A stretch of 64,000 nt of DNA from Macrostomum lignano (taxonomy: Eukaryota). This document shows positions 1 through 64,000 of the stretch, in pieces. Below the pieces are notes generated by a model, which worked only from the letters and a program-made list of their open reading frames with translations, had not been told where the DNA came from and searched no databases. Both the position numbers and the translations under genes were made by a program. The stretch spans positions 124,001 to 188,000 of the forward strand of contig NIVC01001994.1 of NCBI GenBank assembly GCA_002269645.1, in the 5' to 3' direction. Every line of letters starts with the position of its first letter. Within the stretch, counting starts at the first letter, position 1.

Positions 1-106
1 GAGTTCATAGCGGTGACTATAGTTTTTGACGGAATGATTCTAAAAAGTTCTTGATATTGTCAGAGGATCTCTTTTTACTTCTTAAAAAAGTGATGTTTCT
101 ACTTAC

Positions 107-538
107 TTGGTCCAGTTGCTGGGCGGCAGTCACAGTGCCCTGGCTCAATCCAGCCTTGCTCGCCAGTTCCTCGAACGCCGGGATATCTTCGAGGTCCGGC
201 ACAAATCTGATAGCGCTGCTGCAGCAGTTGAGTCCGCCACTGCGGATCATGCGGACGTAGCCCATGGCGTTGCCGATCTGCGTGATGAGCAGCCGAAAAT
301 GGTCCAGGAAGGTCAGGCCCTCGTCTGGGTGCGGGGTGGGGGGGGTTGATGCGGCTGGGACTGACTGATGGCAGAGATACAGACAGATAGACACTAAGAC
401 AGACGGGGACCGACAGACCGGGACAGATAGACAGGGAGACAGACAGGCAGACAGACAGACACAGACACAGACAGACAGACAGACAGACACAGACAGACAG
501 ACACAGACAGACAGACAGACACAGACAGACAGACAGAC

Positions 539-569
<31 letters not shown>

Positions 570-3500
570 CAGACAGACAGACAGACAGCCGTCACTCACC
601 CGTGACCCCCAGCTGCCGGATCCCCTTATTGAACTTGTCTGCCCTCTCAAACGGGAACATCTGGTCCTTGGCGCCGCCTTCGACGTGATTTTCCAGGAAA
701 TGCCGCCGATCCTTAATCAGGCGCGCCTTGATATGCTCGTCAAACATAAACTGAGAGAAAATGAAGAACTTCTTGCGCAAATACTGATAGGTGTAATTAA
801 CCGTTGTGTTCATTATGCCGGTGCCGTGGGTTCGAATAGAGTTGGCGACATGACGAATATTGATGGTGTTCAAGTGCTTGTTGTTTGAAGCCTTCTCAAC
901 GAAGATTTGGTTGTTAAGGTTGTACAGGTACTTGGCAACGAATACGTTAATGTTGCGCATGATCTCTAGCACGTCCAGGCCCTGTGGAAGGGGCGGTGTT
1001 TGAACAGAGGGTATTTGATTCTTTTATTTCGATTCTTGAGGGTTGTTTATGGCTATTCTTGAGGGTTGTTTATGGCGATTCTCGAGGGTTGTTTATGGCG
1101 ATTCTTGAGGGTTGTTTATGGCGATTCTTGAGGGTTGTTTATGACGATTCTTGAGGGTTGTTTATGGCGATTCTTGAGGGTTGTTTATAGCGATTCTTGA
1201 CGGTTGTTTATGACGATTTATGAGGGTTGTTTATGGCGATTCTTGACGGTTGTTTATGACGATTCTTGAGGGTTGTCTATGGCGATTCTTGAGGGTTGTT
1301 TATGGCTATTCTTGAGGGTTGTTTATGGCGATTCTCGAGGGTTGTTTTTGGCGATTCTTGAGGGTTGTTTTTGGCGATTCTTGAGGGTTGTTTATGGCGA
1401 TTCTTGAGGGTTGTTTATGGCGATTCTCGAGGGTTGTTTATGACGATTCTTGAGGGTTGTTTATGGCGATTCTTGAGGGTTGTTTATGACGATTCTTGAG
1501 GGTTGTCTTTGGCGATTCTTGAGGGTTGTTTTTGGCGATTCTTGAGGGTTGTTTATGGCGATTCTTGAGGGTTGTTTATGGCGATTCTTGAGGGTTGTTT
1601 ATGGCGATTCTTGAGGGTTGTTTATGACGATTCTTGAGGGTTGTTTTTGGCGATTCTTGAGGGTTGTTTATGGCGATTCTTGAGGGTTGTTTATGACGAT
1701 TCTTGAGGGTTGTTTATGGCGATTCTTGAGGGTTGTTTATGGCGATTCTTGAGGGTTGTTTATGGCGATTCTTGAGGGTTGTTTATGACGATTCTTGAGG
1801 GTTGTTTTTGGCGATTCTTGAGGGTTGTTAATGGCGATTCTTGAGGGTTGTTTTTGGCGATTCTTGAGGGTTGTTTATGGCGATTCTTGAGGGTTGTTTA
1901 TGGCGATTCTTGAGGGTTGTTTATGACGATTCTTGAGGGTTGTTTATGACGATTCTTGAGGGTTGTTTATGGCGATTCTTGAGGGTTGTTTATTGCGATT
2001 CTTGAGGGTTGTTTATGGCGATTCTTGAGGGTTGTTTATGGCGATTCTTGAGGGTTGTTTATGGCGATTCTTGAGGGTTGTTTATGGCGATTCTTGAGGG
2101 TTGTTTACGGCGATTCTTGAGGGTTGTTTATGGCGATTCTTGAGGGTTGTTTATGACGATTCTTGAGGGTTGTTTATGGCGATTCTTGAGGGTTGTTTAT
2201 GGCGATTCTTGAGGGTTGTTTATGGCGACTCTTGGGGGTTGTTTATGGCAATTCTCGAGGGTTGTTTATGGCGATTCTTGAGGGTTGTTTATGACGATTC
2301 TTGAGGGTTGTTTATGGCGATTCTTGAGGGTTGTTTATGGCGATTCTTGACGGTTGTTTATGACGATTCTTGAGGGTTGTTTATGGCGATTCTTGACGGT
2401 TGTTTATGACGATTCTTGAGGGTTGTTTATGGCGATTCTTGACGGTTGTTTATGACGATTCTTGAGGGTTGTTTATGGCGATTCTTGAGGGTTGTTTATG
2501 ACGATTCTTGAGGGTTGTTTATGGCGATTCTTGACGGTTGTTTATGACGATTCTTGAGGGTTGTTTATGGCGATTCTTGAGGGTTGTTTATGACGATTCT
2601 TGAGGGTTGTTTATGGCGATTCTTGAGGGTTGTTTATAGCGATTCTTGACGGTTGTTTATGACGATTCTTGAGGGTTGTTTATGGCGATTCTTGACGGTT
2701 GTTTATGACGATTCTTGAGGGTTGTTTATGGCGATTCTTGAGGGTTGTTTATGGCGATTCTTGAGGGTTGTTTATGACGATTCTTGAGGGTTGTTTATGG
2801 CGATTCTTGAGGGTTGTTTTATGGCGATTCTTAAGGGTTGTTTATGGCGATTCTTGAGGGTTGTTTATGGCGATTCTTGAGGGTTGTTTATGGCGATTCT
2901 AGGGACAATTGTTAAGGGGTTTTACATGAGAATAATTAATTGCAATAAAAATAGGATTAACCTGCTCCAACTGCTGGCTAGGCAAGTGAGGCTCAACCAA
3001 GTACAATCGGTACTGCTGCTGGGCAAGGCTCTTCATCTCGGCGTAAGTTCGCCAATCGTGCAGAGCTACGGTTGTTAAATTGTAAAACGTCCTGTCTAGA
3101 TAAGCTTCCACTTCGGCTTTTAAATTTAGATAAGTTTGAAAAGTACGAATTGGCCGACAGGTCAACAGGTGCACCAGGTCGCGCCGTCCGACGCGCAACG
3201 GGTTGCGGTCGTCCAGCTGCAGGTGGGCGTGAATCTGCAGTCGTAGGTCGGTTTCAACATCGCGACACAGCGGTGCAACGACGGACTCGCGAGCAGCCGA
3301 CAGACATTCGGATTCGAAAGCTTCAACCACACCGGATGGCGACGCGGCGTGGCGAGCACCCAGCAGGAACCGGCTGGCGTCGGCTAGAGCGGCGAACAGG
3401 TAATGCACCCGGTTGACGTCTTGGCCACCGGTGTACAGGTCGGCCAGGTGAATCTGCAGGACAGGCCGCTGGCCGTGCCAGATTAAAAAGGCGCAATCGG

Positions 3501-6500
3501 TGGCTTCGGCGATCAGAGTGTCCAAACTGGCGACGAGCTCGAGCTTGCGCAGAGTTGAAGACAGGAGGCTGAGCTCGTCATCTCTGAGGGGGGTCATCAG
3601 TTTATTATTAAGCACTATTACTGATGCTATTCATTTTATGGCTCTATTATCATTGTATTAATTCTATTATAATTACTGTTCTTTTAAACCAAAACTACTA
3701 CTGTCATAACTTTACTACTTAGCAACTACTACTACTACTAGTACTACTACTACTACTATTACTACTGCTACTACTACTACTACTATTACTACCACTACTG
3801 CTGCTGCGGCTATTATTACTACTACTTCTACTACTACTACTACTACTGCTATTACTACTACTGCAGCTGCTACTACTACTACTGCTACTACTACTACTAC
3901 TACTGCAGCGGCTATTACTACTACTACTACTACTACTACTATTACTACTACTACTTCTACTACTACTACTACTATTATTACTACTACTATTACTACTACT
4001 ACTACTGCCGCTGCTACTACTACTGCTACTACTACTACTACTGCTGCTGCGGCTATTATTACTACTACTACCACTACTACTTCCACTACTACTTACTACA
4101 ACTATTACTACTACTACTACTGCAGCTGCTACTACTACTACTGCTACCACTGCAGGCCTCACCGAAACGTTTTCCCAGTATTGGCCATACACAGACCCAG
4201 CTGCACCAGACACAGCCGGTCCTGGGTTGGCGGCCCATTCAAACAATTCTCAGCCAAGATGATGGCGGACAGCAGGTCCAGCTTGCGCTGAGAATAGTGC
4301 CTATCAGTGGAGCCAATCAAACGTTTTTTAGCCGCGTGCAGAGCCTGATGAGCCGCGTAGCTAAAATGCTGCTGCACGTTGGAGAAATTGCTGGCTAGAA
4401 ACACTGTGCGGCGCTGGTAGACTGATTGGATCACCTGCAATTTGTGTTCACGTTCATGTTTGTGATGCTTTGTGACCGATAGTTTTAAGTGCCTTTAACT
4501 CTTATTTTATCCCACATTTTATTACTTCCCTTTCTTCTCTACCTACTTCTCTCGACGCATTTATTTACTTCTCTCTCCCCCCCCCCTGATCTACATCTCC
4601 CCTTTATCTACATCTCTCTCCCTTTATGTACATCTCTCTACCCTTTAAGTACATCTCTCTACCCTTTATCTACATCTCTCTCCCTTTATGTACATCTCTC
4701 TCCTTTATGTACATCTCTTTCCCTATATCTACATCTCTCTCCCATTTATCTACATCTCTCTCCCATTTATCTACATCTCTCTCCCATTTATCTACATCCC
4801 TCCCCGGCTATCTATCAATTTTCACCTTGAGCAGTTCAATCATGCGAAACATGGCCAACAGACAGGGCTTTGTAACTCGGGTCTGGGTTCTCGAATGCAG
4901 AGTCAAAACCGTAGTGACCAGATGTCGCAGACGGAAGGCCAACGACAGGCCTTCCAGAAGCAGGCTGGCCTTCACGTTGAGATCTCCGGCGACGGAGTCG
5001 GCTCGACGGAAGCTGCCTTCCATTCTGGCGGACCAAGATTGAACTAGGCTGAGCAGAGCCTGAGCATCCCGAGTCATGCTTGAGTCCCGATCAGCTAACC
5101 AAGACCGACGGTGATCCGCCACTGCCGATAGGGCCTGCCGGGTTTGGTGGGGTGATTTTTGTGGTTTGGGGGCGATTTTTGTGGTTTGGGGGGCGATTCT
5201 TGTGGTTTGGGGCGATTCTTGTGGTTTGGGGCGATTCTTGTGGTTTAGGGGCGATTTTTGTGGTTTGGGAGGCGATACTTGTGGTTTGGGGCGATTTTTG
5301 TGGTTTAGGGGCGATTTTTGTGGTTTGGGAGGCAATTCTTGTGGTTTGGGGGCGATTTTTGTGGTTTGGGGGCGATTCTTGTGGTTTACGGGCGACTTTT
5401 GTGGTTTGGGAGGCGATTCTTGTCATCTGTGAGCGATTCTTGTGGTTTGGGGGCGATTCTTGTGGTTTAGGGGCGATTTTTGTGGTTTGGGAGGCGATTC
5501 TTGTGGTTTGGGGCGATTTTTGTGGTTTATGGGCGATTCTTGTGGTTTATGGGCGATTGTTGTGGTTTGGGAGGCGATTCTTGTGGTTTAGGAGGCGATT
5601 CTTTTCATTTTTGGGCGATTCTTGTGGTTTAGGAGCGATTCTTGTGGTTTATGGGCGATTCTTGAGGTTTATGGGCGATTCCTGTGGTTTGGGGGCGATT
5701 CTTTTCATTTTTCGGCGATTCTTTTTGTGGTTTAGGGGCGATTCTTGTGGTTTGGGAGGCAATTCTTGTGGTTTGGGGGCGATTTTTGTGGTTTGGGGGC
5801 GATTCTTGTGGTTTGGGGCGATTCTCGTGGTTTACGGGCGACTTTTGTGGTTTGGGAGGCGATTCTTGTCGTCTGTGAGCGATTCTTGTGGTTTGGGGGC
5901 GATTCTTGTGGTTTAGGGGCGATTTTTGTGGTTTGGGAGGCGATTCTTGTGGTTTGGGGCGATTTTTGTGGTTTATGGGCGATTCTTGTGGTTTATGGGC
6001 GATTGTTGTGGTTTGGGAGGCGATTCTTGTGGTTTAGGAGGCGATTCTTTTCATTTTTGGGCGATTCTTGTGGTTTAGGAGCGATTCTTGTGGTTTATGG
6101 GCGATTCTTGAGGTTTATGGGCGATTCCTGTGGTTTGGGGGCGATTCTTTTCATTTTTGGGCGATTCTTCTTGTGGTTTAGGGGCGATTCTTGTGGCTTA
6201 AGAGCGATCCCTGTGGTTTGGGGCGATTCTTGTGGTTTGGGGGCGATTCTTTTAGAAAAATTACAGCTTACATACCTTCGTATCCAGTAGTTTTTTAACG
6301 TGAGGGGAGAGTTTAGTGTAGAGAAATTCGCACGGATAGAACAGCACATTGCCGGCAATATACACAGCCGGCAGTCGCTTGTGCAAACCCCACAGCTCTT
6401 TAAGCGTGTTCTTGTCCATTGAGTGGAAGATGTTGAAATAAAGCACGTACAGACCGCATAGGCCGATATATCTGCTTCGTTCTTTGGTTTCAACCGCCTG

Positions 6501-6686
6501 TAAAAGCGAGAGGGGGAGATAGAGGTTGAGAATAGAGGGTGGACGAGGTAGAGCATAGAGAGAAGGTAGAGAATGGAGGTAGAGAGATGGAGAGAGAGAG
6601 AGAGAGAAAGAGAGAGATAGAGAGAGAGAGATAGAGAGATAGATAGATAGATAGAGTGAGTGAGAGAGAGTGAGTGAAAGAGAGAC

Positions 6687-6782
<96 letters not shown>

Positions 6783-9540
6783 GTCACGGCGTGTTAAAAA
6801 TTTAGTACGAGCGATATAGGCTACCGATTTCAAGCCTCTGGGCTTTTCGTCAGGCCAAAAATGGAGAGGGAGGGGGAGGTTGAGAATGTTGAGAGAGGGG
6901 GAGGTTGAGAATGGAGAGAGATGGGGACTGGGGAGGTTGAGATTCTGAGAATGGAAAGAGACAGGGAGAGGTGGAGAATGGAGAGAGATTGAGAATGGAG
7001 AGGGAGAGGTAGAGAATTTAGAGAGGGAGAGGTGGAGAATGGAGAGAGGGAGAGGTAGATATCCAGGCAGATATCCACGGTAGGCACGAAGGGGTAAAAA
7101 AGTATTTCTGAATTAGACTGATTCAAACCTGATTAGACTCAATCCTAGCGTCCAGCTGTTGAAATATCGATCTGATACTGCTGAGAAACTCCTCAGCTAG
7201 TCGAGAATTCTTGCTAACAGCGATCCCAGAATCGTCGAAAAGCTGTTCAGCGCAGCTCTGGAAGATACTACTGTCCAGTAGTTCGCCTTGCAGGCTCATT
7301 AGAATTTTTTCAAACGATTTCACTTGGCCAATATCGAATGAGTATTTGGCTGGGTCGTGTTTGACGGCGGTGACGAGTTTCTTGAAGACCGACCAGTCCT
7401 CCTGGCGAGGTTTGAAAAGTCGATTTTAAGTTTCAGTGATTTAGATAAATAGATAGATGGGTAGATAGATAAAGATGTATAGATAGATAAAAGCACGGTT
7501 GTTGTCCACTGTGCACGCATCCCCAAAGGGGGGCTCGAGAGCTAGTCTACATACACTAAAAATATCGAAATCAAACAAATTCACCTGAATAACAACTGTA
7601 CTATTAGGCGAACTCAACAGTTCGTCCAGACTAATTAGACAGCCCAACAGCTCGCAGAGCGCGCTAAACACCGGACCCAGCTTGATGCCAGTCATATCAG
7701 GTAGGCCAGCCCTCGACTTGCTGGCATCGTACAGGCAGGCCAACTGTTGCACAGTGTGCCTGACTGTCTCTTCGCAGCGACGTTTAAACGAAACCAGATC
7801 TTGAAATAGCGGCAGCATTCGAGCCATCCGATTCCAGCTGTGAGCGGCGGGGTCACGGCCCGAAGCTGATTCGTCCACTGACGGCTCGCCGTAGCAGGCG
7901 AATGGGCGCAGGCGTGTGTCGCCGCCTGGAGGGGTTTAGTACAGATCATGACTTGACTCCTAGGGACATTTTGGATCGATTCTAAAGAATCTATGGGCGA
8001 ACCTCTAAAATGAAATTCACATTATTTTTAATTATTCTTCTAGTATTCTAGAAGTCTAGAAGTTATTAAGAATCTAGATTCTTAATAAATTAACAAGCAT
8101 TCATGATAGAAAGAATGGAGCTCATATAGACGATTCTTAGACTTTGTAGACGATTCTAAGACTTTATGGACGATTCTTAGACATGATGGACAATTCTTAG
8201 ACTTTATGACCGATTCTTAGACATTATGGACGATTCTTAGACATGATGGACGATTCTTAGACATGATGGACGATTCTTAGACATGATGGACGATTCTTAG
8301 ACTTATGGACGATTCTTAGACATGATGGACGATTCTTAGACATGATGGACGACACAGATTTTATGGACGACTCTTAGACTTTATGAACGATTCTTAGACA
8401 TGATGGACGATTCTTAGACATTATGGACGATTCTTAGACATGATGAACGACTCAGACTTTATGGACGATTCTTAGACATGATGAACGACTCAGACTTTAT
8501 GGACGATTCTTAGACATGATGAACGACTCAGACTTTATGGACGATTCTTAGACTTTATGAACGATTCTTAGACATGATGGACGATTCTTAGACTTATGGA
8601 CGATTCTTAGACATTATGGACGATTCTTAGACTTATGGACGATTCTTAGACTTATGGACGATTCTTAGACATTATGGACGATTCTTAGACATGATGGACG
8701 ATTCTTAGACATGATGGACGATTCTTAGACTTATGGACGATTCTTAGACTTATGGACGATTCTTAGACATTATGGACGATTCTTAGACATGATGGACGAT
8801 TCTCAGACATGATGAACGACTCAGACTTTATGGACGATTCTTAGACATGATGGACGACACAGATTTTATGGACGACTCTTAGACTTTATGAACGATTCTT
8901 AGACAAGATGGACGATTCTAAGGCATGTTAAATTCTTTTTAGAGACTGGAGATTCTTTAAGGCACTTCGAGGGAATATTAGAAATTTCAGAGACTTTATT
9001 TATGGCTGATCCACTAATGCCCTTTTCGGGGCGATTTTTAAATACTAGCAGGAAGACATATTTTCTAGGACTAAATAAGCGAAGGTGATTATTATAGGTT
9101 AACTAAACCATTCATAGGGACTAATTGTTGGATGGAGGCTTTAGGGTTTTTGTTGTGCTGCAACAGGTACACATGTACATGTACACTATGTACGCACCTT
9201 CAGCAGCCAGAAACTTCATCTCCTTAATAAGATAAGCCAATGTGAGTGCCACTTTGTTAAAATTGACATTATCAGTGTTGGCCAACTCTCGAAGATTTGT
9301 GTGCTCTAGTGGACTGAAATTCAGCAGCACAGGATCAATAAAAGTGTCAGGCACCTCAGAAGCATGTCCAATGGCTGTGGAAATTTCCCAAGACTTCTGC
9401 AAATGTTGTTGCAAAAATGTTGAGAATCTTTTTAACTGAACTAGACCAGCTTCTTTGCGGGACCCATCGTCAAAGCTGTCAAATCGCCATTCAGATGCGA
9501 CAGATGCTGCAGATGTGGACAATTGTAGCTCTCTGGACAT
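107..9540 (-). CDS. WASHC4: WASH complex subunit 4 (SWIP/KIAA1033), 5' part; 9 coding exons, continues beyond position 1
   Basis: Exons 9540-9198, 7925-7585, 7401-7129, 6497-6276, 5134-4826, 4434-4163, 3583-2962, 981-600, 324-107; all GT-AG with matching phases. Peptides [72 protein letters not shown] and RFVPDLEDI match remembered WASHC4 sequence. Confidence 0.95.
360..590. repeat. (GACA)n-type microsatellite in WASHC4 intron
   Basis: GACA/GACACA tandem repeats between exons 981-600 and 324-107. Confidence 0.95.
1030..2900. repeat. 23-bp minisatellite (GGCGATTCTTGAGGGTTGTTTAT), about 80 copies, fills WASHC4 intron 7
   Basis: Directly visible tandem array within intron 982-2961. Confidence 0.97.
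3700..4150. repeat. Degenerate (CTA)n/(CTG)n trinucleotide repeat, WASHC4 intron 6
   Basis: ACT/GCT triplet runs within intron 3584-4162. Confidence 0.95.
4570..4800. repeat. Pyrimidine-rich ~23-bp minisatellite (CCCTTTATCTACATCTCTCTC-like), WASHC4 intron 5
   Basis: Visible tandem copies. Confidence 0.85.
5155..6250. repeat. 19-21-bp minisatellite (GGCGATTCTTGTGGTTTGGG), WASHC4 intron 4
   Basis: Tandem array with an internal higher-order duplication. Confidence 0.95.
6560..7050. repeat. (GA)n and GA-rich degenerate repeats, WASHC4 intron 3
   Basis: Long (GA)n runs and GAGAATGGAGAG units. Confidence 0.9.
8125..8920. repeat. 19-20-bp minisatellite (GGACGATTCTTAGACATGAT), WASHC4 intron 1
   Basis: Visible tandem array. 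Confidence 0.95.
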
Positions 9541-9924
9541 CACTACTGCATGCAATATATTTAATGAAAAATAGACATTGCTGAAAAATGACAATTCAAT
9601 GGCTTAAAACAGGCTTTAGCAGTTTTCTAATGTCAGATTTGTGCATGTTAGGTGTTGGTGGCAGTTGAATATCAGAATGTGTAGGCATAGTTTTAATATA
9701 TGGCACTTATCACTATATTTGTTTCTATCTAAGTAATGTTAAAGAAAGCAGGTAATATTTTATATAAAATACACTTTTATTTAAATAAATAAAGGTCAAT
9801 ATCAACATGAAGTTTTTAAATTATAACATTTTTGTTTGAAAAACTATCTAGTACTCAGATGCCAATTAGCATTAGTTTAAGTAGTTGAATAGTAATTGAA
9901 TACCTAAATAGTAATAGCTAAATA

Positions 9925-10694
9925 CAAGGGGTGTCCTAGAAGTAGTGTCACTTTTGCTTGCTTCTACGAGTATTAATGTGAGTTAAAAAATCATATGCCC
10001 TAAAAGTTAGTAGCTTATTTTAGCTTTCATACCATGAAAGTCCAATTTTTATAATTGCTTCCTGCTGTAAGCATGCATTTGTTTACATATCCTTGGCCAT
10101 AGAAATACACACCACATAATGCTTCTATGCTCACTCAGAAGAAAGCCACAAGTACAGCTGATCAAGCACAGAGTTGCAAGACAGCAGCTGCAAGATCTGT
10201 TCCACTCATGGACCCTAACTTTCACTCTACAGAAGGGCAGAGACATGCAATCTTTACACTTTGGAGTCTTGGTCAGAAATGCCCTGATATTCACGAAAAC
10301 CTGACCTGCATTCATAGTCCCAACTCCCAATGCCATCAGTTGGCGACAGTTTACAGGTAGAACAAACAGGCTAGCAGTGTGTTGCCAACTTATCCAAAAG
10401 TTAGGGTCCATGAGTGGAACAAATCTTGTAGCTGCTGTCTTGCAACTCTGTGCTTGATTAGCTCTACTTGTGGCTTTCTTCTGAGTGAGCATAGAAGCAT
10501 TATGTGGTGTGTATTTCTATGGCTAAGGGTATGCGAACAAATGCATGCTTACAGCAGGAAGCAATTATAAAAATTGGACTTTCATGGCATGAAAGCTAAA
10601 ATAAGCCGCTAACTTTTAGGGCATTTGATTTTTTAACACACATTAATACTTGTGGAAGCAAGCAAAAGTGACACTACTTATGGGACACCCCTTG
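9925..10694. mobile_element. Tc1/mariner-type MITE, 770 bp, with ~298-bp inverted arms and TA target duplication
   Basis: TA|CAAGGGGTGTCC ... GGACACCCCTTG|TA; arms 9925-10222 and 10397-10694 are near-perfect reverse complements around a 174-bp spacer; no coding capacity. Confidence 0.9.
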
Positions 10695-13600
10695 TAGTTG
10701 AGTAGTTGAATAGATTTTAAGTGAATTTTAAAAAGTAATAGTCATTTTTGTAACAAGATAGTTTGGAAACAATTTGGTAAATTACTTTAATAACAATTAA
10801 GAGACAATGGCATGAATTATTTGTGATGACATACAGTGTAGTGTGTTGTTGTATGAGAGGAGGTTGGGGGAAGTGGGGTAGGAATGTTTATTATTACGAT
10901 GCATTATCCATTGCTTGCTTGCTATTCTTTCCTTCCTTTCCTTTTCCCCTTTTGATTTGCATACATGTATGAGAGACCCTCAAGGGTCTTTGTTGCTTGT
11001 GTATGGTGCTTGCTAAATATATAGAAGCAACTGGCTCTTTTAGAGCCTCAACCTACTTTTGCAGTAGACACGGTCTACTTTAATGACTAATTATTAATTA
11101 TAGATAACCTATATCAACTATAAATTTTACCTAGTATAACACTTTTTTAATCTTAGCCTATTTTTTTCAGAACTAGAACTATATGCCTACAACTTTTAAG
11201 GTTTCAAAAACATGCTATCAAGCAAAACTCAGTTGGAAAACAAAGCAAAATTGACAATTTTATTTAGGAAGGCACAAAAACATTTTGAGCTTTTCACTAA
11301 TCACTGAAATGAGTAATTTTTTATATCAATTGTTTTTTAATTTTGTCTATTGTAGAAAGCAATACTTATAGGTTTTCTATTCAGTATTAATAAAATAAGT
11401 GCAAAGTTAGTAATTTATGATTGTTCATTAGCAGATTGCATATAAATATATTTAATTTAATTTAATTAGCCTATGGTATAGTCTTGTTTATATATATTAT
11501 CAAGCTCTAATTTGCCTTTTGATAAAAACAAAGGAATTTTATTTCAACAATTACATTTTTGCATAAGGCCTATAGGCCTATTGTTTCATCAGGACTTAAG
11601 GCAAAATCAAGCATAGAAATAGCAGTAAAATGCAACAAAAACTATAGAGCAGTTACAATAAATCTATTCACTATAATTATAAAGATCCTTAAAAAGCTCA
11701 TATGCACATGCATTGCATGAATTAATACCATGTAATAAGGTGAGCATTAGATAGGCCTAATCATGTGTTTAAAGTATTTTTAGTCTTTTTATGTAACATG
11801 GGTGCCAAGGTTGACATAACCTTAAGGCCAAGTTTTAGCTGGTACATTTTTTGATATTATGACAATCATTTTTTGATAAACCAGCATGCTTTCATGTTCA
11901 CTGTTTTACTTACTTTAGGCTTTTAAAGTTTTAATTTAGGTTTTTCTAAGAATCAGAATAGGCTCTGGCTGTGTCCAACACTTTCTTTCTACTATAGTCT
12001 GTTTATGATATATACTTTACTTGGGTGGGTCCTAGTCATTTTGTCACCTGGAGTTTTGTCAACTAGCAATTTCGTCAACTTTGTTTGCTTTAGTTATTTC
12101 ATCAACTAGCCAATGAAGCAGTCTCAACAAAACTTGACTGGTTTCAATATAAATAAATTGTAATATAATTTTGAACTTTGAACATCTTCAAAATTTCTAG
12201 GCAGTTGTTATTTGTCTAGTGACTAGACAAATAGCGATATGGTTATTTGTCCAGTTACTGGATAATGGCTATGCTTTCCCATTCATCTGGTTAATACCAG
12301 ACAAATAGGCTTTTTATTATTTGACCGGTTAAATTGATAATGCTAAAATATCTATTTTATAAAAATTGCAAGGGTTAATATTCCTAGACTTCAAAGCCTT
12401 CTTAATTGTATCAAGAATATATTAGTTAGCTATTTATTCTAAAACATTTAGTAAGTAAAAATATTTAGTAATAACTATCAATTGTCAAAGCCCTAGATCC
12501 ATCCATAATTTGCCATACTTTAAGACATGGTAGATATTGATTGACACGACATTGACACATGGTGTCTAAAATGCAAAAATTGGTATTCTTTCATTTTACA
12601 ATCACATAGCACTATCTATATGGGAGTTAAGATTTTCAATATACAATCCCCCTTAGAAGATAAATTCCCTATTGGAATAAGTTGACAAAATGCAGACAAC
12701 CGTCCGTTGCATTTTTGGATTCTTCTAGTGTCGCATCGCGCCACTCACGCAACAGTGGTGTCAAGTGGTGTGTCGTGTCGCGCGACACTGTGGAAACCTG
12801 GTGTCATCATGCATCACGTTGCGCAATGTGACAGTGTGGCAACTTGGCAGCTGGCATTGTCATGACTCATGTGTCGCGTTGTGGCCTGGATCTGTTGCCA
12901 AAACCTCGCAAATTGTTTCATTGTAATATGTTAGTAGTAGTAGTAGTAAGTTGACTCAGGCAAGAAGCCTGTTTGGCCAATATATTTCTGTGTATTTAAG
13001 ATTACTTCAGGAACAGAAGGCAATATTTTAGCATTATTTAACTACAATTGTATGAGTTTTGCCATATGGTATTTGAAAGAACGCGTAAATGCTGTTGACG
13101 AAACTTTGGACAACTAACGTTCGAAGTGAAAGAAAAAGCAAGGAGTTAAAAAGTATTGCGTGAAATAACTGAAATTTATGTATGTAGCTGGCGATATTGC
13201 GCATAAATCCAGTTTAGCCCATAGGTTATAAAAATAAATTATATAGGTTATATAATAAATTATATTAATCAGGTGATTACAAAATTGTATAACATATAAT
13301 ATTTGAAAGAGCGTATAGGATTTTTTTGCGGTTTGTACGGACGAAATATATGAACAAACAACAGAACGACAGGTAATTAGGAAGAGAGTTATAAAAACAG
13401 GTACCGTATGGCTTCTTTTTTGTACTACGTTCACGGTTGTTTCTCGGTATTTAAATGTTTCAAACATGTTTGATACTAACTAGTTGTTGAACTGTTTTTT
13501 TTTATTTTGACGGTAAAGTAACTAATACTTAAAATATAATTTTAGAAATTTTACTTGTTAGTTACAATGCGTGCGTTGTTTTTCTAAGTGTTGTAACTTT

Positions 13601-15104
13601 GTTGTTTTAATGTTTATTGTTTTTAAATTTTATTTCTTTTTCCGCGAAATTGAAAGGAATACTCTCGTCCCTCGCCCCATGGTCTCGGTATCGGGTCTCG
13701 GGAGTGAACGGCAGAACGAGAATTGTCAATTGCAACATGGCTGCTGTGGCGTCCTCCCCCCCCCCATGGTCATTCGGTCAACAGACATCGGCGTTGCGTC
13801 GCGCGTCGCCGCCCCCCAGTCAACAAAATTTGGTGGTGTCGCGTCGTGCTTTTGAGGGCACAATTTTGGCACCCGTGTCCCGCGTCCGCGGGTTTTTGAA
13901 ACTTATTCCAAGAGGGGATAAGTTAAAATTACTCTTAAAATCAAACTTAAAAATAGAACCACTTTTAAGCACAGTATCCTTGCATAAACTCTTGTGTTTT
14001 GTTAGGAGCGTAGTATATATCAACATTTGTCATAAAATTATTTAAATGGTTAATTTATTTATAAAAATGATCCCTCCAATAAATTAGATATATTCACAAT
14101 TGTCAAGTTTCGTTTGTTAAATTATTTTGACTCTAGAAAAGTAATCTACAAACTGTTTCAATTACAAATAAATACTTTTAAGAGACTTAAGCCTGATTAA
14201 AAACTAATTCTATGCTTTAAAACTTGCTATAATGTATCTGACACCAGAAAGCTGCAATAGGCCTAGTCTATAGCCAGAACATTTGAACATTTTTTGACTT
14301 GAAAAAAGGTCTATGGTCTAGTCTAAACATCAATGATCTTTATTTGACTTTAACAATTGACAAATAACAAATAACTAAAAGTAAAATCCTAAATTTAGCT
14401 AGGCTATGTGTAGTATTACACCCACTAATAAATTGCTCTATGGAAAAGGAAGTTTGAACTTTGAAGGACTTTTGGCCATAAAACAATTTTTAGTAGGTAA
14501 TGATTAAATTTTTCTCTATTTGTAAGATGAGCAGGTAGTAAGGCAGGCAGAACCATAGACTGACCATAGACTAAATGATTAGACTAAAGTCAGATGAAAT
14601 TCTGTATATTATATGGATCAAGCTGCTTATTTTACACAATTTAAGACAAAAAGAGACAAAGCAATGGATCCTCCTGAACTTGAATTCAAATGGATTAATG
14701 CTTTTTTGTATTGACCACTATTACATTTATAACTGCTCTTGTATCAACCACTTTTATGTCTATGATTATTGCCAATCTATCGGCAGCTGACTCTGACAAC
14801 ACTGTTCTAGCAGCATTGTCTAGTCATTTTGCCATCTTGTTATTTGACAACATCTAGCAAAAGTTGTAGGCTGCTATCCCTGACAGCATAAGATGCAAAT
14901 TGGAATGGGTGCTCAACCTATTCAACCAAAAATAAGACAAGCAACAAATCAACAATCAGCTTGTATTCTATCCAGTGAGAAGACTGGCCTGATGGTGACA
15001 AAGCCAATGGAGGAGTGGAGTGCTAGCAATTAAATTTTTTTGCTAAAATATTTTTATTTGAGATATGCAAGAAGGATGGTGACAAGTACAATGCTTCAAC
15101 ATAG

Positions 15105-15560
15105 AAGGATATCTGGCAATCCTACACTTCCGTTTGGTAAATTATTTTCACATTTGAATTCGTACCACCGAGTCAAATGACGTCGATTGGCAGTGTCTAT
15201 GGCCAAAAGTTTGAGCAAACAGAGTTTAAAGGGGTGTCAGTTTAAGGGAGCTGTTGCTTGTGAGCTGCTTGAGTTAAATTAATTGAATAGATTGAGAGAA
15301 CACATTGAGGAATTTCTCTGGCGTCATCTGTATCCCCAATGTCCATTTGGGGCTATCCTGTACTGGATTGGACATTACTATCCATTGTAGACACCTTAAT
15401 GACCTGCAGACACACTCTAAGTGACTATGCGCTCTAACAGACTGCTACCATGTTCCACTGTTTTAGTTTTGTTTGGTTACATTGTTATTTACCACGCCTG
15501 TTCAAAATTCAATGTCAAAATAATTTACCGAACGGAAGTGTAGGATTGCCAGATATCTTT
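15105..15560. mobile_element. Non-autonomous DNA element (MITE-like) with ~55-bp inverted ends
   Basis: AAGGATATCTGGCAATCCTACACTTCCGTT... at 15105 is the reverse complement of ...AACGGAAGTGTAGGATTGCCAGATATCTTT ending 15560; no clear TSD. Confidence 0.6.
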
Positions 15561-17849
15561 GTGATGCTTCAACACTATATTACACATTGGCTGAAAAAAT
15601 AATTTTTGTTGTGGAGCTCATGGAGGCACAACAGACATTGGATGCTGCTATGAAGGAGACCATCCTTTGTTCTATTGTTGGTATTCATTTCAGTCTGTAT
15701 GGCTAAATATAAACTTGTTCTCAGTCCTCAGTTTAGATACCAAGAAATGGTTAAACATCCTAGTAATAAATAAGTGGAAATGAAATGTTGCGCGCCATAT
15801 GCATGGGACTTCACAAGCCCTATTTGAAACATACTTAGAGGAATTGTGATGTCAACTAAACCCAGTGAAGCCATTTTGGAATATTGTATATTGGATTTCC
15901 CACTGCTATAGCATGTAAAGCTTTTGCTATTTGTTGGCAATTTGACCATAGATATAATACTTTTTATTTGTTTCTGTAAAGACTTGTTTATTTGTTAATG
16001 TTTTGGCCATAGACTATTATAGCTTTCTGGTGTCAGAGATATTATAACAAGTTTTGAAGCAAAGAATTAATGCCTGATTAAGAGTAAGTCTTTTAAAAGT
16101 AGTTATTTGTACCTAAAATAGTTCATTATTTTAGTTCAATTTAGTTTTAATTTTAGTTTTAATTTTCAATTTTAGTTCAATATCATACAGTACTTTTCTA
16201 AAGTCAAAATAATTTAATGAATGGAACTTGAAAATTGCCAATATGTTTTATATTGAGTGGGGTGGGGATCATAAGACAAGTGAGAAGAGTGCAAACGCAA
16301 TTTCCATAATAAATAATTTTGTTCTCAACCATGTATCAATTGTTACTGATGAAGAATATAATCAAACTACAAATTTTAGACTATACTAATAATCTATTCA
16401 ATTTTATGATACAATTGTTCTAGTACAATTTTACTATTGGTATCATTGTAATTTGAAACCTAATTTAATTTACAAGCTCTATCAGTTTTGTCTTACAATC
16501 ACCTATATATAATTTCACTATTTAAATGCTTATATAACAAAAGTGAATATAACCTACACTTCCATAACTCTCTATGCTATGTTTCAATGACACTTGCAGT
16601 GATGATTTGAAAAGTGAGTACAATGTAGACCTACAATAATTGTGAAACATAATTTTTTGATATATTTGAGTGTCTTTTTTACTATTTTTAATTGGGATCA
16701 TAAAACAAAACTTGACCTACTCAGGGATTGTCTAAGGTCTAACAAAATAATTCCCAAAAACTTAAAATAGTCTCTAAACTGTCATTAATATAAAATGGGT
16801 TCACATTTAAAGACATATTGGACATGTCCATATAAGCTTTAAAAACTCTGGCCAAAGTCATCATCATATTTGGGATTGTCATAAGCAGGGTATGAGAAAA
16901 ATAAGTAAATTATATAAATTGTCATCATCTCAGCATTTGGACAATGCTGCATTCACAAAATCATTATATGTTTCATTGGCTATGCATGGATCTTGCCTCT
17001 CATAGTGGTAACATGTTCCTGTTTATCAACAAAATGATTTTCAACTTTAAATTATATTTATACTATGGCTATGGCAGGTGGGTTGCCATTGAATTTTTTG
17101 TAACTGAATTATTCATGCATGAATTTTTTTATATTTTGTCCACTTGGTTTATTTTGTGTCACTTTTCCTATGTGTGGCCCAAATTTCTCCTGTCCCTGGT
17201 TTGGCTCTTTCTTTCCCTTTTCTGGCCCCTTTTGTCCCTCTTGTGGATTTTGTTTGTTTTTTTTGCAGTGTTTTTTCACAGTAATTTTGTGCTTGTCCAT
17301 CCCTGGTCATTTTGCGTCCATCACTCTGTCCAGTGTTTGCCCCACTGTTTTGGCTATTGGTTTTATGTTATTTAAACTACTGTTTTGGAACCCTTGCCCT
17401 CCCGTTTTTTGTTTGGTTTCTTTCCTCTCCTTTTCTGCTTCTCCATTTCCCTTTTGATACTTTGCCTCTGACCCTTTCTTTGACTTATTACTGACTTGCT
17501 TTACCCCAACATTTGCCTCTAATTTGTTAGGTATTTGCTTGTAGCTAATTTAGTTTTAGTAAATAGTAGTTAGTTCTCACATCTCGATGCCCCGAATCAA
17601 ATCATGGTTGTATTATTAATTTCATTAAATAACTTTCCTGCTTTAACATTCTGCATTAAATTACCAAATAATAACCAAGCCATTAACAAGAGTCATTTGT
17701 TGATCAATCAAAGCCATAGCCTATCTTAATTACTTGTCTGTGGGATGTAAAACAACCAAAGCTCTCATCTCAAAGAAAGCTCTAAGACTAACTCATTCCA
17801 TATTACATAAATTATGGTGGTGGTAGCTCTACCCTACTGATAGTAATCC

Positions 17850-18578
17850 GCTTAACAAATCAATGCATCAATTTTAATGGTGTCAGTCTAGTCTCTCACA
17901 ACAAGCACAGATTTGTCCACATAGCAGATTTTTCATCTTTGGAAAGATGCTGAAGTCAGCTGGTGACAAATCTGAAAAGTAGGATGGGTATGAGAGTAGC
18001 TCAAAATTTGCCTGCTCAATTGTCTACTTGGTATTCTTAGACTTGTAGAGGTGTGCATTGTCATGGTATAGAAGATACAGAGCCATAGTGGGCCAAGATC
18101 TTTGCCAGTTCCAATGCCTCAGTCATTGTGTAGTAGAGTAGTGGACTTTGGACTGCCAAGCATGTCCACAATCTCAAACTGTCAGTCTGGCATTGGTGTT
18201 AAACAATTACTGAATTTGTTGATGTCATTACTGATGCCATTGATAACATGTATAGCTGATGGCAAGTGTGTAGTACAATGGTGATTATATGGAGAAGCTT
18301 CAGGACAATGTTGATTATCTGTTGACTGTTCTTTCCTTAGCTTTTATGTTGCAATTGTTTTATTGATTTGTTTATCAGGTACAAAGCTTTGGTCTTTAGC
18401 AGTTTGTAGAAGTAGCATAGGAGGGCACAAAAGAAAAGTATGCTAGCCGACACAAATAATTACAAATTCTTTTTAATGGGTGGATAATTCTTTTTTTAAT
18501 TGCCACAGAGTAAATATTTCTGATTGGTTAGAAAAGGCTATAGTAAAGAAATTGCACCAACTTCTGAGATACCCCTTG
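17850..18578 (-). mobile_element. Degenerate mariner relic (boundaries approximate)
   Basis: Minus-strand translation gives YHDNAH (~18070-18051) and YPSYFSDLSPADFSIFPKMKNLL (~17995-17925), matching mariner HDNA and YSPDLAPSDF motifs, with stops; terminal TACAAGGGGTATCTCAGAAG read inward from 18580. Confidence 0.7.
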
Positions 18579-19192
18579 TACATTATTATACATTATACAT
18601 TAGTTATTAGATCCTAATCTGCAACCTGATTTTTAAAATTGCAAAAAGGATTATAATCCTGCTAGGTATAAAATTTGATCCAAAATTTATTGTAGTGACT
18701 TTTATATTTGTATTTGTATTTTTATTTTTTAAATATAGTTTATAATATTTATAAAAGTTTATAATAGTTTATAAATTTAAAACTATGGCTAATTTGTCTG
18801 ATTGCTACTTCAGTTTTTTATTTTACATTGTAGGCCCTAACTATAAGAGCCAATTTTTATAGTATTTTTTTTGTTTCCATACTTATTGTTTGATTACTTA
18901 TTTAGCGTAAGCCTTATTAATTCCAATATTTTGTTATTTATTTATCTTGTTTATCAACAATAAATTATGCTACTTGTTCAGTAAAATATTAAAATCAAAT
19001 TCATTCAATAAGTGCAATGGCAATAGTTTATTGCTTCATCTATCTGATTATCTAAAGCAAGTACCAGTAATTCTGAATTGCAACCATTTTTTCATGAAAA
19101 TAACTAAGCTCTCATCTTTTTGAAGCAACTATTTTAAGAAGCGTAATTTTGTCAAGATTAATAGTTACTTACAAAGTACTTGGATTTCAAGC

Positions 19193-20761
19193 ATGTGAGT
19201 TTCAATAATACTTACAGGTTTAACAATGTTTTGGTCATATTTGGTTTATAAATTATATTTCAATTGAAATTTTAGGGCTGACTATTGGAAATCGCAGCCG
19301 AAGTATTATTGCACCGCCTGTAATTGTTATATGGCTGACAATAAAGTTGTAAGTAGAAATTCATTTGTTGTAATCTTACTTTGAAATCAAATTAATAACT
19401 TTATTATTGATATCTTAATTAGGCAATAAATATTCAATTATAATTTCAGACCAGAGAGAGACACGAAGGTGGCAAAAATCATCAGGAAAATGTTGAGAGA
19501 CGTTTAAAAGAGGTGTGTAAAACTTTACAAACTTGTTTGTTTTACAAACTTGATTCTAATCTGGTTTATGAATCGATTCCATTTTATTCCCCAGATTAGA
19601 ATCCAAGCTATGAAAGATGAGCGCGAGAAGCGGTTGCTGGATAATTGCTTCAAACAGATGAATGAGGTGGGTGTTTATGCTGTGCTTTTATTTATAGCAC
19701 ATGTGCTATAATTATAATTCTAAGGCAATATATTTAGTTGGTTTACAAATGACACACTTTTAATATACAAGCTCGTCCTTTATTTCCATTTCAAAAGGGT
19801 GCAGCCAAAAGTATTGGTCAGAACTCAGATTCCAGTTCTACTACTACCACTGGTAAGATGTGCTTTTGACAACAATAATACATTTGTTCGCGTGAAATTT
19901 TTATTTATAACTGAGATTCATTCTGTATCAGAGATGCTGTGCTGGTGCGCCATTTTGTTCACAGCAGTGCTCCACATCCTGGTCATGCTGGTGCTGCGCT
20001 TTTTTTGGTCATAGCATTGCTTCACCTCCTGGTCATGCTGGTGCGCCATTTTGGTCACAGCAGTGCTCCACATCCTGGTCATGCTGGTGCGCCATTTTGT
20101 TCACAGCAGTGCTCCACATCCTGGTCATGCTAGTGCGCCATTTTGGTCACAGCAGTGCTCCACATCCTGGTCATGCTGGTGCACCATTTGGTCACAGCAG
20201 TGCTCCACATCCTGGTCATGGTGGTGCATTAAGCTGATCCTTGACTTTGCTACAATGCTAGCATAAATTCAATGCAATATTGTAAAGCTACTATTAGTAG
20301 TAAAAAAGCTTGTACTTTGCTTAGTTGTTTTAATAACAAGTATCAGAAATTTTTATTCTTGCAGTTCCGCAAGCGCAATCTGCACCTGTCTCCACTGCAT
20401 CACCTGCCGCAGCCGCTGCGGCAGCCAGCGGCTACAAACGCGGCGATCTGGCCACCACTGCTAAGTCCTCAGCCGTGGCTGCCGCAGCGGCAGAAGCTGC
20501 GGTGCTCAGCCAGGATTGGCGAGAGTCCAAAACTGCAGACGGGCGCGTCTATTATTGGAATACAAAGACTCGAGGTGAGGGTCGCGAGGCTGTTGCTTGG
20601 ATAGGGTTAAACTTGCTGTACAGCTCTGTGATTAAATTAATCTGCGATTCATTCTCAACAGAGACCGTTTGGGAGAGGCCGCAGCCAAAACCTGCAGCCA
20701 GCGCCAATGATGCTAAACCGGCTGTAAAATCTACTAAGGTGAGTGTTTCTCTGGCTGGCTC

Positions 20762-20792
<31 letters not shown>

Positions 20793-20811
20793 GCCTGTCT
20801 GTCTGTCTGTT

Positions 20812-20846
<35 letters not shown>

Positions 20847-20867
20847 ATGTCTGTCTGTCTGCTTGCC

Positions 20868-20908
<41 letters not shown>

Positions 20909-20959
20909 GTCTGTCCGTCTGTCTGTATGTCTGTCTCTCTGTCTGTCCGTCTGTCTGTA

Positions 20960-21000
<41 letters not shown>

Positions 21001-21051
21001 GTCTGTCCGTCTGTCTGTATGTCTGTCTGTCTGTCTCTCTGTCTGCTTGCC

Positions 21052-21100
<49 letters not shown>

Positions 21101-21151
21101 GTCTGTCCGTCTGTCTGTATGTCTGTCTCTCTGTCTGTCCGTCTGTCTGTA

Positions 21152-21188
<37 letters not shown>

Positions 21189-21236
21189 GTCTGTCCGTCT
21201 GTCTGTATGTCTGTCTGTCTGTCTCTCTGTCTGTCC

Positions 21237-21276
<40 letters not shown>

Positions 21277-21663
21277 GACTGTCTGTCTGTCTGTATGTAG
21301 CGCTACCTACCAGCGCAAATAAAAATACGAAAATCAAAGTAGATGTAACTTTTCCTCTAGATACGCGTGCTTGGCAATTCTGGCCCTACTGCCGCCGCTC
21401 CTGCCGCGGCTCCCGCCGCCGCCGCCGCCTCAGTCACACCCGCGACAGCACCAGTCGTAGGTCCCTGGACGCCCGTGACGTCGTCTACATCTACAAGTTG
21501 CTCAACTGTCTCCAGCCAGCAAAAAGCGGTCAGCTCCGCCCAGCATTCGCCAGGCCCTATTAAACGGCCAGCGATTATAGAAAAGGTGCTGCCTGCTGGC
21601 TCTTTGAAGCGAAGCACGGACACTGACGATACTTGCACTTTTAAGAGCAAGCGACCAAAATAG
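19193..21663 (+). CDS. WBP4: WW domain-binding protein 4 / FBP21 (U1C-type zinc finger + WW), about 284 aa
   Basis: Exons 19193-19194 (AT), 19276-19348, 19450-19512, 19595-19666, 19798-19852, 20365-20574, 20662-20738, 21361-21663; GT-AG and phases consistent. Gives [40 protein letters not shown], the WBP4 N-terminus, and WW domain [27 protein letters not shown]. Confidence 0.9.
19935..20225. repeat. ~46-bp minisatellite in WBP4 intron
   Basis: CACAGCAGTGCTCCACATCCTGGTCATGCTGGTGCGCCATTTTGGT units. Confidence 0.9.
20750..21297. repeat. (GTCT)n microsatellite in last WBP4 intron
   Basis: Visible. Confidence 0.95.
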
Positions 21664-21930
21664 CTTGGAAACTATCTTCTTAACAACTCACGATTTTCCT
21701 TTGTAAAGTTTGTGTCATTTTTGTTGCTTGATTATCTGTTTTTACCTACAAAATACATCTACGCCCAGCTGAGCATTTTATGCACTTCTCTGTTGACTAA
21801 TGGTGACCTGTGGGCGTTTAAAATTACCAAGTACAATTGCTGTAAAGCATTTCTATGCCATGCATTTTTATCATTTATTATGCAGTCTCTAAAATTTCCT
21901 TGAATCGCACCCTCTTAAATCCTCAGTTTC

Positions 21931-22375
21931 GCTGGGCCAGCCTCCCAGCTCCTCAGTTGCTGGGTCAGCCTCCCAGATCCTCAGTTGCTGGGCCAGCCTC
22001 CCAGATCCTCTGTTGCTGGGCCAGCCTCCCAGATCCTCTGTTGCTGGGCCAGCCTCCCAGATCCTCAGTTGCTGGGCCAGCCTCTCAGATCCTCTGTTTC
22101 TGGGCCAGCCTCCCAGATCCTCAGTTTCTGGGCCAGCCTCCCAGATCCTCAGTTGCTGGGCCAGCCTCTCAGATCCTCAGTTTCTGGGCCAGCCTCGCAG
22201 ATCTTCAGTTGCTGGGCCAGCCTCCCAGATCCTCAGTTGCTGGGCCAGCCTCTCAGATCCTCAGTTGCTGGGCCAGCCTCTCAGATCCTCAGTTTCTGGG
22301 CCAGCCTCGCAGATCTTCAGTTGCTGGGCCAGCCTCCCAGATCTTCAGTTGCTGGGCCAGCCTCCTAGATCCCCA
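21931..22375. repeat. 28-bp minisatellite (GCTGGGCCAGCCTCCCAGATCCTCAGTT), about 16 copies
   Basis: Visible tandem array downstream of WBP4. Confidence 0.95.
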
Positions 22376-22994
22376 GTCACTGAACCGACAGCCTCACAGT
22401 GTCAGTTGCTGCTGGGCCACCACCACCGCCACCTTGCTGGATTCTCATTCCTTAGCTCATTAAGAAGACAAAAAGTTCAGGGACAGGAAGTTCTTCTACA
22501 TGTAATTACAAACATTATTTTAGCAGTCCAAATATCAGTAGACTATCTTTCAAGCTTGTAAGACCCTCTTTTTCTGTGGAATTGCGTTTTTATTTTTAAC
22601 TTTTGCCCAGGCTTTCCATTCAACTATGAAATAATTACAAGATTCAACAAATATTGAAACAGTTTCTCGGACTTTATCTTTTATAAAAGATCTAGTTTTC
22701 CGTCAACAGCCTCTAAAGTCTGTTTTAGCTTGGTCGAGTCCACTGGGGTTTTTTTGGCTGCTTCTGTGGCCGAGGGCCATATTCCACGCTCGTCAAATCT
22801 GACGCCCTTCTCGCCCTGCACTGGTATTCTCGCCTTTCAAGTCAAGCCTGAGCTAAAGGAACCTCTCGTTGAGTCATATTTACTTGGTTTGTTTGAATTC
22901 AGAGAACTTCCTTTTTGCAGTCATCAGGGTTGTAGCAAAGCGATTGTAAGCAGCAAAAATACAACACTTTAGCAGAAGAAATAACTTTAAGCAC

Positions 22995-23180
22995 TCACCC
23001 ACTCACTCACCCACCCACTCACTCACTCACTCACCCACCCACCCACTCACTTACCCACTCACTCACTCACTCACTCACCCACCCACTTACTCACCCACCC
23101 ACTCACTCATTCACTCACTCATTTACTCACTCATTCACACACTCATTTACTCACCCACTCACTCACTCACGCACTTACTC
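22995..23180. repeat. (CACT/CACC)n microsatellite
   Basis: Visible. Confidence 0.9.
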
Positions 23181-23399
23181 CACACATGAAGCTCATCAGC
23201 CATCATTCAGCAATACTGAAACAAGCATCAAAAACATTGATGCAAACATAAAAAAATAAACGTCAGTTAGTGCGTGGGGGTGGGGGAGGAATGAAAACAA
23301 AATCGTGTAGACAGACAGACCTTCTTAACATCTTGCAGCTTTGAGTAAAAAAACAGTTGATAAAGGTACGCTATTGTCCAAGAGAAAAATTATAATAAT

Positions 23400-23698
23400 T
23401 TCCAAGAAATACAGCAGACCTTTTCTCTTGAACCGTGAAGCTTTTTAGTTAGAATCTAGGGTGTAATGCGAGCTATTTAGCAGAATGTTAAGCTATACGT
23501 TGCCGACGGCGGGACTGGATGGATGTAAATGTACGCACAATGTGCGCGCGTGCGTCTATTCATATGTACACTGTGCCGGAAAGGGGGTGTCTGGGACCTG
23601 CCCGCCTGTCTGCCTCTGCCTATCTTATTCTTGGAATTTCCAAGAAATTCTTCTTAAAAGTCGACACAGCCATGTGCCACTTGGAGAAGACTTATAAA
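23400..23698 (+). promoter_or_regulatory. Candidate promoter of Mx-like copy A: GAS-like TTCN3GAA motifs and TATA box
   Basis: TTCCAAGAA 23400-23408, TTCTTGGAA 23628-23636, TTCCAAGAA 23638-23646 (overlapping GGAATTTCC), TATAAA 23693-23698; layout parallels the copy B upstream region. Confidence 0.4.
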
Positions 23699-23806
23699 TT
23701 AGCTCGATAATCTCAGTCAATTACACTGTAAGTGGCTGGCCTGTCATACCGTTTGAAATTCATATATTAGAAGAAAAGTGAGATTGCAACCGAAATTATC
23801 GAAATT

Positions 23807-23829
23807 ATGAGCGAGGCTGATAATGCAAG
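23807..23829 (+). CDS. Candidate short first exon of Mx-like copy A (MSEADNA-R, phase-2 donor)
   Basis: ATGAGCGAGGCTGATAATGCAAG|GTAAGG mirrors ATGAGTCTGGAAACTTCAAG|GTAATT of copy B; in frame with the GTPase exon only if the acceptor AG at 32499-32500 is used. Confidence 0.4.
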
Positions 23830-23964
23830 GTAAGGCAAATTTAGGTATTTTTCTATTTATTAACTTGACTAATTTCGAACACACTTTATTTACGTCACAA
23901 CAATGAATGCATATTCGATTTAATCGAAATATTGCATATTAAAGTTTTTATTTGGATTTTAGCC

Positions 23965-24430
23965 CCTATTCATTCCAAATAGTCCCAGCTGATCCCAAAT
24001 AGTCCTAGATGATTCCAAATAGTCCAAACTAATCCCAAATAGTCCCAGCTGATCTCAAATGGTCCCAGATGATTCCAAATAGTCCAAACTAATCCCAAAT
24101 AGTCCCAGCTGATCTCAAATGGTCCCAGATGATTCCAAATAGTCCAAACTAATCCCAAATAGTCCCAGCTGATCCCAAATAGTCCCAGATGATTCCAAAT
24201 AGTCCAAACTAATCCCAAATAGTCCCAGCTGATCCCAAATAGTCCCAGATGATTCCAAATAGTCCAAACTAATCCCAAATAGTCCCAGCTGATCCCAAAT
24301 AGTCCCAGATGATTCCAAATAGTCCAAACTAATCCCAAATAGTCCCAGCTGATCCCAAATAGTCCCAGATGATTCCAAATAGTCCAAACTAATCCCAAAT
24401 AGTCCCAGCTGATCCCAAATAGTCCCAAGA
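23965..24430. repeat. 60-bp higher-order repeat of 20-bp subunits (AAATAGTCCCAGCTGATCCC), Mx upstream intron
   Basis: Array resumes at ~32330-32400 after the mariner insertion and occurs inverted at 43110-43325 in copy B. Confidence 0.95.
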
Positions 24431-26109
24431 TATCCCATATACAAGGGGAAGTAAAAAAGTAATGATAATTTTGCTGTCACGCCTAAAATATCAGAGTTAT
24501 TGAACTGCAACTGGTTTCATTTGAAAAAAACATCTTTTGATCTTTATTTGACAGAGTTTTGGTTCTTCTAAAGTGATTGATGCCTGCATGGTGACACTCT
24601 AATCACAGTATACCCTTTCAGCAATGGAAAATTCAAAAATCGAAGCTCGTACTAACGTGACGTTTCTTGTATAGCTTGGTTGGAAGCCAGCCGAAATCAT
24701 TGACGCTTTGAAAAAGGTCTATGGGGACACTGCTCCACCAGATCCAACCATTTATTGCTGGATTCAGGCTTTTAAGGAAGGCCGAGAGTCCACGGAAGAC
24801 GCCCAGCAATCGGGAAGGCCCACAACATCGCGCGCAGGGGAAAATGTGGCAGCTGTGCAGCCAGTGATTGAGCTGGATCGGCGCGTGACCATAGACAATA
24901 TTGCTGACAAAGTGGGCATTGCTCATGGCAGTGCTCACTCCATTGTGACGGACTGTCTTGGTCTGAGCAAGCTGAGTGCCCGCTGGGTCCCGAGGCTGTT
25001 GCGGCCTGAACACTGGGTTCAGCATACTGAGTGTGCCATCAACCTGCTGAACCCTTGGACGCTGGTTCAGAAAACAGTTACCAGCGCTTAGTGACCGAGG
25101 ATGAAACATGGATATTTCAGTACAATCCCGAGTCCAAGGTCCAATCCAAGGAGTGGCTGCCACGAGGTTCAGCAGGCCCCAAGAAGTTCCATGCAGAACA
25201 GTCTGCAGCGAAGGTCTTGGCGACGATTCTCTGGGATGTTGAGGGAGTGGTGATGGTGGACTTCTTGGAAAGCCAGAAGACCATCACTGTAATTCCTAAA
25301 GGTCCGAAGAAGGGTCCGGGAAAGGTCCATTGTGGAGGGTCCGGAGCGTCGAAATAACGGACCATGAAAGGTCCGTATTTTGATGGGTCCGTATTGTAAA
25401 GTCCGTATTGCAAGGTCCGTATTTTGAAAGGTCCCTATTGCAAAGTCCATATTTTTCAGATGTCCGCATTATGGGTCCGAAATATAAAAACGATTACACC
25501 CCAAAATGTATTCACTTGATCTGCAAGACACAAAATACCCACTATTATAGGTATGAATTTTATGAATTTCCTTACCTGTAAAATTGTTCCCAATTACATT
25601 ATGTGAGGCATACAATGTTGTCAGTCATTGCTCAATTTAAGAAAAGTAAGAAGTGAAGCATTCGTAATCAACAATTGCATGTTTATGAAGGATGTTAACC
25701 AATTTAAAGTATTTTTTATGGTATATAAAGATTGATCCTAAAATATTTATTGTTGTAGTACAAAAACAGTGGTAATAATAATATTTAGTAATTATTTGTT
25801 GCACATTACACATTGCGAATAAGTGTTTGCTTTGGTCACTCAAAGAGTGAAGTTGAATATACAGACTAAAAAGCACAAACTAAATACACAGGGCAATAAA
25901 TAAGCAGCCAACATCGCCGTGACCCTCTGATGACAGATAACACTCTATGATTATGATTGTGAATATGAAAATAAATATTGTGATTGTGATTAGGCTTGTG
26001 ATTACGATTAATTCACAGTCATATTCAATCGTACTAACATGAAAATGAATATAATTATTATAAAAATGAAAATGATTACAATAGTCATGTCTAGGCGTTA
26101 TAAAATCAT

Positions 26110-27765
26110 CTAACGAAGTGCATCCAAAATAGCTACTGCAGCCTTGCGGACGGCTTTCTTGCGAAGGCCCGACAGCACTTCGATTACCTCCAGAAACGCC
26201 TCTAGGGCAGGGAGGTGCTGGAGGTTGAACGCGATGAAGACAATTACAAATGCAATTATCGAGTCAGTAACACTGTCGAATGGGATGCTCGCACCGTTGA
26301 CGAAAACGCCGCACCATTTTCCATCCTCTGTCAGAATTCTGACTGGCAGTGCGTCGCGAAGAATAATAGACGGGTCGACTCGCAACCGACCGAGAAGAAG
26401 AAAGACAGCCACAGGCAGCTTGTCCTCCTCTGAAACAACTGGCAATTCCACATAATCCTTGCACAGCTTGAAATTTTTTAGCAACTGCCTTTTACTGTAC
26501 ACAAGCAACAAGGCGTTAATAATCCTGCTTCTCATTTCCGATGGACTTGGTGGAAGTACATAGTCAGTTTTGCTTCTGTTGTATGTCTGGATCATGAGAT
26601 ACGCCTCCTGCTGCAGTACTGCGATGTTTACCAGTGGCGCATATAAGGCAATTTCGTCACTAACCGTCAAATCTTGGCACCGCAATATTCGAATCGGAAA
26701 CAGAGCCTGCATTTCGTTGAGAACGTCTGATATTGAAGAGTCATGATGAGTCTCGTTCAATCTCGTTCGACGAGCTTCGTGTGACGGTGGTACATCGGTA
26801 TCGAACTCGCCGAAGTCAACGCTCTTCGCCATTGCACTGCCAGCATCGTCTGCATCACTATCATCATCGCCTTCTTCTTCGATCAGATCTTCGTCGTCGT
26901 TGATACGCTGCTTGTTGGCTCTTTTAGCACGTGAAGCTATAATTTCATTGTCATCATCTTCCTGGCCTTCAACTTCCTTGTACTGCCGTTTATGCCTTTG
27001 GCTCACAGTAACCGCACTTGGGCCTGCAGCAGCTGCAGCAGCATTTGGTAGAATTATACGCCGATGACCAAGTCGACCATGCTTCCGTCGCATCTCCTGA
27101 ACCGTTGGGCTGCTCTTGTCGACAAAGTCGCCAACGAACCGGAGCTCTTTGAAACGCCGAATAAGCTTTTGGCGCCAAAAGCTTGAGCTCCCACTTAATG
27201 AGGTGTCCTTCAGTCCAGGATACGAAGTTACTATGGAAGTGCACACATCTGTTATCTGGCTAGATGACAGGTATGGTTCATTTGGCGACAGATAGTTCAA
27301 ACAGATGTGATCGACGATGAATTTAAGGAACTTGTTGACAAACGTCGCGTTCATTTTTAAATCGGAACCCTTTTCGGGGTGCATTCGTAGATCACGAAGG
27401 GCGTTGGCGAGATCGTCCATTCGTGGAAGCGAGTACACTTCGGGCCATGGAAGTGTAGTTGCAGCCGTAGCTGCTACAGCTGGATTTGGACTCAGAGCCT
27501 GTGTGCCTCGACTCGGTGTTGTGGCAATCTCGACATTGCGTATTTCGCTTTGCTGCTTTGGTGTAGTTGAAGGTTCTACAGGGCATGCACCGCAGCTTGG
27601 AAGCAACTCTCCAGAAAGAAGGAAGTACACAGTTCTACATTCCTTTGCCACCTCCGATATTAAATCATCGTCGTCGATTTCGAAACCGTCAGAAGTGACA
27701 ATGCGAACATTTTCAACATCTGCAATGTCCAATTTTAAACAACCTTTGATGCGAAGGTCCGCCAA
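26110..27765 (-). CDS. Transposon accessory ORF2 (>551 aa) with CIDE-N/PB1-like N-terminus and acidic linker
   Basis: Open frame extends upstream to ~27825 (LRICNGSEERKKLLPASGLTLADL) behind an AG acceptor with no in-frame ATG. RIVTSDGFEIDDDD resembles CIDE-N LVLEEDGTEVDDE. Lies inside the CACTG element, co-oriented with the transposase. Confidence 0.7.
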   Translation of the reverse strand: MADLRIKGCLKLDIADVENVRIVTSDGFEIDDDDLISEVAKECRTVYFLLSGELLPSCGACPVEPSTTPKQQSEIRNVEIATTPSRGTQALSPNPAVAATAATTLPWPEVYSLPRMDDLANALRDLRMHPEKGSDLKMNATFVNKFLKFIVDHICLNYLSPNEPYLSSSQITDVCTSIVTSYPGLKDTSLSGSSSFWRQKLIRRFKELRFVGDFVDKSSPTVQEMRRKHGRLGHRRIILPNAAAAAAGPSAVTVSQRHKRQYKEVEGQEDDDNEIIASRAKRANKQRINDDEDLIEEEGDDDSDADDAGSAMAKSVDFGEFDTDVPPSHEARRTRLNETHHDSSISDVLNEMQALFPIRILRCQDLTVSDEIALYAPLVNIAVLQQEAYLMIQTYNRSKTDYVLPPSPSEMRSRIINALLLVYSKRQLLKNFKLCKDYVELPVVSEEDKLPVAVFLLLGRLRVDPSIILRDALPVRILTEDGKWCGVFVNGASIPFDSVTDSIIAFVIVFIAFNLQHLPALEAFLEVIEVLSGLRKKAVRKAAVAILDALR

Positions 27766-27957
27766 GGTCAGGCCAGAAGCTGGAAGGAGCTTCTTGCGCT
27801 CCTCTGAGCCGTTGCAGATTCGAAGCTGAAATGAGGTATGATGTGCACAACCTCAATCAGAATACATCTGGTAAGACACAGATAAAATGAATTTATAAAG
27901 CCAAGGAATTCTTGTTCATTATGATTTTTCGGCTTTTGTCCTTGGCTTGACTTAATG

Positions 27958-28500
27958 TAGTAGTAGTAGTAGTAGTAGTAGTTAATTGGCTTGGGCAAGT
28001 AGTGCCCGTTATGTTAATAGAGTGTATTTAATTAGATATGAATAACTTAGTGTTAACAAAAGTTGTCAATAATGGACAATACAATTTAAACAGTAGAAGT
28101 TTTTGCATTAGATCAATGCCTTTAAGTTGCTGTGAGATGGCTTTCTTCCAAGGATCAATTGGATTGTCATTGTTGTTAAAGAGACTAGTGGTAGTAGAGT
28201 TAGCTTTAAATAAGTTTTAACCAGAAAAGGAGGTACCTTTTCTTAATGATTTCAGAAATAGGAAGAATGTTGAGTTCATTGAGTATGACTTTATTGCTTG
28301 TATGTATGCTCTGGTAGATTAAGAATTTAAGGAGAGACTTATAGAATTTCAATTGAATATTATCCAGATCCTTAATTTTTGATTGCCTGGCCAGTGGACC
28401 CCATACCTTGCAGCCATAAGTAATGACTGTGACAACAAAATGTTTAGTGTTTTTATGATGTTTTTGTTTTTTTGTTGCTTTTTTCTGAACAATCTTCACT
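27958..28500 (-). mobile_element. 5'-truncated non-LTR retrotransposon 3' fragment with (ACT)n tail, inside the CACTG element
   Basis: VITYGCKVWG...LDNIQLKFYKSLL...SNKVILNELNILPI...RYLLFWLKL resembles the post-RT C-terminus of LINE ORF2; ends in an (ACT)n tail at ~27958-27985. Confidence 0.6.
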
Positions 28501-28804
28501 CTTCAATACTAAAAGCTGAAGCTTCAACAAGCTTAGACAGAGGATGAACCCATTTTAGGCAAGAAATGGTTCGAAAACCTGCACCATCTACATAGAACTA
28601 GCCTAGTCAAGGAAGGGCAAGCCGACCTATCATAAAAAGGTTAGACACCTATAGGCCAGAAATCTATGTAAGGTGGAGAGCACAGTTCCTTGTGCTAGAG
28701 GCAAGGTGGCCCTTGTAATAATTTGTTATTTTATGAAGTGCAAGTGTATGCCATATTGTTATATGCTTAAATTTATCTAAAATGATACCCACTAAGATTG
28801 TAGA

Positions 28805-31360
28805 TTATTGATCAATGTTTTGGCAATGTAGCATTGGATAATATTTTAAAGAAAGAAAAAGTTTCCCTTGATACATTAAAAATGGAATTGGCTGATGAAA
28901 AAAGTGCTGAGTAGGTTCAATAAATACTAAATGGTCATTATTCACAGTGCATATAAAACTGCTATAATGACAAGAAAATTTAGCATTCACTTTTTTACAA
29001 ATAATTATCCACTTGTTGGAAAGTTGAATAATATGGCTAATTAATGCTAAAGCAATTCCAGTTGGTTCTAAAATTGGCAAACAATAACGGTAATTTAATG
29101 TTGGAGTCCGATATACAAACCCCTGATATTTTAGTTCATTAGTAGAAAGACAAATAGTGCCAATAATTGAGTCTGTATCTAAATTCATGTTGTTGCATAA
29201 CTCAGTTTGTTCATCTATTGTCAATAGCATATTTAAGCTAATAGGATTTATATTATGGCTCTTAATTGTACCTGGTTCATAGTGCTTAATGATAAGTGCC
29301 TTTTGAATTTGATATTGTTTTGCACATGTATAGGCAGGATTTTTGAAATTTCTTGCATGCCTGTTTATATTCTTAAGCAATTGATGATGAGCTTCACCTC
29401 GCATACACCATAAGTATTTAAGACCACTATAATAATGATAAAATTCAGGATAGTGACATATATAATGCAATTTACATTTATATTTAGGATTGAAGCCCGT
29501 GTTTCTATATATTAATTCTAATTGGCCAGAAATAAGAGATTGAAAATATTCTAAGTTTATGCTACTATCATATGGGGACAAAATTATGTCAAGAAACTGC
29601 CTGTGACAATTAAATAATATCCAAATATCATCATCCAACTCAAACAAATGTCCAAATAAAAGTCCAAAGTATTGTAGAATAACAATTATTTGATTAGAAG
29701 TACATGGTAGATGATAATTTTGTAAGTGATATTTATTTATTGTAGGAATACTGACTTCTTTAATCAAATTTAGTTGTTTGTTTATATAGTCTATACTAAT
29801 ATTATGATTTTGAATAATACTTAATAGAATAATACATATAACAACATGAGAAAACCCTTCAAACACATCATGCATTATATCAGGGGGGAAAAAATATTGA
29901 AAGTTAATATATGCTACACTTCTAAACACAGATGGTGAAATTAAACCATTACTTAAGGATTTAAAATCTTCAATATATGATGAATTATCTCGATATTCAA
30001 ATAGGAATAATGTACTTAATTCTTCTAATCTAATGCTACAAAGCTGTTTATAACCTATAAAACAAAATCTACAAATATAACCACTTGAAAACCAAGTTTG
30101 CATACCTAACATTCTATGTATTGATAAATTATCCCCAGTCATGAAAGCAGCAATAACAGGCATTTTTATCAAATTACTTATTTGAAATTCTTCAAAGTAA
30201 AGCTCATTCAGCTCTCTAATTAATGGAAATAAACAAAACTGTAAACCTTTCTTTTTAACATTTGAATCATTAAATACTGTTAAAAGAAAATATAAGTCTG
30301 AAGATGAACTAAGATATTCAGGGAAATTAAGAATAGTAAAGTATACTACACATAATTTATGTTTTGTTTTGGCAGACCCAATAGGATTACATATTTCAAT
30401 TTCATCTGAATAAAGTTTTATGAATATACCATTCTTATTTGTTAACAATGGACTAATATGTTCTTCAAAATAAGTAGACTTGAAAAAAAAATTTTCTTTG
30501 TTGGTTGCATTTAAATAAGAATTTGTAATAATATACTTAAGCAATGTCTCATTTTTTATAATAGAACTAAGTGTTTCTTTTATTGGAATATATAGAATTT
30601 TTAATTTTGATTCTTCATCTATGATTTCAATGGGCTCAACAAAATTAAACTTGTTTTGTAAAATTTCAAATATTTTTTTATTACTTAATAGATGCTCTAA
30701 TGAAAGGTCAATCATTTCTTGCAAATTTAATTTATTTTTATAAGAATTATAGCTGTTAACTATTGAAGGACATTCTTCTTTTAAAAATTGCTCAAATAAC
30801 AAAAAATAGTCATCAGCAAACTTCAATACTATTTCCTTAACAAGTTCACATAATTGATTAGATTTGCTTTTAGGAATTAAAAAGAAATGTCTAGACTTTA
30901 GATAAAAGTAAACAAAATTTTCAGCAAGATGTTTTCTTGTATTTTCACATAAAAAATCACTAGACATTTCAAATTCAGGGTCTTTTTTTTCATTTTCAAC
31001 TTGGTTACAAATAGTAGATAATATGGCTATATCTATAGGCACAGCTTGCAATTCATTTTCTAAAGGGTTTCCTAATAAGTCTAGAGTAGGGTTATTATGA
31101 ACACAATTTGGCTGTAGAACTTGGTCTTGGGAAAAATTATCAACAACACTGTTTTTGTGCATACGATAGGCATGTGCTTGTAATCCTTCAATTGTAACAC
31201 TAATATGGTAACATCCCCTAACTGGACATAAAAAATTGCTATTCCCAAAAGAATGGTATAGTTTTATATGACTTATAAGCTTAAATAAATCCTTGTGTGT
31301 ATGAAGACATATACTACATTGAAATAGTTTTGAAATTACATTTTCATCTCCATTTAACAT
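28805..31360 (-). CDS. EnSpm-type transposase, 851 aa, N-terminal C2H2 zinc fingers
   Basis: Uninterrupted ORF with CSIC...H...H and CPVRGC...HAYRMH fingers; LYSDEIEICNPIG, GDNL, CRFC, PDIMHD-EG and KLHYICHY...WCMRGEAHH motifs typical of animal EnSpm transposases. Confidence 0.88.
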   Translation of the reverse strand: MLNGDENVISKLFQCSICLHTHKDLFKLISHIKLYHSFGNSNFLCPVRGCYHISVTIEGLQAHAYRMHKNSVVDNFSQDQVLQPNCVHNNPTLDLLGNPLENELQAVPIDIAILSTICNQVENEKKDPEFEMSSDFLCENTRKHLAENFVYFYLKSRHFFLIPKSKSNQLCELVKEIVLKFADDYFLLFEQFLKEECPSIVNSYNSYKNKLNLQEMIDLSLEHLLSNKKIFEILQNKFNFVEPIEIIDEESKLKILYIPIKETLSSIIKNETLLKYIITNSYLNATNKENFFFKSTYFEEHISPLLTNKNGIFIKLYSDEIEICNPIGSAKTKHKLCVVYFTILNFPEYLSSSSDLYFLLTVFNDSNVKKKGLQFCLFPLIRELNELYFEEFQISNLIKMPVIAAFMTGDNLSIHRMLGMQTWFSSGYICRFCFIGYKQLCSIRLEELSTLFLFEYRDNSSYIEDFKSLSNGLISPSVFRSVAYINFQYFFPPDIMHDVFEGFSHVVICIILLSIIQNHNISIDYINKQLNLIKEVSIPTINKYHLQNYHLPCTSNQIIVILQYFGLLFGHLFELDDDIWILFNCHRQFLDIILSPYDSSINLEYFQSLISGQLELIYRNTGFNPKYKCKLHYICHYPEFYHYYSGLKYLWCMRGEAHHQLLKNINRHARNFKNPAYTCAKQYQIQKALIIKHYEPGTIKSHNINPISLNMLLTIDEQTELCNNMNLDTDSIIGTICLSTNELKYQGFVYRTPTLNYRYCLPILEPTGIALALISHIIQLSNKWIIICKKVNAKFSCHYSSFICTVNNDHLVFIEPTQHFFHQPIPFLMYQGKLFLSLKYYPMLHCQNIDQ

Positions 31361-32555
31361 ATCCTGGACAGTGGATAAGCCTACTAAATTCGTCGTTGTG
31401 GAATGGACAACGCGTAAAAACGTTTAAAAAGCACTAATTTTTAGGTTTGATCAGAACGAATTGCACGCAACAATCTAAATGTTCGAAGTTAGTAGAGTGA
31501 AACAAAAGTTCCCAACATATTTTTGATCTGTGTTAGAAATGCGCTTGTACCTGTTAAAAGGAATACAATATATAATTCCTTTAATTTAAGGCATTTAGAG
31601 CTTTCGATTGATGCAATTACATTTGACGGATAATTTTATTTGTGTTTTTATGCGGCAAAAAATACGGTGGTATAAAACCTAAATTTATTTCCAGTCCGAT
31701 TTTCTCTATAAAATCTCGCGTGTGCTTAAAAAAATATCATTTGAGGGCACTTGAAAAAATTTCATTCGTTTTCTCTGACCAAAAAAATCGGACCTTCAGA
31801 CATGAAGGTCCGCCTTCAGGCATGAAGGTCCGCATTATGCAATTCGGACCTTATCCGGACCCATAAGATTTACAGTGATCAATGCCACCTATTATGCGTT
31901 GCTTCTGCGAAAGCTCCGCACCGAACTGGCCAAAAAGCAACCTGGCAAGCTGCACCTTGGGATTCTCTTTCACCACGACAATGCACCAGCCACCAGCCCA
32001 CACGTCTCGGCTCTGCCATGAAGCCCTGCAAGATTTCCGCTGGGAAATCCTCCAGCATCCTCCATATAGCCCTGCTTCCCAAGCTGAAGGAAGCAATCAA
32101 AAGGAGACCAAAATGAGGACAAAGAGGCTGCCAAAAAGGCTACTGTACAGTGGCTTGTTGCACAGCCTCCTTAGTTCTATGTGAACGGCCTGGAGAGATG
32201 GCAACACTGCATGGAGAAGCGTCTGACCCTGGAGGGGGACTATGTAGAAAAGTGATTTCCTTTTGAAGTTTGACACTCGTGACAAAAAAATTATCATTAC
32301 TTTTTGACTTTTTGACATTATCAGTAGTCTCAACTGATCCAAAATTGTCCCATCTCATACCATATAGTCCAAACTAATCCCAAATAGTCCCAAGATATCC
32401 CAAAATCACCCTAAATCCCAAACTAAATCCAAATCCTCCTAACTACTCTCCAATAATAAAAATCCAGAGCATTCTCTTCCTACCGCACTCAGAATCCCAG
32501 ATCAGCTTCAAAAATCCCCAGAAATCCCGAACCGAATACCACAACTCCCAGCCAC

Positions 32556-33088
32556 ATGAACGGCTCCGCCGTCGGTCCTGACGGTGACGGAGGCGACCAG
32601 CACGACGAGCTGCCGGCGCTGTCCTCGGCCTTCCGCCAGCGCATCCGGCCGGTGCTGAACCGCATCGACGAGCTGCGCTCCCACGGCCTGCAGAGCGACC
32701 TCAAGCTGCCCATGGTGGCGGTGGTGGGCGACCAGTCGGTGGGCAAGTCCTCGGTGCTGGAGGCCATCTCGGGCGTGGAATTTCCCCGCGGCACCGGCAT
32801 GGTCACCCGCTGCGCCCTGCAGCTGTCCATGCAGTGGAACGCCGACCCAGAGGCGCCGTGGCACGGTCGCATCAGCTACAAGGACGTCAACGGGCACAAG
32901 GTGGACAAGGAGCTCAACTCGCCTGGGGAAGTGGACGGAGCCGTGAGGGAGGCCCAGCAGCGGATGACGCACGGAGACAACGAGATCTCGAGTGAGCAGA
33001 TTGACCTGGCGATCAAGGGACCGGATGTGCCCGACCTGACCTTGATTGACCTGCCGGGCATCGCCAGGTGAGACGGACAGACAGGCAT

Positions 33089-33125
<37 letters not shown>

Positions 33126-35808
33126 TCAGAACAAATCAGCACAAAGGCACAGATGAACGCAATAACCCCCGACCCTCAGGTACTCTGCCACAGGCGGTTC
33201 TGGCATCGCTCAGATCACCAAGTCGCTCATCGCCAAGTACGTCAGCCAGCCGCAGGTGCTCATCCTGGTGGTGGTGCCTTGCCACCAGGACATCGAGACG
33301 GTCGAGGCGCTGTCACTGGCCAAGGAGGCCGACCCGCAGGGCGAGCGCACCATCGGGGTGCTCACGTGCCCGGACATGGTGAACAAGGGCGCGGAGCAGG
33401 AGACGCTGAAGATCGCCAACAACGAGAAGATCCCGCTGAAGAAGGGCTACGTGATGGTGAAGTGCCGCAGTCCCGAGGAGCTCAACAACGGCGTCACCCT
33501 GACTGAGTCGGTGGCCAACGAGGCGGCTTTCTTCAAGACTCACCGGCACTTCAGCCAGCTGCCTGAGCAGTCCGTGGGCATCCGGACTCTGGCGGACAAG
33601 CTGACGGAGGAGCTGTTTGAGTCCGTGAAGAGGAACATCAGCACGCTGCAGAATGACATCCTGGTGAGAGAGTGAACAGGGATTCTGCAGAATTCTGGAT
33701 GTACTGATCCCCAGACTCTCGTGTGCTGAGGTCCTGATCCCCAGACTCTCGTGTGCTGAGGTCCTGATCCCCAGACTCTCGTGTGCTGAGGTCCTGATCC
33801 CCAGACTCTCGTGTGCTGAGGTCCTGATCTCCATACTTCTGTGTGCTGAGGTCCTGATCCCAAGACTCTCGTGTGCTGAGGTCCAGATCCCCAGACTCTC
33901 GTGTGCTGAGGTCCTGATCCCCAGACTCTCGTGTGCTGAGGTCCTGATCTCCATACTTCTGTGTGCTGAGGTCCTGATCCCAAGACTCTCGTGTGCTGAG
34001 GTCCAGATCCCCAGACTCTCGTGTGCTGAGGTCCTGATCCCCAGACTCTCGTGCGCTGTGCTAGGGTTTCGGCACACTTGGGTATTGTAATCCCAGAGTC
34101 GTAAAGCCTAGAAAATCCCTACGCCAGTGACTGTCAATTGTCTGTTCAGTGGTCCCGACACAGCTCACCTGCCCAATCAAGCCGTCTTATTCCCCAAAGC
34201 TCCACACGAGAGCCTCCCTGCCACCCCGCAGGAGATGCGCAAGAAGTTCCAGGAGGAGCTGCAGCGTCTCGGACAGCCGGTCGCCGAGACCAAAGACGAG
34301 AAACGGCGCTACCTGTTCGAGATGCTGAGCAACTTCAACAAAGACGTTGCCATAGCAACACAGGGCGAGATGAACGCCAGGTTTCACCTGTACGCCAAGT
34401 GCAGAAAGCACTGGACAGAGTTGGGGAAGCAGATTCATAGAGCTTGGCCAGGTAAGAAATTAGATGATAGACTCGGGTGTCTGGTTGGAGTAACAAAAAG
34501 TGTGTTCATATTTTCAACACTGTTATATTCACGTACTCAGGCTGGGTCACTCGCAGCCACATCTCGCACTATTGGCAGCCGCCCGAGCAGGTGACCCGTC
34601 TAATCACTGACTTGAGAGGTCGCGAGCTCGCCTCCTATGATCACGTGTTCCCAATAATTGAACGAATCTACAAGGAGGAGTTTCTGAACAAACTGAAACA
34701 GCCTGCGGAACAATTTCTGGAGCAGGTTGGATGATTTTGGTTTTATCGGGAAGCTGGGGAGTGGGGTGGCGGTCGTATGGGGTCGGCCGGTCCGTGAGAG
34801 TGGCGGGGAGGGTGGTAGGCGGTCCATGGGAATTAAGGGGCTTTGAACCAACGTGAAAGTATGGGGTTGGCGGGATTCTTTTGGCAATCGCAGCTCTATT
34901 GAGATGAAGTTTCCACAAAACCAAATCAATCAAGGTATCCGACGAGGTCACAGATGTGGTGCACCTCATTGCCCATAAGGTATTCGGCGACTTCCAAGAC
35001 ATCTTCGAGGTGGTGACGGAGACCAGCAACGAGGAGATCGCCAAGGTGCTGGAGCTGGCCAGAGCGGATCTGAGCGGACGGCTGTTTCTTCAGGAGGCGC
35101 GAGTGTTCTCGCAGGACAGCCAGTTCCAGGAGCGCATTGCAAAGATTGAGGAGGATCTTTACAAGGACAACGGCAACCAGCAGTGAGTGGCACTGATTAC
35201 GTAACTGAGAATAGGTGTAGTGTTATTGATTAGGACAAGGCCGTGCAGCCCTAGATAAATACAGTTGCATGTACAAGAATAGAGGGCAGATTGGCTGCAA
35301 ATTAGCGATAAAAACAAAACAAAAAGTCAGAAGAGTGAGAGAGGGAGAGAGACTTCTAGCCAGCCAATCAGCGCTGGCGGTGGGGCAGAGGGACAGACTG
35401 CCTGACAGCCAATCAGCACTGGTGGTGGGGAAGAGGAACAGATAATAAGGGCCAATCAGCAACCAATCAGAAAATGCCAACCCAATCCCCGCCCGCAGGC
35501 CGCCCATCCCCGACAGCGCTGAGCGAATCCGCCGCGGTCTCGACGCCTACCTGCGGGTGGCCACCGAGCGACTGAGCGACACCATCCCGCAGTCCGTTCT
35601 CTACTTCATGTTCGATGTTGTTTCTAAGCAGCTCGGCAACCGCGCCCTCGACCTGCTGTCCGAGTCCGAGTCTGCCGAGACGTTTCTGTCGCTGCTGCGT
35701 GAGCCGCGGCACAAAACTGCGAGAAGGAAACAGCTGAAGGAGATGATGGAGCAGCTGCGGCTGGCGCAGCGGGACTTCAACAAGTTTCGGCTGGATGTGC
35801 AGGCTTGA
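32556..35808 (+). CDS. Mx: Mx-like dynamin-family large GTPase, copy A (652 aa from Met 32556)
   Basis: Exons 32556-33067, 33180-33663, 34232-34451, 34541-34725, 34935-35182, 35499-35808 with consistent phases. G1 GDQSVGKSS, FPRGTGMVTRC, G3 DLPG, G4 TCPD, stalk RGREL, GED (AYLRVATERLSDTIPQSVLYFM...RRKQLKE); no PH or proline-rich domain, so Mx-like. Confidence 0.9.
33700..34060. repeat. 30-bp minisatellite in intron of Mx copy A
   Basis: GTGTGCTGAGGTCCTGATCCCCAGACTCTC units. Confidence 0.95.
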
Positions 35809-37234
35809 GGTGTAATTGAGTCATAAGCGGCTCAATTTTCCGTTGTAACGTCACTTGAAAACTTCTGAATAAACTCTATAAGAACTGGAATGCACTTTGG
35901 CTACCCGGCTACCCGTCTGTCTCTTTGCCCCATTGTCGGTGCTTTTTCCGAAAGTGTGCAACAGTTTCTTTGTGTTTTTAGGCTTTTTTTCAGCTTATTT
36001 CCTATTTCTAAGCTATTGTGCCAACCAATTGTTCAGTGTTATCGAACTTTTAAGCGCCCGTGTGTCTCTTTAAAATACACTAGCTATTCCGGTTTAATTT
36101 TTCAAATAGTTCTGACAATGCGTTTTACTGACGTGATGGGCGGGGGGGGGGTTGTCACCGACTAGAGTGACTGACTGACCATTAAACTTACACTCGGTCC
36201 TAAACTTAAGCTCTCTTCCTTTTTCGGCGATCAGAACTCTCTCGGAGTCACGCTTGGTTTGACGGTCTGGCGGTCAACTAGACATGAACTAACCCTGTGC
36301 AGAAGCTAAATTTAGCAACAGGCGGTCGGTCGTAAAGTCGGAGAGAGATAAGAAAATTAAGGTACGATAAACCGAGCTAGGCGAAAGCCAGACTTTATAT
36401 TTAAAGTAATCAACTGGACGGACCTCTTCATGCGTCACGCGCACGGACAGGCCTAAAATATTGATCGTGCAAATACTATACGCTCTAAATAGATCGTACC
36501 CACAACAGGAAAAGTAAAACGGCCCAATTGGGGGCAACTAAACGCAAAATTACATATATAAGAGGAAATAGGAATTGATACGATTTTTTGTCAGTTTATG
36601 CATAAATCAGACGCAGGGTGCTTAACAAAACGGCTCATGGTATTGAATTTCCGCTTCTAGATACTCTGCAAGTCTTACGGTCAACGCGAAACAAGTAAAA
36701 TAGTATATATGTGTTAATGTGTACCTTCATCAGCACAACCGCAGAAGTTGAAAATAGCCTTCACGGGACGTCGGTCTAAGTCCATGCAGTACTTCATCAA
36801 GGTGCTTGGGTAGTCACACAAAAAGAGCTGCCCTGCTTAACGTATAAAGAAGTGTACTAAACTGCAACAAGGCGCAATCACTTGTTGACCTCGTCTACCG
36901 ATCAAAGACAGTCAAAGGCAGCCATTCATGCGCAGGCTGATCGGATCTGGCATCAGGTATCCCCGCCGCTGGACTGTCTCCTGAAAAGGCGGAGTTTCTT
37001 CCGCAGAAGGGCTCCAATACAGGCCCTCATTCAACGAAGATCCGAGCGTGTACGTCACGTTGGCGCATCAGGCCGGATCAGATTCGACCGTTGATCAATC
37101 ACGAAGCGGACCAATCGAGCACTGAGGCAGAGAACAACGCGCCGCCGCTCCGTTACCAAGACATGCCGCGGTGACACTGCTGCTAGCCTGATCAACGGCT
37201 CTGCCCGAATCCGAATTCCCCTGGTAGCAATCAA

Positions 37235-38240
37235 TCCACAAACTACGCGTAGCATCACCAATCAATCCACAAACTACGCGTAGCATCACCAATCAATCCA
37301 CAAACTACGCGTAGCATCACCAATCAATCCACAAACTACGCGTAGCATCACCAATCAATCCACAAACTACGCGTAGCATCACCAATCAATCCACAAACTA
37401 CGCGTAGCATCACCAATCAATCCACAAACTACGCGTAGCATCACCAATCAATCCACAAACTACGCGTAGCATCACCAATCAATCCACAAACTAGCATCAC
37501 CAATCAATCCACAAACTAGCATCACCAATCAATCCACAAACTAGCATTACCAATCAATCCACAAACTAGCATTACCAATCAATCCACAAACTAGCATCAC
37601 CAATCAATCCACAAACTAGCATCACCAATCAATCCACAAACTAGCATCACCAATCAATCCACAAGCATCACCAATCAATCCACAAGCATCACCAATCAAT
37701 CCACAAACTACGCGTAGCATCACCAATCAATCCACAAACTAGCATCACCAATCAATCCACAAACTAGCATCACCAATCAATCCACAAACTAGCATTACCA
37801 ATCAATCCACAAACTAGCATTACCAATCAATCCACAAACTAGCATCACCAATCAATCCACAAACTAGCATCACCAATCAATCCACAAGCATCACCAATCA
37901 ATCCACAAACTAGCATCACCAATCAATCCACAAACTAGCATCACCAATCAATCCACAAACTAGCATCACCAATCAATCCACAAACTAGCATCACCAATCA
38001 ATCCACAAACTAGCATCACCAATCAATCCACAAACTAGCATCACCAATCAATCCACAAACTAGCATCACCAATCAATCCACAAACTAGCATCACCAATCA
38101 ATCCACAAGCATCACCAATCAATCCACAAGCATCACCAATCAATCCACAAACTAGCATCACCAATCAATCCACAAGCATCACCAATCAATCCACAAACTA
38201 GCATCACCAATCAATCCACAAGCATCACCAATCAACCTAC
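37235..38240. repeat. CCAATCA-containing minisatellite (31/25/21-bp unit variants) in the spacer between the Mx genes
   Basis: CACCAATCAATCCACAAACT(ACGCGT)AGCAT units. Confidence 0.95.
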
Positions 38241-38553
38241 AAGCCTTGCCCCACAGGTCACAGAATCCTTTATACTAAAAATGGTTTGTTGGTAAAAAGT
38301 AGCGTTTTCGTGTCAGCTGTTCCCGTGTGTATTTATGCAGCAAAACTCGTACATAGAATTTTTAAGTAAATACTTGAATTTTTTAATTTAATAAAAGGTG
38401 CAACAAACTATTTTATTCATTTTATCGATATTTCTTACACTGGCTGTCGGAGGAGGACATTAGCAGAGGGAATAACAGAGAGGACACGCCAGCCAATCAG
38501 CGCTGATGATGGGGCAGAGACAGACGGCCAGCCAGCCAATCAGCGCTGATGAT

Positions 38554-38915
38554 TTTTTTTATTAGAGGCAGGGGGTTGTGTGCACCCTGGCGTACTTTAA
38601 GCGACATAGGCACACAACCGGCGAGAGGCATTACTGCCCATTCCGCCGACTCCCCTGAGCAGGCATACAAGCGCGCGGATACGTGCGCAGGCACACACTC
38701 ACACAGGAGTGTACAGCGGCCCTAACTTTATTTTATCGTTAGGCATGTACACTTCACTGCGCCTTGGGGGGTTGGCTCTCAAGGCCGTTAATTGCACGAG
38801 CAGAGCCAAGTTGAGATTCCAATTCAGCCACAAATTAATGTGACTGCACTTGGAATCGAGCCTGGGTCACTGGCACACCAGAGCAGCTGCGCTACCGCTG
38901 GGCTACGGCTCCCCT
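38554..38915 (-). mobile_element. tRNA-derived SINE, ~360 bp, with A-tail and 12-bp TSD
   Basis: Minus-strand head GGGGAGCCGTAGCCCAGCGGTAGCG (A box) ... GGCTCGATTCC (B-box-like); T run at 38554 is the A tail; AGCGCTGATGAT flanks both sides (38542-38553, 38916-38927). Confidence 0.8.
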
Positions 38916-39270
38916 AGCGCTGATGATGGGGCAGAGAGACAGACGGCCAGCCAGCCAATCAGAGCTGATGATGGGGCAGAGAGACAGACGGCCAGCCAGC
39001 CAATCAGCGCTGATGATGGGGCAGAGAGACAGACGGCCAGCCAGCCAATCAGCGCTGATGATGGTGCAGAGAGACAGACGGCCAGCGAGCTAATCAGCGC
39101 TGATGATGGGGCAGAGAGACAGACGGCCAGCCAGCCAATCAGCGCTGATGATTGGGCAGAGAGACAGACGGCCAGCCAGCCAATCAGCGCTGATGATGGG
39201 GCAGAGAGACAGACGGCCAGCCAGGCAATCAGCGATAATGATGGGACAGAGAGACAGACGGCCAGCCAAC
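38916..39270. repeat. 45-bp minisatellite (CAGCCAATCAGCGCTGATGATGGGGCAGAG...) downstream of Mx copy B
   Basis: About 8 units; related units at 38485-38553, 35355-35470 and inverted at 39745-40010. Confidence 0.9.
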
Positions 39271-39378
39271 CATAGTGCTTTTTAAGTTCTGATACCATTA
39301 ATCCATCAATTTTAAATTGAAGAAAACACAAAACCGACAAAGAAAAATTAGTAGGATTTTATTAATAATAAGTAACGT

Positions 39379-42300
39379 TTACAGCCTGAACTTGTTGAAG
39401 TCCCGCTGCGCCAGCCGCAGCTGCTCCATCATCTCCTTCAGCTGTTTCCTTCTCGCAGTTTTGTGCCGCGGCTCACGCAGCAGCGACAGAAACGTCTCGG
39501 CAGACTCGGACTCGGACAGCAGGTCGAGGGCGCGGTTGCCGAGCTGCTTAGAAACAACATCGAACATGAAGTAGAGAACGGACTGCGGGATGGTGTCGCT
39601 AAGTCGCTCAGTGGCCACCTGCAGGTAGGCTTCGAGACCGCGGCGAATTCGCTCAGCGCTATCGGGGACAGGCGGCCTGCGGGCGGGGATTGGGTCGGCA
39701 TTTTGAGATTGGTTGCTTATTGGCTTTTATCGTCGGTCCCTCTCCCCCACCATCAGCGCTGATTGGCTGGCTGGAAGTCTGTCCCTCCGCCCCACCATCA
39801 GCGCTGATTGGCTGGCTGGAAGTCTGTCCCTCCGCCCCACCATCAGCGCTGATTGGCTGGCTGGAAGTCTGTCCCTCCGCCCCACCATCAGCGCTGATTG
39901 GCTGGCTGGAAGTCTGTCCCTCCGCCCCACCATCAGCGCTGATTGGCTGGCTGGAAGTCTGTCCCTCCGCCCCACCATCAGCGCTGATTGGCTGGCTGGA
40001 AGTCTCTCTCTTGCTTTCTCGCACTCTTCTGACTTTCTGTCTCGTTATCGTTGTTATCGCTGATTGGCAGACAATCTGCCCTCTCTTCTCGTATATTGTA
40101 ACTGTAATTGTAACTCTAAACAATGCAGGCTGCACGGCCTTGTCCTAATCAATAACCCTACACCTATTCTCAGTTACGTAATCAGTGCCACTCACTGCTG
40201 GTTGCCGTTGTCCTTGTAAAGATCCTCCTCAATCTTTGCAATGCGCTCCTGGAACTGGCTGTCCTGCGAGAACACTCGCGCCTCCTGAAGAAACAGCCGT
40301 CCGCTCAGATCCGCTCTGGCCAGCTCCAGCACCTTGGCGATCTCCTCGTTGCTGGTCTCCGTCACCACCTCGAAGATGTCTTGGAAGTCGCCGAATACCT
40401 TCTGGGCAATGAGGTGCACCACATCTGTGACCTCGTCGGATACCTTGATTGATTTGGTTTTGTGGAAACTTCATCTCAATAGAGCTGCGATTGCCAAAAG
40501 AATCCCGCCAACCCCATACTTTCACGTTGGTTCAAAGCCCCTTAATTCCCATGGACCGCCTACCACCCTCCCCGCCACTCTCACGGACCGGCCGATCCCA
40601 TACGACCGCCACCCCACTCCTCAGCTTCCCGATAAAACCAAAATCATCCAACCTGCTCCAGAAATTGTTCCGCAGGCTGTTTCAGTTTGTTTAGAAACTC
40701 CTCCTTGTAGATTCGTTCAATTATTGGGAACACGTGATCATAGGAGGCGAGCTCGCGACCTCTCAAGTCAGTGATTAGACGGGTCACCTGCTCGGGCGGC
40801 TGCCAATAGTGCGAGATGTGGCCGCGAGTGACCCAGCCTGAGTACGTGAATATAACAGTGTTGAAAATATGAACACACTTTTTGTTACTCCAACCAGACA
40901 CCCGAGTCTATCATCTAATTTCTTACCTGGCCAAGCTCTATGAATCTGCTTCCCCAACTCTGTCCAGTGCTTTCTGCACTTGGCGTACAGGTGAAACCTG
41001 GCGTTCATCTCGCCCTGTGTTGCTATGGCAACGTCTTTGTTGAAGTTGCTCAGCATCTCGAACAGGTAGCGCCGTTTCTCGTCTTTGGTCTCGGCGACCG
41101 GCTGGCCGAGACGCTGCAGCTCCTCCTGGAACTTCTTGCGCATCTCCTGCGGGGTGGCAGGGAGGCTCTCGTGTGGAGCTTTGGGGAATAAGACGGCTTG
41201 ATTGGGCAGGTGAGCTGTGTCGGGACCACTGAACAGACAATTGACAGTCACTGGCGTAGGGATTTTCTAGGCTTTACGACTCTGGGATTACAACACCCAG
41301 GTGTGCAGAAACCCTAGCTCAGCACACGAGAGTCTGGGGATCAGGACCTCAGCACACGAGAGTCTGGGGATCAGGACCTCAGCACACGAGAGTCTTGGGA
41401 TCAGGACCTCAGCACACACAAGTCTGGGGATCAGGACCTCAGCACACGAGAGTCTGGAGATCAGGACCTCAGCACACGAGGGTCTGAGGATCAGGACCTC
41501 AGCACATGAGAGTCAGGGGATCAGGACCTCAGCACACGAGAGTCTGGGGATCAGGACCTAAACACACGAGAGTCTGGAGATCAGGACCTCAGCACACGAG
41601 AGTCTGGAGATCAGGACCTCAGCACACGAGAGTCTGGGGATCAGGACCTCAGCACACGAGAGTCTTGGGATCAGGACCTCAGCACACGAGAGTCTTGGGA
41701 TCAGGACCTCAGCACACACAAGTCTGGGGATCAGGACCTCAGCACATGAGAGTCAGCGGATCAGGACCTCAGCACATGAGAGTCTGGGGATCAGGACCTC
41801 AGCACACACAAGTCTGGGGATCAGTACATCCAGAATTCTGCAGAATCCCTATTCACTCCCTCACCAGGATGTCATTCTGCAGCGTGCTGATGTTCCTCTT
41901 CACGGACTCAAACAGCTCCTCCGTCAGCTTGTCCGCCAGAGTCCGGATGCCCACGGACTGCTCAGGCAGCTGGCTGAAGTGCCGGTGAGTCTTGAAGAAA
42001 GCCGCCTCGTTGGCCACCGACTCAGCCAGGGTGACGCCGTTGTTGAGCTCCTCGGGACTGCGGCACTTCACCATCACGTAGCCCTTCTTCAGCGGGATCT
42101 TCTCGTTGTTGGCGATCTTCAGCGTCTCCTGCTCCGCGCCCTTGTTCACCATGTCCGGGCACGTGAGCACCCCGATGGTGCGCTCGCCCTGCGGGTCGGC
42201 CTCCTTAGCCAGTGACAGCGCCTCGACCGTCTCGATGTCCTGGTGGCACGGCACCACCACCAGGATGAGCACCTGCGGCTGGCTGACGTACTTGGCGATG

Positions 42301-42953
42301 AGCGACTTGGTGATCTGAGCGATGCCAGAACCGCCTGTGGCAGAGTACCTGAGGGTGCAGAGGGTCTCTGCGTCATCCGTCTGTCTGTCTGTCTGTCTGT
42401 CTGTCTGTGTGTCTGTCTGTATGCCTGTCTGTCCGTCTCACCTGGCGATGCCCGGCAGGTCAATCAAGGTCAGGTCGGGCACATCCGGTCCCTTGATCGC
42501 CAGGTCAATCTGCTCACTCGAGATCTCGTTGTCTCCGTGCGTCATCCGCTGCTGGGCCTCCCTCACGGCTCCGTCCACTTCCCCAGGCGAGTTGAGCTCC
42601 TTGTCCACCTTGTGCCCGTTGACGTCCTTGTAGCTGATGCGACCGTGCCACGGCGCCTCTGGGTCGGCGTTCCACTGCATGGACAGCTGCAGGGCGCAGC
42701 GGGTGACCATGCCGGTGCCGCGGGGAAATTCCACGCCCGAGATGGCCTCCAGCACCGAGGACTTGCCCACCGACTGGTCGCCCACCACCGCCACCATGGG
42801 CAGCTTGAGGTCGCTCTGCAGGCCGTGGGAGCGCAGCTCGTCGATGCGGTTCAGCACCGGCCGGATGCGCTGGCGGAAGGCCGAGGACAGCGCCGGCAGC
42901 TCGTCGTGCTGGTCGCCTGCATCACCGTCAGGACCGACGGCGGAGCCGTTCAT
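39379..42953 (-). CDS. Mx: Mx-like dynamin-family large GTPase, copy B (648 aa from Met 42953)
   Basis: Exons 42953-42442, 42348-41865, 41146-40927, 40837-40653, 40443-40196, 39676-39379; the first five have the same lengths as in copy A; few amino-acid differences; ends FNKFRL*. Confidence 0.9.
39745..40010. repeat. 45-bp minisatellite in last intron of Mx copy B
   Basis: CATCAGCGCTGATTGGCTGGCTGGAAGTCTGTCCCTCCGCCCCAC units. Confidence 0.9.
41320..41820. repeat. 30-bp minisatellite in intron of Mx copy B
   Basis: Reverse complement of the 33700-34060 array; intron is 150 bp (5 units) longer. Confidence 0.95.
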
Positions 42954-43331
42954 GTGGCTGGGAGTTGTGGGATTCGGTTCGGGATTTCTGGGGATTTTTG
43001 AAGCTGATCTGGGGTTCTGAGTGCGGTAGGAAGATTGGAGAATGCTCTGGAGTTTTATTATTGGGGACTAGTTAGGAGGATTTGGGTTTATTTTGGGATT
43101 TATGGTGATTTTGGGATCAACTGGGACTATTTGGGATTAGTTTGGACTATATGGGATGAGATGGGACAATTTTGGATCAATTGGGACTGTTTGGGATTAG
43201 TTGGGACTATATAGGATATCTTGGGACTATTTGGGATTAGTTTGGACTATTTGGAATCATCTGGGACAGTTTGGGGATCAGCTGGGACTATTTGGGATCA
43301 GTCGGGACTTTTTTGGGATCAGCTGGCTCAC

Positions 43332-43589
43332 GAGTCCTGGAGCTCCTGGATGCCCGACGGCGACGGCAGCTGGCTGTTGAGCTGCTCCTGAAGTGCCTCC
43401 TGAACATCAGGCTGGGCACCGCCGCTCGGACTGAGCAGCTCGCTGGGCGGTCTCGATTTCTTCTTTCGCTGGCGTCTGATAAAGCAAGTGCAGTATAATT
43501 TTACAGTAAATGACTGTGCAATACCCCACAAGTCTGAGTCCCAATGTAGATCATGTTAATGCAAATTACCTTGAAGTTTCCAGACTCAT
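43332..43589 (-). CDS. Candidate upstream exons of Mx copy B: 43589-43570 (MSLETS-R) and 43475-43332 (144 nt, RQRKKKSRPPSELLSP...QELQDS)
   Basis: GT-AG bounded, phase 2 throughout; in frame with the GTPase exon if the acceptor AG at 43010-43009 is used. Confidence 0.5.
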
Positions 43590-43691
43590 ATTGCACAGTA
43601 ATATTATATTTTACTGTTATAATCCTACTGATATTCTATACTAACTTTAGCAGAATTTCTACAACTTTGCCGATTCACTATGCCCCGAAGA

Positions 43692-43746
43692 CTTTTATAG
43701 TAGGCCAAGGGAGGGGGCTCCGCAATTTCCAAGAAATTCCACGTCA
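43692..43746 (-). promoter_or_regulatory. Candidate promoter of Mx copy B: CRE-like, GAS-like and TATA motifs
   Basis: Minus strand TGACGTGG (43746-43739), GGAATTTCTTGGAA containing TTCTTGGAA (43735-43727), TATAAAA (~43699-43693), ~110 bp before ATG 43589. Confidence 0.45.
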
Positions 43747-44382
43747 GCAGGGGATCAGTTGAAATGTATAGAGGCTGAGATCAACTGTTCTGGTAAGCAA
43801 TGTACTTTTAATATAGTTAGTGTACAACTGAATCCTGCATGTACAGAGGGGAAGCTTTAACTGTCTGAAGTGGATTGTACAAGCAAAGCTTGACTAACCT
43901 TCAGCTGCCATAACTTTTCATCACGTGAAGCGATTGACTTTAAAATGGACAAAATAAATTATTGACTCATTGTCTGTGGGAATATGAAGTCTCAAATTTG
44001 TAACTCAATCAGAATGGAGACTGTAAGCAAGTGAAGCTTGGCTGTTTTTTTGGTTTTGGGCTGCCCACTCACTCATTTCCCCAGAAGGATGCATAGGTCT
44101 CAGTGTACACGGAAACGTACAGTGTTTTGGAGTAACTTACCCTCATCTGCGGTATTCTCTGCATTGCCCCAGTGCAATGTACGCGCTACGGGTAGCTAAA
44201 GACAGGTACCCGTACAGTGCAGATAATTCATCCAATTTCCTGGAAAAAATACACAGCAAAACAAGGAAAATATTATTTAAAAAATGAATTTTTCACTACA
44301 TAGCTCTATAAATGTAAAATAAAACAGCAACAACAAAATACTTTGTCAGTTAAGCAAGTCTTCAAAGGCAAAAACCTTTTGT

Positions 44383-47240
44383 CACAGGGCGCGGTTCAGG
44401 GCCTGGGTGCAAGCGAACGTAGGCTGCACCGCTGACAGTAGGGTTCACAAAATCCAGGATTCTGTCAATCCCGGGATTGATATTTTTCCAGTAGCATCCT
44501 TGTCGTAACATTGTTACGACAGCTAAAGGGGTAATGCTAGTCTGGTAATATAATATATATAGACTATCTAATATATATCACTGTCATTATTGATTACTAT
44601 GCAAAGCAATATGAATGTATATACATGTATTACATACTATGTACAGTAGTAGCACTAGCAGTATGCACATTGCAAAACAAATGCACATGACTCGTGGACG
44701 TGGGCGTGGAGTCGTTGGCCCGTGGCATGAGGCACACTCACAAGGAGTCACAAGGACTCACAGTCACAACACAAGTCACAACCTGAACCTACTACCGCCT
44801 GGGCATTCACGTTGTCACTTGTCAGTCTGGAGTCTGGACTCACGACTACGAGTTCAAACTTTAAAATCAAATCTCAACTTTAAATTATTTAAACAAGACT
44901 AAAAACTCAAGCAGCATTAAAGACCTTACAAAGTGGGCAACGGAGAATGGACATGTATGCGTGTATGTTCCATAGTTGAACTGTCATTTTATGATAAAAT
45001 ACTTGCTATTATATCAGACATTATAAAAACATAGCATTAACGTTCCGGGATTGAATCCCAACCCTGTGAATCCCGGGATCCCGGGATCCCGGAAAAAGCC
45101 CGGAATCCCGGGATTGTGACCCCTAGCTGACAGTGATCGGGGCGTCAGCCAGCAGCCAGTCGACGAAACGCCGAGTGCACGCCTGTCCTCGCCGGTAGGG
45201 CGCCTGCAGCGTCTGCAGCGGCCACCAGCTGCGGGCAGTACGACTCCTCTAGCTGGAGACGTCGACGGCGCAACGTCGACGGCGGCTCGAGCGAATCCGA
45301 CAGCGTCCAGCAACAGACTGTACAGCAGCACGGTCTCGATCAACGCCTAGAACAACGCCGCCCTCTGGCGGTCGGGCGGGGCCTTGGACTGCAGGACAGC
45401 CCTCACAGAACGGAAGGCAGCCCAGGCAAGTCTGCGGCGGCGTCGCAGATCCTCCCGAACGTCAGGCATCAGACCGCCGAGGTAGACGAACTGCTGACAG
45501 CACGAAGCTTCGTCACCTGTCCATCAGCGCCTCGGCAGAAAATTGCAGCCTCGATGTCGTCCGGCACGCAGAGCACGACGGTCTTCTGCGTGTTGACCAC
45601 CAGGCCGACACTCGCCGCAACGCTCACCAACCGGTCCAGTTGTCGCTGGGCGCCGTTGACGGTCGAGGACAGCAGGGCGAGATCGTCGGCGTAGCCAAGC
45701 ACGCTGAGCCGCCTCTCCGGTTGGCGTCGACCCTCGGGTCGCTGCAGCAGGAAGCCGTCATCTTTAGAAGGGAGAGCAGTCTACAGCACCCAGTCAAGTA
45801 CCAGGACGAACAGGAAAGACGCAAGCGTATCTCATTGAAGCAGCCAAGAGGATGTCTCAAAGAAATCCGACAGGCCGTCCGGTGTTAGCACAGCATGTGC
45901 CATGATGCAGAGACATGACGGCGGAAATCAGCTGCTCTGGCAGGTTGTACGCACGAAGCACCATTGGGAGCACGGCCCTCACGACCGAGTTGAAAGCCTT
46001 CCAGAAGTCAATTAAGAGAAATATCAGGTTTGACTGGCGGGCCCGGAGTCTTCTGAGCGAGAATCACAACGTCGTCTGTGCCGACTGGTGCTACATTGAA
46101 ACTCTCCTCTGCCGACAACGGCGTCCCCGGCGGCAGCCTCAGATCGTTAGGCAGCGGGGGCGGCACTTTGACGATGGCAGCGAAGAACTCGGGCAGCTCA
46201 TTTCTGCGCTCATCTGGAGTGTCGCCAACAAGGTTGTGCGAGATGCGCCGCTTCCACCCCGTCAGAGCGTTGATGGGGGAGCAGGCCACGTGCCCTTTGG
46301 CGTCGGGTCCAGCGGCTCTGCCTTCGCTTGCCGAATCGCAGGGTCATTCAGCCAGACCGGCTGCCTACGTTGGGCCGGTTGCATCAACGGGACTGCTTGC
46401 TCCGCCGCTGCTCTAACCGCGGCACTTATCTCTGTGTACTCGGCGCGCCCGCATCAAGCGCGCTGACGAAGGCACTAGCGAAATGGTGACGCGTCTGGGT
46501 GTCCTTGAGCGCACGGTAATAGCGTCGCGGTGGCCGCTTCGGCGAACGGTAAAGCGGATCGCGTACACAGGTCGCAGACGAGTAGCCGACGGTCGGACCG
46601 CAGAGCCAGCGACGTGATGTTGCGGTACTTGACGGCGCGGCGGCGCTCACAATGCACCAGCACGTGATCGAGCTGTGCCTGCCTCCGCGGCACATTCCGG
46701 CCGCACGCATTCCTCTGCCACCGCTTGAAGCCCACGAAGATCGCGAGAGGTGGCTCGCGGAAGCGGGTGTTGGCCGACACCATGTCCTGCCTCTCCAGGA
46801 AGTCCTCCAGCGCTCCGGTGTTGCCGTTCTCGCGCGGTGTCACAAACAGCGACCGCTCGGACCTTACGCAAAACTGCGTTCAGGTCTCTGAGGACGGCCA
46901 CTGTGTCACGCTGCGCCGGCCCACCACCTGGGCCGAGAGCTGCTCGAAGACGTCTTGAGACTCGTCAGGACGGGTGGCAGGAGGCGCGTACGCGCAGAAC
47001 AGGCGAGCGTTCCGGCCGCGAAGCCGCCGTCGACCCGCGCTCCAACTCCTCCACGGCCTTGTTGGTTCGCCGGCGTGTACCAGCGGGTGCAACCGGCGCT
47101 CAGGTCCTCACAGTGAATTCCCGGGTTGGACCTCTTGTAGCGAGATGACATCGCATCTAAGGTCCAGCTGCGCCAACTGCGCCAACATGTTGAATATCTC
47201 GACTTGATTCTTGTTTGAGAAGGTGCGCAACAAGCTTGGC
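44383..47240 (-). mobile_element. Degenerate APE-RT non-LTR retrotransposon (RTE-like)
   Basis: Endonuclease motifs ISLQEV, GRGGVG, CAYAP, DLNA, QLDHVLV; RT motifs FLFVLVLDWVL, YADDLALL, GLVVNTQKT; C-terminal ETVLLY and RRFVDWLLAD; many frameshifts and deletions. Confidence 0.88.
44439..45125. mobile_element. hAT-type non-autonomous element, 687 bp, 8-bp TSD GCTGACAG, inserted in the LINE
   Basis: GCTGACAG|TAGGGTTCACAA ... TTGTGACCCCTA|GCTGACAG; subterminal AATCCCGGGAT repeats. Confidence 0.88.
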
Positions 47241-47749
47241 CCGTGTTCCCCCCTACACCAGTCTCATTTTTGGCAGCTTTTTAGTAAAATTGACGCTCTA
47301 TGGATTATTTGTCGCGTTTTCCAATACTACTGTAACTGCTGAGTAGTACAGCAGACATTTTTTGCCACTTAGTTTGAGATGCGCAAAATTGGAATTCTCT
47401 ATTGACAATTTCAATATAGACCGGGCCGTTCTCTACGCAGTAAAACAAATAATCAATTTAGCTTGTATAGTTGTAGAATCTCTGGTGTGTCTTTCCATGT
47501 AGTAAGATTTTACTAGCCTATATGAAATCTGCGTAAGCCCAGCGCGTTGTTCCATGACTAATCTCAACACAGTACTCGCACTGTGTTCCCTAACACTCCA
47601 GCTGTGTGGTCTGTGGCTGCTGGCTGCCACTGCACACTAATTAAATAACAAAATAAGATGCCCGCATGCATTGTACCCTCGGTTCAGGGCTTCAGCAGTT
47701 ACTGAAGCGTGCACTCCGAACCTCATTGGTGAATCTGCTTTTAGATAGA

Positions 47750-48190
<441 letters not shown>

Positions 48191-48999
48191 TGATGGTACA
48201 CTGTGTACTTTGATACCCCCGTCTCTGAGCCGATGCCAGCCGACCAGATACTGGTTCAGCATCTGCCGCACTCTTGCTAGTGCGAATGCACTCACAGTTC
48301 CTTTTGAGCTGTAATAGAGGAATAGTGCCCCATCTTTTTCTAGTCAGCTGTCTGTCACCTTGCGCCAGTTCTAGGAAACCGTCTGTTAGTCATTCGTCAC
48401 AACAGATAAACAGATTTGGAGGCTCACGAATAGGCTCAGACTCTCAACTGAATTAGTTTGGATGGTACTAACAGCAAGAAATGATTTAAGAATTAAAATT
48501 GTTAATCAGATCTGGTACTATAAAAGTAAAATTACAAATATTAAAATTTAGTTGGCTTGAGTGGAATTGCTGAGATGCCAGAGCTCACTGAGGAGATTTT
48601 CCCTCAATGTCGGCTATTTAATCAAAAGTACAGCCTTGACCTTTCTGTGCCACTAACCAAAATCGAATTTCAGTTTCCATCTATCTCCCATCGCTTTCTC
48701 GCTTTTCAAGCCAACCTTTCTTCAATTCAATCATTATTTCAGTTGGTCTCTCTGAGTTCTTCCACTTGCTGTAATTTCTTCCAGAGGAGGGAGGGTAGGA
48801 GGCAGGACCCAACCAATGCAAGCAAAATTTCATTTCTTACTAGCAAAGAGGTGAACTGGAATTTTCGAAAATCCAATCCATTAAGGGGTGGGGTGGGAGA
48901 CGTCTTGGTCCTTTTTCTGTCACTCTCAAAAAGACATTGCGTGTGCCGAATTATATGGAACTTAGAGATAGATTATCATTACAGAGAATCTGTCAGTAG

Positions 49000-49955
49000 A
49001 TTGTCAGCATTATAGAGAGACTCTGTCAGTATATTGTCAGAGAGAGACTCTGTCAGTAGATTGTCAGAGAGACTCTGTCAGTAGATTGTCGGAGAGACTC
49101 TGTCAGTAGATTGTCATCATTAGAGAGAATCTGTCAGTATATTGTCAGCATTAGAGAGACCCTGTCAGTAGTAGATTGTCAGCATTAGAGAATCTGTCAG
49201 TAGATTGTCAGCATTAGAGAATCTGTCAGTAGATTGTCAGCATTAGAGAGACTGTCAGTAGATTGTCAGCATTAGAGAGACTCTGTCAGTAGATTGTCAG
49301 CATTAGAGAATCTGTCAGTAGATTGTCAGCATTAGAGAGACTGTCAGTAGATTTTCAGCATTAGAGAGACTGTCAGTAGATTGTCAGCATTATAGAGAGA
49401 CTCTGTCAGTAGATTGTCAGCATTAGAGAGACCCTGTCAGTAGATTGTCAGCATTAGAGACAATCTGTCAGTAGATTGTCAGCATTAGAGAATCTGTCAG
49501 TATATTGTCAGCATTAGAGAGACTATGTCAGTAGATTGTCAGCATTAGAGAGACTCTGTCAGTAGATTGTCAGAGAGACTATGTCAGTAGATTGTCAGCA
49601 TTAGAGAGAATCTGTCAGTAGATTGTCAGCATTAGAGAATCTGTCAGTATATTGTCAGCATTAGAGAGACTATGTCAGTAGATTGTCAGTATTAGAGAGA
49701 CTCTGTCAGTAGATTGTCAGAGAGACTATGTCAGTAGATTGTCAGCATTAGAGAGACTGTCAGTAGATTGTCAGAGAGACTATGTCAGTAGATTGTCAGC
49801 ATTAGAGAGACTCTGTCAGTAGATTGTCGGAGAGACTCTGTCAGTAGATTGTCAGCATTAGAGAGACTCTGTCAGTAGATTGTCGGAGAGACTCTGTCAG
49901 TAGATTGTCGGAGAGACTATGTCAGTAGATTGTCAGAGAGACTCTGTCAGTAGAT
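49000..49955. repeat. ~29-31-bp minisatellite (CTGTCAGTAGATTGTCAGCATTAGAGAGA)
   Basis: Visible tandem array. Confidence 0.95.
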
Positions 49956-51039
49956 TATACGGCTGGCCTATCCAGCGAGTAACTCATGAAAATGAGTGAC
50001 GCACCAATCAGCCAATGAGAGGCAACCAAGCAACGATTGGCTGCCCTTGTACCCAAATAAGTTGCAGTCTCAATGTCGAGTCGCTGAATTGCTAAAACAA
50101 ACTGTAAAACAAGTTGGCGAACAATTTTTTTTATTATCAATTTCTTTTGATCGGCAAGACAGTCGCTTAAATCCTTTGGTGAGCAATAGCGTTGTTTATA
50201 ATAAAGTTTTAGTTTAATAATTACAAATAGTGTAAATGCACCCTGACATCCTGCTTCTGACACCTTTACGAGTATAACACCTCTGACATCCTCATAGTAG
50301 ATTTCTGACATCCTCATAGTAGATTTCTGACATCCTCATAGTAGAGTTCTGACATCCTCGTAGTAGATTTCTGACATCCTCATAGTAGAGCCCTGACATT
50401 CTAAAGCTAGAGCTCTGACATGCTCATAAAAGCTTATTAATCGACCAAACTCACATCAAAGAAGGCAAGCAAGAAAAAACAGAATATCGCAACTGAAAAG
50501 AGTGCATTAATTTATGCAATACTAACGGCTGAGATTGAGCGGGTGCGCATTCTAGAAAAAGAGAACTGCATCCCCACATTTTGCCATTTTTAATACGAGT
50601 ATCGACTAAGAAGCAAAAGATAATCGATAGGCTAGCTTAGCTTTACCGGGCTCTACTAATAGTCAAACAGACCCACCTGCTTCTAATTCCTTTCTGCCTA
50701 CGCCCACTCAAAGTTAGGTAGAAAAGGAAAGAGTAGGAGGAGCCAAGGATGAAAAAGCAGTCCAACTATACGCTATAAAAACTTCTCGAAAGCTTGTACA
50801 AAATGGCCGGGTGGAGGCCGAAGTTGCGTGACTGGGTAATGGGTGCATGTGGTTGCGCCAGTTCGGGGAACCTTTGAATAGAGATAGAGAATAGAGAAAT
50901 TACTATATACTAATTTTCGTATCGATTTGGATATCTGAATCTGCACTATTAAGCCTTGCTGGCTTCATTACTTCTGCTTGTTGCATCGGATTCACGTCTA
51001 CCTGTAGGTCGCCACATTTGTTTGTTTGATGCTCAGACA

Positions 51040-51088
51040 GGCAGACACTAAGACAGACGGACAGACAGACAGACGGACAGACAGACAG

Positions 51089-51127
<39 letters not shown>

Positions 51128-51144
51128 GGCAGACAGACAGACAG

Positions 51145-51235
<91 letters not shown>

Positions 51236-51255
51236 GACAGACAGACAGACAGACG

Positions 51256-51335
<80 letters not shown>

Positions 51336-51355
51336 GGCAGACAGACAGACAGACG

Positions 51356-51402
<47 letters not shown>

Positions 51403-51406
51403 GGGC

Positions 51407-51438
<32 letters not shown>

Positions 51439-51456
51439 GGACAGACAGACAGACAG

Positions 51457-51503
<47 letters not shown>

Positions 51504-51506
51504 GGC

Positions 51507-51587
<81 letters not shown>

Positions 51588-51640
51588 TACAGACAGACAG
51601 ACAGACAGACATACAGACAGACAGACAGACAGACAGACAG
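51040..51640. repeat. (GACA)n microsatellite
   Basis: Visible. Confidence 0.97.
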
Positions 51641-51770
51641 TCATCAAACAGAAATCTGATAAAAGACAAGCCAAGCTCTTTCTTCCTCGGACCATCCTTC
51701 TCGCTTTAATATTCCGTTTTTGTCTCCTTTTTGAGAAGCAACCTGTGCATGCCAGTATAAGAGTACTTGG

Positions 51771-52301
51771 ATGCAACCGTCTCCACCGATGCCCCAAAAA
51801 ATCCAGCTACCCAAAATTTCCAGCCCCTCTACAGCACGCATGAGGCGACATCGGTCGAGCCAGCTCAAGCGGCTGATCTCTGTCTGCCACTGCCACCTGC
51901 TGCTGCTGCTGCTCCGCACCCCAACAACCGCAGCAAACAAGCCCCTAGAAGCAGCAACCAGCCCGACCCAATCGCCATCGATTAAGCAGTTAAAACTCGA
52001 CGCCGGTAAGACAACGCAAAACTACCAACGGGAAGATTTAGAGGACGATGCTGGTCACAAAGACTTCATCTTTGTTGTCGGGTTCCTCTGCTTAGCCAGC
52101 TTCGGCTTCGTCGCTTTGGTGGCGTTCTGCACTCGCTACGCAGCCTCGAAGTCCGACCGGCAGGCGGAACGCTACATGAGAGACGTGGCCGAGAGACGAA
52201 GAATCAGCGCCGAGGCGACCGCGGCGGCGTCCGTCAACAAGCGCGACGCTCATGCCGTCGCCCTAGTGCCAAGGATCACTGTGGACGCGAGCTCCGTCTG
52301 A
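51771..52301 (+). CDS. Orphan putative single-pass membrane protein (or terminal exon of one)
   Basis: GC-rich open frame; hydrophobic LISVCHCHLLLLLL after Met 51840, transmembrane-like FIFVVGFLCLASFGFVALVAFC followed by basic residues, C-terminal SSV*. No family recognised. Confidence 0.5.
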   Translation: MQPSPPMPQKIQLPKISSPSTARMRRHRSSQLKRLISVCHCHLLLLLLRTPTTAANKPLEAATSPTQSPSIKQLKLDAGKTTQNYQREDLEDDAGHKDFIFVVGFLCLASFGFVALVAFCTRYAASKSDRQAERYMRDVAERRRISAEATAAASVNKRDAHAVALVPRITVDASSV

Positions 52302-52349
52302 GCTCCATACATGTGTACTCGGTTGCACCACTGACAATAAGTTAACTGC

Positions 52350-53340
52350 GTCTCTTGCTTACATGTAATTGTCTGTATGGCATATTGTCTGTCTTACATG
52401 TAATTGTCTGTATGGCATATTGTCTGTCTTACATGTAATTGTCTGTATGGCATATTGTCTGTCTTACATGTAATTGTCTGTATGGCATATTGTCTGTCTT
52501 ACATGTAATTGTCTGTATGGCATATTGTCTGTCTTACATGTAATTGTCGGTATGGCATATTGTCTGTCTTACATGTAATTGTCTGTATGGCATATTGTCT
52601 GTCTTACATGTAATTGTCTGTATGGCATATTGTCTGTCTTACATGTAATTGTCTGTATGGCATATTGTCTGTCTTACATGTAATTGTCTGTATGGCATAT
52701 TGTCTGTCTTACATGTAATTGTCTGTATGGCATATTGTCTGCCTTACATGTAATTGTCTGTATGGCATATTGTCTGTCTTACATGTAATTGTCTGTATGG
52801 CATATTGTCTGTCTTACATGTAATTGTCTGTATGGCATATTGTCTGTCTTACATGTAATTGTCTGTATGGCATATTGTCTGTCTTACATGTAATTGTCTG
52901 TATGGCATATTGTCTGTCTTACATGTAATTGTCTGTATGGCATATTGTCTGCCTTACATGTAATTGTCTGTATGGCATATTGTCTGTCTTACATGTAATA
53001 ATCTGTATGGCAATATGCTATACAGGCAGACTGTATGGCATATTGTCTGCCTTACATGTAATTGTCTGTATGGCATATTGTCTGTCTTACATGTAATTGT
53101 CTGTATGGCATATTGTCTGTCTTACATGTAATTGTCTGTATGGCATATTGTCTGTCTTACATGTAATTGTCTGTATGGCATATTGTCTGTCTTACATGTA
53201 ATTGTCTGTATGGCATATTGTCTGTCTTACATGTAATTGTCGGTATGGCATATTGTCTGTCTTACATGTAATTGTCTGTATGGCATATTGTCTGTCTTAC
53301 ATGTAATTGTCTGTATGGCATATTGTCTGGCCGTCTGTCT
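52350..53340. repeat. 35-bp minisatellite (ACATGTAATTGTCTGTATGGCATATTGTCTGTCTT), about 28 copies
   Basis: Highly homogeneous tandem array. Confidence 0.97.
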
Positions 53341-53754
53341 TACGTGTAATGTCTGTACTTCATAGTGTCTGCCTCTCTGTCTGTCTGTACATGCATTTCT
53401 GCCTGCTTTATTAACGTCTGCATGATCTAGTGTCGCGGTCTGCTTGTGTCTGTACATGTATAGTGTCTAGTGTATCATAGTGTCTGTCTGCCTACCTGTA
53501 CGCGGACAGTACGTGTATCTTAGGAGCTTACCAGTAGATCATAAACAATCTAAATCGTTCAGAGTCGAATTTTATTTTTTTAAATTGCGATATACACGAC
53601 TCGTATATACAGTATTAAATTACATTGGAAGCATGCAAGCAATCCAGTTTACCCAACTAACGCGATTTCGCTACACAATAAATACAAAATTAGCCTGTAT
53701 CATAGGCGTGGACTCAATTCACAGTGCGTCATGAATTGCGTTTGTCGAATTCTA

Positions 53755-54200
53755 GTTGTCTGTCTGCCTGTCTGTCCGTCCGCCTGTCCTGATGTGTCTG
53801 TCTGTCTGTCTGTCTGGCCGTCCGTCTGTCTGTCCGTTCGTCTGTCGGTCTGTCTGTCCGGCTGTCTGTCTGTCTGTCCGCCTGTCCTGCTGTGTCTGTC
53901 TGTCTGTCTGTCTGTCTGTCTGGCCGTCCGTCTGTCTGTCTGTCCGGCTGTCTGTCTGTCTGGCCGGTTGTTTGTCTGTCTGTCTATCTGTCTGTCTGTC
54001 TGTCTATCTGTCTGTCTGTCTATCTGTCTGTCTGTCCGTCCGTCTGTCTGTCCGGCTGTCTGTCTGTCTGTCCGTCCGTCTGTCGGTCTGTCTGTCCGGC
54101 TGTCTGTCTGTCTGTCCGTCTGTCGGTCTGTCTGTCCGGCTGTCTGTCTGTCTGTCCGTCTGTCGGTCTGTCTGTCCGGCTGTCTGTCTGCCTGTCCATG
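53755..54200. repeat. Degenerate (GTCT)n microsatellite
   Basis: Visible. Confidence 0.95.
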
Positions 54201-54294
54201 TGTAACACTGAAGCTACATGAATATAGAAACTGTAAATATGATTTTAAACCGCTAGTGCAAAAATCGTTTCTGCCGAACCGAATAGCAGCAGTT

Positions 54295-54325
<31 letters not shown>

Positions 54326-54744
54326 CACGCACTACAAACCTCTTCCTGCAATGCCTGGATGGAAATGACCCGGATTAACTTACTAGCCCCTAAATCCCTG
54401 TTTTGAGTCTCCCAACTGTGCAAAGCTAGTCCCACTACTTCCTTTGAAGTGGCCGCTTATCTGAGTGAGCTTGGGGTCTGAACTGAACGAACACAAACAA
54501 GCCATCAGAACTGGATTTTAATTCCTAAATATACTTCGCGTCTGCCTACATGATCTGCGGTATCTAAGGTGGTTAGTTAACATCCCATATAGTAGAGTAA
54601 AATAGCCTTTTTTGAAAAGCGACTCCAGCTAGCTAGATAGAGTAGGTTAGCTTAGCTTGCTTATATGTTATTATCATATTAGCTTCCTTAATGTGCCTTT
54701 TCAATCTCAATTCTTTTGATCCTGAAATTATCAATTCAGGAGAG

Positions 54745-54950
54745 AGGACTGGGGGAAGGAATTTTCTATTAGTGTAAATTCAGGACCGAAGAGTGGGGGA
54801 AGGAATTTCTAATAGTGTACATTCAGGACCGAAGAGTGGGGAAGGAATTTCTAATAGTGTACATTCAGGACCGAAGAGTGGGGAAGGAATTTCTAATAGT
54901 GTACATTCAAGACAAGAGGAGTGGGGGAAGGAATTTTCTACTATAGTGTA
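54745..54950. repeat. ~42-bp tandem repeat, about 5 copies
   Basis: GTGGGGAAGGAATTTCTAATAGTGTACATTCAGGACCGAAGA units. Confidence 0.85.
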
Positions 54951-55419
54951 CAATATAAATATGAATAAACAAATCAAATAAAAAACCATTAAGATTGAAA
55001 TGGCCCTAAAAGAACTGTCAGAATTGTGTAAGTTTACAGGCGAGCAAGGCTAATAAAAATTATTATATACTCCTTTCTACACCAATCGTTCCACTTATAT
55101 ATTATAATAACAAAATAAGCGCTACAACTATTGTAAGCATTGCAACATTACAAAAAACCATTTGTCGCATAAATTTTTTTGTTCTTAAACGAAATAATAA
55201 GAAAAAACAACAAGACATTTAAACGCCGTAACAGGAGAGCAATTTGAAAGTAACAGAGTAAATTGTACAAAGCATTCTATGGCTGAAAGATGCACTACCA
55301 GAGGCAGAGTACTCGTACACAAGCAAAGAGATCATCGCGTTTATGAACATTGACAGAATAAAAGAGAATTAGCAAGTGTTATTAAAAAAGTACAGTTTTT
55401 TCATGTAGGAGATTAGATG

Positions 55420-56300
55420 CACACAAGAGATGAGAGAGTAGATGCACACGAGAGATGAGAGAGTGGATGCACACGAGAGATGAGAGAGTAGATTCACACA
55501 AGAGATAATAGAGTAGATGGAGACAGGAGACGAGAGTAGATGGAGATAGGAGATGACAGTAGATGGAGATAGGAGACGAGAGTAGATGGAGATAGGAGAT
55601 GACAGTAGATGGAGATAGGAGATTAGAGTAGATGGAGATAGGAGATTAGAGTAGATGGAGATACGAGACGAGAGTAGATGGAGATAGGAGATGACAGTAG
55701 ATGGAGATAGGAGATGACAGTAGATGGAGATAGGAGATGACAGTAGATGGAGATAGGAGATGAGAATAGATGGAGATAGGAGATGACAGTAGATGGAGAT
55801 AGGAGATGACAGTAGATGGAGATAGGAGATGAGAATAGATGGAGATAGGAGATGACAGTAGATGGAGATAGGAGATTAGAGTAGATGGAGATAGGAGATG
55901 ACAGTAGATGGAGATAGGAGATGACAGTAGATGGAGATAGGAGATGACAGTAGATGGAGATAGGAGATGAGAATAGATGGAGATAGGAGATGACAGTAGA
56001 TGGAGATAGGAGATGACAGTAGATGGAGATAGGAGATGAGAATAGATGGAGATAGGAGATGACAGTAGATGGAGATAGGAGATTAGAGTAGATGGAGATA
56101 GGAGATTAGAGTAGATGGAGATACGAGACGAGAGTAGATGGAGATAGGAGATGACAGTAGATGGAGATAGGAGATGACAGTAGATGGAGATAGGAGATGA
56201 GAATAGATGGAGATAGGAGATGACAGTAGATGGAGATAGGAGATGACAGTAGATGGAGATAGGAGATGAGAATAGATGGAGATAGATGACAGTAGATGGT
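55420..56300. repeat. 23-bp purine-rich minisatellite (AGTAGATGGAGATAGGAGATGAC)
   Basis: Visible. Confidence 0.95.
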
Positions 56301-56879
56301 TAAGCACACATAAGCACAAATTAGGAAGCAGTTTTCAACACGCCAACGCAGGCGAGAATGTCTTGTAAATTTTATACTATGCATCACGCAGTTTAAAGTA
56401 CAAGACGCACTTTGAAAAAAAATTAGTGGCAAAACAAAGCTGTATTCAATATGGTAACAAAACTTTAAACCATGATCCGTGCCGCACTGCACAGCTTCGA
56501 ACTAGCATGCATAGAAGATGTGGAAAGCAGAAACGCAACTATAAAATAGTTTGAATAATTTATTTATATACGATACGACAAATAATTTTGCGTAAACAAC
56601 CTTCTCTAAAACAAAGCATTATTGTATTATTTATAATACAACGGAAACGCAAAACCATAAAAAGCGCATGCACAAATAAAATTGAAAAATATTCTTTTAT
56701 TGGAAAAAAAATTATGTACTCAAAGGGCATTCAATCCTCTCTTTAAGTATTTGAGATAAGGGACACATTAAATCATCGCTTAGGCCTTAAGGTAATACGG
56801 ATGTACGCATTGAAAAACCATTAGATTATTTTATGAGATTTGGAAATGATTACAAATGGACTAGGGAGGAATTAGGAAA

Positions 56880-57770
56880 TGATTATGGAGGGATTCGGAA
56901 GGGATTAAGGAAGGATGCGGAAGGGATTAAGGAAGGATGCGGAAGGGATTAAGGAAGGATTAGGAAGGGATTAAGGAAGGATCAGGAAGGGATTAAGGAA
57001 GGATTAGAAAGGGATTAAGGAGGAATCAGGAAGGGATTAAGGAGGGATTAGAAAGGGATTGAGGAGGGATTAGAAAGGGATTAAGGAGGAATCAGGAAGG
57101 GATTAAGGAGGGATTAGAAAGGGATTAAGGAGGAATCAGGAAGGGATTAAGGAGGGATTAGAAAGGGATTGAGGAGGGATTAGAAAGGGATTAAGGAGGA
57201 ATCAGGAAGGGATTAAGGAGGGATTAGAAAGGGATTAAGGAGGAATCAGGAAGGGATTAAGGAGGGATTAGAAAGGGATTAAGGAGGGATTAGAAAGGGA
57301 TTAAGGAGGGATTAGAAAGGGATTAAGGAGGAATCAGGAAGGGATTAAGGAGGGATTAGAAAGGGATTAAGGAGGAATCAGGAAGGGATTAAGGAGGGAT
57401 TAGAAAGGGATTAAAGAGGGATTCGGAATGGATTAAGGAGGGATTAGAAAGGGATTAAGGAGGAATCAGGAAGGTATTAAGGAGGGATTCGGAAGGGATT
57501 AAGGAGGGATAAGAATAGGATTAAGGAGGGATCAGGAAGGGATTAAGGAGGGATTAGAAAGGGATTAAGGAGGAATCAGGAAGGTATTAAGGAGGGATTC
57601 GGAAGGGATTAAGGAGGGATAAGAATAGGATTAAGGAGGGATCAGGAAGGGATTAAGGAGGGATTAGAAAGGGATTAAGGAGGAATCAGGAAGGGATCAA
57701 GGAGGGATTAGAAAGGGATTAAGGAGGGATTCGGAAAGGATTAAGGAGGGATAAGGAAGATATTCGGGAG
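56880..57770. repeat. 22-bp purine-rich minisatellite (AAGGGATTAAGGAGGGATTAGA)
   Basis: Visible. Confidence 0.95.
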
Positions 57771-58689
57771 ACTACTAAAGAATTAGGAAGCGCTTAAATA
57801 CTCGGTCAGCAAGAAGCAGACTACATGGATGCAAACACAGTTAAAGCAAAACTCATAACCACTAATAACTGCATTATAGCATGCAGTTCATATTAACAAA
57901 CTACACAAAATCGTTTGTTTTTCAACTTTGAAAGCGGTACAGAGATTCGACAGCTAAATTAATTACAACTTTTGGGACAAACCTTTGCAATAATTAAAAC
58001 CGAAACATATTACAGTTTACAGATCAAACATACAGTTTTGGATCTTTTAGTGAAATATTATTAGTGCAATAAAACAACTATTATTACTAAGATATAAGAC
58101 TAGATGGTGCAGTTAAAAAGATATAAGATCAGTAAAGTAAACAGTTATTGCTCAGTAAATCAAGCTTTAATGATTTAATTATAACAAATAGTTAAGAGAT
58201 AAAAGCAGAGGCGTGCATTCAGAATTCTCTTTGCCGTATGTGCCTGTATACAAATCGAAATATCTATTATTGCCTTACTAACAGAAAAAGATTGCCATTA
58301 AAAATGAGGTTGCAAACACACAATATTGCAATTTTAATTAAAAGGAGTTTTACTATAGATATAATTGAGGATCAGGTAGAAAAAAGTGACAAAGAGGTCA
58401 GGAAAAAAGACTCCTGAAAATTCGAAATAAAATATTTGAGATTATTTGTTAATTGTTACAATTTTTAAACCTTGTAAATAAAAAATAATATTAATAAAAT
58501 AATAATTTGGTCATTGCATACGGTTTACACAAGCTAATTAATCTAAGAATCTGCTGATTAAAACTGATCATTCTGTTGTCAAAGATATCCAATTCGACCA
58601 GGAAAGGTCAAACAAAAGAAAAAATCAATTAGCAATCCAATTTTCTACAGTAATTGTTAAAAGAAAACATTGTTGCCATTATTTCGGCT

Positions 58690-59420
58690 TTCTAAGAATT
58701 TTTCCAAGCTTTTTTAAATATTGGCAGATTTTTTTGGAAACTGTTGATGCGTTTCTTAGAAATTTTTACACGGGTTTTTACCTTTGAGCCTCTTTATAAA
58801 ACCGTGTTTGTTTCTTAGAAACAACTTTGGAAACTAACATGAAAATATCCGACGTTTCGTGGAAACTATCGTGGAGGTTGTTTCTTAGAAAATTTGAACC
58901 AGGTTTTATAAACCCTGTAAACTATATCAACATTTCTTGGAAACTAAATCGACATTTCTTAGAAACAATATCAATATTTCTTGGAATCCATATTAACATT
59001 TCTTAGAAACCATATCGACATTTCTTAGAAACTATATCAACATTTCTTAGAAACCATATCGATATTTCTTAGAAACTATATTAACATTTCTTAGAAACTA
59101 TATTTAAATTTATGAGAAAATACATAAAAGTTTCTTAGAAAGCAACATCGATGTATCTTAGAAAGAATATGAACGCATCATGCAAACAACATTGTTTCCT
59201 AGAAACATGTTAAAGTTTCATAGAAATTACTTTCGAATTTCTTAGAAACAAAACTCATGTTTTAAAAACAATTTATTATTATCTTAGAATCGAAACCGGT
59301 GTTTCTAAGAAACGTCTTATCTTAGATCTTTTCCCCAATTTTTTAAAAGAAACACTTTACTAAGTTTCGAAGGCAAAAGGTCAATCAGGCTCTGTTTAAA
59401 TTTAAATTTATCATTCTTAG
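58690..59420. repeat. Degenerate TTTCTTAGAAAC-based repeat array
   Basis: More than a dozen TTCTTAGAA/TTCTTGGAA/TTCTAAGAA cores at ~20-25-bp spacing. Confidence 0.8.
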
Positions 59421-59427
59421 AAAATAT

Positions 59428-62400
59428 CTAAGCCACAGGGTCGGCTCTGGCGTGGCCGCAGCCAACAATCAGCAGCAGGTCGCAGCTGGCCATCGGGTCG
59501 TGCACCGGCCGACGCTCCAGCACCGGGTTGGGCCCGGCAACGCCGACAAATCGATAAACGTGATCGGGGTCATCAAAACTGTGCAACAGATCCGTATCAT
59601 TGTTCGCAGTCTTAGTTAGCTCCGAGTCGAAGCAGCGAGCTTGAAAACCGTGCTTATAAAAGCAGACAACGGCTCGATCTTCTAACGATAGCGCATTCTC
59701 GATTGTGAAGCTGAGAGAGACGGCGCCGCCTAGGGAGCGACCATTCGCCGGGTGGAACAGTCGCGCCTGGTTGCTATGGCAAACCAGCACGCTGGACAGG
59801 TCCAGCTGGGAAACGCAGGTGGTTTCAACCTGTGCGGAGTTGATTTAAGATTCTTAAGATAAGTTGAGCAACCCATTAGATACCTGCCTGATACCCATTA
59901 GATACATGCCTGATACCCATTAGATACCTGCCTGATACCCATTAGATACATGCCTGATACCCATTAGATACCTGCCTGATACCCATTAGATACCTGCCTG
60001 ATACCCATTAGATACCTGCCTGATACCCATTAGATACCTGCCTGATACCCATTAGATACCTGCCTGATACCCATTAGATACCTGCCTGATACCCATTAGA
60101 TACCTGTTTGAGATACCCAGTAGATACCTGTCTGAGATACCTAGTAGATACCTGTCTGAGATACCTAGTAGATACCTGTCTGAGATACCTAGCAGATACC
60201 TGTCTGAGATACCTAGTAGATACCTGTCTGAGATACCTAGTAGATACTTGTCTGAGATACCCATTAGATACCTGTCTAACATACACATAAGACAGCTGTC
60301 CGAGATACCCATCAAACACTGTGATACCCATTAAGTACTCTGTTACTGAGATTACTGTTAAACAACCTAAGATGCCATTAGAATTTAGACACCTGTCTAA
60401 GATACCTAATAAAAACAAGTCCAAGATTCCTTTTAGAATATATTTACCTGACATACCCATTAGTTACCTAGATCTGCAATACCCCATTAGTTCCCCAGAT
60501 TTGAAATACCCTATTAGTTACCTAGATCTGCAATACCAAATTAGTTACCTAGATCTGCAATACCCCATTAGTTCCCCAGATTTGAAATGCCCTATTAGTT
60601 ACCTAGATCTGCAATACCCCATTAGTTACCTAGATCTGAAAATACCCGAATCAGAAACCCAGTTAAAGCTACTCAAACAATTATTACCTCCTCATCCAAG
60701 CCGGCTGGGTCAGCGGGCCACAGCTCAACCAGTCCATCCAGCCGATTCAAGTCTAGCAATCGAAACCGAACGCAGGCCTCGTTGCGGCCCTGCAGCACAC
60801 CGACGCACACGAACGGCAGTTTATAGCCGCTGCGAACAAATAATTCGAATGTCAGCAGAGGCTGAGGCAGATCCGGGCATTGCAGACACTTGTACTCTAG
60901 GAAATTTCGCCGCCCATTGTCCCATTGTAGTAGGAGAACTGAGTCTGGCATTGCGCAGGCCAGCCACCGTTCGGCTGTCTCCGGGTGCTTCCTGGCCGAG
61001 ACTCGCATGCAGCCTTTGGTGCGGGGAATCTTTGCGGACGGCGGGTTGTTGGCTAGGCGCATGGCAACCCGGCCTTTCAGCTGAGGAGTTGAGGATTGGG
61101 AATTGCTTTTGTTTGAGTCTGATTATATTGAGACTCAGGGTGGTCACTCAGAGAATCAGGGTGGTCACTCAGAGACTCAGGCTGGTCACTCAAGAGACTC
61201 AGGGTGGTCACTCAAGAGACTCAGGGTGGTCACTCAGAGACTCAGGGTGGTCACTCAGAGACTCAGGGTGGTCACTCAAGAGACTCAGGGTGGTCACTCA
61301 GAGACTCAGGGTTGTCACTAAAGAGACTCAGGGTGGTCACTCAAGAGACTCAGGCTGGTCACTCAAGAGACTCAGGGTTGTCACTAAAGAGACTCAGGGT
61401 GGTCACTCAAGAGACTCAGGGTTGTCACTAAAGAGACTCAGGCTGGTCACTAAAGAGACTCAGGGTTGTCACTAAAGAGACTCAGGCTGGTCACTAAAGA
61501 GACTCAGGGTGGTCACTCAAGAGACTCAGGGTGGTCACTCAAGATACTCAGGCTGGTCACTAAAGAGACTCAGGGTGGTCACTCAGAGACTCAGGGTTGT
61601 CACTAAAGAGACTCAGGCTGGTCACTCAGAGACTCAGGGTGGTCACTCAAGAGACTCAGGGTGGTCACTCAAGAGACTCAGGGTGGTCACTCAAGAGACT
61701 CAGGGTGGTCACTCAAGAGACTCAGGGTGGTCACTCAAGAAACTCAGAATGGTCACTCAGAGACTCAGGGTGGTCACTAAAGAGACTCAGGGTGGTCACT
61801 CAAGAGACTCAGGCTGGTCACTCAAGAGACTCAGGGTGGTCACTCAAGAGACTCAGGGTGGTCACTCAAGAGACTCAGGGTGGTCACTAAAGAGACTCAG
61901 CCAATAGCTAGCCTTACATTGCAGTAAAGTAGAAACTTTTTATAGGAATAAAAATAGTTTTAAAAATATAAATAAAATCAATCCGAAAATAGATATTTAC
62001 TGTGCTAATAGCATAGAATATCATACATTAGATAACTCACTTCCGTCTAACTCTGAACGGTAAAAAATTCAGTGAAGGCTTAAAAATTCAAATTTTATTG
62101 TTTTCGGAGGTACCTAGAGAAGCAAGAGAGAGAGAGGGGGGGAGAGATATGGTATGTTGGGAAAACTCATAAACAGCAAAGCATTCAGCGCCAATTCTTG
62201 GTCAAAGCTAATATTCGTTTAACATAAAATTCTCCATATGGAAAGAATTACAGACTGTTATAATCGTAGTGGTTTCTCTGGAGTTTCTGTTAGTGACCCA
62301 TGAGCCTCTGAGTGACTCACTGAGCCTATGAGTGACTCACTGAGCCTCTTAGTGACTCACTGAGCCTCTGGGTGACTCACTGAGCCTCTTAGTGACCCAT

Positions 62401-63580
62401 GAGCCTCTGAGTGACTCACTGAGCCTATGAGTGACTCACTGAGCCTCTTAGTGACTCACTGAGCCTCTTAGTGACTCACTGAGCCTATGAGTGACTCACT
62501 AAGCTTTCTGAGTCAGGTCTGAGTGAATCCCATGAGTCTGAGTGACGGAGTCTCAGTGGCTGGTGTTAGAATCTCTGAGCGATTGGTGTTAGAGTCCCTG
62601 AGTGACTGGTGTTACAGTCCCTGAGTGACTGGTGTCAGAGTCCCTAAGTGACTGGTGTCAGAGTCCCTGAGTGACTGGTGTTAGTCCCTAAGTGACTGGT
62701 GTCAGAGTCCCTGAGTGACTGGTGTCAGAGTCCCTGAGTGACTGGTGTTAGAGTCCCTGAGTGACTGGTGTCAGAGTCCCTGAGTGACTGGTGTCAGAGT
62801 CCCTGAGTGACTGGTGTTAGAGTCCCTGAGTGACTGGTGTCAGAGTCCCTGAGTGACTGGTGTCAGAGTCCCTGAGTGACTGGTGTTAGAGTCCCTGAGT
62901 GACTGGTGTCAGAGTCCCTGAGTGACTGGTGTCAGAGTCCCTGAGTGACTGGTGTCAGAGTCCCTGAGTGACTGGTGTTACAGTCCCTGAGTGACTGGTG
63001 TTAGAGTCCCTGAGTGACTGGTGTTACAGTCCCTGAGTGACTGGTGTTACAGAGCAATCAAGCACAGCCAGAAGCTCCTCACCCGAGATCTGGAATCCGC
63101 CGGGAACAATAACGACAAGTCGTGTCTGTACAGTTGCGGGTGGCGGCCAGACAGAGACACCAGCACGCCTCTATAGACAAACAACCACAGGCAGCGCTGA
63201 CGAACCAGCAGCACCATAGCCGGAGCAGCTTGCAGACGCTGATTCAAGCTTAAACTATAAATACCTTCGTTAGCGCCAATCAGCAGTACAGATTCGTTCC
63301 GAGGCGACGTCCATTTTGCTACAGCGTTGATTTTTAATGGACAATCATCGAATATTTTGCTGAGACCGCTGCCCAGTCTCAGGGGCCGGTGAGGCGGCTG
63401 AGCAGCAATCGGATCCGAGCACTGATGCTGATGTAGCAACTGATTGACAGCCATAATTTGCGTCGGTAGCTCCTGATTAGGCTCAGATTTTGGCCGGGGT
63501 AGCAGCGGAGTTGACGGATGCTGCTGGGTTGGCGTTGATGGCGGCGTTGGCGGAGCCGGCTCGACCGCTGCGACCGGGTT
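59428..63580 (-). CDS. MAP4K3/5: MAP4K3/MAP4K5-like (GCK family) kinase, last three exons encoding the CNH domain; kinase domain upstream of the window
   Basis: Exons 63580-63083, 61080-60688, 59829-59428, all phase 0, GT-AG. SKIFDDCPLKI, IGANEGIYSL, KIPRTKGC, PFVCVGV, FYKHGFQAR, VLERRP match the CNH C-terminus of MAP4K3/5. Confidence 0.85.
59870..60640. repeat. 22-bp (GATACCCATTAGATACCTGCCT) and related repeats in the last MAP4K intron
   Basis: Visible. Confidence 0.9.
61130..61900. repeat. 21-22-bp minisatellite (GAGACTCAGGGTGGTCACTCAA), MAP4K intron
   Basis: Visible. Confidence 0.95.
62300..62515. repeat. 20-bp minisatellite (TGAGCCTCTGAGTGACTCAC), MAP4K intron
   Basis: Visible; most units carry TGACTCA. 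Confidence 0.9.
62580..63050. repeat. 23-bp minisatellite (GAGTGACTGGTGTCAGAGTCCCT), MAP4K intron
   Basis: Visible. Confidence 0.95.
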
Positions 63581-63839
63581 CTGGAAGGCCGCACAATGAG
63601 TGAAACCGCGTATTGTTTTGAAGTACAGTAAGTACTATTAATCAAGTGTGAATGATTGATTGTCTTACAGAGTTAGTCAAAGTCGATGTGTCGCCGTTGC
63701 AACTAGCCAGAATGGTTGGTTGAGTGTCTCTACAAATGCGAAATGCGACGTACCGGACTATACTTGAGTGTAGTCAATGGTGATACTCAATAGTGTCCAA
63801 AGTGATACTTCAGTAGTCAGAGGTTGTGCTTAACAAATG

Positions 63840-64000
63840 TCCGAGATGATACTCAAAGACTGTCCGAGATGATACTCAGACTGTCCGAGATGATACTCAA
63901 ACTGTCCGAGATGATACTCAGACTGTCCGAGATGATACTCAAACTGTCCGAGATGATACTCAGACTGTCCGAGATGATACTCAGACTGTCCGAGATGATA
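63840..64000. repeat. ~20-bp minisatellite (CTGTCCGAGATGATACTCA..), runs off the window end
   Basis: Visible. Confidence 0.9.

What the first reader, a model, noticed from the sequence alone, without database searches (positions are those of the whole stretch)
32556..42953. Tail-to-tail inverted pair of near-identical Mx-like GTPase genes
Seen: two complete six-exon dynamin-family genes (GTPase, stalk, GED, no PH/PRD) converge across a 3.57-kb spacer, forming a ~10-kb imperfect palindrome. Both frames are intact. They differ at a few residues (G/A near the N-terminus, T/A, S/G, H/Q, I/V, D/E, R/Q) and at the C-terminus (FRLDVQA vs FRL). Established: Mx proteins are antiviral effectors that oligomerise through the stalk. 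Inference: a duplicated invertebrate antiviral locus whose products could co-assemble, with different N-terminal exons giving different specificity.
Basis: partly seen in the sequence, partly recalled or inferred. Interest (0 to 1): 0.8.

Follow-up and report, generated by a model that had tools for sequence, protein, structure and literature searches.

The report
Inverted Mx gene pair, flatworm
Two nearly identical, intact Mx-type (antiviral-family) GTPase genes of the flatworm Macrostomum lignano lie tail to tail and are kept alike by copying between the two arms; the genes and their Mx identity are already on record, so this is a tidy but fairly ordinary immune-gene duplication.

Summary
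There are two intact, six-exon, GT-AG spliced dynamin-family genes on opposite strands, separated by a 3,570-bp spacer. They differ by the seven listed substitutions and by the FRLDVQA/FRL ends.

The window is 100% identical to Macrostomum lignano contig NIVC01001994.1 (assembly Mlig_3_7). Both genes are already annotated as hypothetical proteins: PAA61827.1 (copy A) and PAA61830.1 (copy B).

They are Mx-clade proteins. MxA and MxB are the best sequence and fold matches. A 98%-identical paralogue, PAA92268.1, sits in the Mx clade of a published phylogeny that credits M. lignano with at least six Mx proteins.

New here:
- A second, collinear locus on another contig carries the same tail-to-tail A/B pair. 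This argues against a fold-back artefact.
- From intron 0 to intron 5, about 105 informative sites group the two arms of each locus together. Exon 6 and the 3' ends group A with A and B with B. The duplication is therefore older than the locus split, and arm-to-arm gene conversion has a sharp boundary in intron 5.
- Each copy has a private promoter and private leader exons outside the given coordinates. B's leader carries a basic RRQRKKKSR patch.
- All four copies are under purifying selection.

Antiviral function, co-assembly and specificity remain untested.

The parts
23397..23410 (+). Distal copy of the shared promoter motif AATTTCCAAGAAAT, upstream of copy A
   Evidence: Exact 14-mer. It occurs 3 times in the window against 0.05 expected. 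It is conserved at the same place in L002.
23628..23650 (+). Proximal palindromic motif TTCTTGGAATTTCCAAGAAATTC of copy A, about 45 nt upstream of the TATA-like box (23693-23699)
   Evidence: It is the only significant similarity between the A and B promoters.
23807..23829 (+). Copy A leader exon (coding part ATGAGCGAGGCTGATAATGCAAG, MSEADNA-), donor GT at 23830. It splices to the acceptor cag|CCACATG at 32550.
   Evidence: The same leader is present in PAA61827.1, PAA92268.1 and two UniProt models from another assembly (P0124, P0125).
24441..32315 (.). About 7.9-kb insertion with imperfect 33-nt terminal inverted repeats, inside the 20-nt minisatellite of copy A's intron 0. It is absent from the second locus. 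It carries ORFs 26110-27765(-) and 28805-31360(-).
32556..35808 (+). Copy A, shared exons 1-6 (32556-33067, 33180-33663, 34232-34451, 34541-34725, 34935-35182, 35499-35808); 652 aa from MNGS; = PAA61827.1
32316..35250 (+). Arm-to-arm gene-conversion tract on the A side (intron 0 minisatellite to the start of intron 5). The partner on the B side is 40128 to about 43190.
   Evidence: About 105 informative sites group A1 with B1 and A2 with B2, against 1 orthologous site.
35251..35808 (+). Unconverted segment of copy A: the 45-nt minisatellite part of intron 5 plus exon 6. It holds the A-specific I553, D565, R569 and the DVQA tail.
   Evidence: Here sites group A1 with A2 and B1 with B2.
35868..35873 (+). 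AATAAA polyadenylation signal of copy A
35809..39378 (.). 3,570-bp non-palindromic spacer holding the two private 3' UTRs, a 25/31-nt tandem array (37228-38242) and a 45-nt array (38916-39272)
   Evidence: It is collinear with the spacer of L002. It has no Rfam or tRNA hit.
39358..39363 (-). AATAAA polyadenylation signal of copy B
39379..42953 (-). Copy B, shared exons 1-6 (42953-42442, 42348-41865, 41146-40927, 40837-40653, 40443-40196, 39676-39379); 648 aa from MNGS; part of PAA61830.1
43332..43475 (-). Copy B second leader exon, 144 nt, entering and leaving in phase 2. It encodes -RQRKKKSRPPSELLSPSGGAQPDVQEALQEQLNSQLPSPSGIQELQDS-. Skipping it would keep the reading frame.
   Evidence: The ORF and splice sites are conserved in L002.
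43570..43589 (-). Copy B first leader exon (coding part ATGAGTCTGGAAACTTCAAG, MSLETS-)
43692..43741 (-). Copy B core promoter: motif TGGAATTTCTTGGAAAT (43741-43725), an adjacent TGACGT, and TATAAAAG (43699-43692)

Best explanation
This is a genuine, old, tail-to-tail (convergent) duplicate pair of Mx-clade dynamin-like GTPase genes in the flatworm Macrostomum lignano.

Shown here:
- Both copies are intact. Each has its own promoter, leader exon(s), stop codon and poly(A) signal.
- The same A/B pair exists at a second collinear locus.
- From intron 0 to the start of intron 5 the two arms of each locus are far more alike than the orthologous copies in the other locus. From the intron 5 minisatellite through exon 6 the relationship flips to A-with-A and B-with-B.
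- So the duplication predates the split of the two loci, and recurrent gene conversion between the inverted arms has homogenised about 3 kb (exons 1-5). The tract ends at a length-variable 45-nt minisatellite.
- The inner edge of the palindrome lies right after codon 648. Copy B lost the last four codons and took a new stop and 3' UTR. A related species' transcript ends FRLDIG, so A is probably the parental form.
- All copies evolve under purifying selection.

Inferred:
- The proteins act like Mx proteins. That means GTP-dependent G-domain dimerisation and stalk-mediated oligomerisation (the RGRE loop-L2 motif is conserved) in innate, probably antiviral, defence.
- With virtually identical stalks, A and B should be able to co-assemble.
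- The functional difference most likely lies in the private N-termini. A has a 9-residue leader. B has a 56-residue leader with the basic patch RRQRKKKSR, a candidate nuclear-targeting or substrate-binding signal. This resembles the long and short forms of human MxB.
- It may also lie in the three A/B-specific residues at the L4 loop and the start of stalk helix 4.
For: Identity and anatomy.

Organism and annotation:
- The window is 100% identical to NIVC01001994.1.
- PAA61827.1 is copy A and PAA61830.1 is copy B.
- The annotation is a genome-guided transcriptome assembly (PMC5730564), so the leader exons rest on RNA-seq.

Mx membership:
- PDB phmmer gives MxB 347 bits and MxA 341 bits over the full length, against dynamin at 168, Drp1 at 142 and Vps1 at 140.
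- All best database hits outside Macrostomum are named Mx.
- The AlphaFold model has pLDDT 81.4 and shows a G domain, BSE and stalk.
- The top five Foldseek hits are MxB and MxA.
- The 98%-identical PAA92268.1 lies in the Mx clade with high support in PMC11789081.

Second locus:
- L002 on NIVC01000059.1 has the A-type gene on + and the B-type gene on -.
- Flanks and spacer are collinear.

Gene conversion:
- Informative sites give 108 concerted, 88 orthologous and 7 crossed, sharply partitioned at 35211/35267.
- Introns 3-4 are 99-100% identical within a locus against 89-94% between loci.
- In exons 1-5, dS between arms is 0.013 and 0.024, against 0.08-0.10 between loci. In exon 6, A-B dS is 0.10-0.15 against 0.054 for A1-A2.

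Constraint: omega is 0.03-0.24 in all comparisons.

Exon model: an intronless transcript-derived homologue (P0002, two SRA runs) aligns without gaps across all five junctions.

Leaders: the ORFs, splice sites and TATA boxes are conserved between loci.
Against: - No expression, localisation, GTPase or antiviral data were available here. Function is by homology only.
- The G4 motif reads TCPD instead of the usual TKPD. The L4 loop is predicted to be only about 10 residues against about 40 in human MxA. Biochemistry and target recognition may therefore differ from vertebrate Mx.
- The B leader is used in only one of the two annotated B-type models. PAA92269.1 has a different, probably erroneous, N-terminus.
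- The two loci come from the same assembly, and 36% of its length is reported to lie in scaffolds that are chimeric between subgenomes (PMC10733133). No independent long-read confirmation was made.
- The loci are more diverged (4-10%) than the roughly 2% reported between subgenomes, so their exact relationship (homeologues or an older segmental duplicate) is open.
- Exon 6 offers only about 75 synonymous sites, so the relative dating is rough.
Confidence: 0.8

Rival explanations
1. Assembly artefact: a single Mx gene was turned into a false palindrome, either by a fold-back (chimeric) long read or by joining two subgenome copies in inverted orientation.
For: - M. lignano is a neopolyploid, its assembly is highly redundant, and 36% of its length is in scaffolds chimeric between subgenomes.
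- The arms are 96-99% identical.
- Both loci come from the same assembly.
Against: - The arms differ structurally. The 30-nt repeat has 11.8 against 16.9 copies. The 45-nt repeat in intron 5 has about 2 against 6 copies.
- The 3' ends, stops, poly(A) signals, promoters and leader exons are different and non-homologous.
- The same A/B pair, with the same A-specific and B-specific characters, spacer and flanks, recurs on a second contig.
- A mis-join of subgenome copies would give two genes of the same type, not A and B types with private ends.
Confidence: 0.03
2. There was no gene conversion. Instead each locus duplicated its Mx gene independently and recently, which would explain why the arms are more alike within a locus than between loci.
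For: High within-locus arm identity is also what a recent duplication would give.
Against: - Exon 6, the truncated B C-terminus, the 3' UTRs, the spacer and the private promoters and leaders are orthologous between loci. A1 groups with A2 and B1 with B2.
- Two independent duplications would have to share orientation, both breakpoints and the same A/B-specific substitutions.
Confidence: 0.04
3. The pair is real but has a cellular, non-immune role such as membrane or organelle remodelling. Mx-clade membership would then not imply antiviral function in a flatworm without interferon.
For: - There is strong purifying selection and no sign of an arms race in the seven differences.
- The L4 loop, which determines specificity in vertebrate Mx, is short.
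- The G4 motif is atypical.
- The published analysis shows that the Mx lineage predates interferon.
- No functional data exist for invertebrate Mx beyond the two reports (abalone, oyster) that the paper cites.
Against: - Lineage-specific expansion to at least six Mx genes in M. lignano, and recurrent loss elsewhere, is the turnover pattern typical of immune genes (PMC11789081).
- There is no PH domain or other membrane-binding module.
- A shared palindromic TTCNNNGAA-type motif lies in the promoters of three Mx genes that are otherwise unalignable. This hints at co-regulation by an inducible factor, but it is weak evidence.
Confidence: 0.25
4. Only one copy is functional. The other is a redundant passenger whose reading frame stays intact merely because conversion from the good copy keeps repairing it.
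For: Conversion covers exons 1-5, which is 85% of the CDS, and could mask decay.
Against: - The unconverted exon 6 is intact, with omega 0.08-0.18 in all comparisons.
- B's private leader exons, splice sites, TATA box and promoter motif are conserved between loci at 94-98%.
- Both genes have transcript-based models.
Confidence: 0.08

Closest known systems
Vertebrate Mx1/MxA and Mx2/MxB paralogue pairs (interferon-induced dynamin-like GTPases)
   Same: - The domain plan is the same: N-terminal leader, G domain, BSE and stalk, with no PH domain or PRD.
- They are the best sequence and fold matches.
- The loop-L2 motif RGRE is conserved.
- The paralogues are linked and differ mainly in the N-terminal region. 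Human MxB has a long form with a basic N-terminal nuclear-targeting stretch and a short form without it (my recollection). This resembles leader B against leader A and the frame-preserving skippable exon of B.
   Different: - Identity is 35-37%.
- There are six shared coding exons rather than the many exons I recall for vertebrate Mx genes.
- The orientation is tail to tail.
- The L4 loop is about 10 residues rather than about 40.
- G4 reads TCPD, not TKPD.
- The organism has no interferon system, so induction would have to run through another pathway.
- No antiviral test exists.
The six published Macrostomum lignano Mx proteins (Langley et al. 2025, PMC11789081), in particular PAA92268.1
   Same: PAA92268.1 is the A-type gene of the second locus. 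It is 98% identical to copy A and has the same leader and C-terminus. In that paper it is placed in the Mx clade, with an Owenia fusiformis sequence (CAH1802128.1), an XP_006815062.1 sequence and vertebrate sequences among the neighbouring branches of the supplementary trees.
   Different: - The paper uses one representative. In the text and supplements I could search, it does not describe the inverted pair, the B type, the private leaders or the concerted evolution.
- The other paralogues examined here (L005, L006, L007) are single genes with no Mx neighbour within 10 kb.
Gene-bearing genomic palindromes homogenised by arm-to-arm gene conversion (for example the human Y-chromosome ampliconic palindromes; my recollection)
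   Same: - Inverted arms carry intact genes around a unique spacer.
- Arm-to-arm identity exceeds the divergence of orthologous copies.
- The conversion tract has sharp boundaries.
   Different: - The scale is tiny: arms of about 3.5 kb and a spacer of 3.6 kb, against tens of kb to Mb.
- The locus is autosomal, in a hermaphrodite.
- Arm identity is 96.7-99.6% rather than above 99.9%.
- Conversion covers only part of the gene, so the two products stay distinct at both ends.

Membership tests
Mx (myxovirus-resistance) clade of the dynamin superfamily | Dynamin-type G domain with G1-G4 motifs | tested here: met
   Pfam Dynamin_N scores 2.7e-38. G1 is GDQSVGKSS, the switch I Thr lies in GMVTRC, and G3 is DLPG. 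G4 is TCPD: Thr, Pro and Asp are invariant, but the usual Lys is Cys in all Macrostomum paralogues.
Mx (myxovirus-resistance) clade of the dynamin superfamily | Middle domain/stalk plus GED/BSE, and no PH domain or proline-rich domain | tested here: met
   Dynamin_M scores 2.1e-41 and GED 1.5e-14, with nothing else. The AlphaFold model has long stalk helices 305-345, 442-484, 488-523 and 556-604 and a C-terminal BSE helix 620-651.
Mx (myxovirus-resistance) clade of the dynamin superfamily | Closer to Mx than to dynamin, Drp1, Vps1, Opa1/Mgm1 (phylogenetic placement) | tested here: met
   I did not build a tree with outgroups. Full-length phmmer scores are 341-347 bits to MxA/MxB, against 168 for dynamin, 142 for Drp1, 140 for Vps1 and 108 or less for Mgm1/Opa1. 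The top five Foldseek hits are MxB and MxA. The best database hits outside Macrostomum are named Mx. The published tree places the 98%-identical PAA92268.1 in the Mx clade with support of at least 92.9/100.
Mx (myxovirus-resistance) clade of the dynamin superfamily | Stalk oligomerisation motifs (loop L2 YRGRE-type motif) | tested here: met
   LRGRELASY aligns to YRGKELLGF of MxB. R431, G432, E434 and L435 are invariant across 35 Mx-like sequences.
Mx (myxovirus-resistance) clade of the dynamin superfamily | Long disordered L4 loop at the stalk tip (the specificity determinant in human MxA) | tested here: inconclusive
   A loop is present at 546-555 with lower pLDDT. It is only about 10 residues, 12 shorter than MxB in the alignment. 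I553V lies in it, and D565E and R569Q lie just after it.
Mx (myxovirus-resistance) clade of the dynamin superfamily | Induction by infection or interferon, and antiviral activity | not testable with these tools
   No expression or infection data were accessible. No paper mentions the gene identifiers.
Gene-conversion-maintained genomic palindrome | Inverted arms around a unique spacer, with intact genes in the arms | tested here: met
   The spacer is 3,570 bp and has no arm homology.
Gene-conversion-maintained genomic palindrome | Arms more similar to each other than to their orthologues at another locus or species (concerted evolution), with an older unconverted segment showing the true age | tested here: met
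   About 105 concerted sites against 1 orthologous site in 32275-35211. Orthologous sites dominate from 35267 to 35808. The dS and identity tables agree.
Gene-conversion-maintained genomic palindrome | Physical confirmation of the inverted structure by spanning reads or clones | not testable with these tools
   Only assembled contigs were available. Support is indirect: the structure recurs on a second contig.

The most novel reading that the evidence does not exclude
The pair is a subfunctionalised two-component Mx module. Gene conversion keeps the GTPase and stalk core identical so that A and B can co-polymerise. The unconverted ends give B a basic, nuclear-targeting or substrate-binding leader (optionally skipped) and give A a short cytoplasmic one. 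Both are switched on together through the shared palindromic ATTTC-N3-GAAAT (STAT/GAS-like) promoter element. The same element also sits upstream of a 43%-identical Mx paralogue. This would point to an interferon-independent inducible antiviral programme in a flatworm.
Probability: 0.15. Interest if true: 0.6.

Novelty: new member of a known kind. Interest (0 to 1): 0.35.

Why it matters
Mx proteins are textbook interferon effectors, and only recently was it shown that they predate interferon and are expanded in a few invertebrates, M. lignano among them.

This locus gives a concrete picture of how such an expansion is organised. It is a small palindrome in which gene conversion keeps the enzymatic and oligomerising core identical, while the N-terminal leaders, the stalk-tip residues and the C-terminus stay copy-specific.

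M. lignano has working transgenesis and RNAi. Leader-GFP fusions, promoter reporters with the shared motif mutated, and knock-downs are therefore feasible. They could address what Mx proteins do in an animal without interferon.

The locus is also a practical warning for annotators. The two genes are easily collapsed or mis-modelled, as the discordant N-terminus of PAA92269.1 shows.

Tried and rejected
I relied on score gaps, the fold search and the published tree instead.
- A full-text search for the four gene identifiers (Mlig015345, Mlig033344, Mlig009769, Mlig009669) found no paper.
- The A and B promoters do not align beyond the 16-17-nt motif. The local alignment score in the same orientation is 22, against a shuffle maximum of 28. 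Promoter homology therefore cannot be claimed.
- I asked whether inverted pairing is general for M. lignano Mx genes. Three other paralogues are singletons.
- The promoter motif is absent from two of those loci (L006, L007). Related units, TTTCTAAGAAAT, form a tandem array at 58.7-59.1 kb. The motif is therefore not exclusive to Mx promoters, and I keep it as a side observation.
- Pfam gave nothing for the 851-aa ORF of the intron 0 insertion, and only a CIDE-N match below the curated cut-off (E 0.01) for the 551-aa ORF.
- Rfam and tRNA scans of the whole window were empty.
- Positive selection: with 7 non-synonymous and 12 synonymous differences between A and B, and omega well below 1, there is no signal and little power.


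Full report
**1. Observation**

An inverted-repeat search finds four collinear arm pairs between 32475-35793 and 39382-43034, at 93-99% complementarity. The sequence and explicit exon joining give two complete reading frames.

- Copy A is on the + strand: 32556-33067, 33180-33663, 34232-34451, 34541-34725, 34935-35182 and 35499-35808 (652 aa).
- Copy B is on the - strand: 42953-42442, 42348-41865, 41146-40927, 40837-40653, 40443-40196 and 39676-39379 (648 aa).
- Every intron is GT-AG in both copies.
- The proteins differ at G12A, T279A, S411G, H481Q, I553V, D565E and R569Q, and end in FRLDVQA against FRL.
- The spacer is 3,570 bp.
- Pfam finds Dynamin_N, Dynamin_M and GED, and no PH domain or PRD.

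**2. Source and existing annotation**

- A protein search returns a 99%-identical 'hypothetical protein BOX15_Mlig015345g1 [Macrostomum lignano]'.
- The locus fetched for it is 100% identical to window 29379-53589. The window is therefore part of contig NIVC01001994.1 of assembly Mlig_3_7.
- Copy B is PAA61830.1 (704 aa) and copy A is PAA61827.1 (661 aa).
- That annotation is a genome-guided transcriptome assembly built from RNA-seq (PMC5730564), so both models rest on transcripts.

**3. The genes are longer than the finding's coordinates**

Both models add private 5' exons that splice to the same acceptor, cag|CCACATG, six bases upstream of the shared ATG.

- A has one leader exon at 23807-23829 (MSEADNA-), preceded by TATAAAT at 23693.
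- B has two leader exons, preceded by TATAAAAG at 43699-43692.
  - The first is 43589-43570 (MSLETS-).
  - The second is a 144-nt exon at 43475-43332. It encodes RQRKKKSRPPSELLSPSGGAQPDVQEALQEQLNSQLPSPSGIQELQDS.
- The 144-nt exon enters and leaves in phase 2, so skipping it would keep the frame and give MSLETS-S-HMNG.
- The A leader also appears in two UniProt models from the older ML2 assembly (P0124, P0125).
- B's leader exons, splice sites and promoter are conserved at 94-98% in the second locus. The annotated model there (PAA92269.1) uses a different N-terminus, probably a read-through.
- A's intron 0 is 8.7 kb long because a roughly 7.9-kb element with 33-nt terminal inverted repeats (24441-32315) sits in its 20-nt minisatellite. 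The second locus lacks this element.

**4. Family**

- Against PDB sequences the protein aligns end to end with MxB (347 bits) and MxA (341 bits). Dynamin reaches 168, Drp1 142 and Vps1 140, and those matches cover the G domain only.
- An AlphaFold model built on 35 homologues has mean pLDDT 81.4. It shows a G domain, long stalk helices, a short loop at 546-555 and a C-terminal BSE helix.
- The five best Foldseek matches in the PDB are MxB and MxA at 30-32% identity, ahead of dynamin and Drp1 at 19-25%.
- The loop-L2 motif RGRE is invariant across the alignment.
- Langley et al. [quoted passage not shown] Their supplementary trees contain PAA92268.1 inside the Mx clade with high support.
- Two deviations are worth noting.
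  - The G4 motif is TCPD instead of TKPD in all Macrostomum paralogues.
  - The L4 loop is much shorter than in human Mx proteins.

**5. Not an assembly fold-back**

- The 90% cluster of the query holds four NCBI proteins on two contigs.
- On NIVC01000059.1 (locus L002) an A-type gene on + and a B-type gene on - again converge across a spacer.
- Flanks (95-96% identity), spacer segments and promoter regions are collinear with the window.
- Within the window the arms differ in repeat copy number: the 30-nt unit has 11.8 against 16.9 copies and the 45-nt unit about 2 against 6. They also have unrelated 3' UTRs, each with its own AATAAA.
- An artefact would not reproduce the same A-specific and B-specific characters on two contigs.
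- Direct read evidence was not available.

**6. Concerted evolution**

I aligned the four gene copies: A1 and B1 from the window, A2 and B2 from L002.

- Parsimony-informative sites fall into two blocks.
  - From 32275 to 35211, about 105 sites group A1 with B1 and A2 with B2, and one site is orthologous.
  - From 35267 to the stop codon the sites group A1 with A2 and B1 with B2.
- Introns 3 and 4 are 99-100% identical between arms but 89-94% identical between loci.
- In exons 1-5, dS between arms is 0.013 and 0.024, against 0.08-0.10 between loci. In exon 6, A-B dS is 0.10-0.15 against 0.054 (A1-A2) and 0.10 (B1-B2).
- The simplest reading is one old inverted duplication that predates the split of the two loci. 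It was followed by recurrent arm-to-arm gene conversion over about 3 kb.
- The tract stops at the length-variable 45-nt minisatellite in intron 5. That this heterology blocks the tract is my inference.
- Independent duplications in each locus would need identical orientation, breakpoints and exon 6 substitutions.
- The two loci are more diverged than the roughly 2% reported between M. lignano subgenomes (PMC10733133). Whether they are homeologues or an older segmental duplicate is open.

**7. Which copy is parental**

- Arm homology ends exactly after codon 648. A continues GAT GTG CAG GCT TGA, and B reads TAA followed by unrelated sequence.
- A 68%-identical protein is encoded by intronless 2.67-kb contigs in two sequencing runs, so it is probably a transcript of a related species. 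It ends FRLDIG and aligns without gaps across all five exon junctions.
- This supports the exon model. It also suggests that A keeps the ancestral C-terminus, while the duplication breakpoint cut four codons off B.

**8. Selection and the position of the differences**

- Omega is 0.03-0.24 in every comparison. All four genes are constrained, and there is no sign of diversifying selection, although power is low.
- G12A lies in the disordered N-terminus.
- T279A lies late in the G domain.
- S411G and H481Q lie in the stalk.
- I553V lies in L4, and D565E and R569Q lie in the first turns of stalk helix 4.
- Only the last three substitutions are stable A/B characters shared by both loci.

**9. Likely mechanism**

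- By homology the products should bind and hydrolyse GTP, dimerise through the G domain and oligomerise through the stalk.
- The stalks of A and B are almost identical, so mixed oligomers are plausible.
- The durable differences are at the ends.
  - A has a 9-residue leader. B has a 56-residue leader with the basic cluster RRQRKKKSR.
  - Three residues near the stalk tip differ.
  - A has four extra C-terminal residues.
- I consider it most likely that the two copies differ in localisation or partner binding through the leader. As I recall, the long and short forms of human MxB differ in this way.
- All of this is inference. None of it could be tested here.

**10. Comparison and novelty**

- Mx identity and the expansion in M. 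lignano are published, and both genes are annotated.
- In the material I could search, I found no description of the inverted pair, its A and B types, the private leaders or the conversion tract.
- Three other M. lignano Mx paralogues are single genes.
- This is a new example of two known things: linked Mx paralogues, and small gene-bearing palindromes kept alike by conversion.
- Interest is moderate to low.

**11. Side observation on regulation**

- The A and B promoters are not alignable. They do share an exact 16-nt island, AATTTCCAAGAAATTC.
- The 14-mer core occurs three times in the 64-kb window, always upstream of these two genes, against 0.05 expected.
- The same sites are kept in L002.
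- The 17-mer TGGAATTTCTTGGAAAT recurs, with a second 12-mer copy and two further TTCTAGGAA sites, 340-690 bp upstream of a 43%-identical Mx paralogue on another contig.
- The core is a palindrome, ATTTC-N3-GAAAT, which fits the TTCNNNGAA consensus of STAT-type sites (my recollection).
- Both promoters also show the same spacing: motif, then about 25-45 nt to the TATA box, then about 110 nt to the ATG.
- Two caveats apply.
  - Related units (TTTCTAAGAAAT) form a tandem array at 58.7-59.1 kb.
  - The motif is absent from two other Mx loci.

Noticed in passing
window 23397-23410, 23628-23650, 43725-43741; L002 9590-9603, 9824-9839, 24116-24131; L005 9315-9330, 9393-9410: An exact 14-17-nt palindromic motif (core ATTTCCAAGAAAT, that is ATTTC-N3-GAAAT, of TTCNNNGAA type) is the only similarity among the promoters of Mx copy A, Mx copy B and a 43%-identical Mx paralogue. 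It occurs 3 times in the window against 0.05 expected. It sits 25-45 nt upstream of the TATA-like boxes. It is a candidate shared regulatory element.
   Followed up: partly
window 58700-59120: A tandem array of about 20-22-nt units (GATATAGTTTCTAAGAAATGTT) holds a dozen or more copies of a TTTCTAAGAAAT/TTTCCAAGAAAT core related to the Mx promoter motif. It could be a satellite or a cluster of binding sites; this is undecided. No ORF or gene was recognised next to it.
   Followed up: no
window 24441-32315: An element of about 7.9 kb and 37% G+C, with imperfect 33-nt terminal inverted repeats (24449-24481 / 32278-32310), is inserted in the 20-nt minisatellite of copy A's intron 0. It is absent from the second locus. 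It carries two minus-strand ORFs. One is 551 aa (26110-27765), with only a CIDE-N match below the curated cut-off. The other is 851 aa (28805-31360; AT-rich, zinc-finger-like N-terminus, a PPDIMHDVFEG stretch), annotated as a gene, with no Pfam match. It is probably a DNA transposon of an undescribed or poorly covered family.
   Followed up: partly
window 43332-43475 (-): Copy B's second leader exon is 144 nt and symmetric in phase, so skipping it would keep the reading frame. The gene could then make a long form with the RRQRKKKSR patch and a short form without it. The B-type model at the second locus (PAA92269.1) ignores these exons and instead translates the upstream intron, which looks like an annotation error.
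   Followed up: partly
copy A residues 233-236 (window about 33367-33378) and all Macrostomum Mx paralogues: The G4 guanine-specificity motif reads TCPD instead of the TKPD found in the other Mx sequences aligned. The Lys-to-Cys change is shared by the paralogues P0002 and P0006, so it is lineage-wide. Its effect on nucleotide binding is unknown.
   Followed up: no
window 33704-34058 and 41318-41824; 35340-35440, 39732-40005 and 38916-39272; 23951-24440, 32316-32424 and 43035-43330: Three minisatellites are built into the gene pair. A 30-nt unit lies in intron 2 (11.8 against 16.9 copies). A 45-nt CCAAT-containing unit lies in intron 5 (about 2 against 6 copies), and again in inverted orientation in the spacer (8 copies). 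A 20-nt unit fills intron 0 of both copies. The 45-nt array coincides with the end of the gene-conversion tract.
   Followed up: partly
window about 1-10000 (-), about 63047-63454 (-), and the (GTCT)n/(AGAC)n tracts at about 1-650, 20500-21340, 51000-51800 and 53700-54380: The neighbouring genes are a WASH complex subunit 4 homologue (WASH-4_N and WASH-7_mid Pfam hits) on the minus strand at the left end, and a CNH-domain gene at the right end. Long (AGAC)n-type microsatellites recur throughout the window, including in intron 1 of both Mx copies.
   Followed up: no
L002 versus window (whole locus): The two Mx loci differ by 4-10% in aligned non-coding DNA and by dS 0.08-0.10. This is well above the roughly 2% SNP divergence reported between the S, L1 and L2 subgenomes of M. 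lignano. They may therefore be an older segmental duplicate rather than neopolyploid homeologues. UniProt models from the ML2 assembly (P0124, P0125) show further mosaic A-type variants.
   Followed up: no
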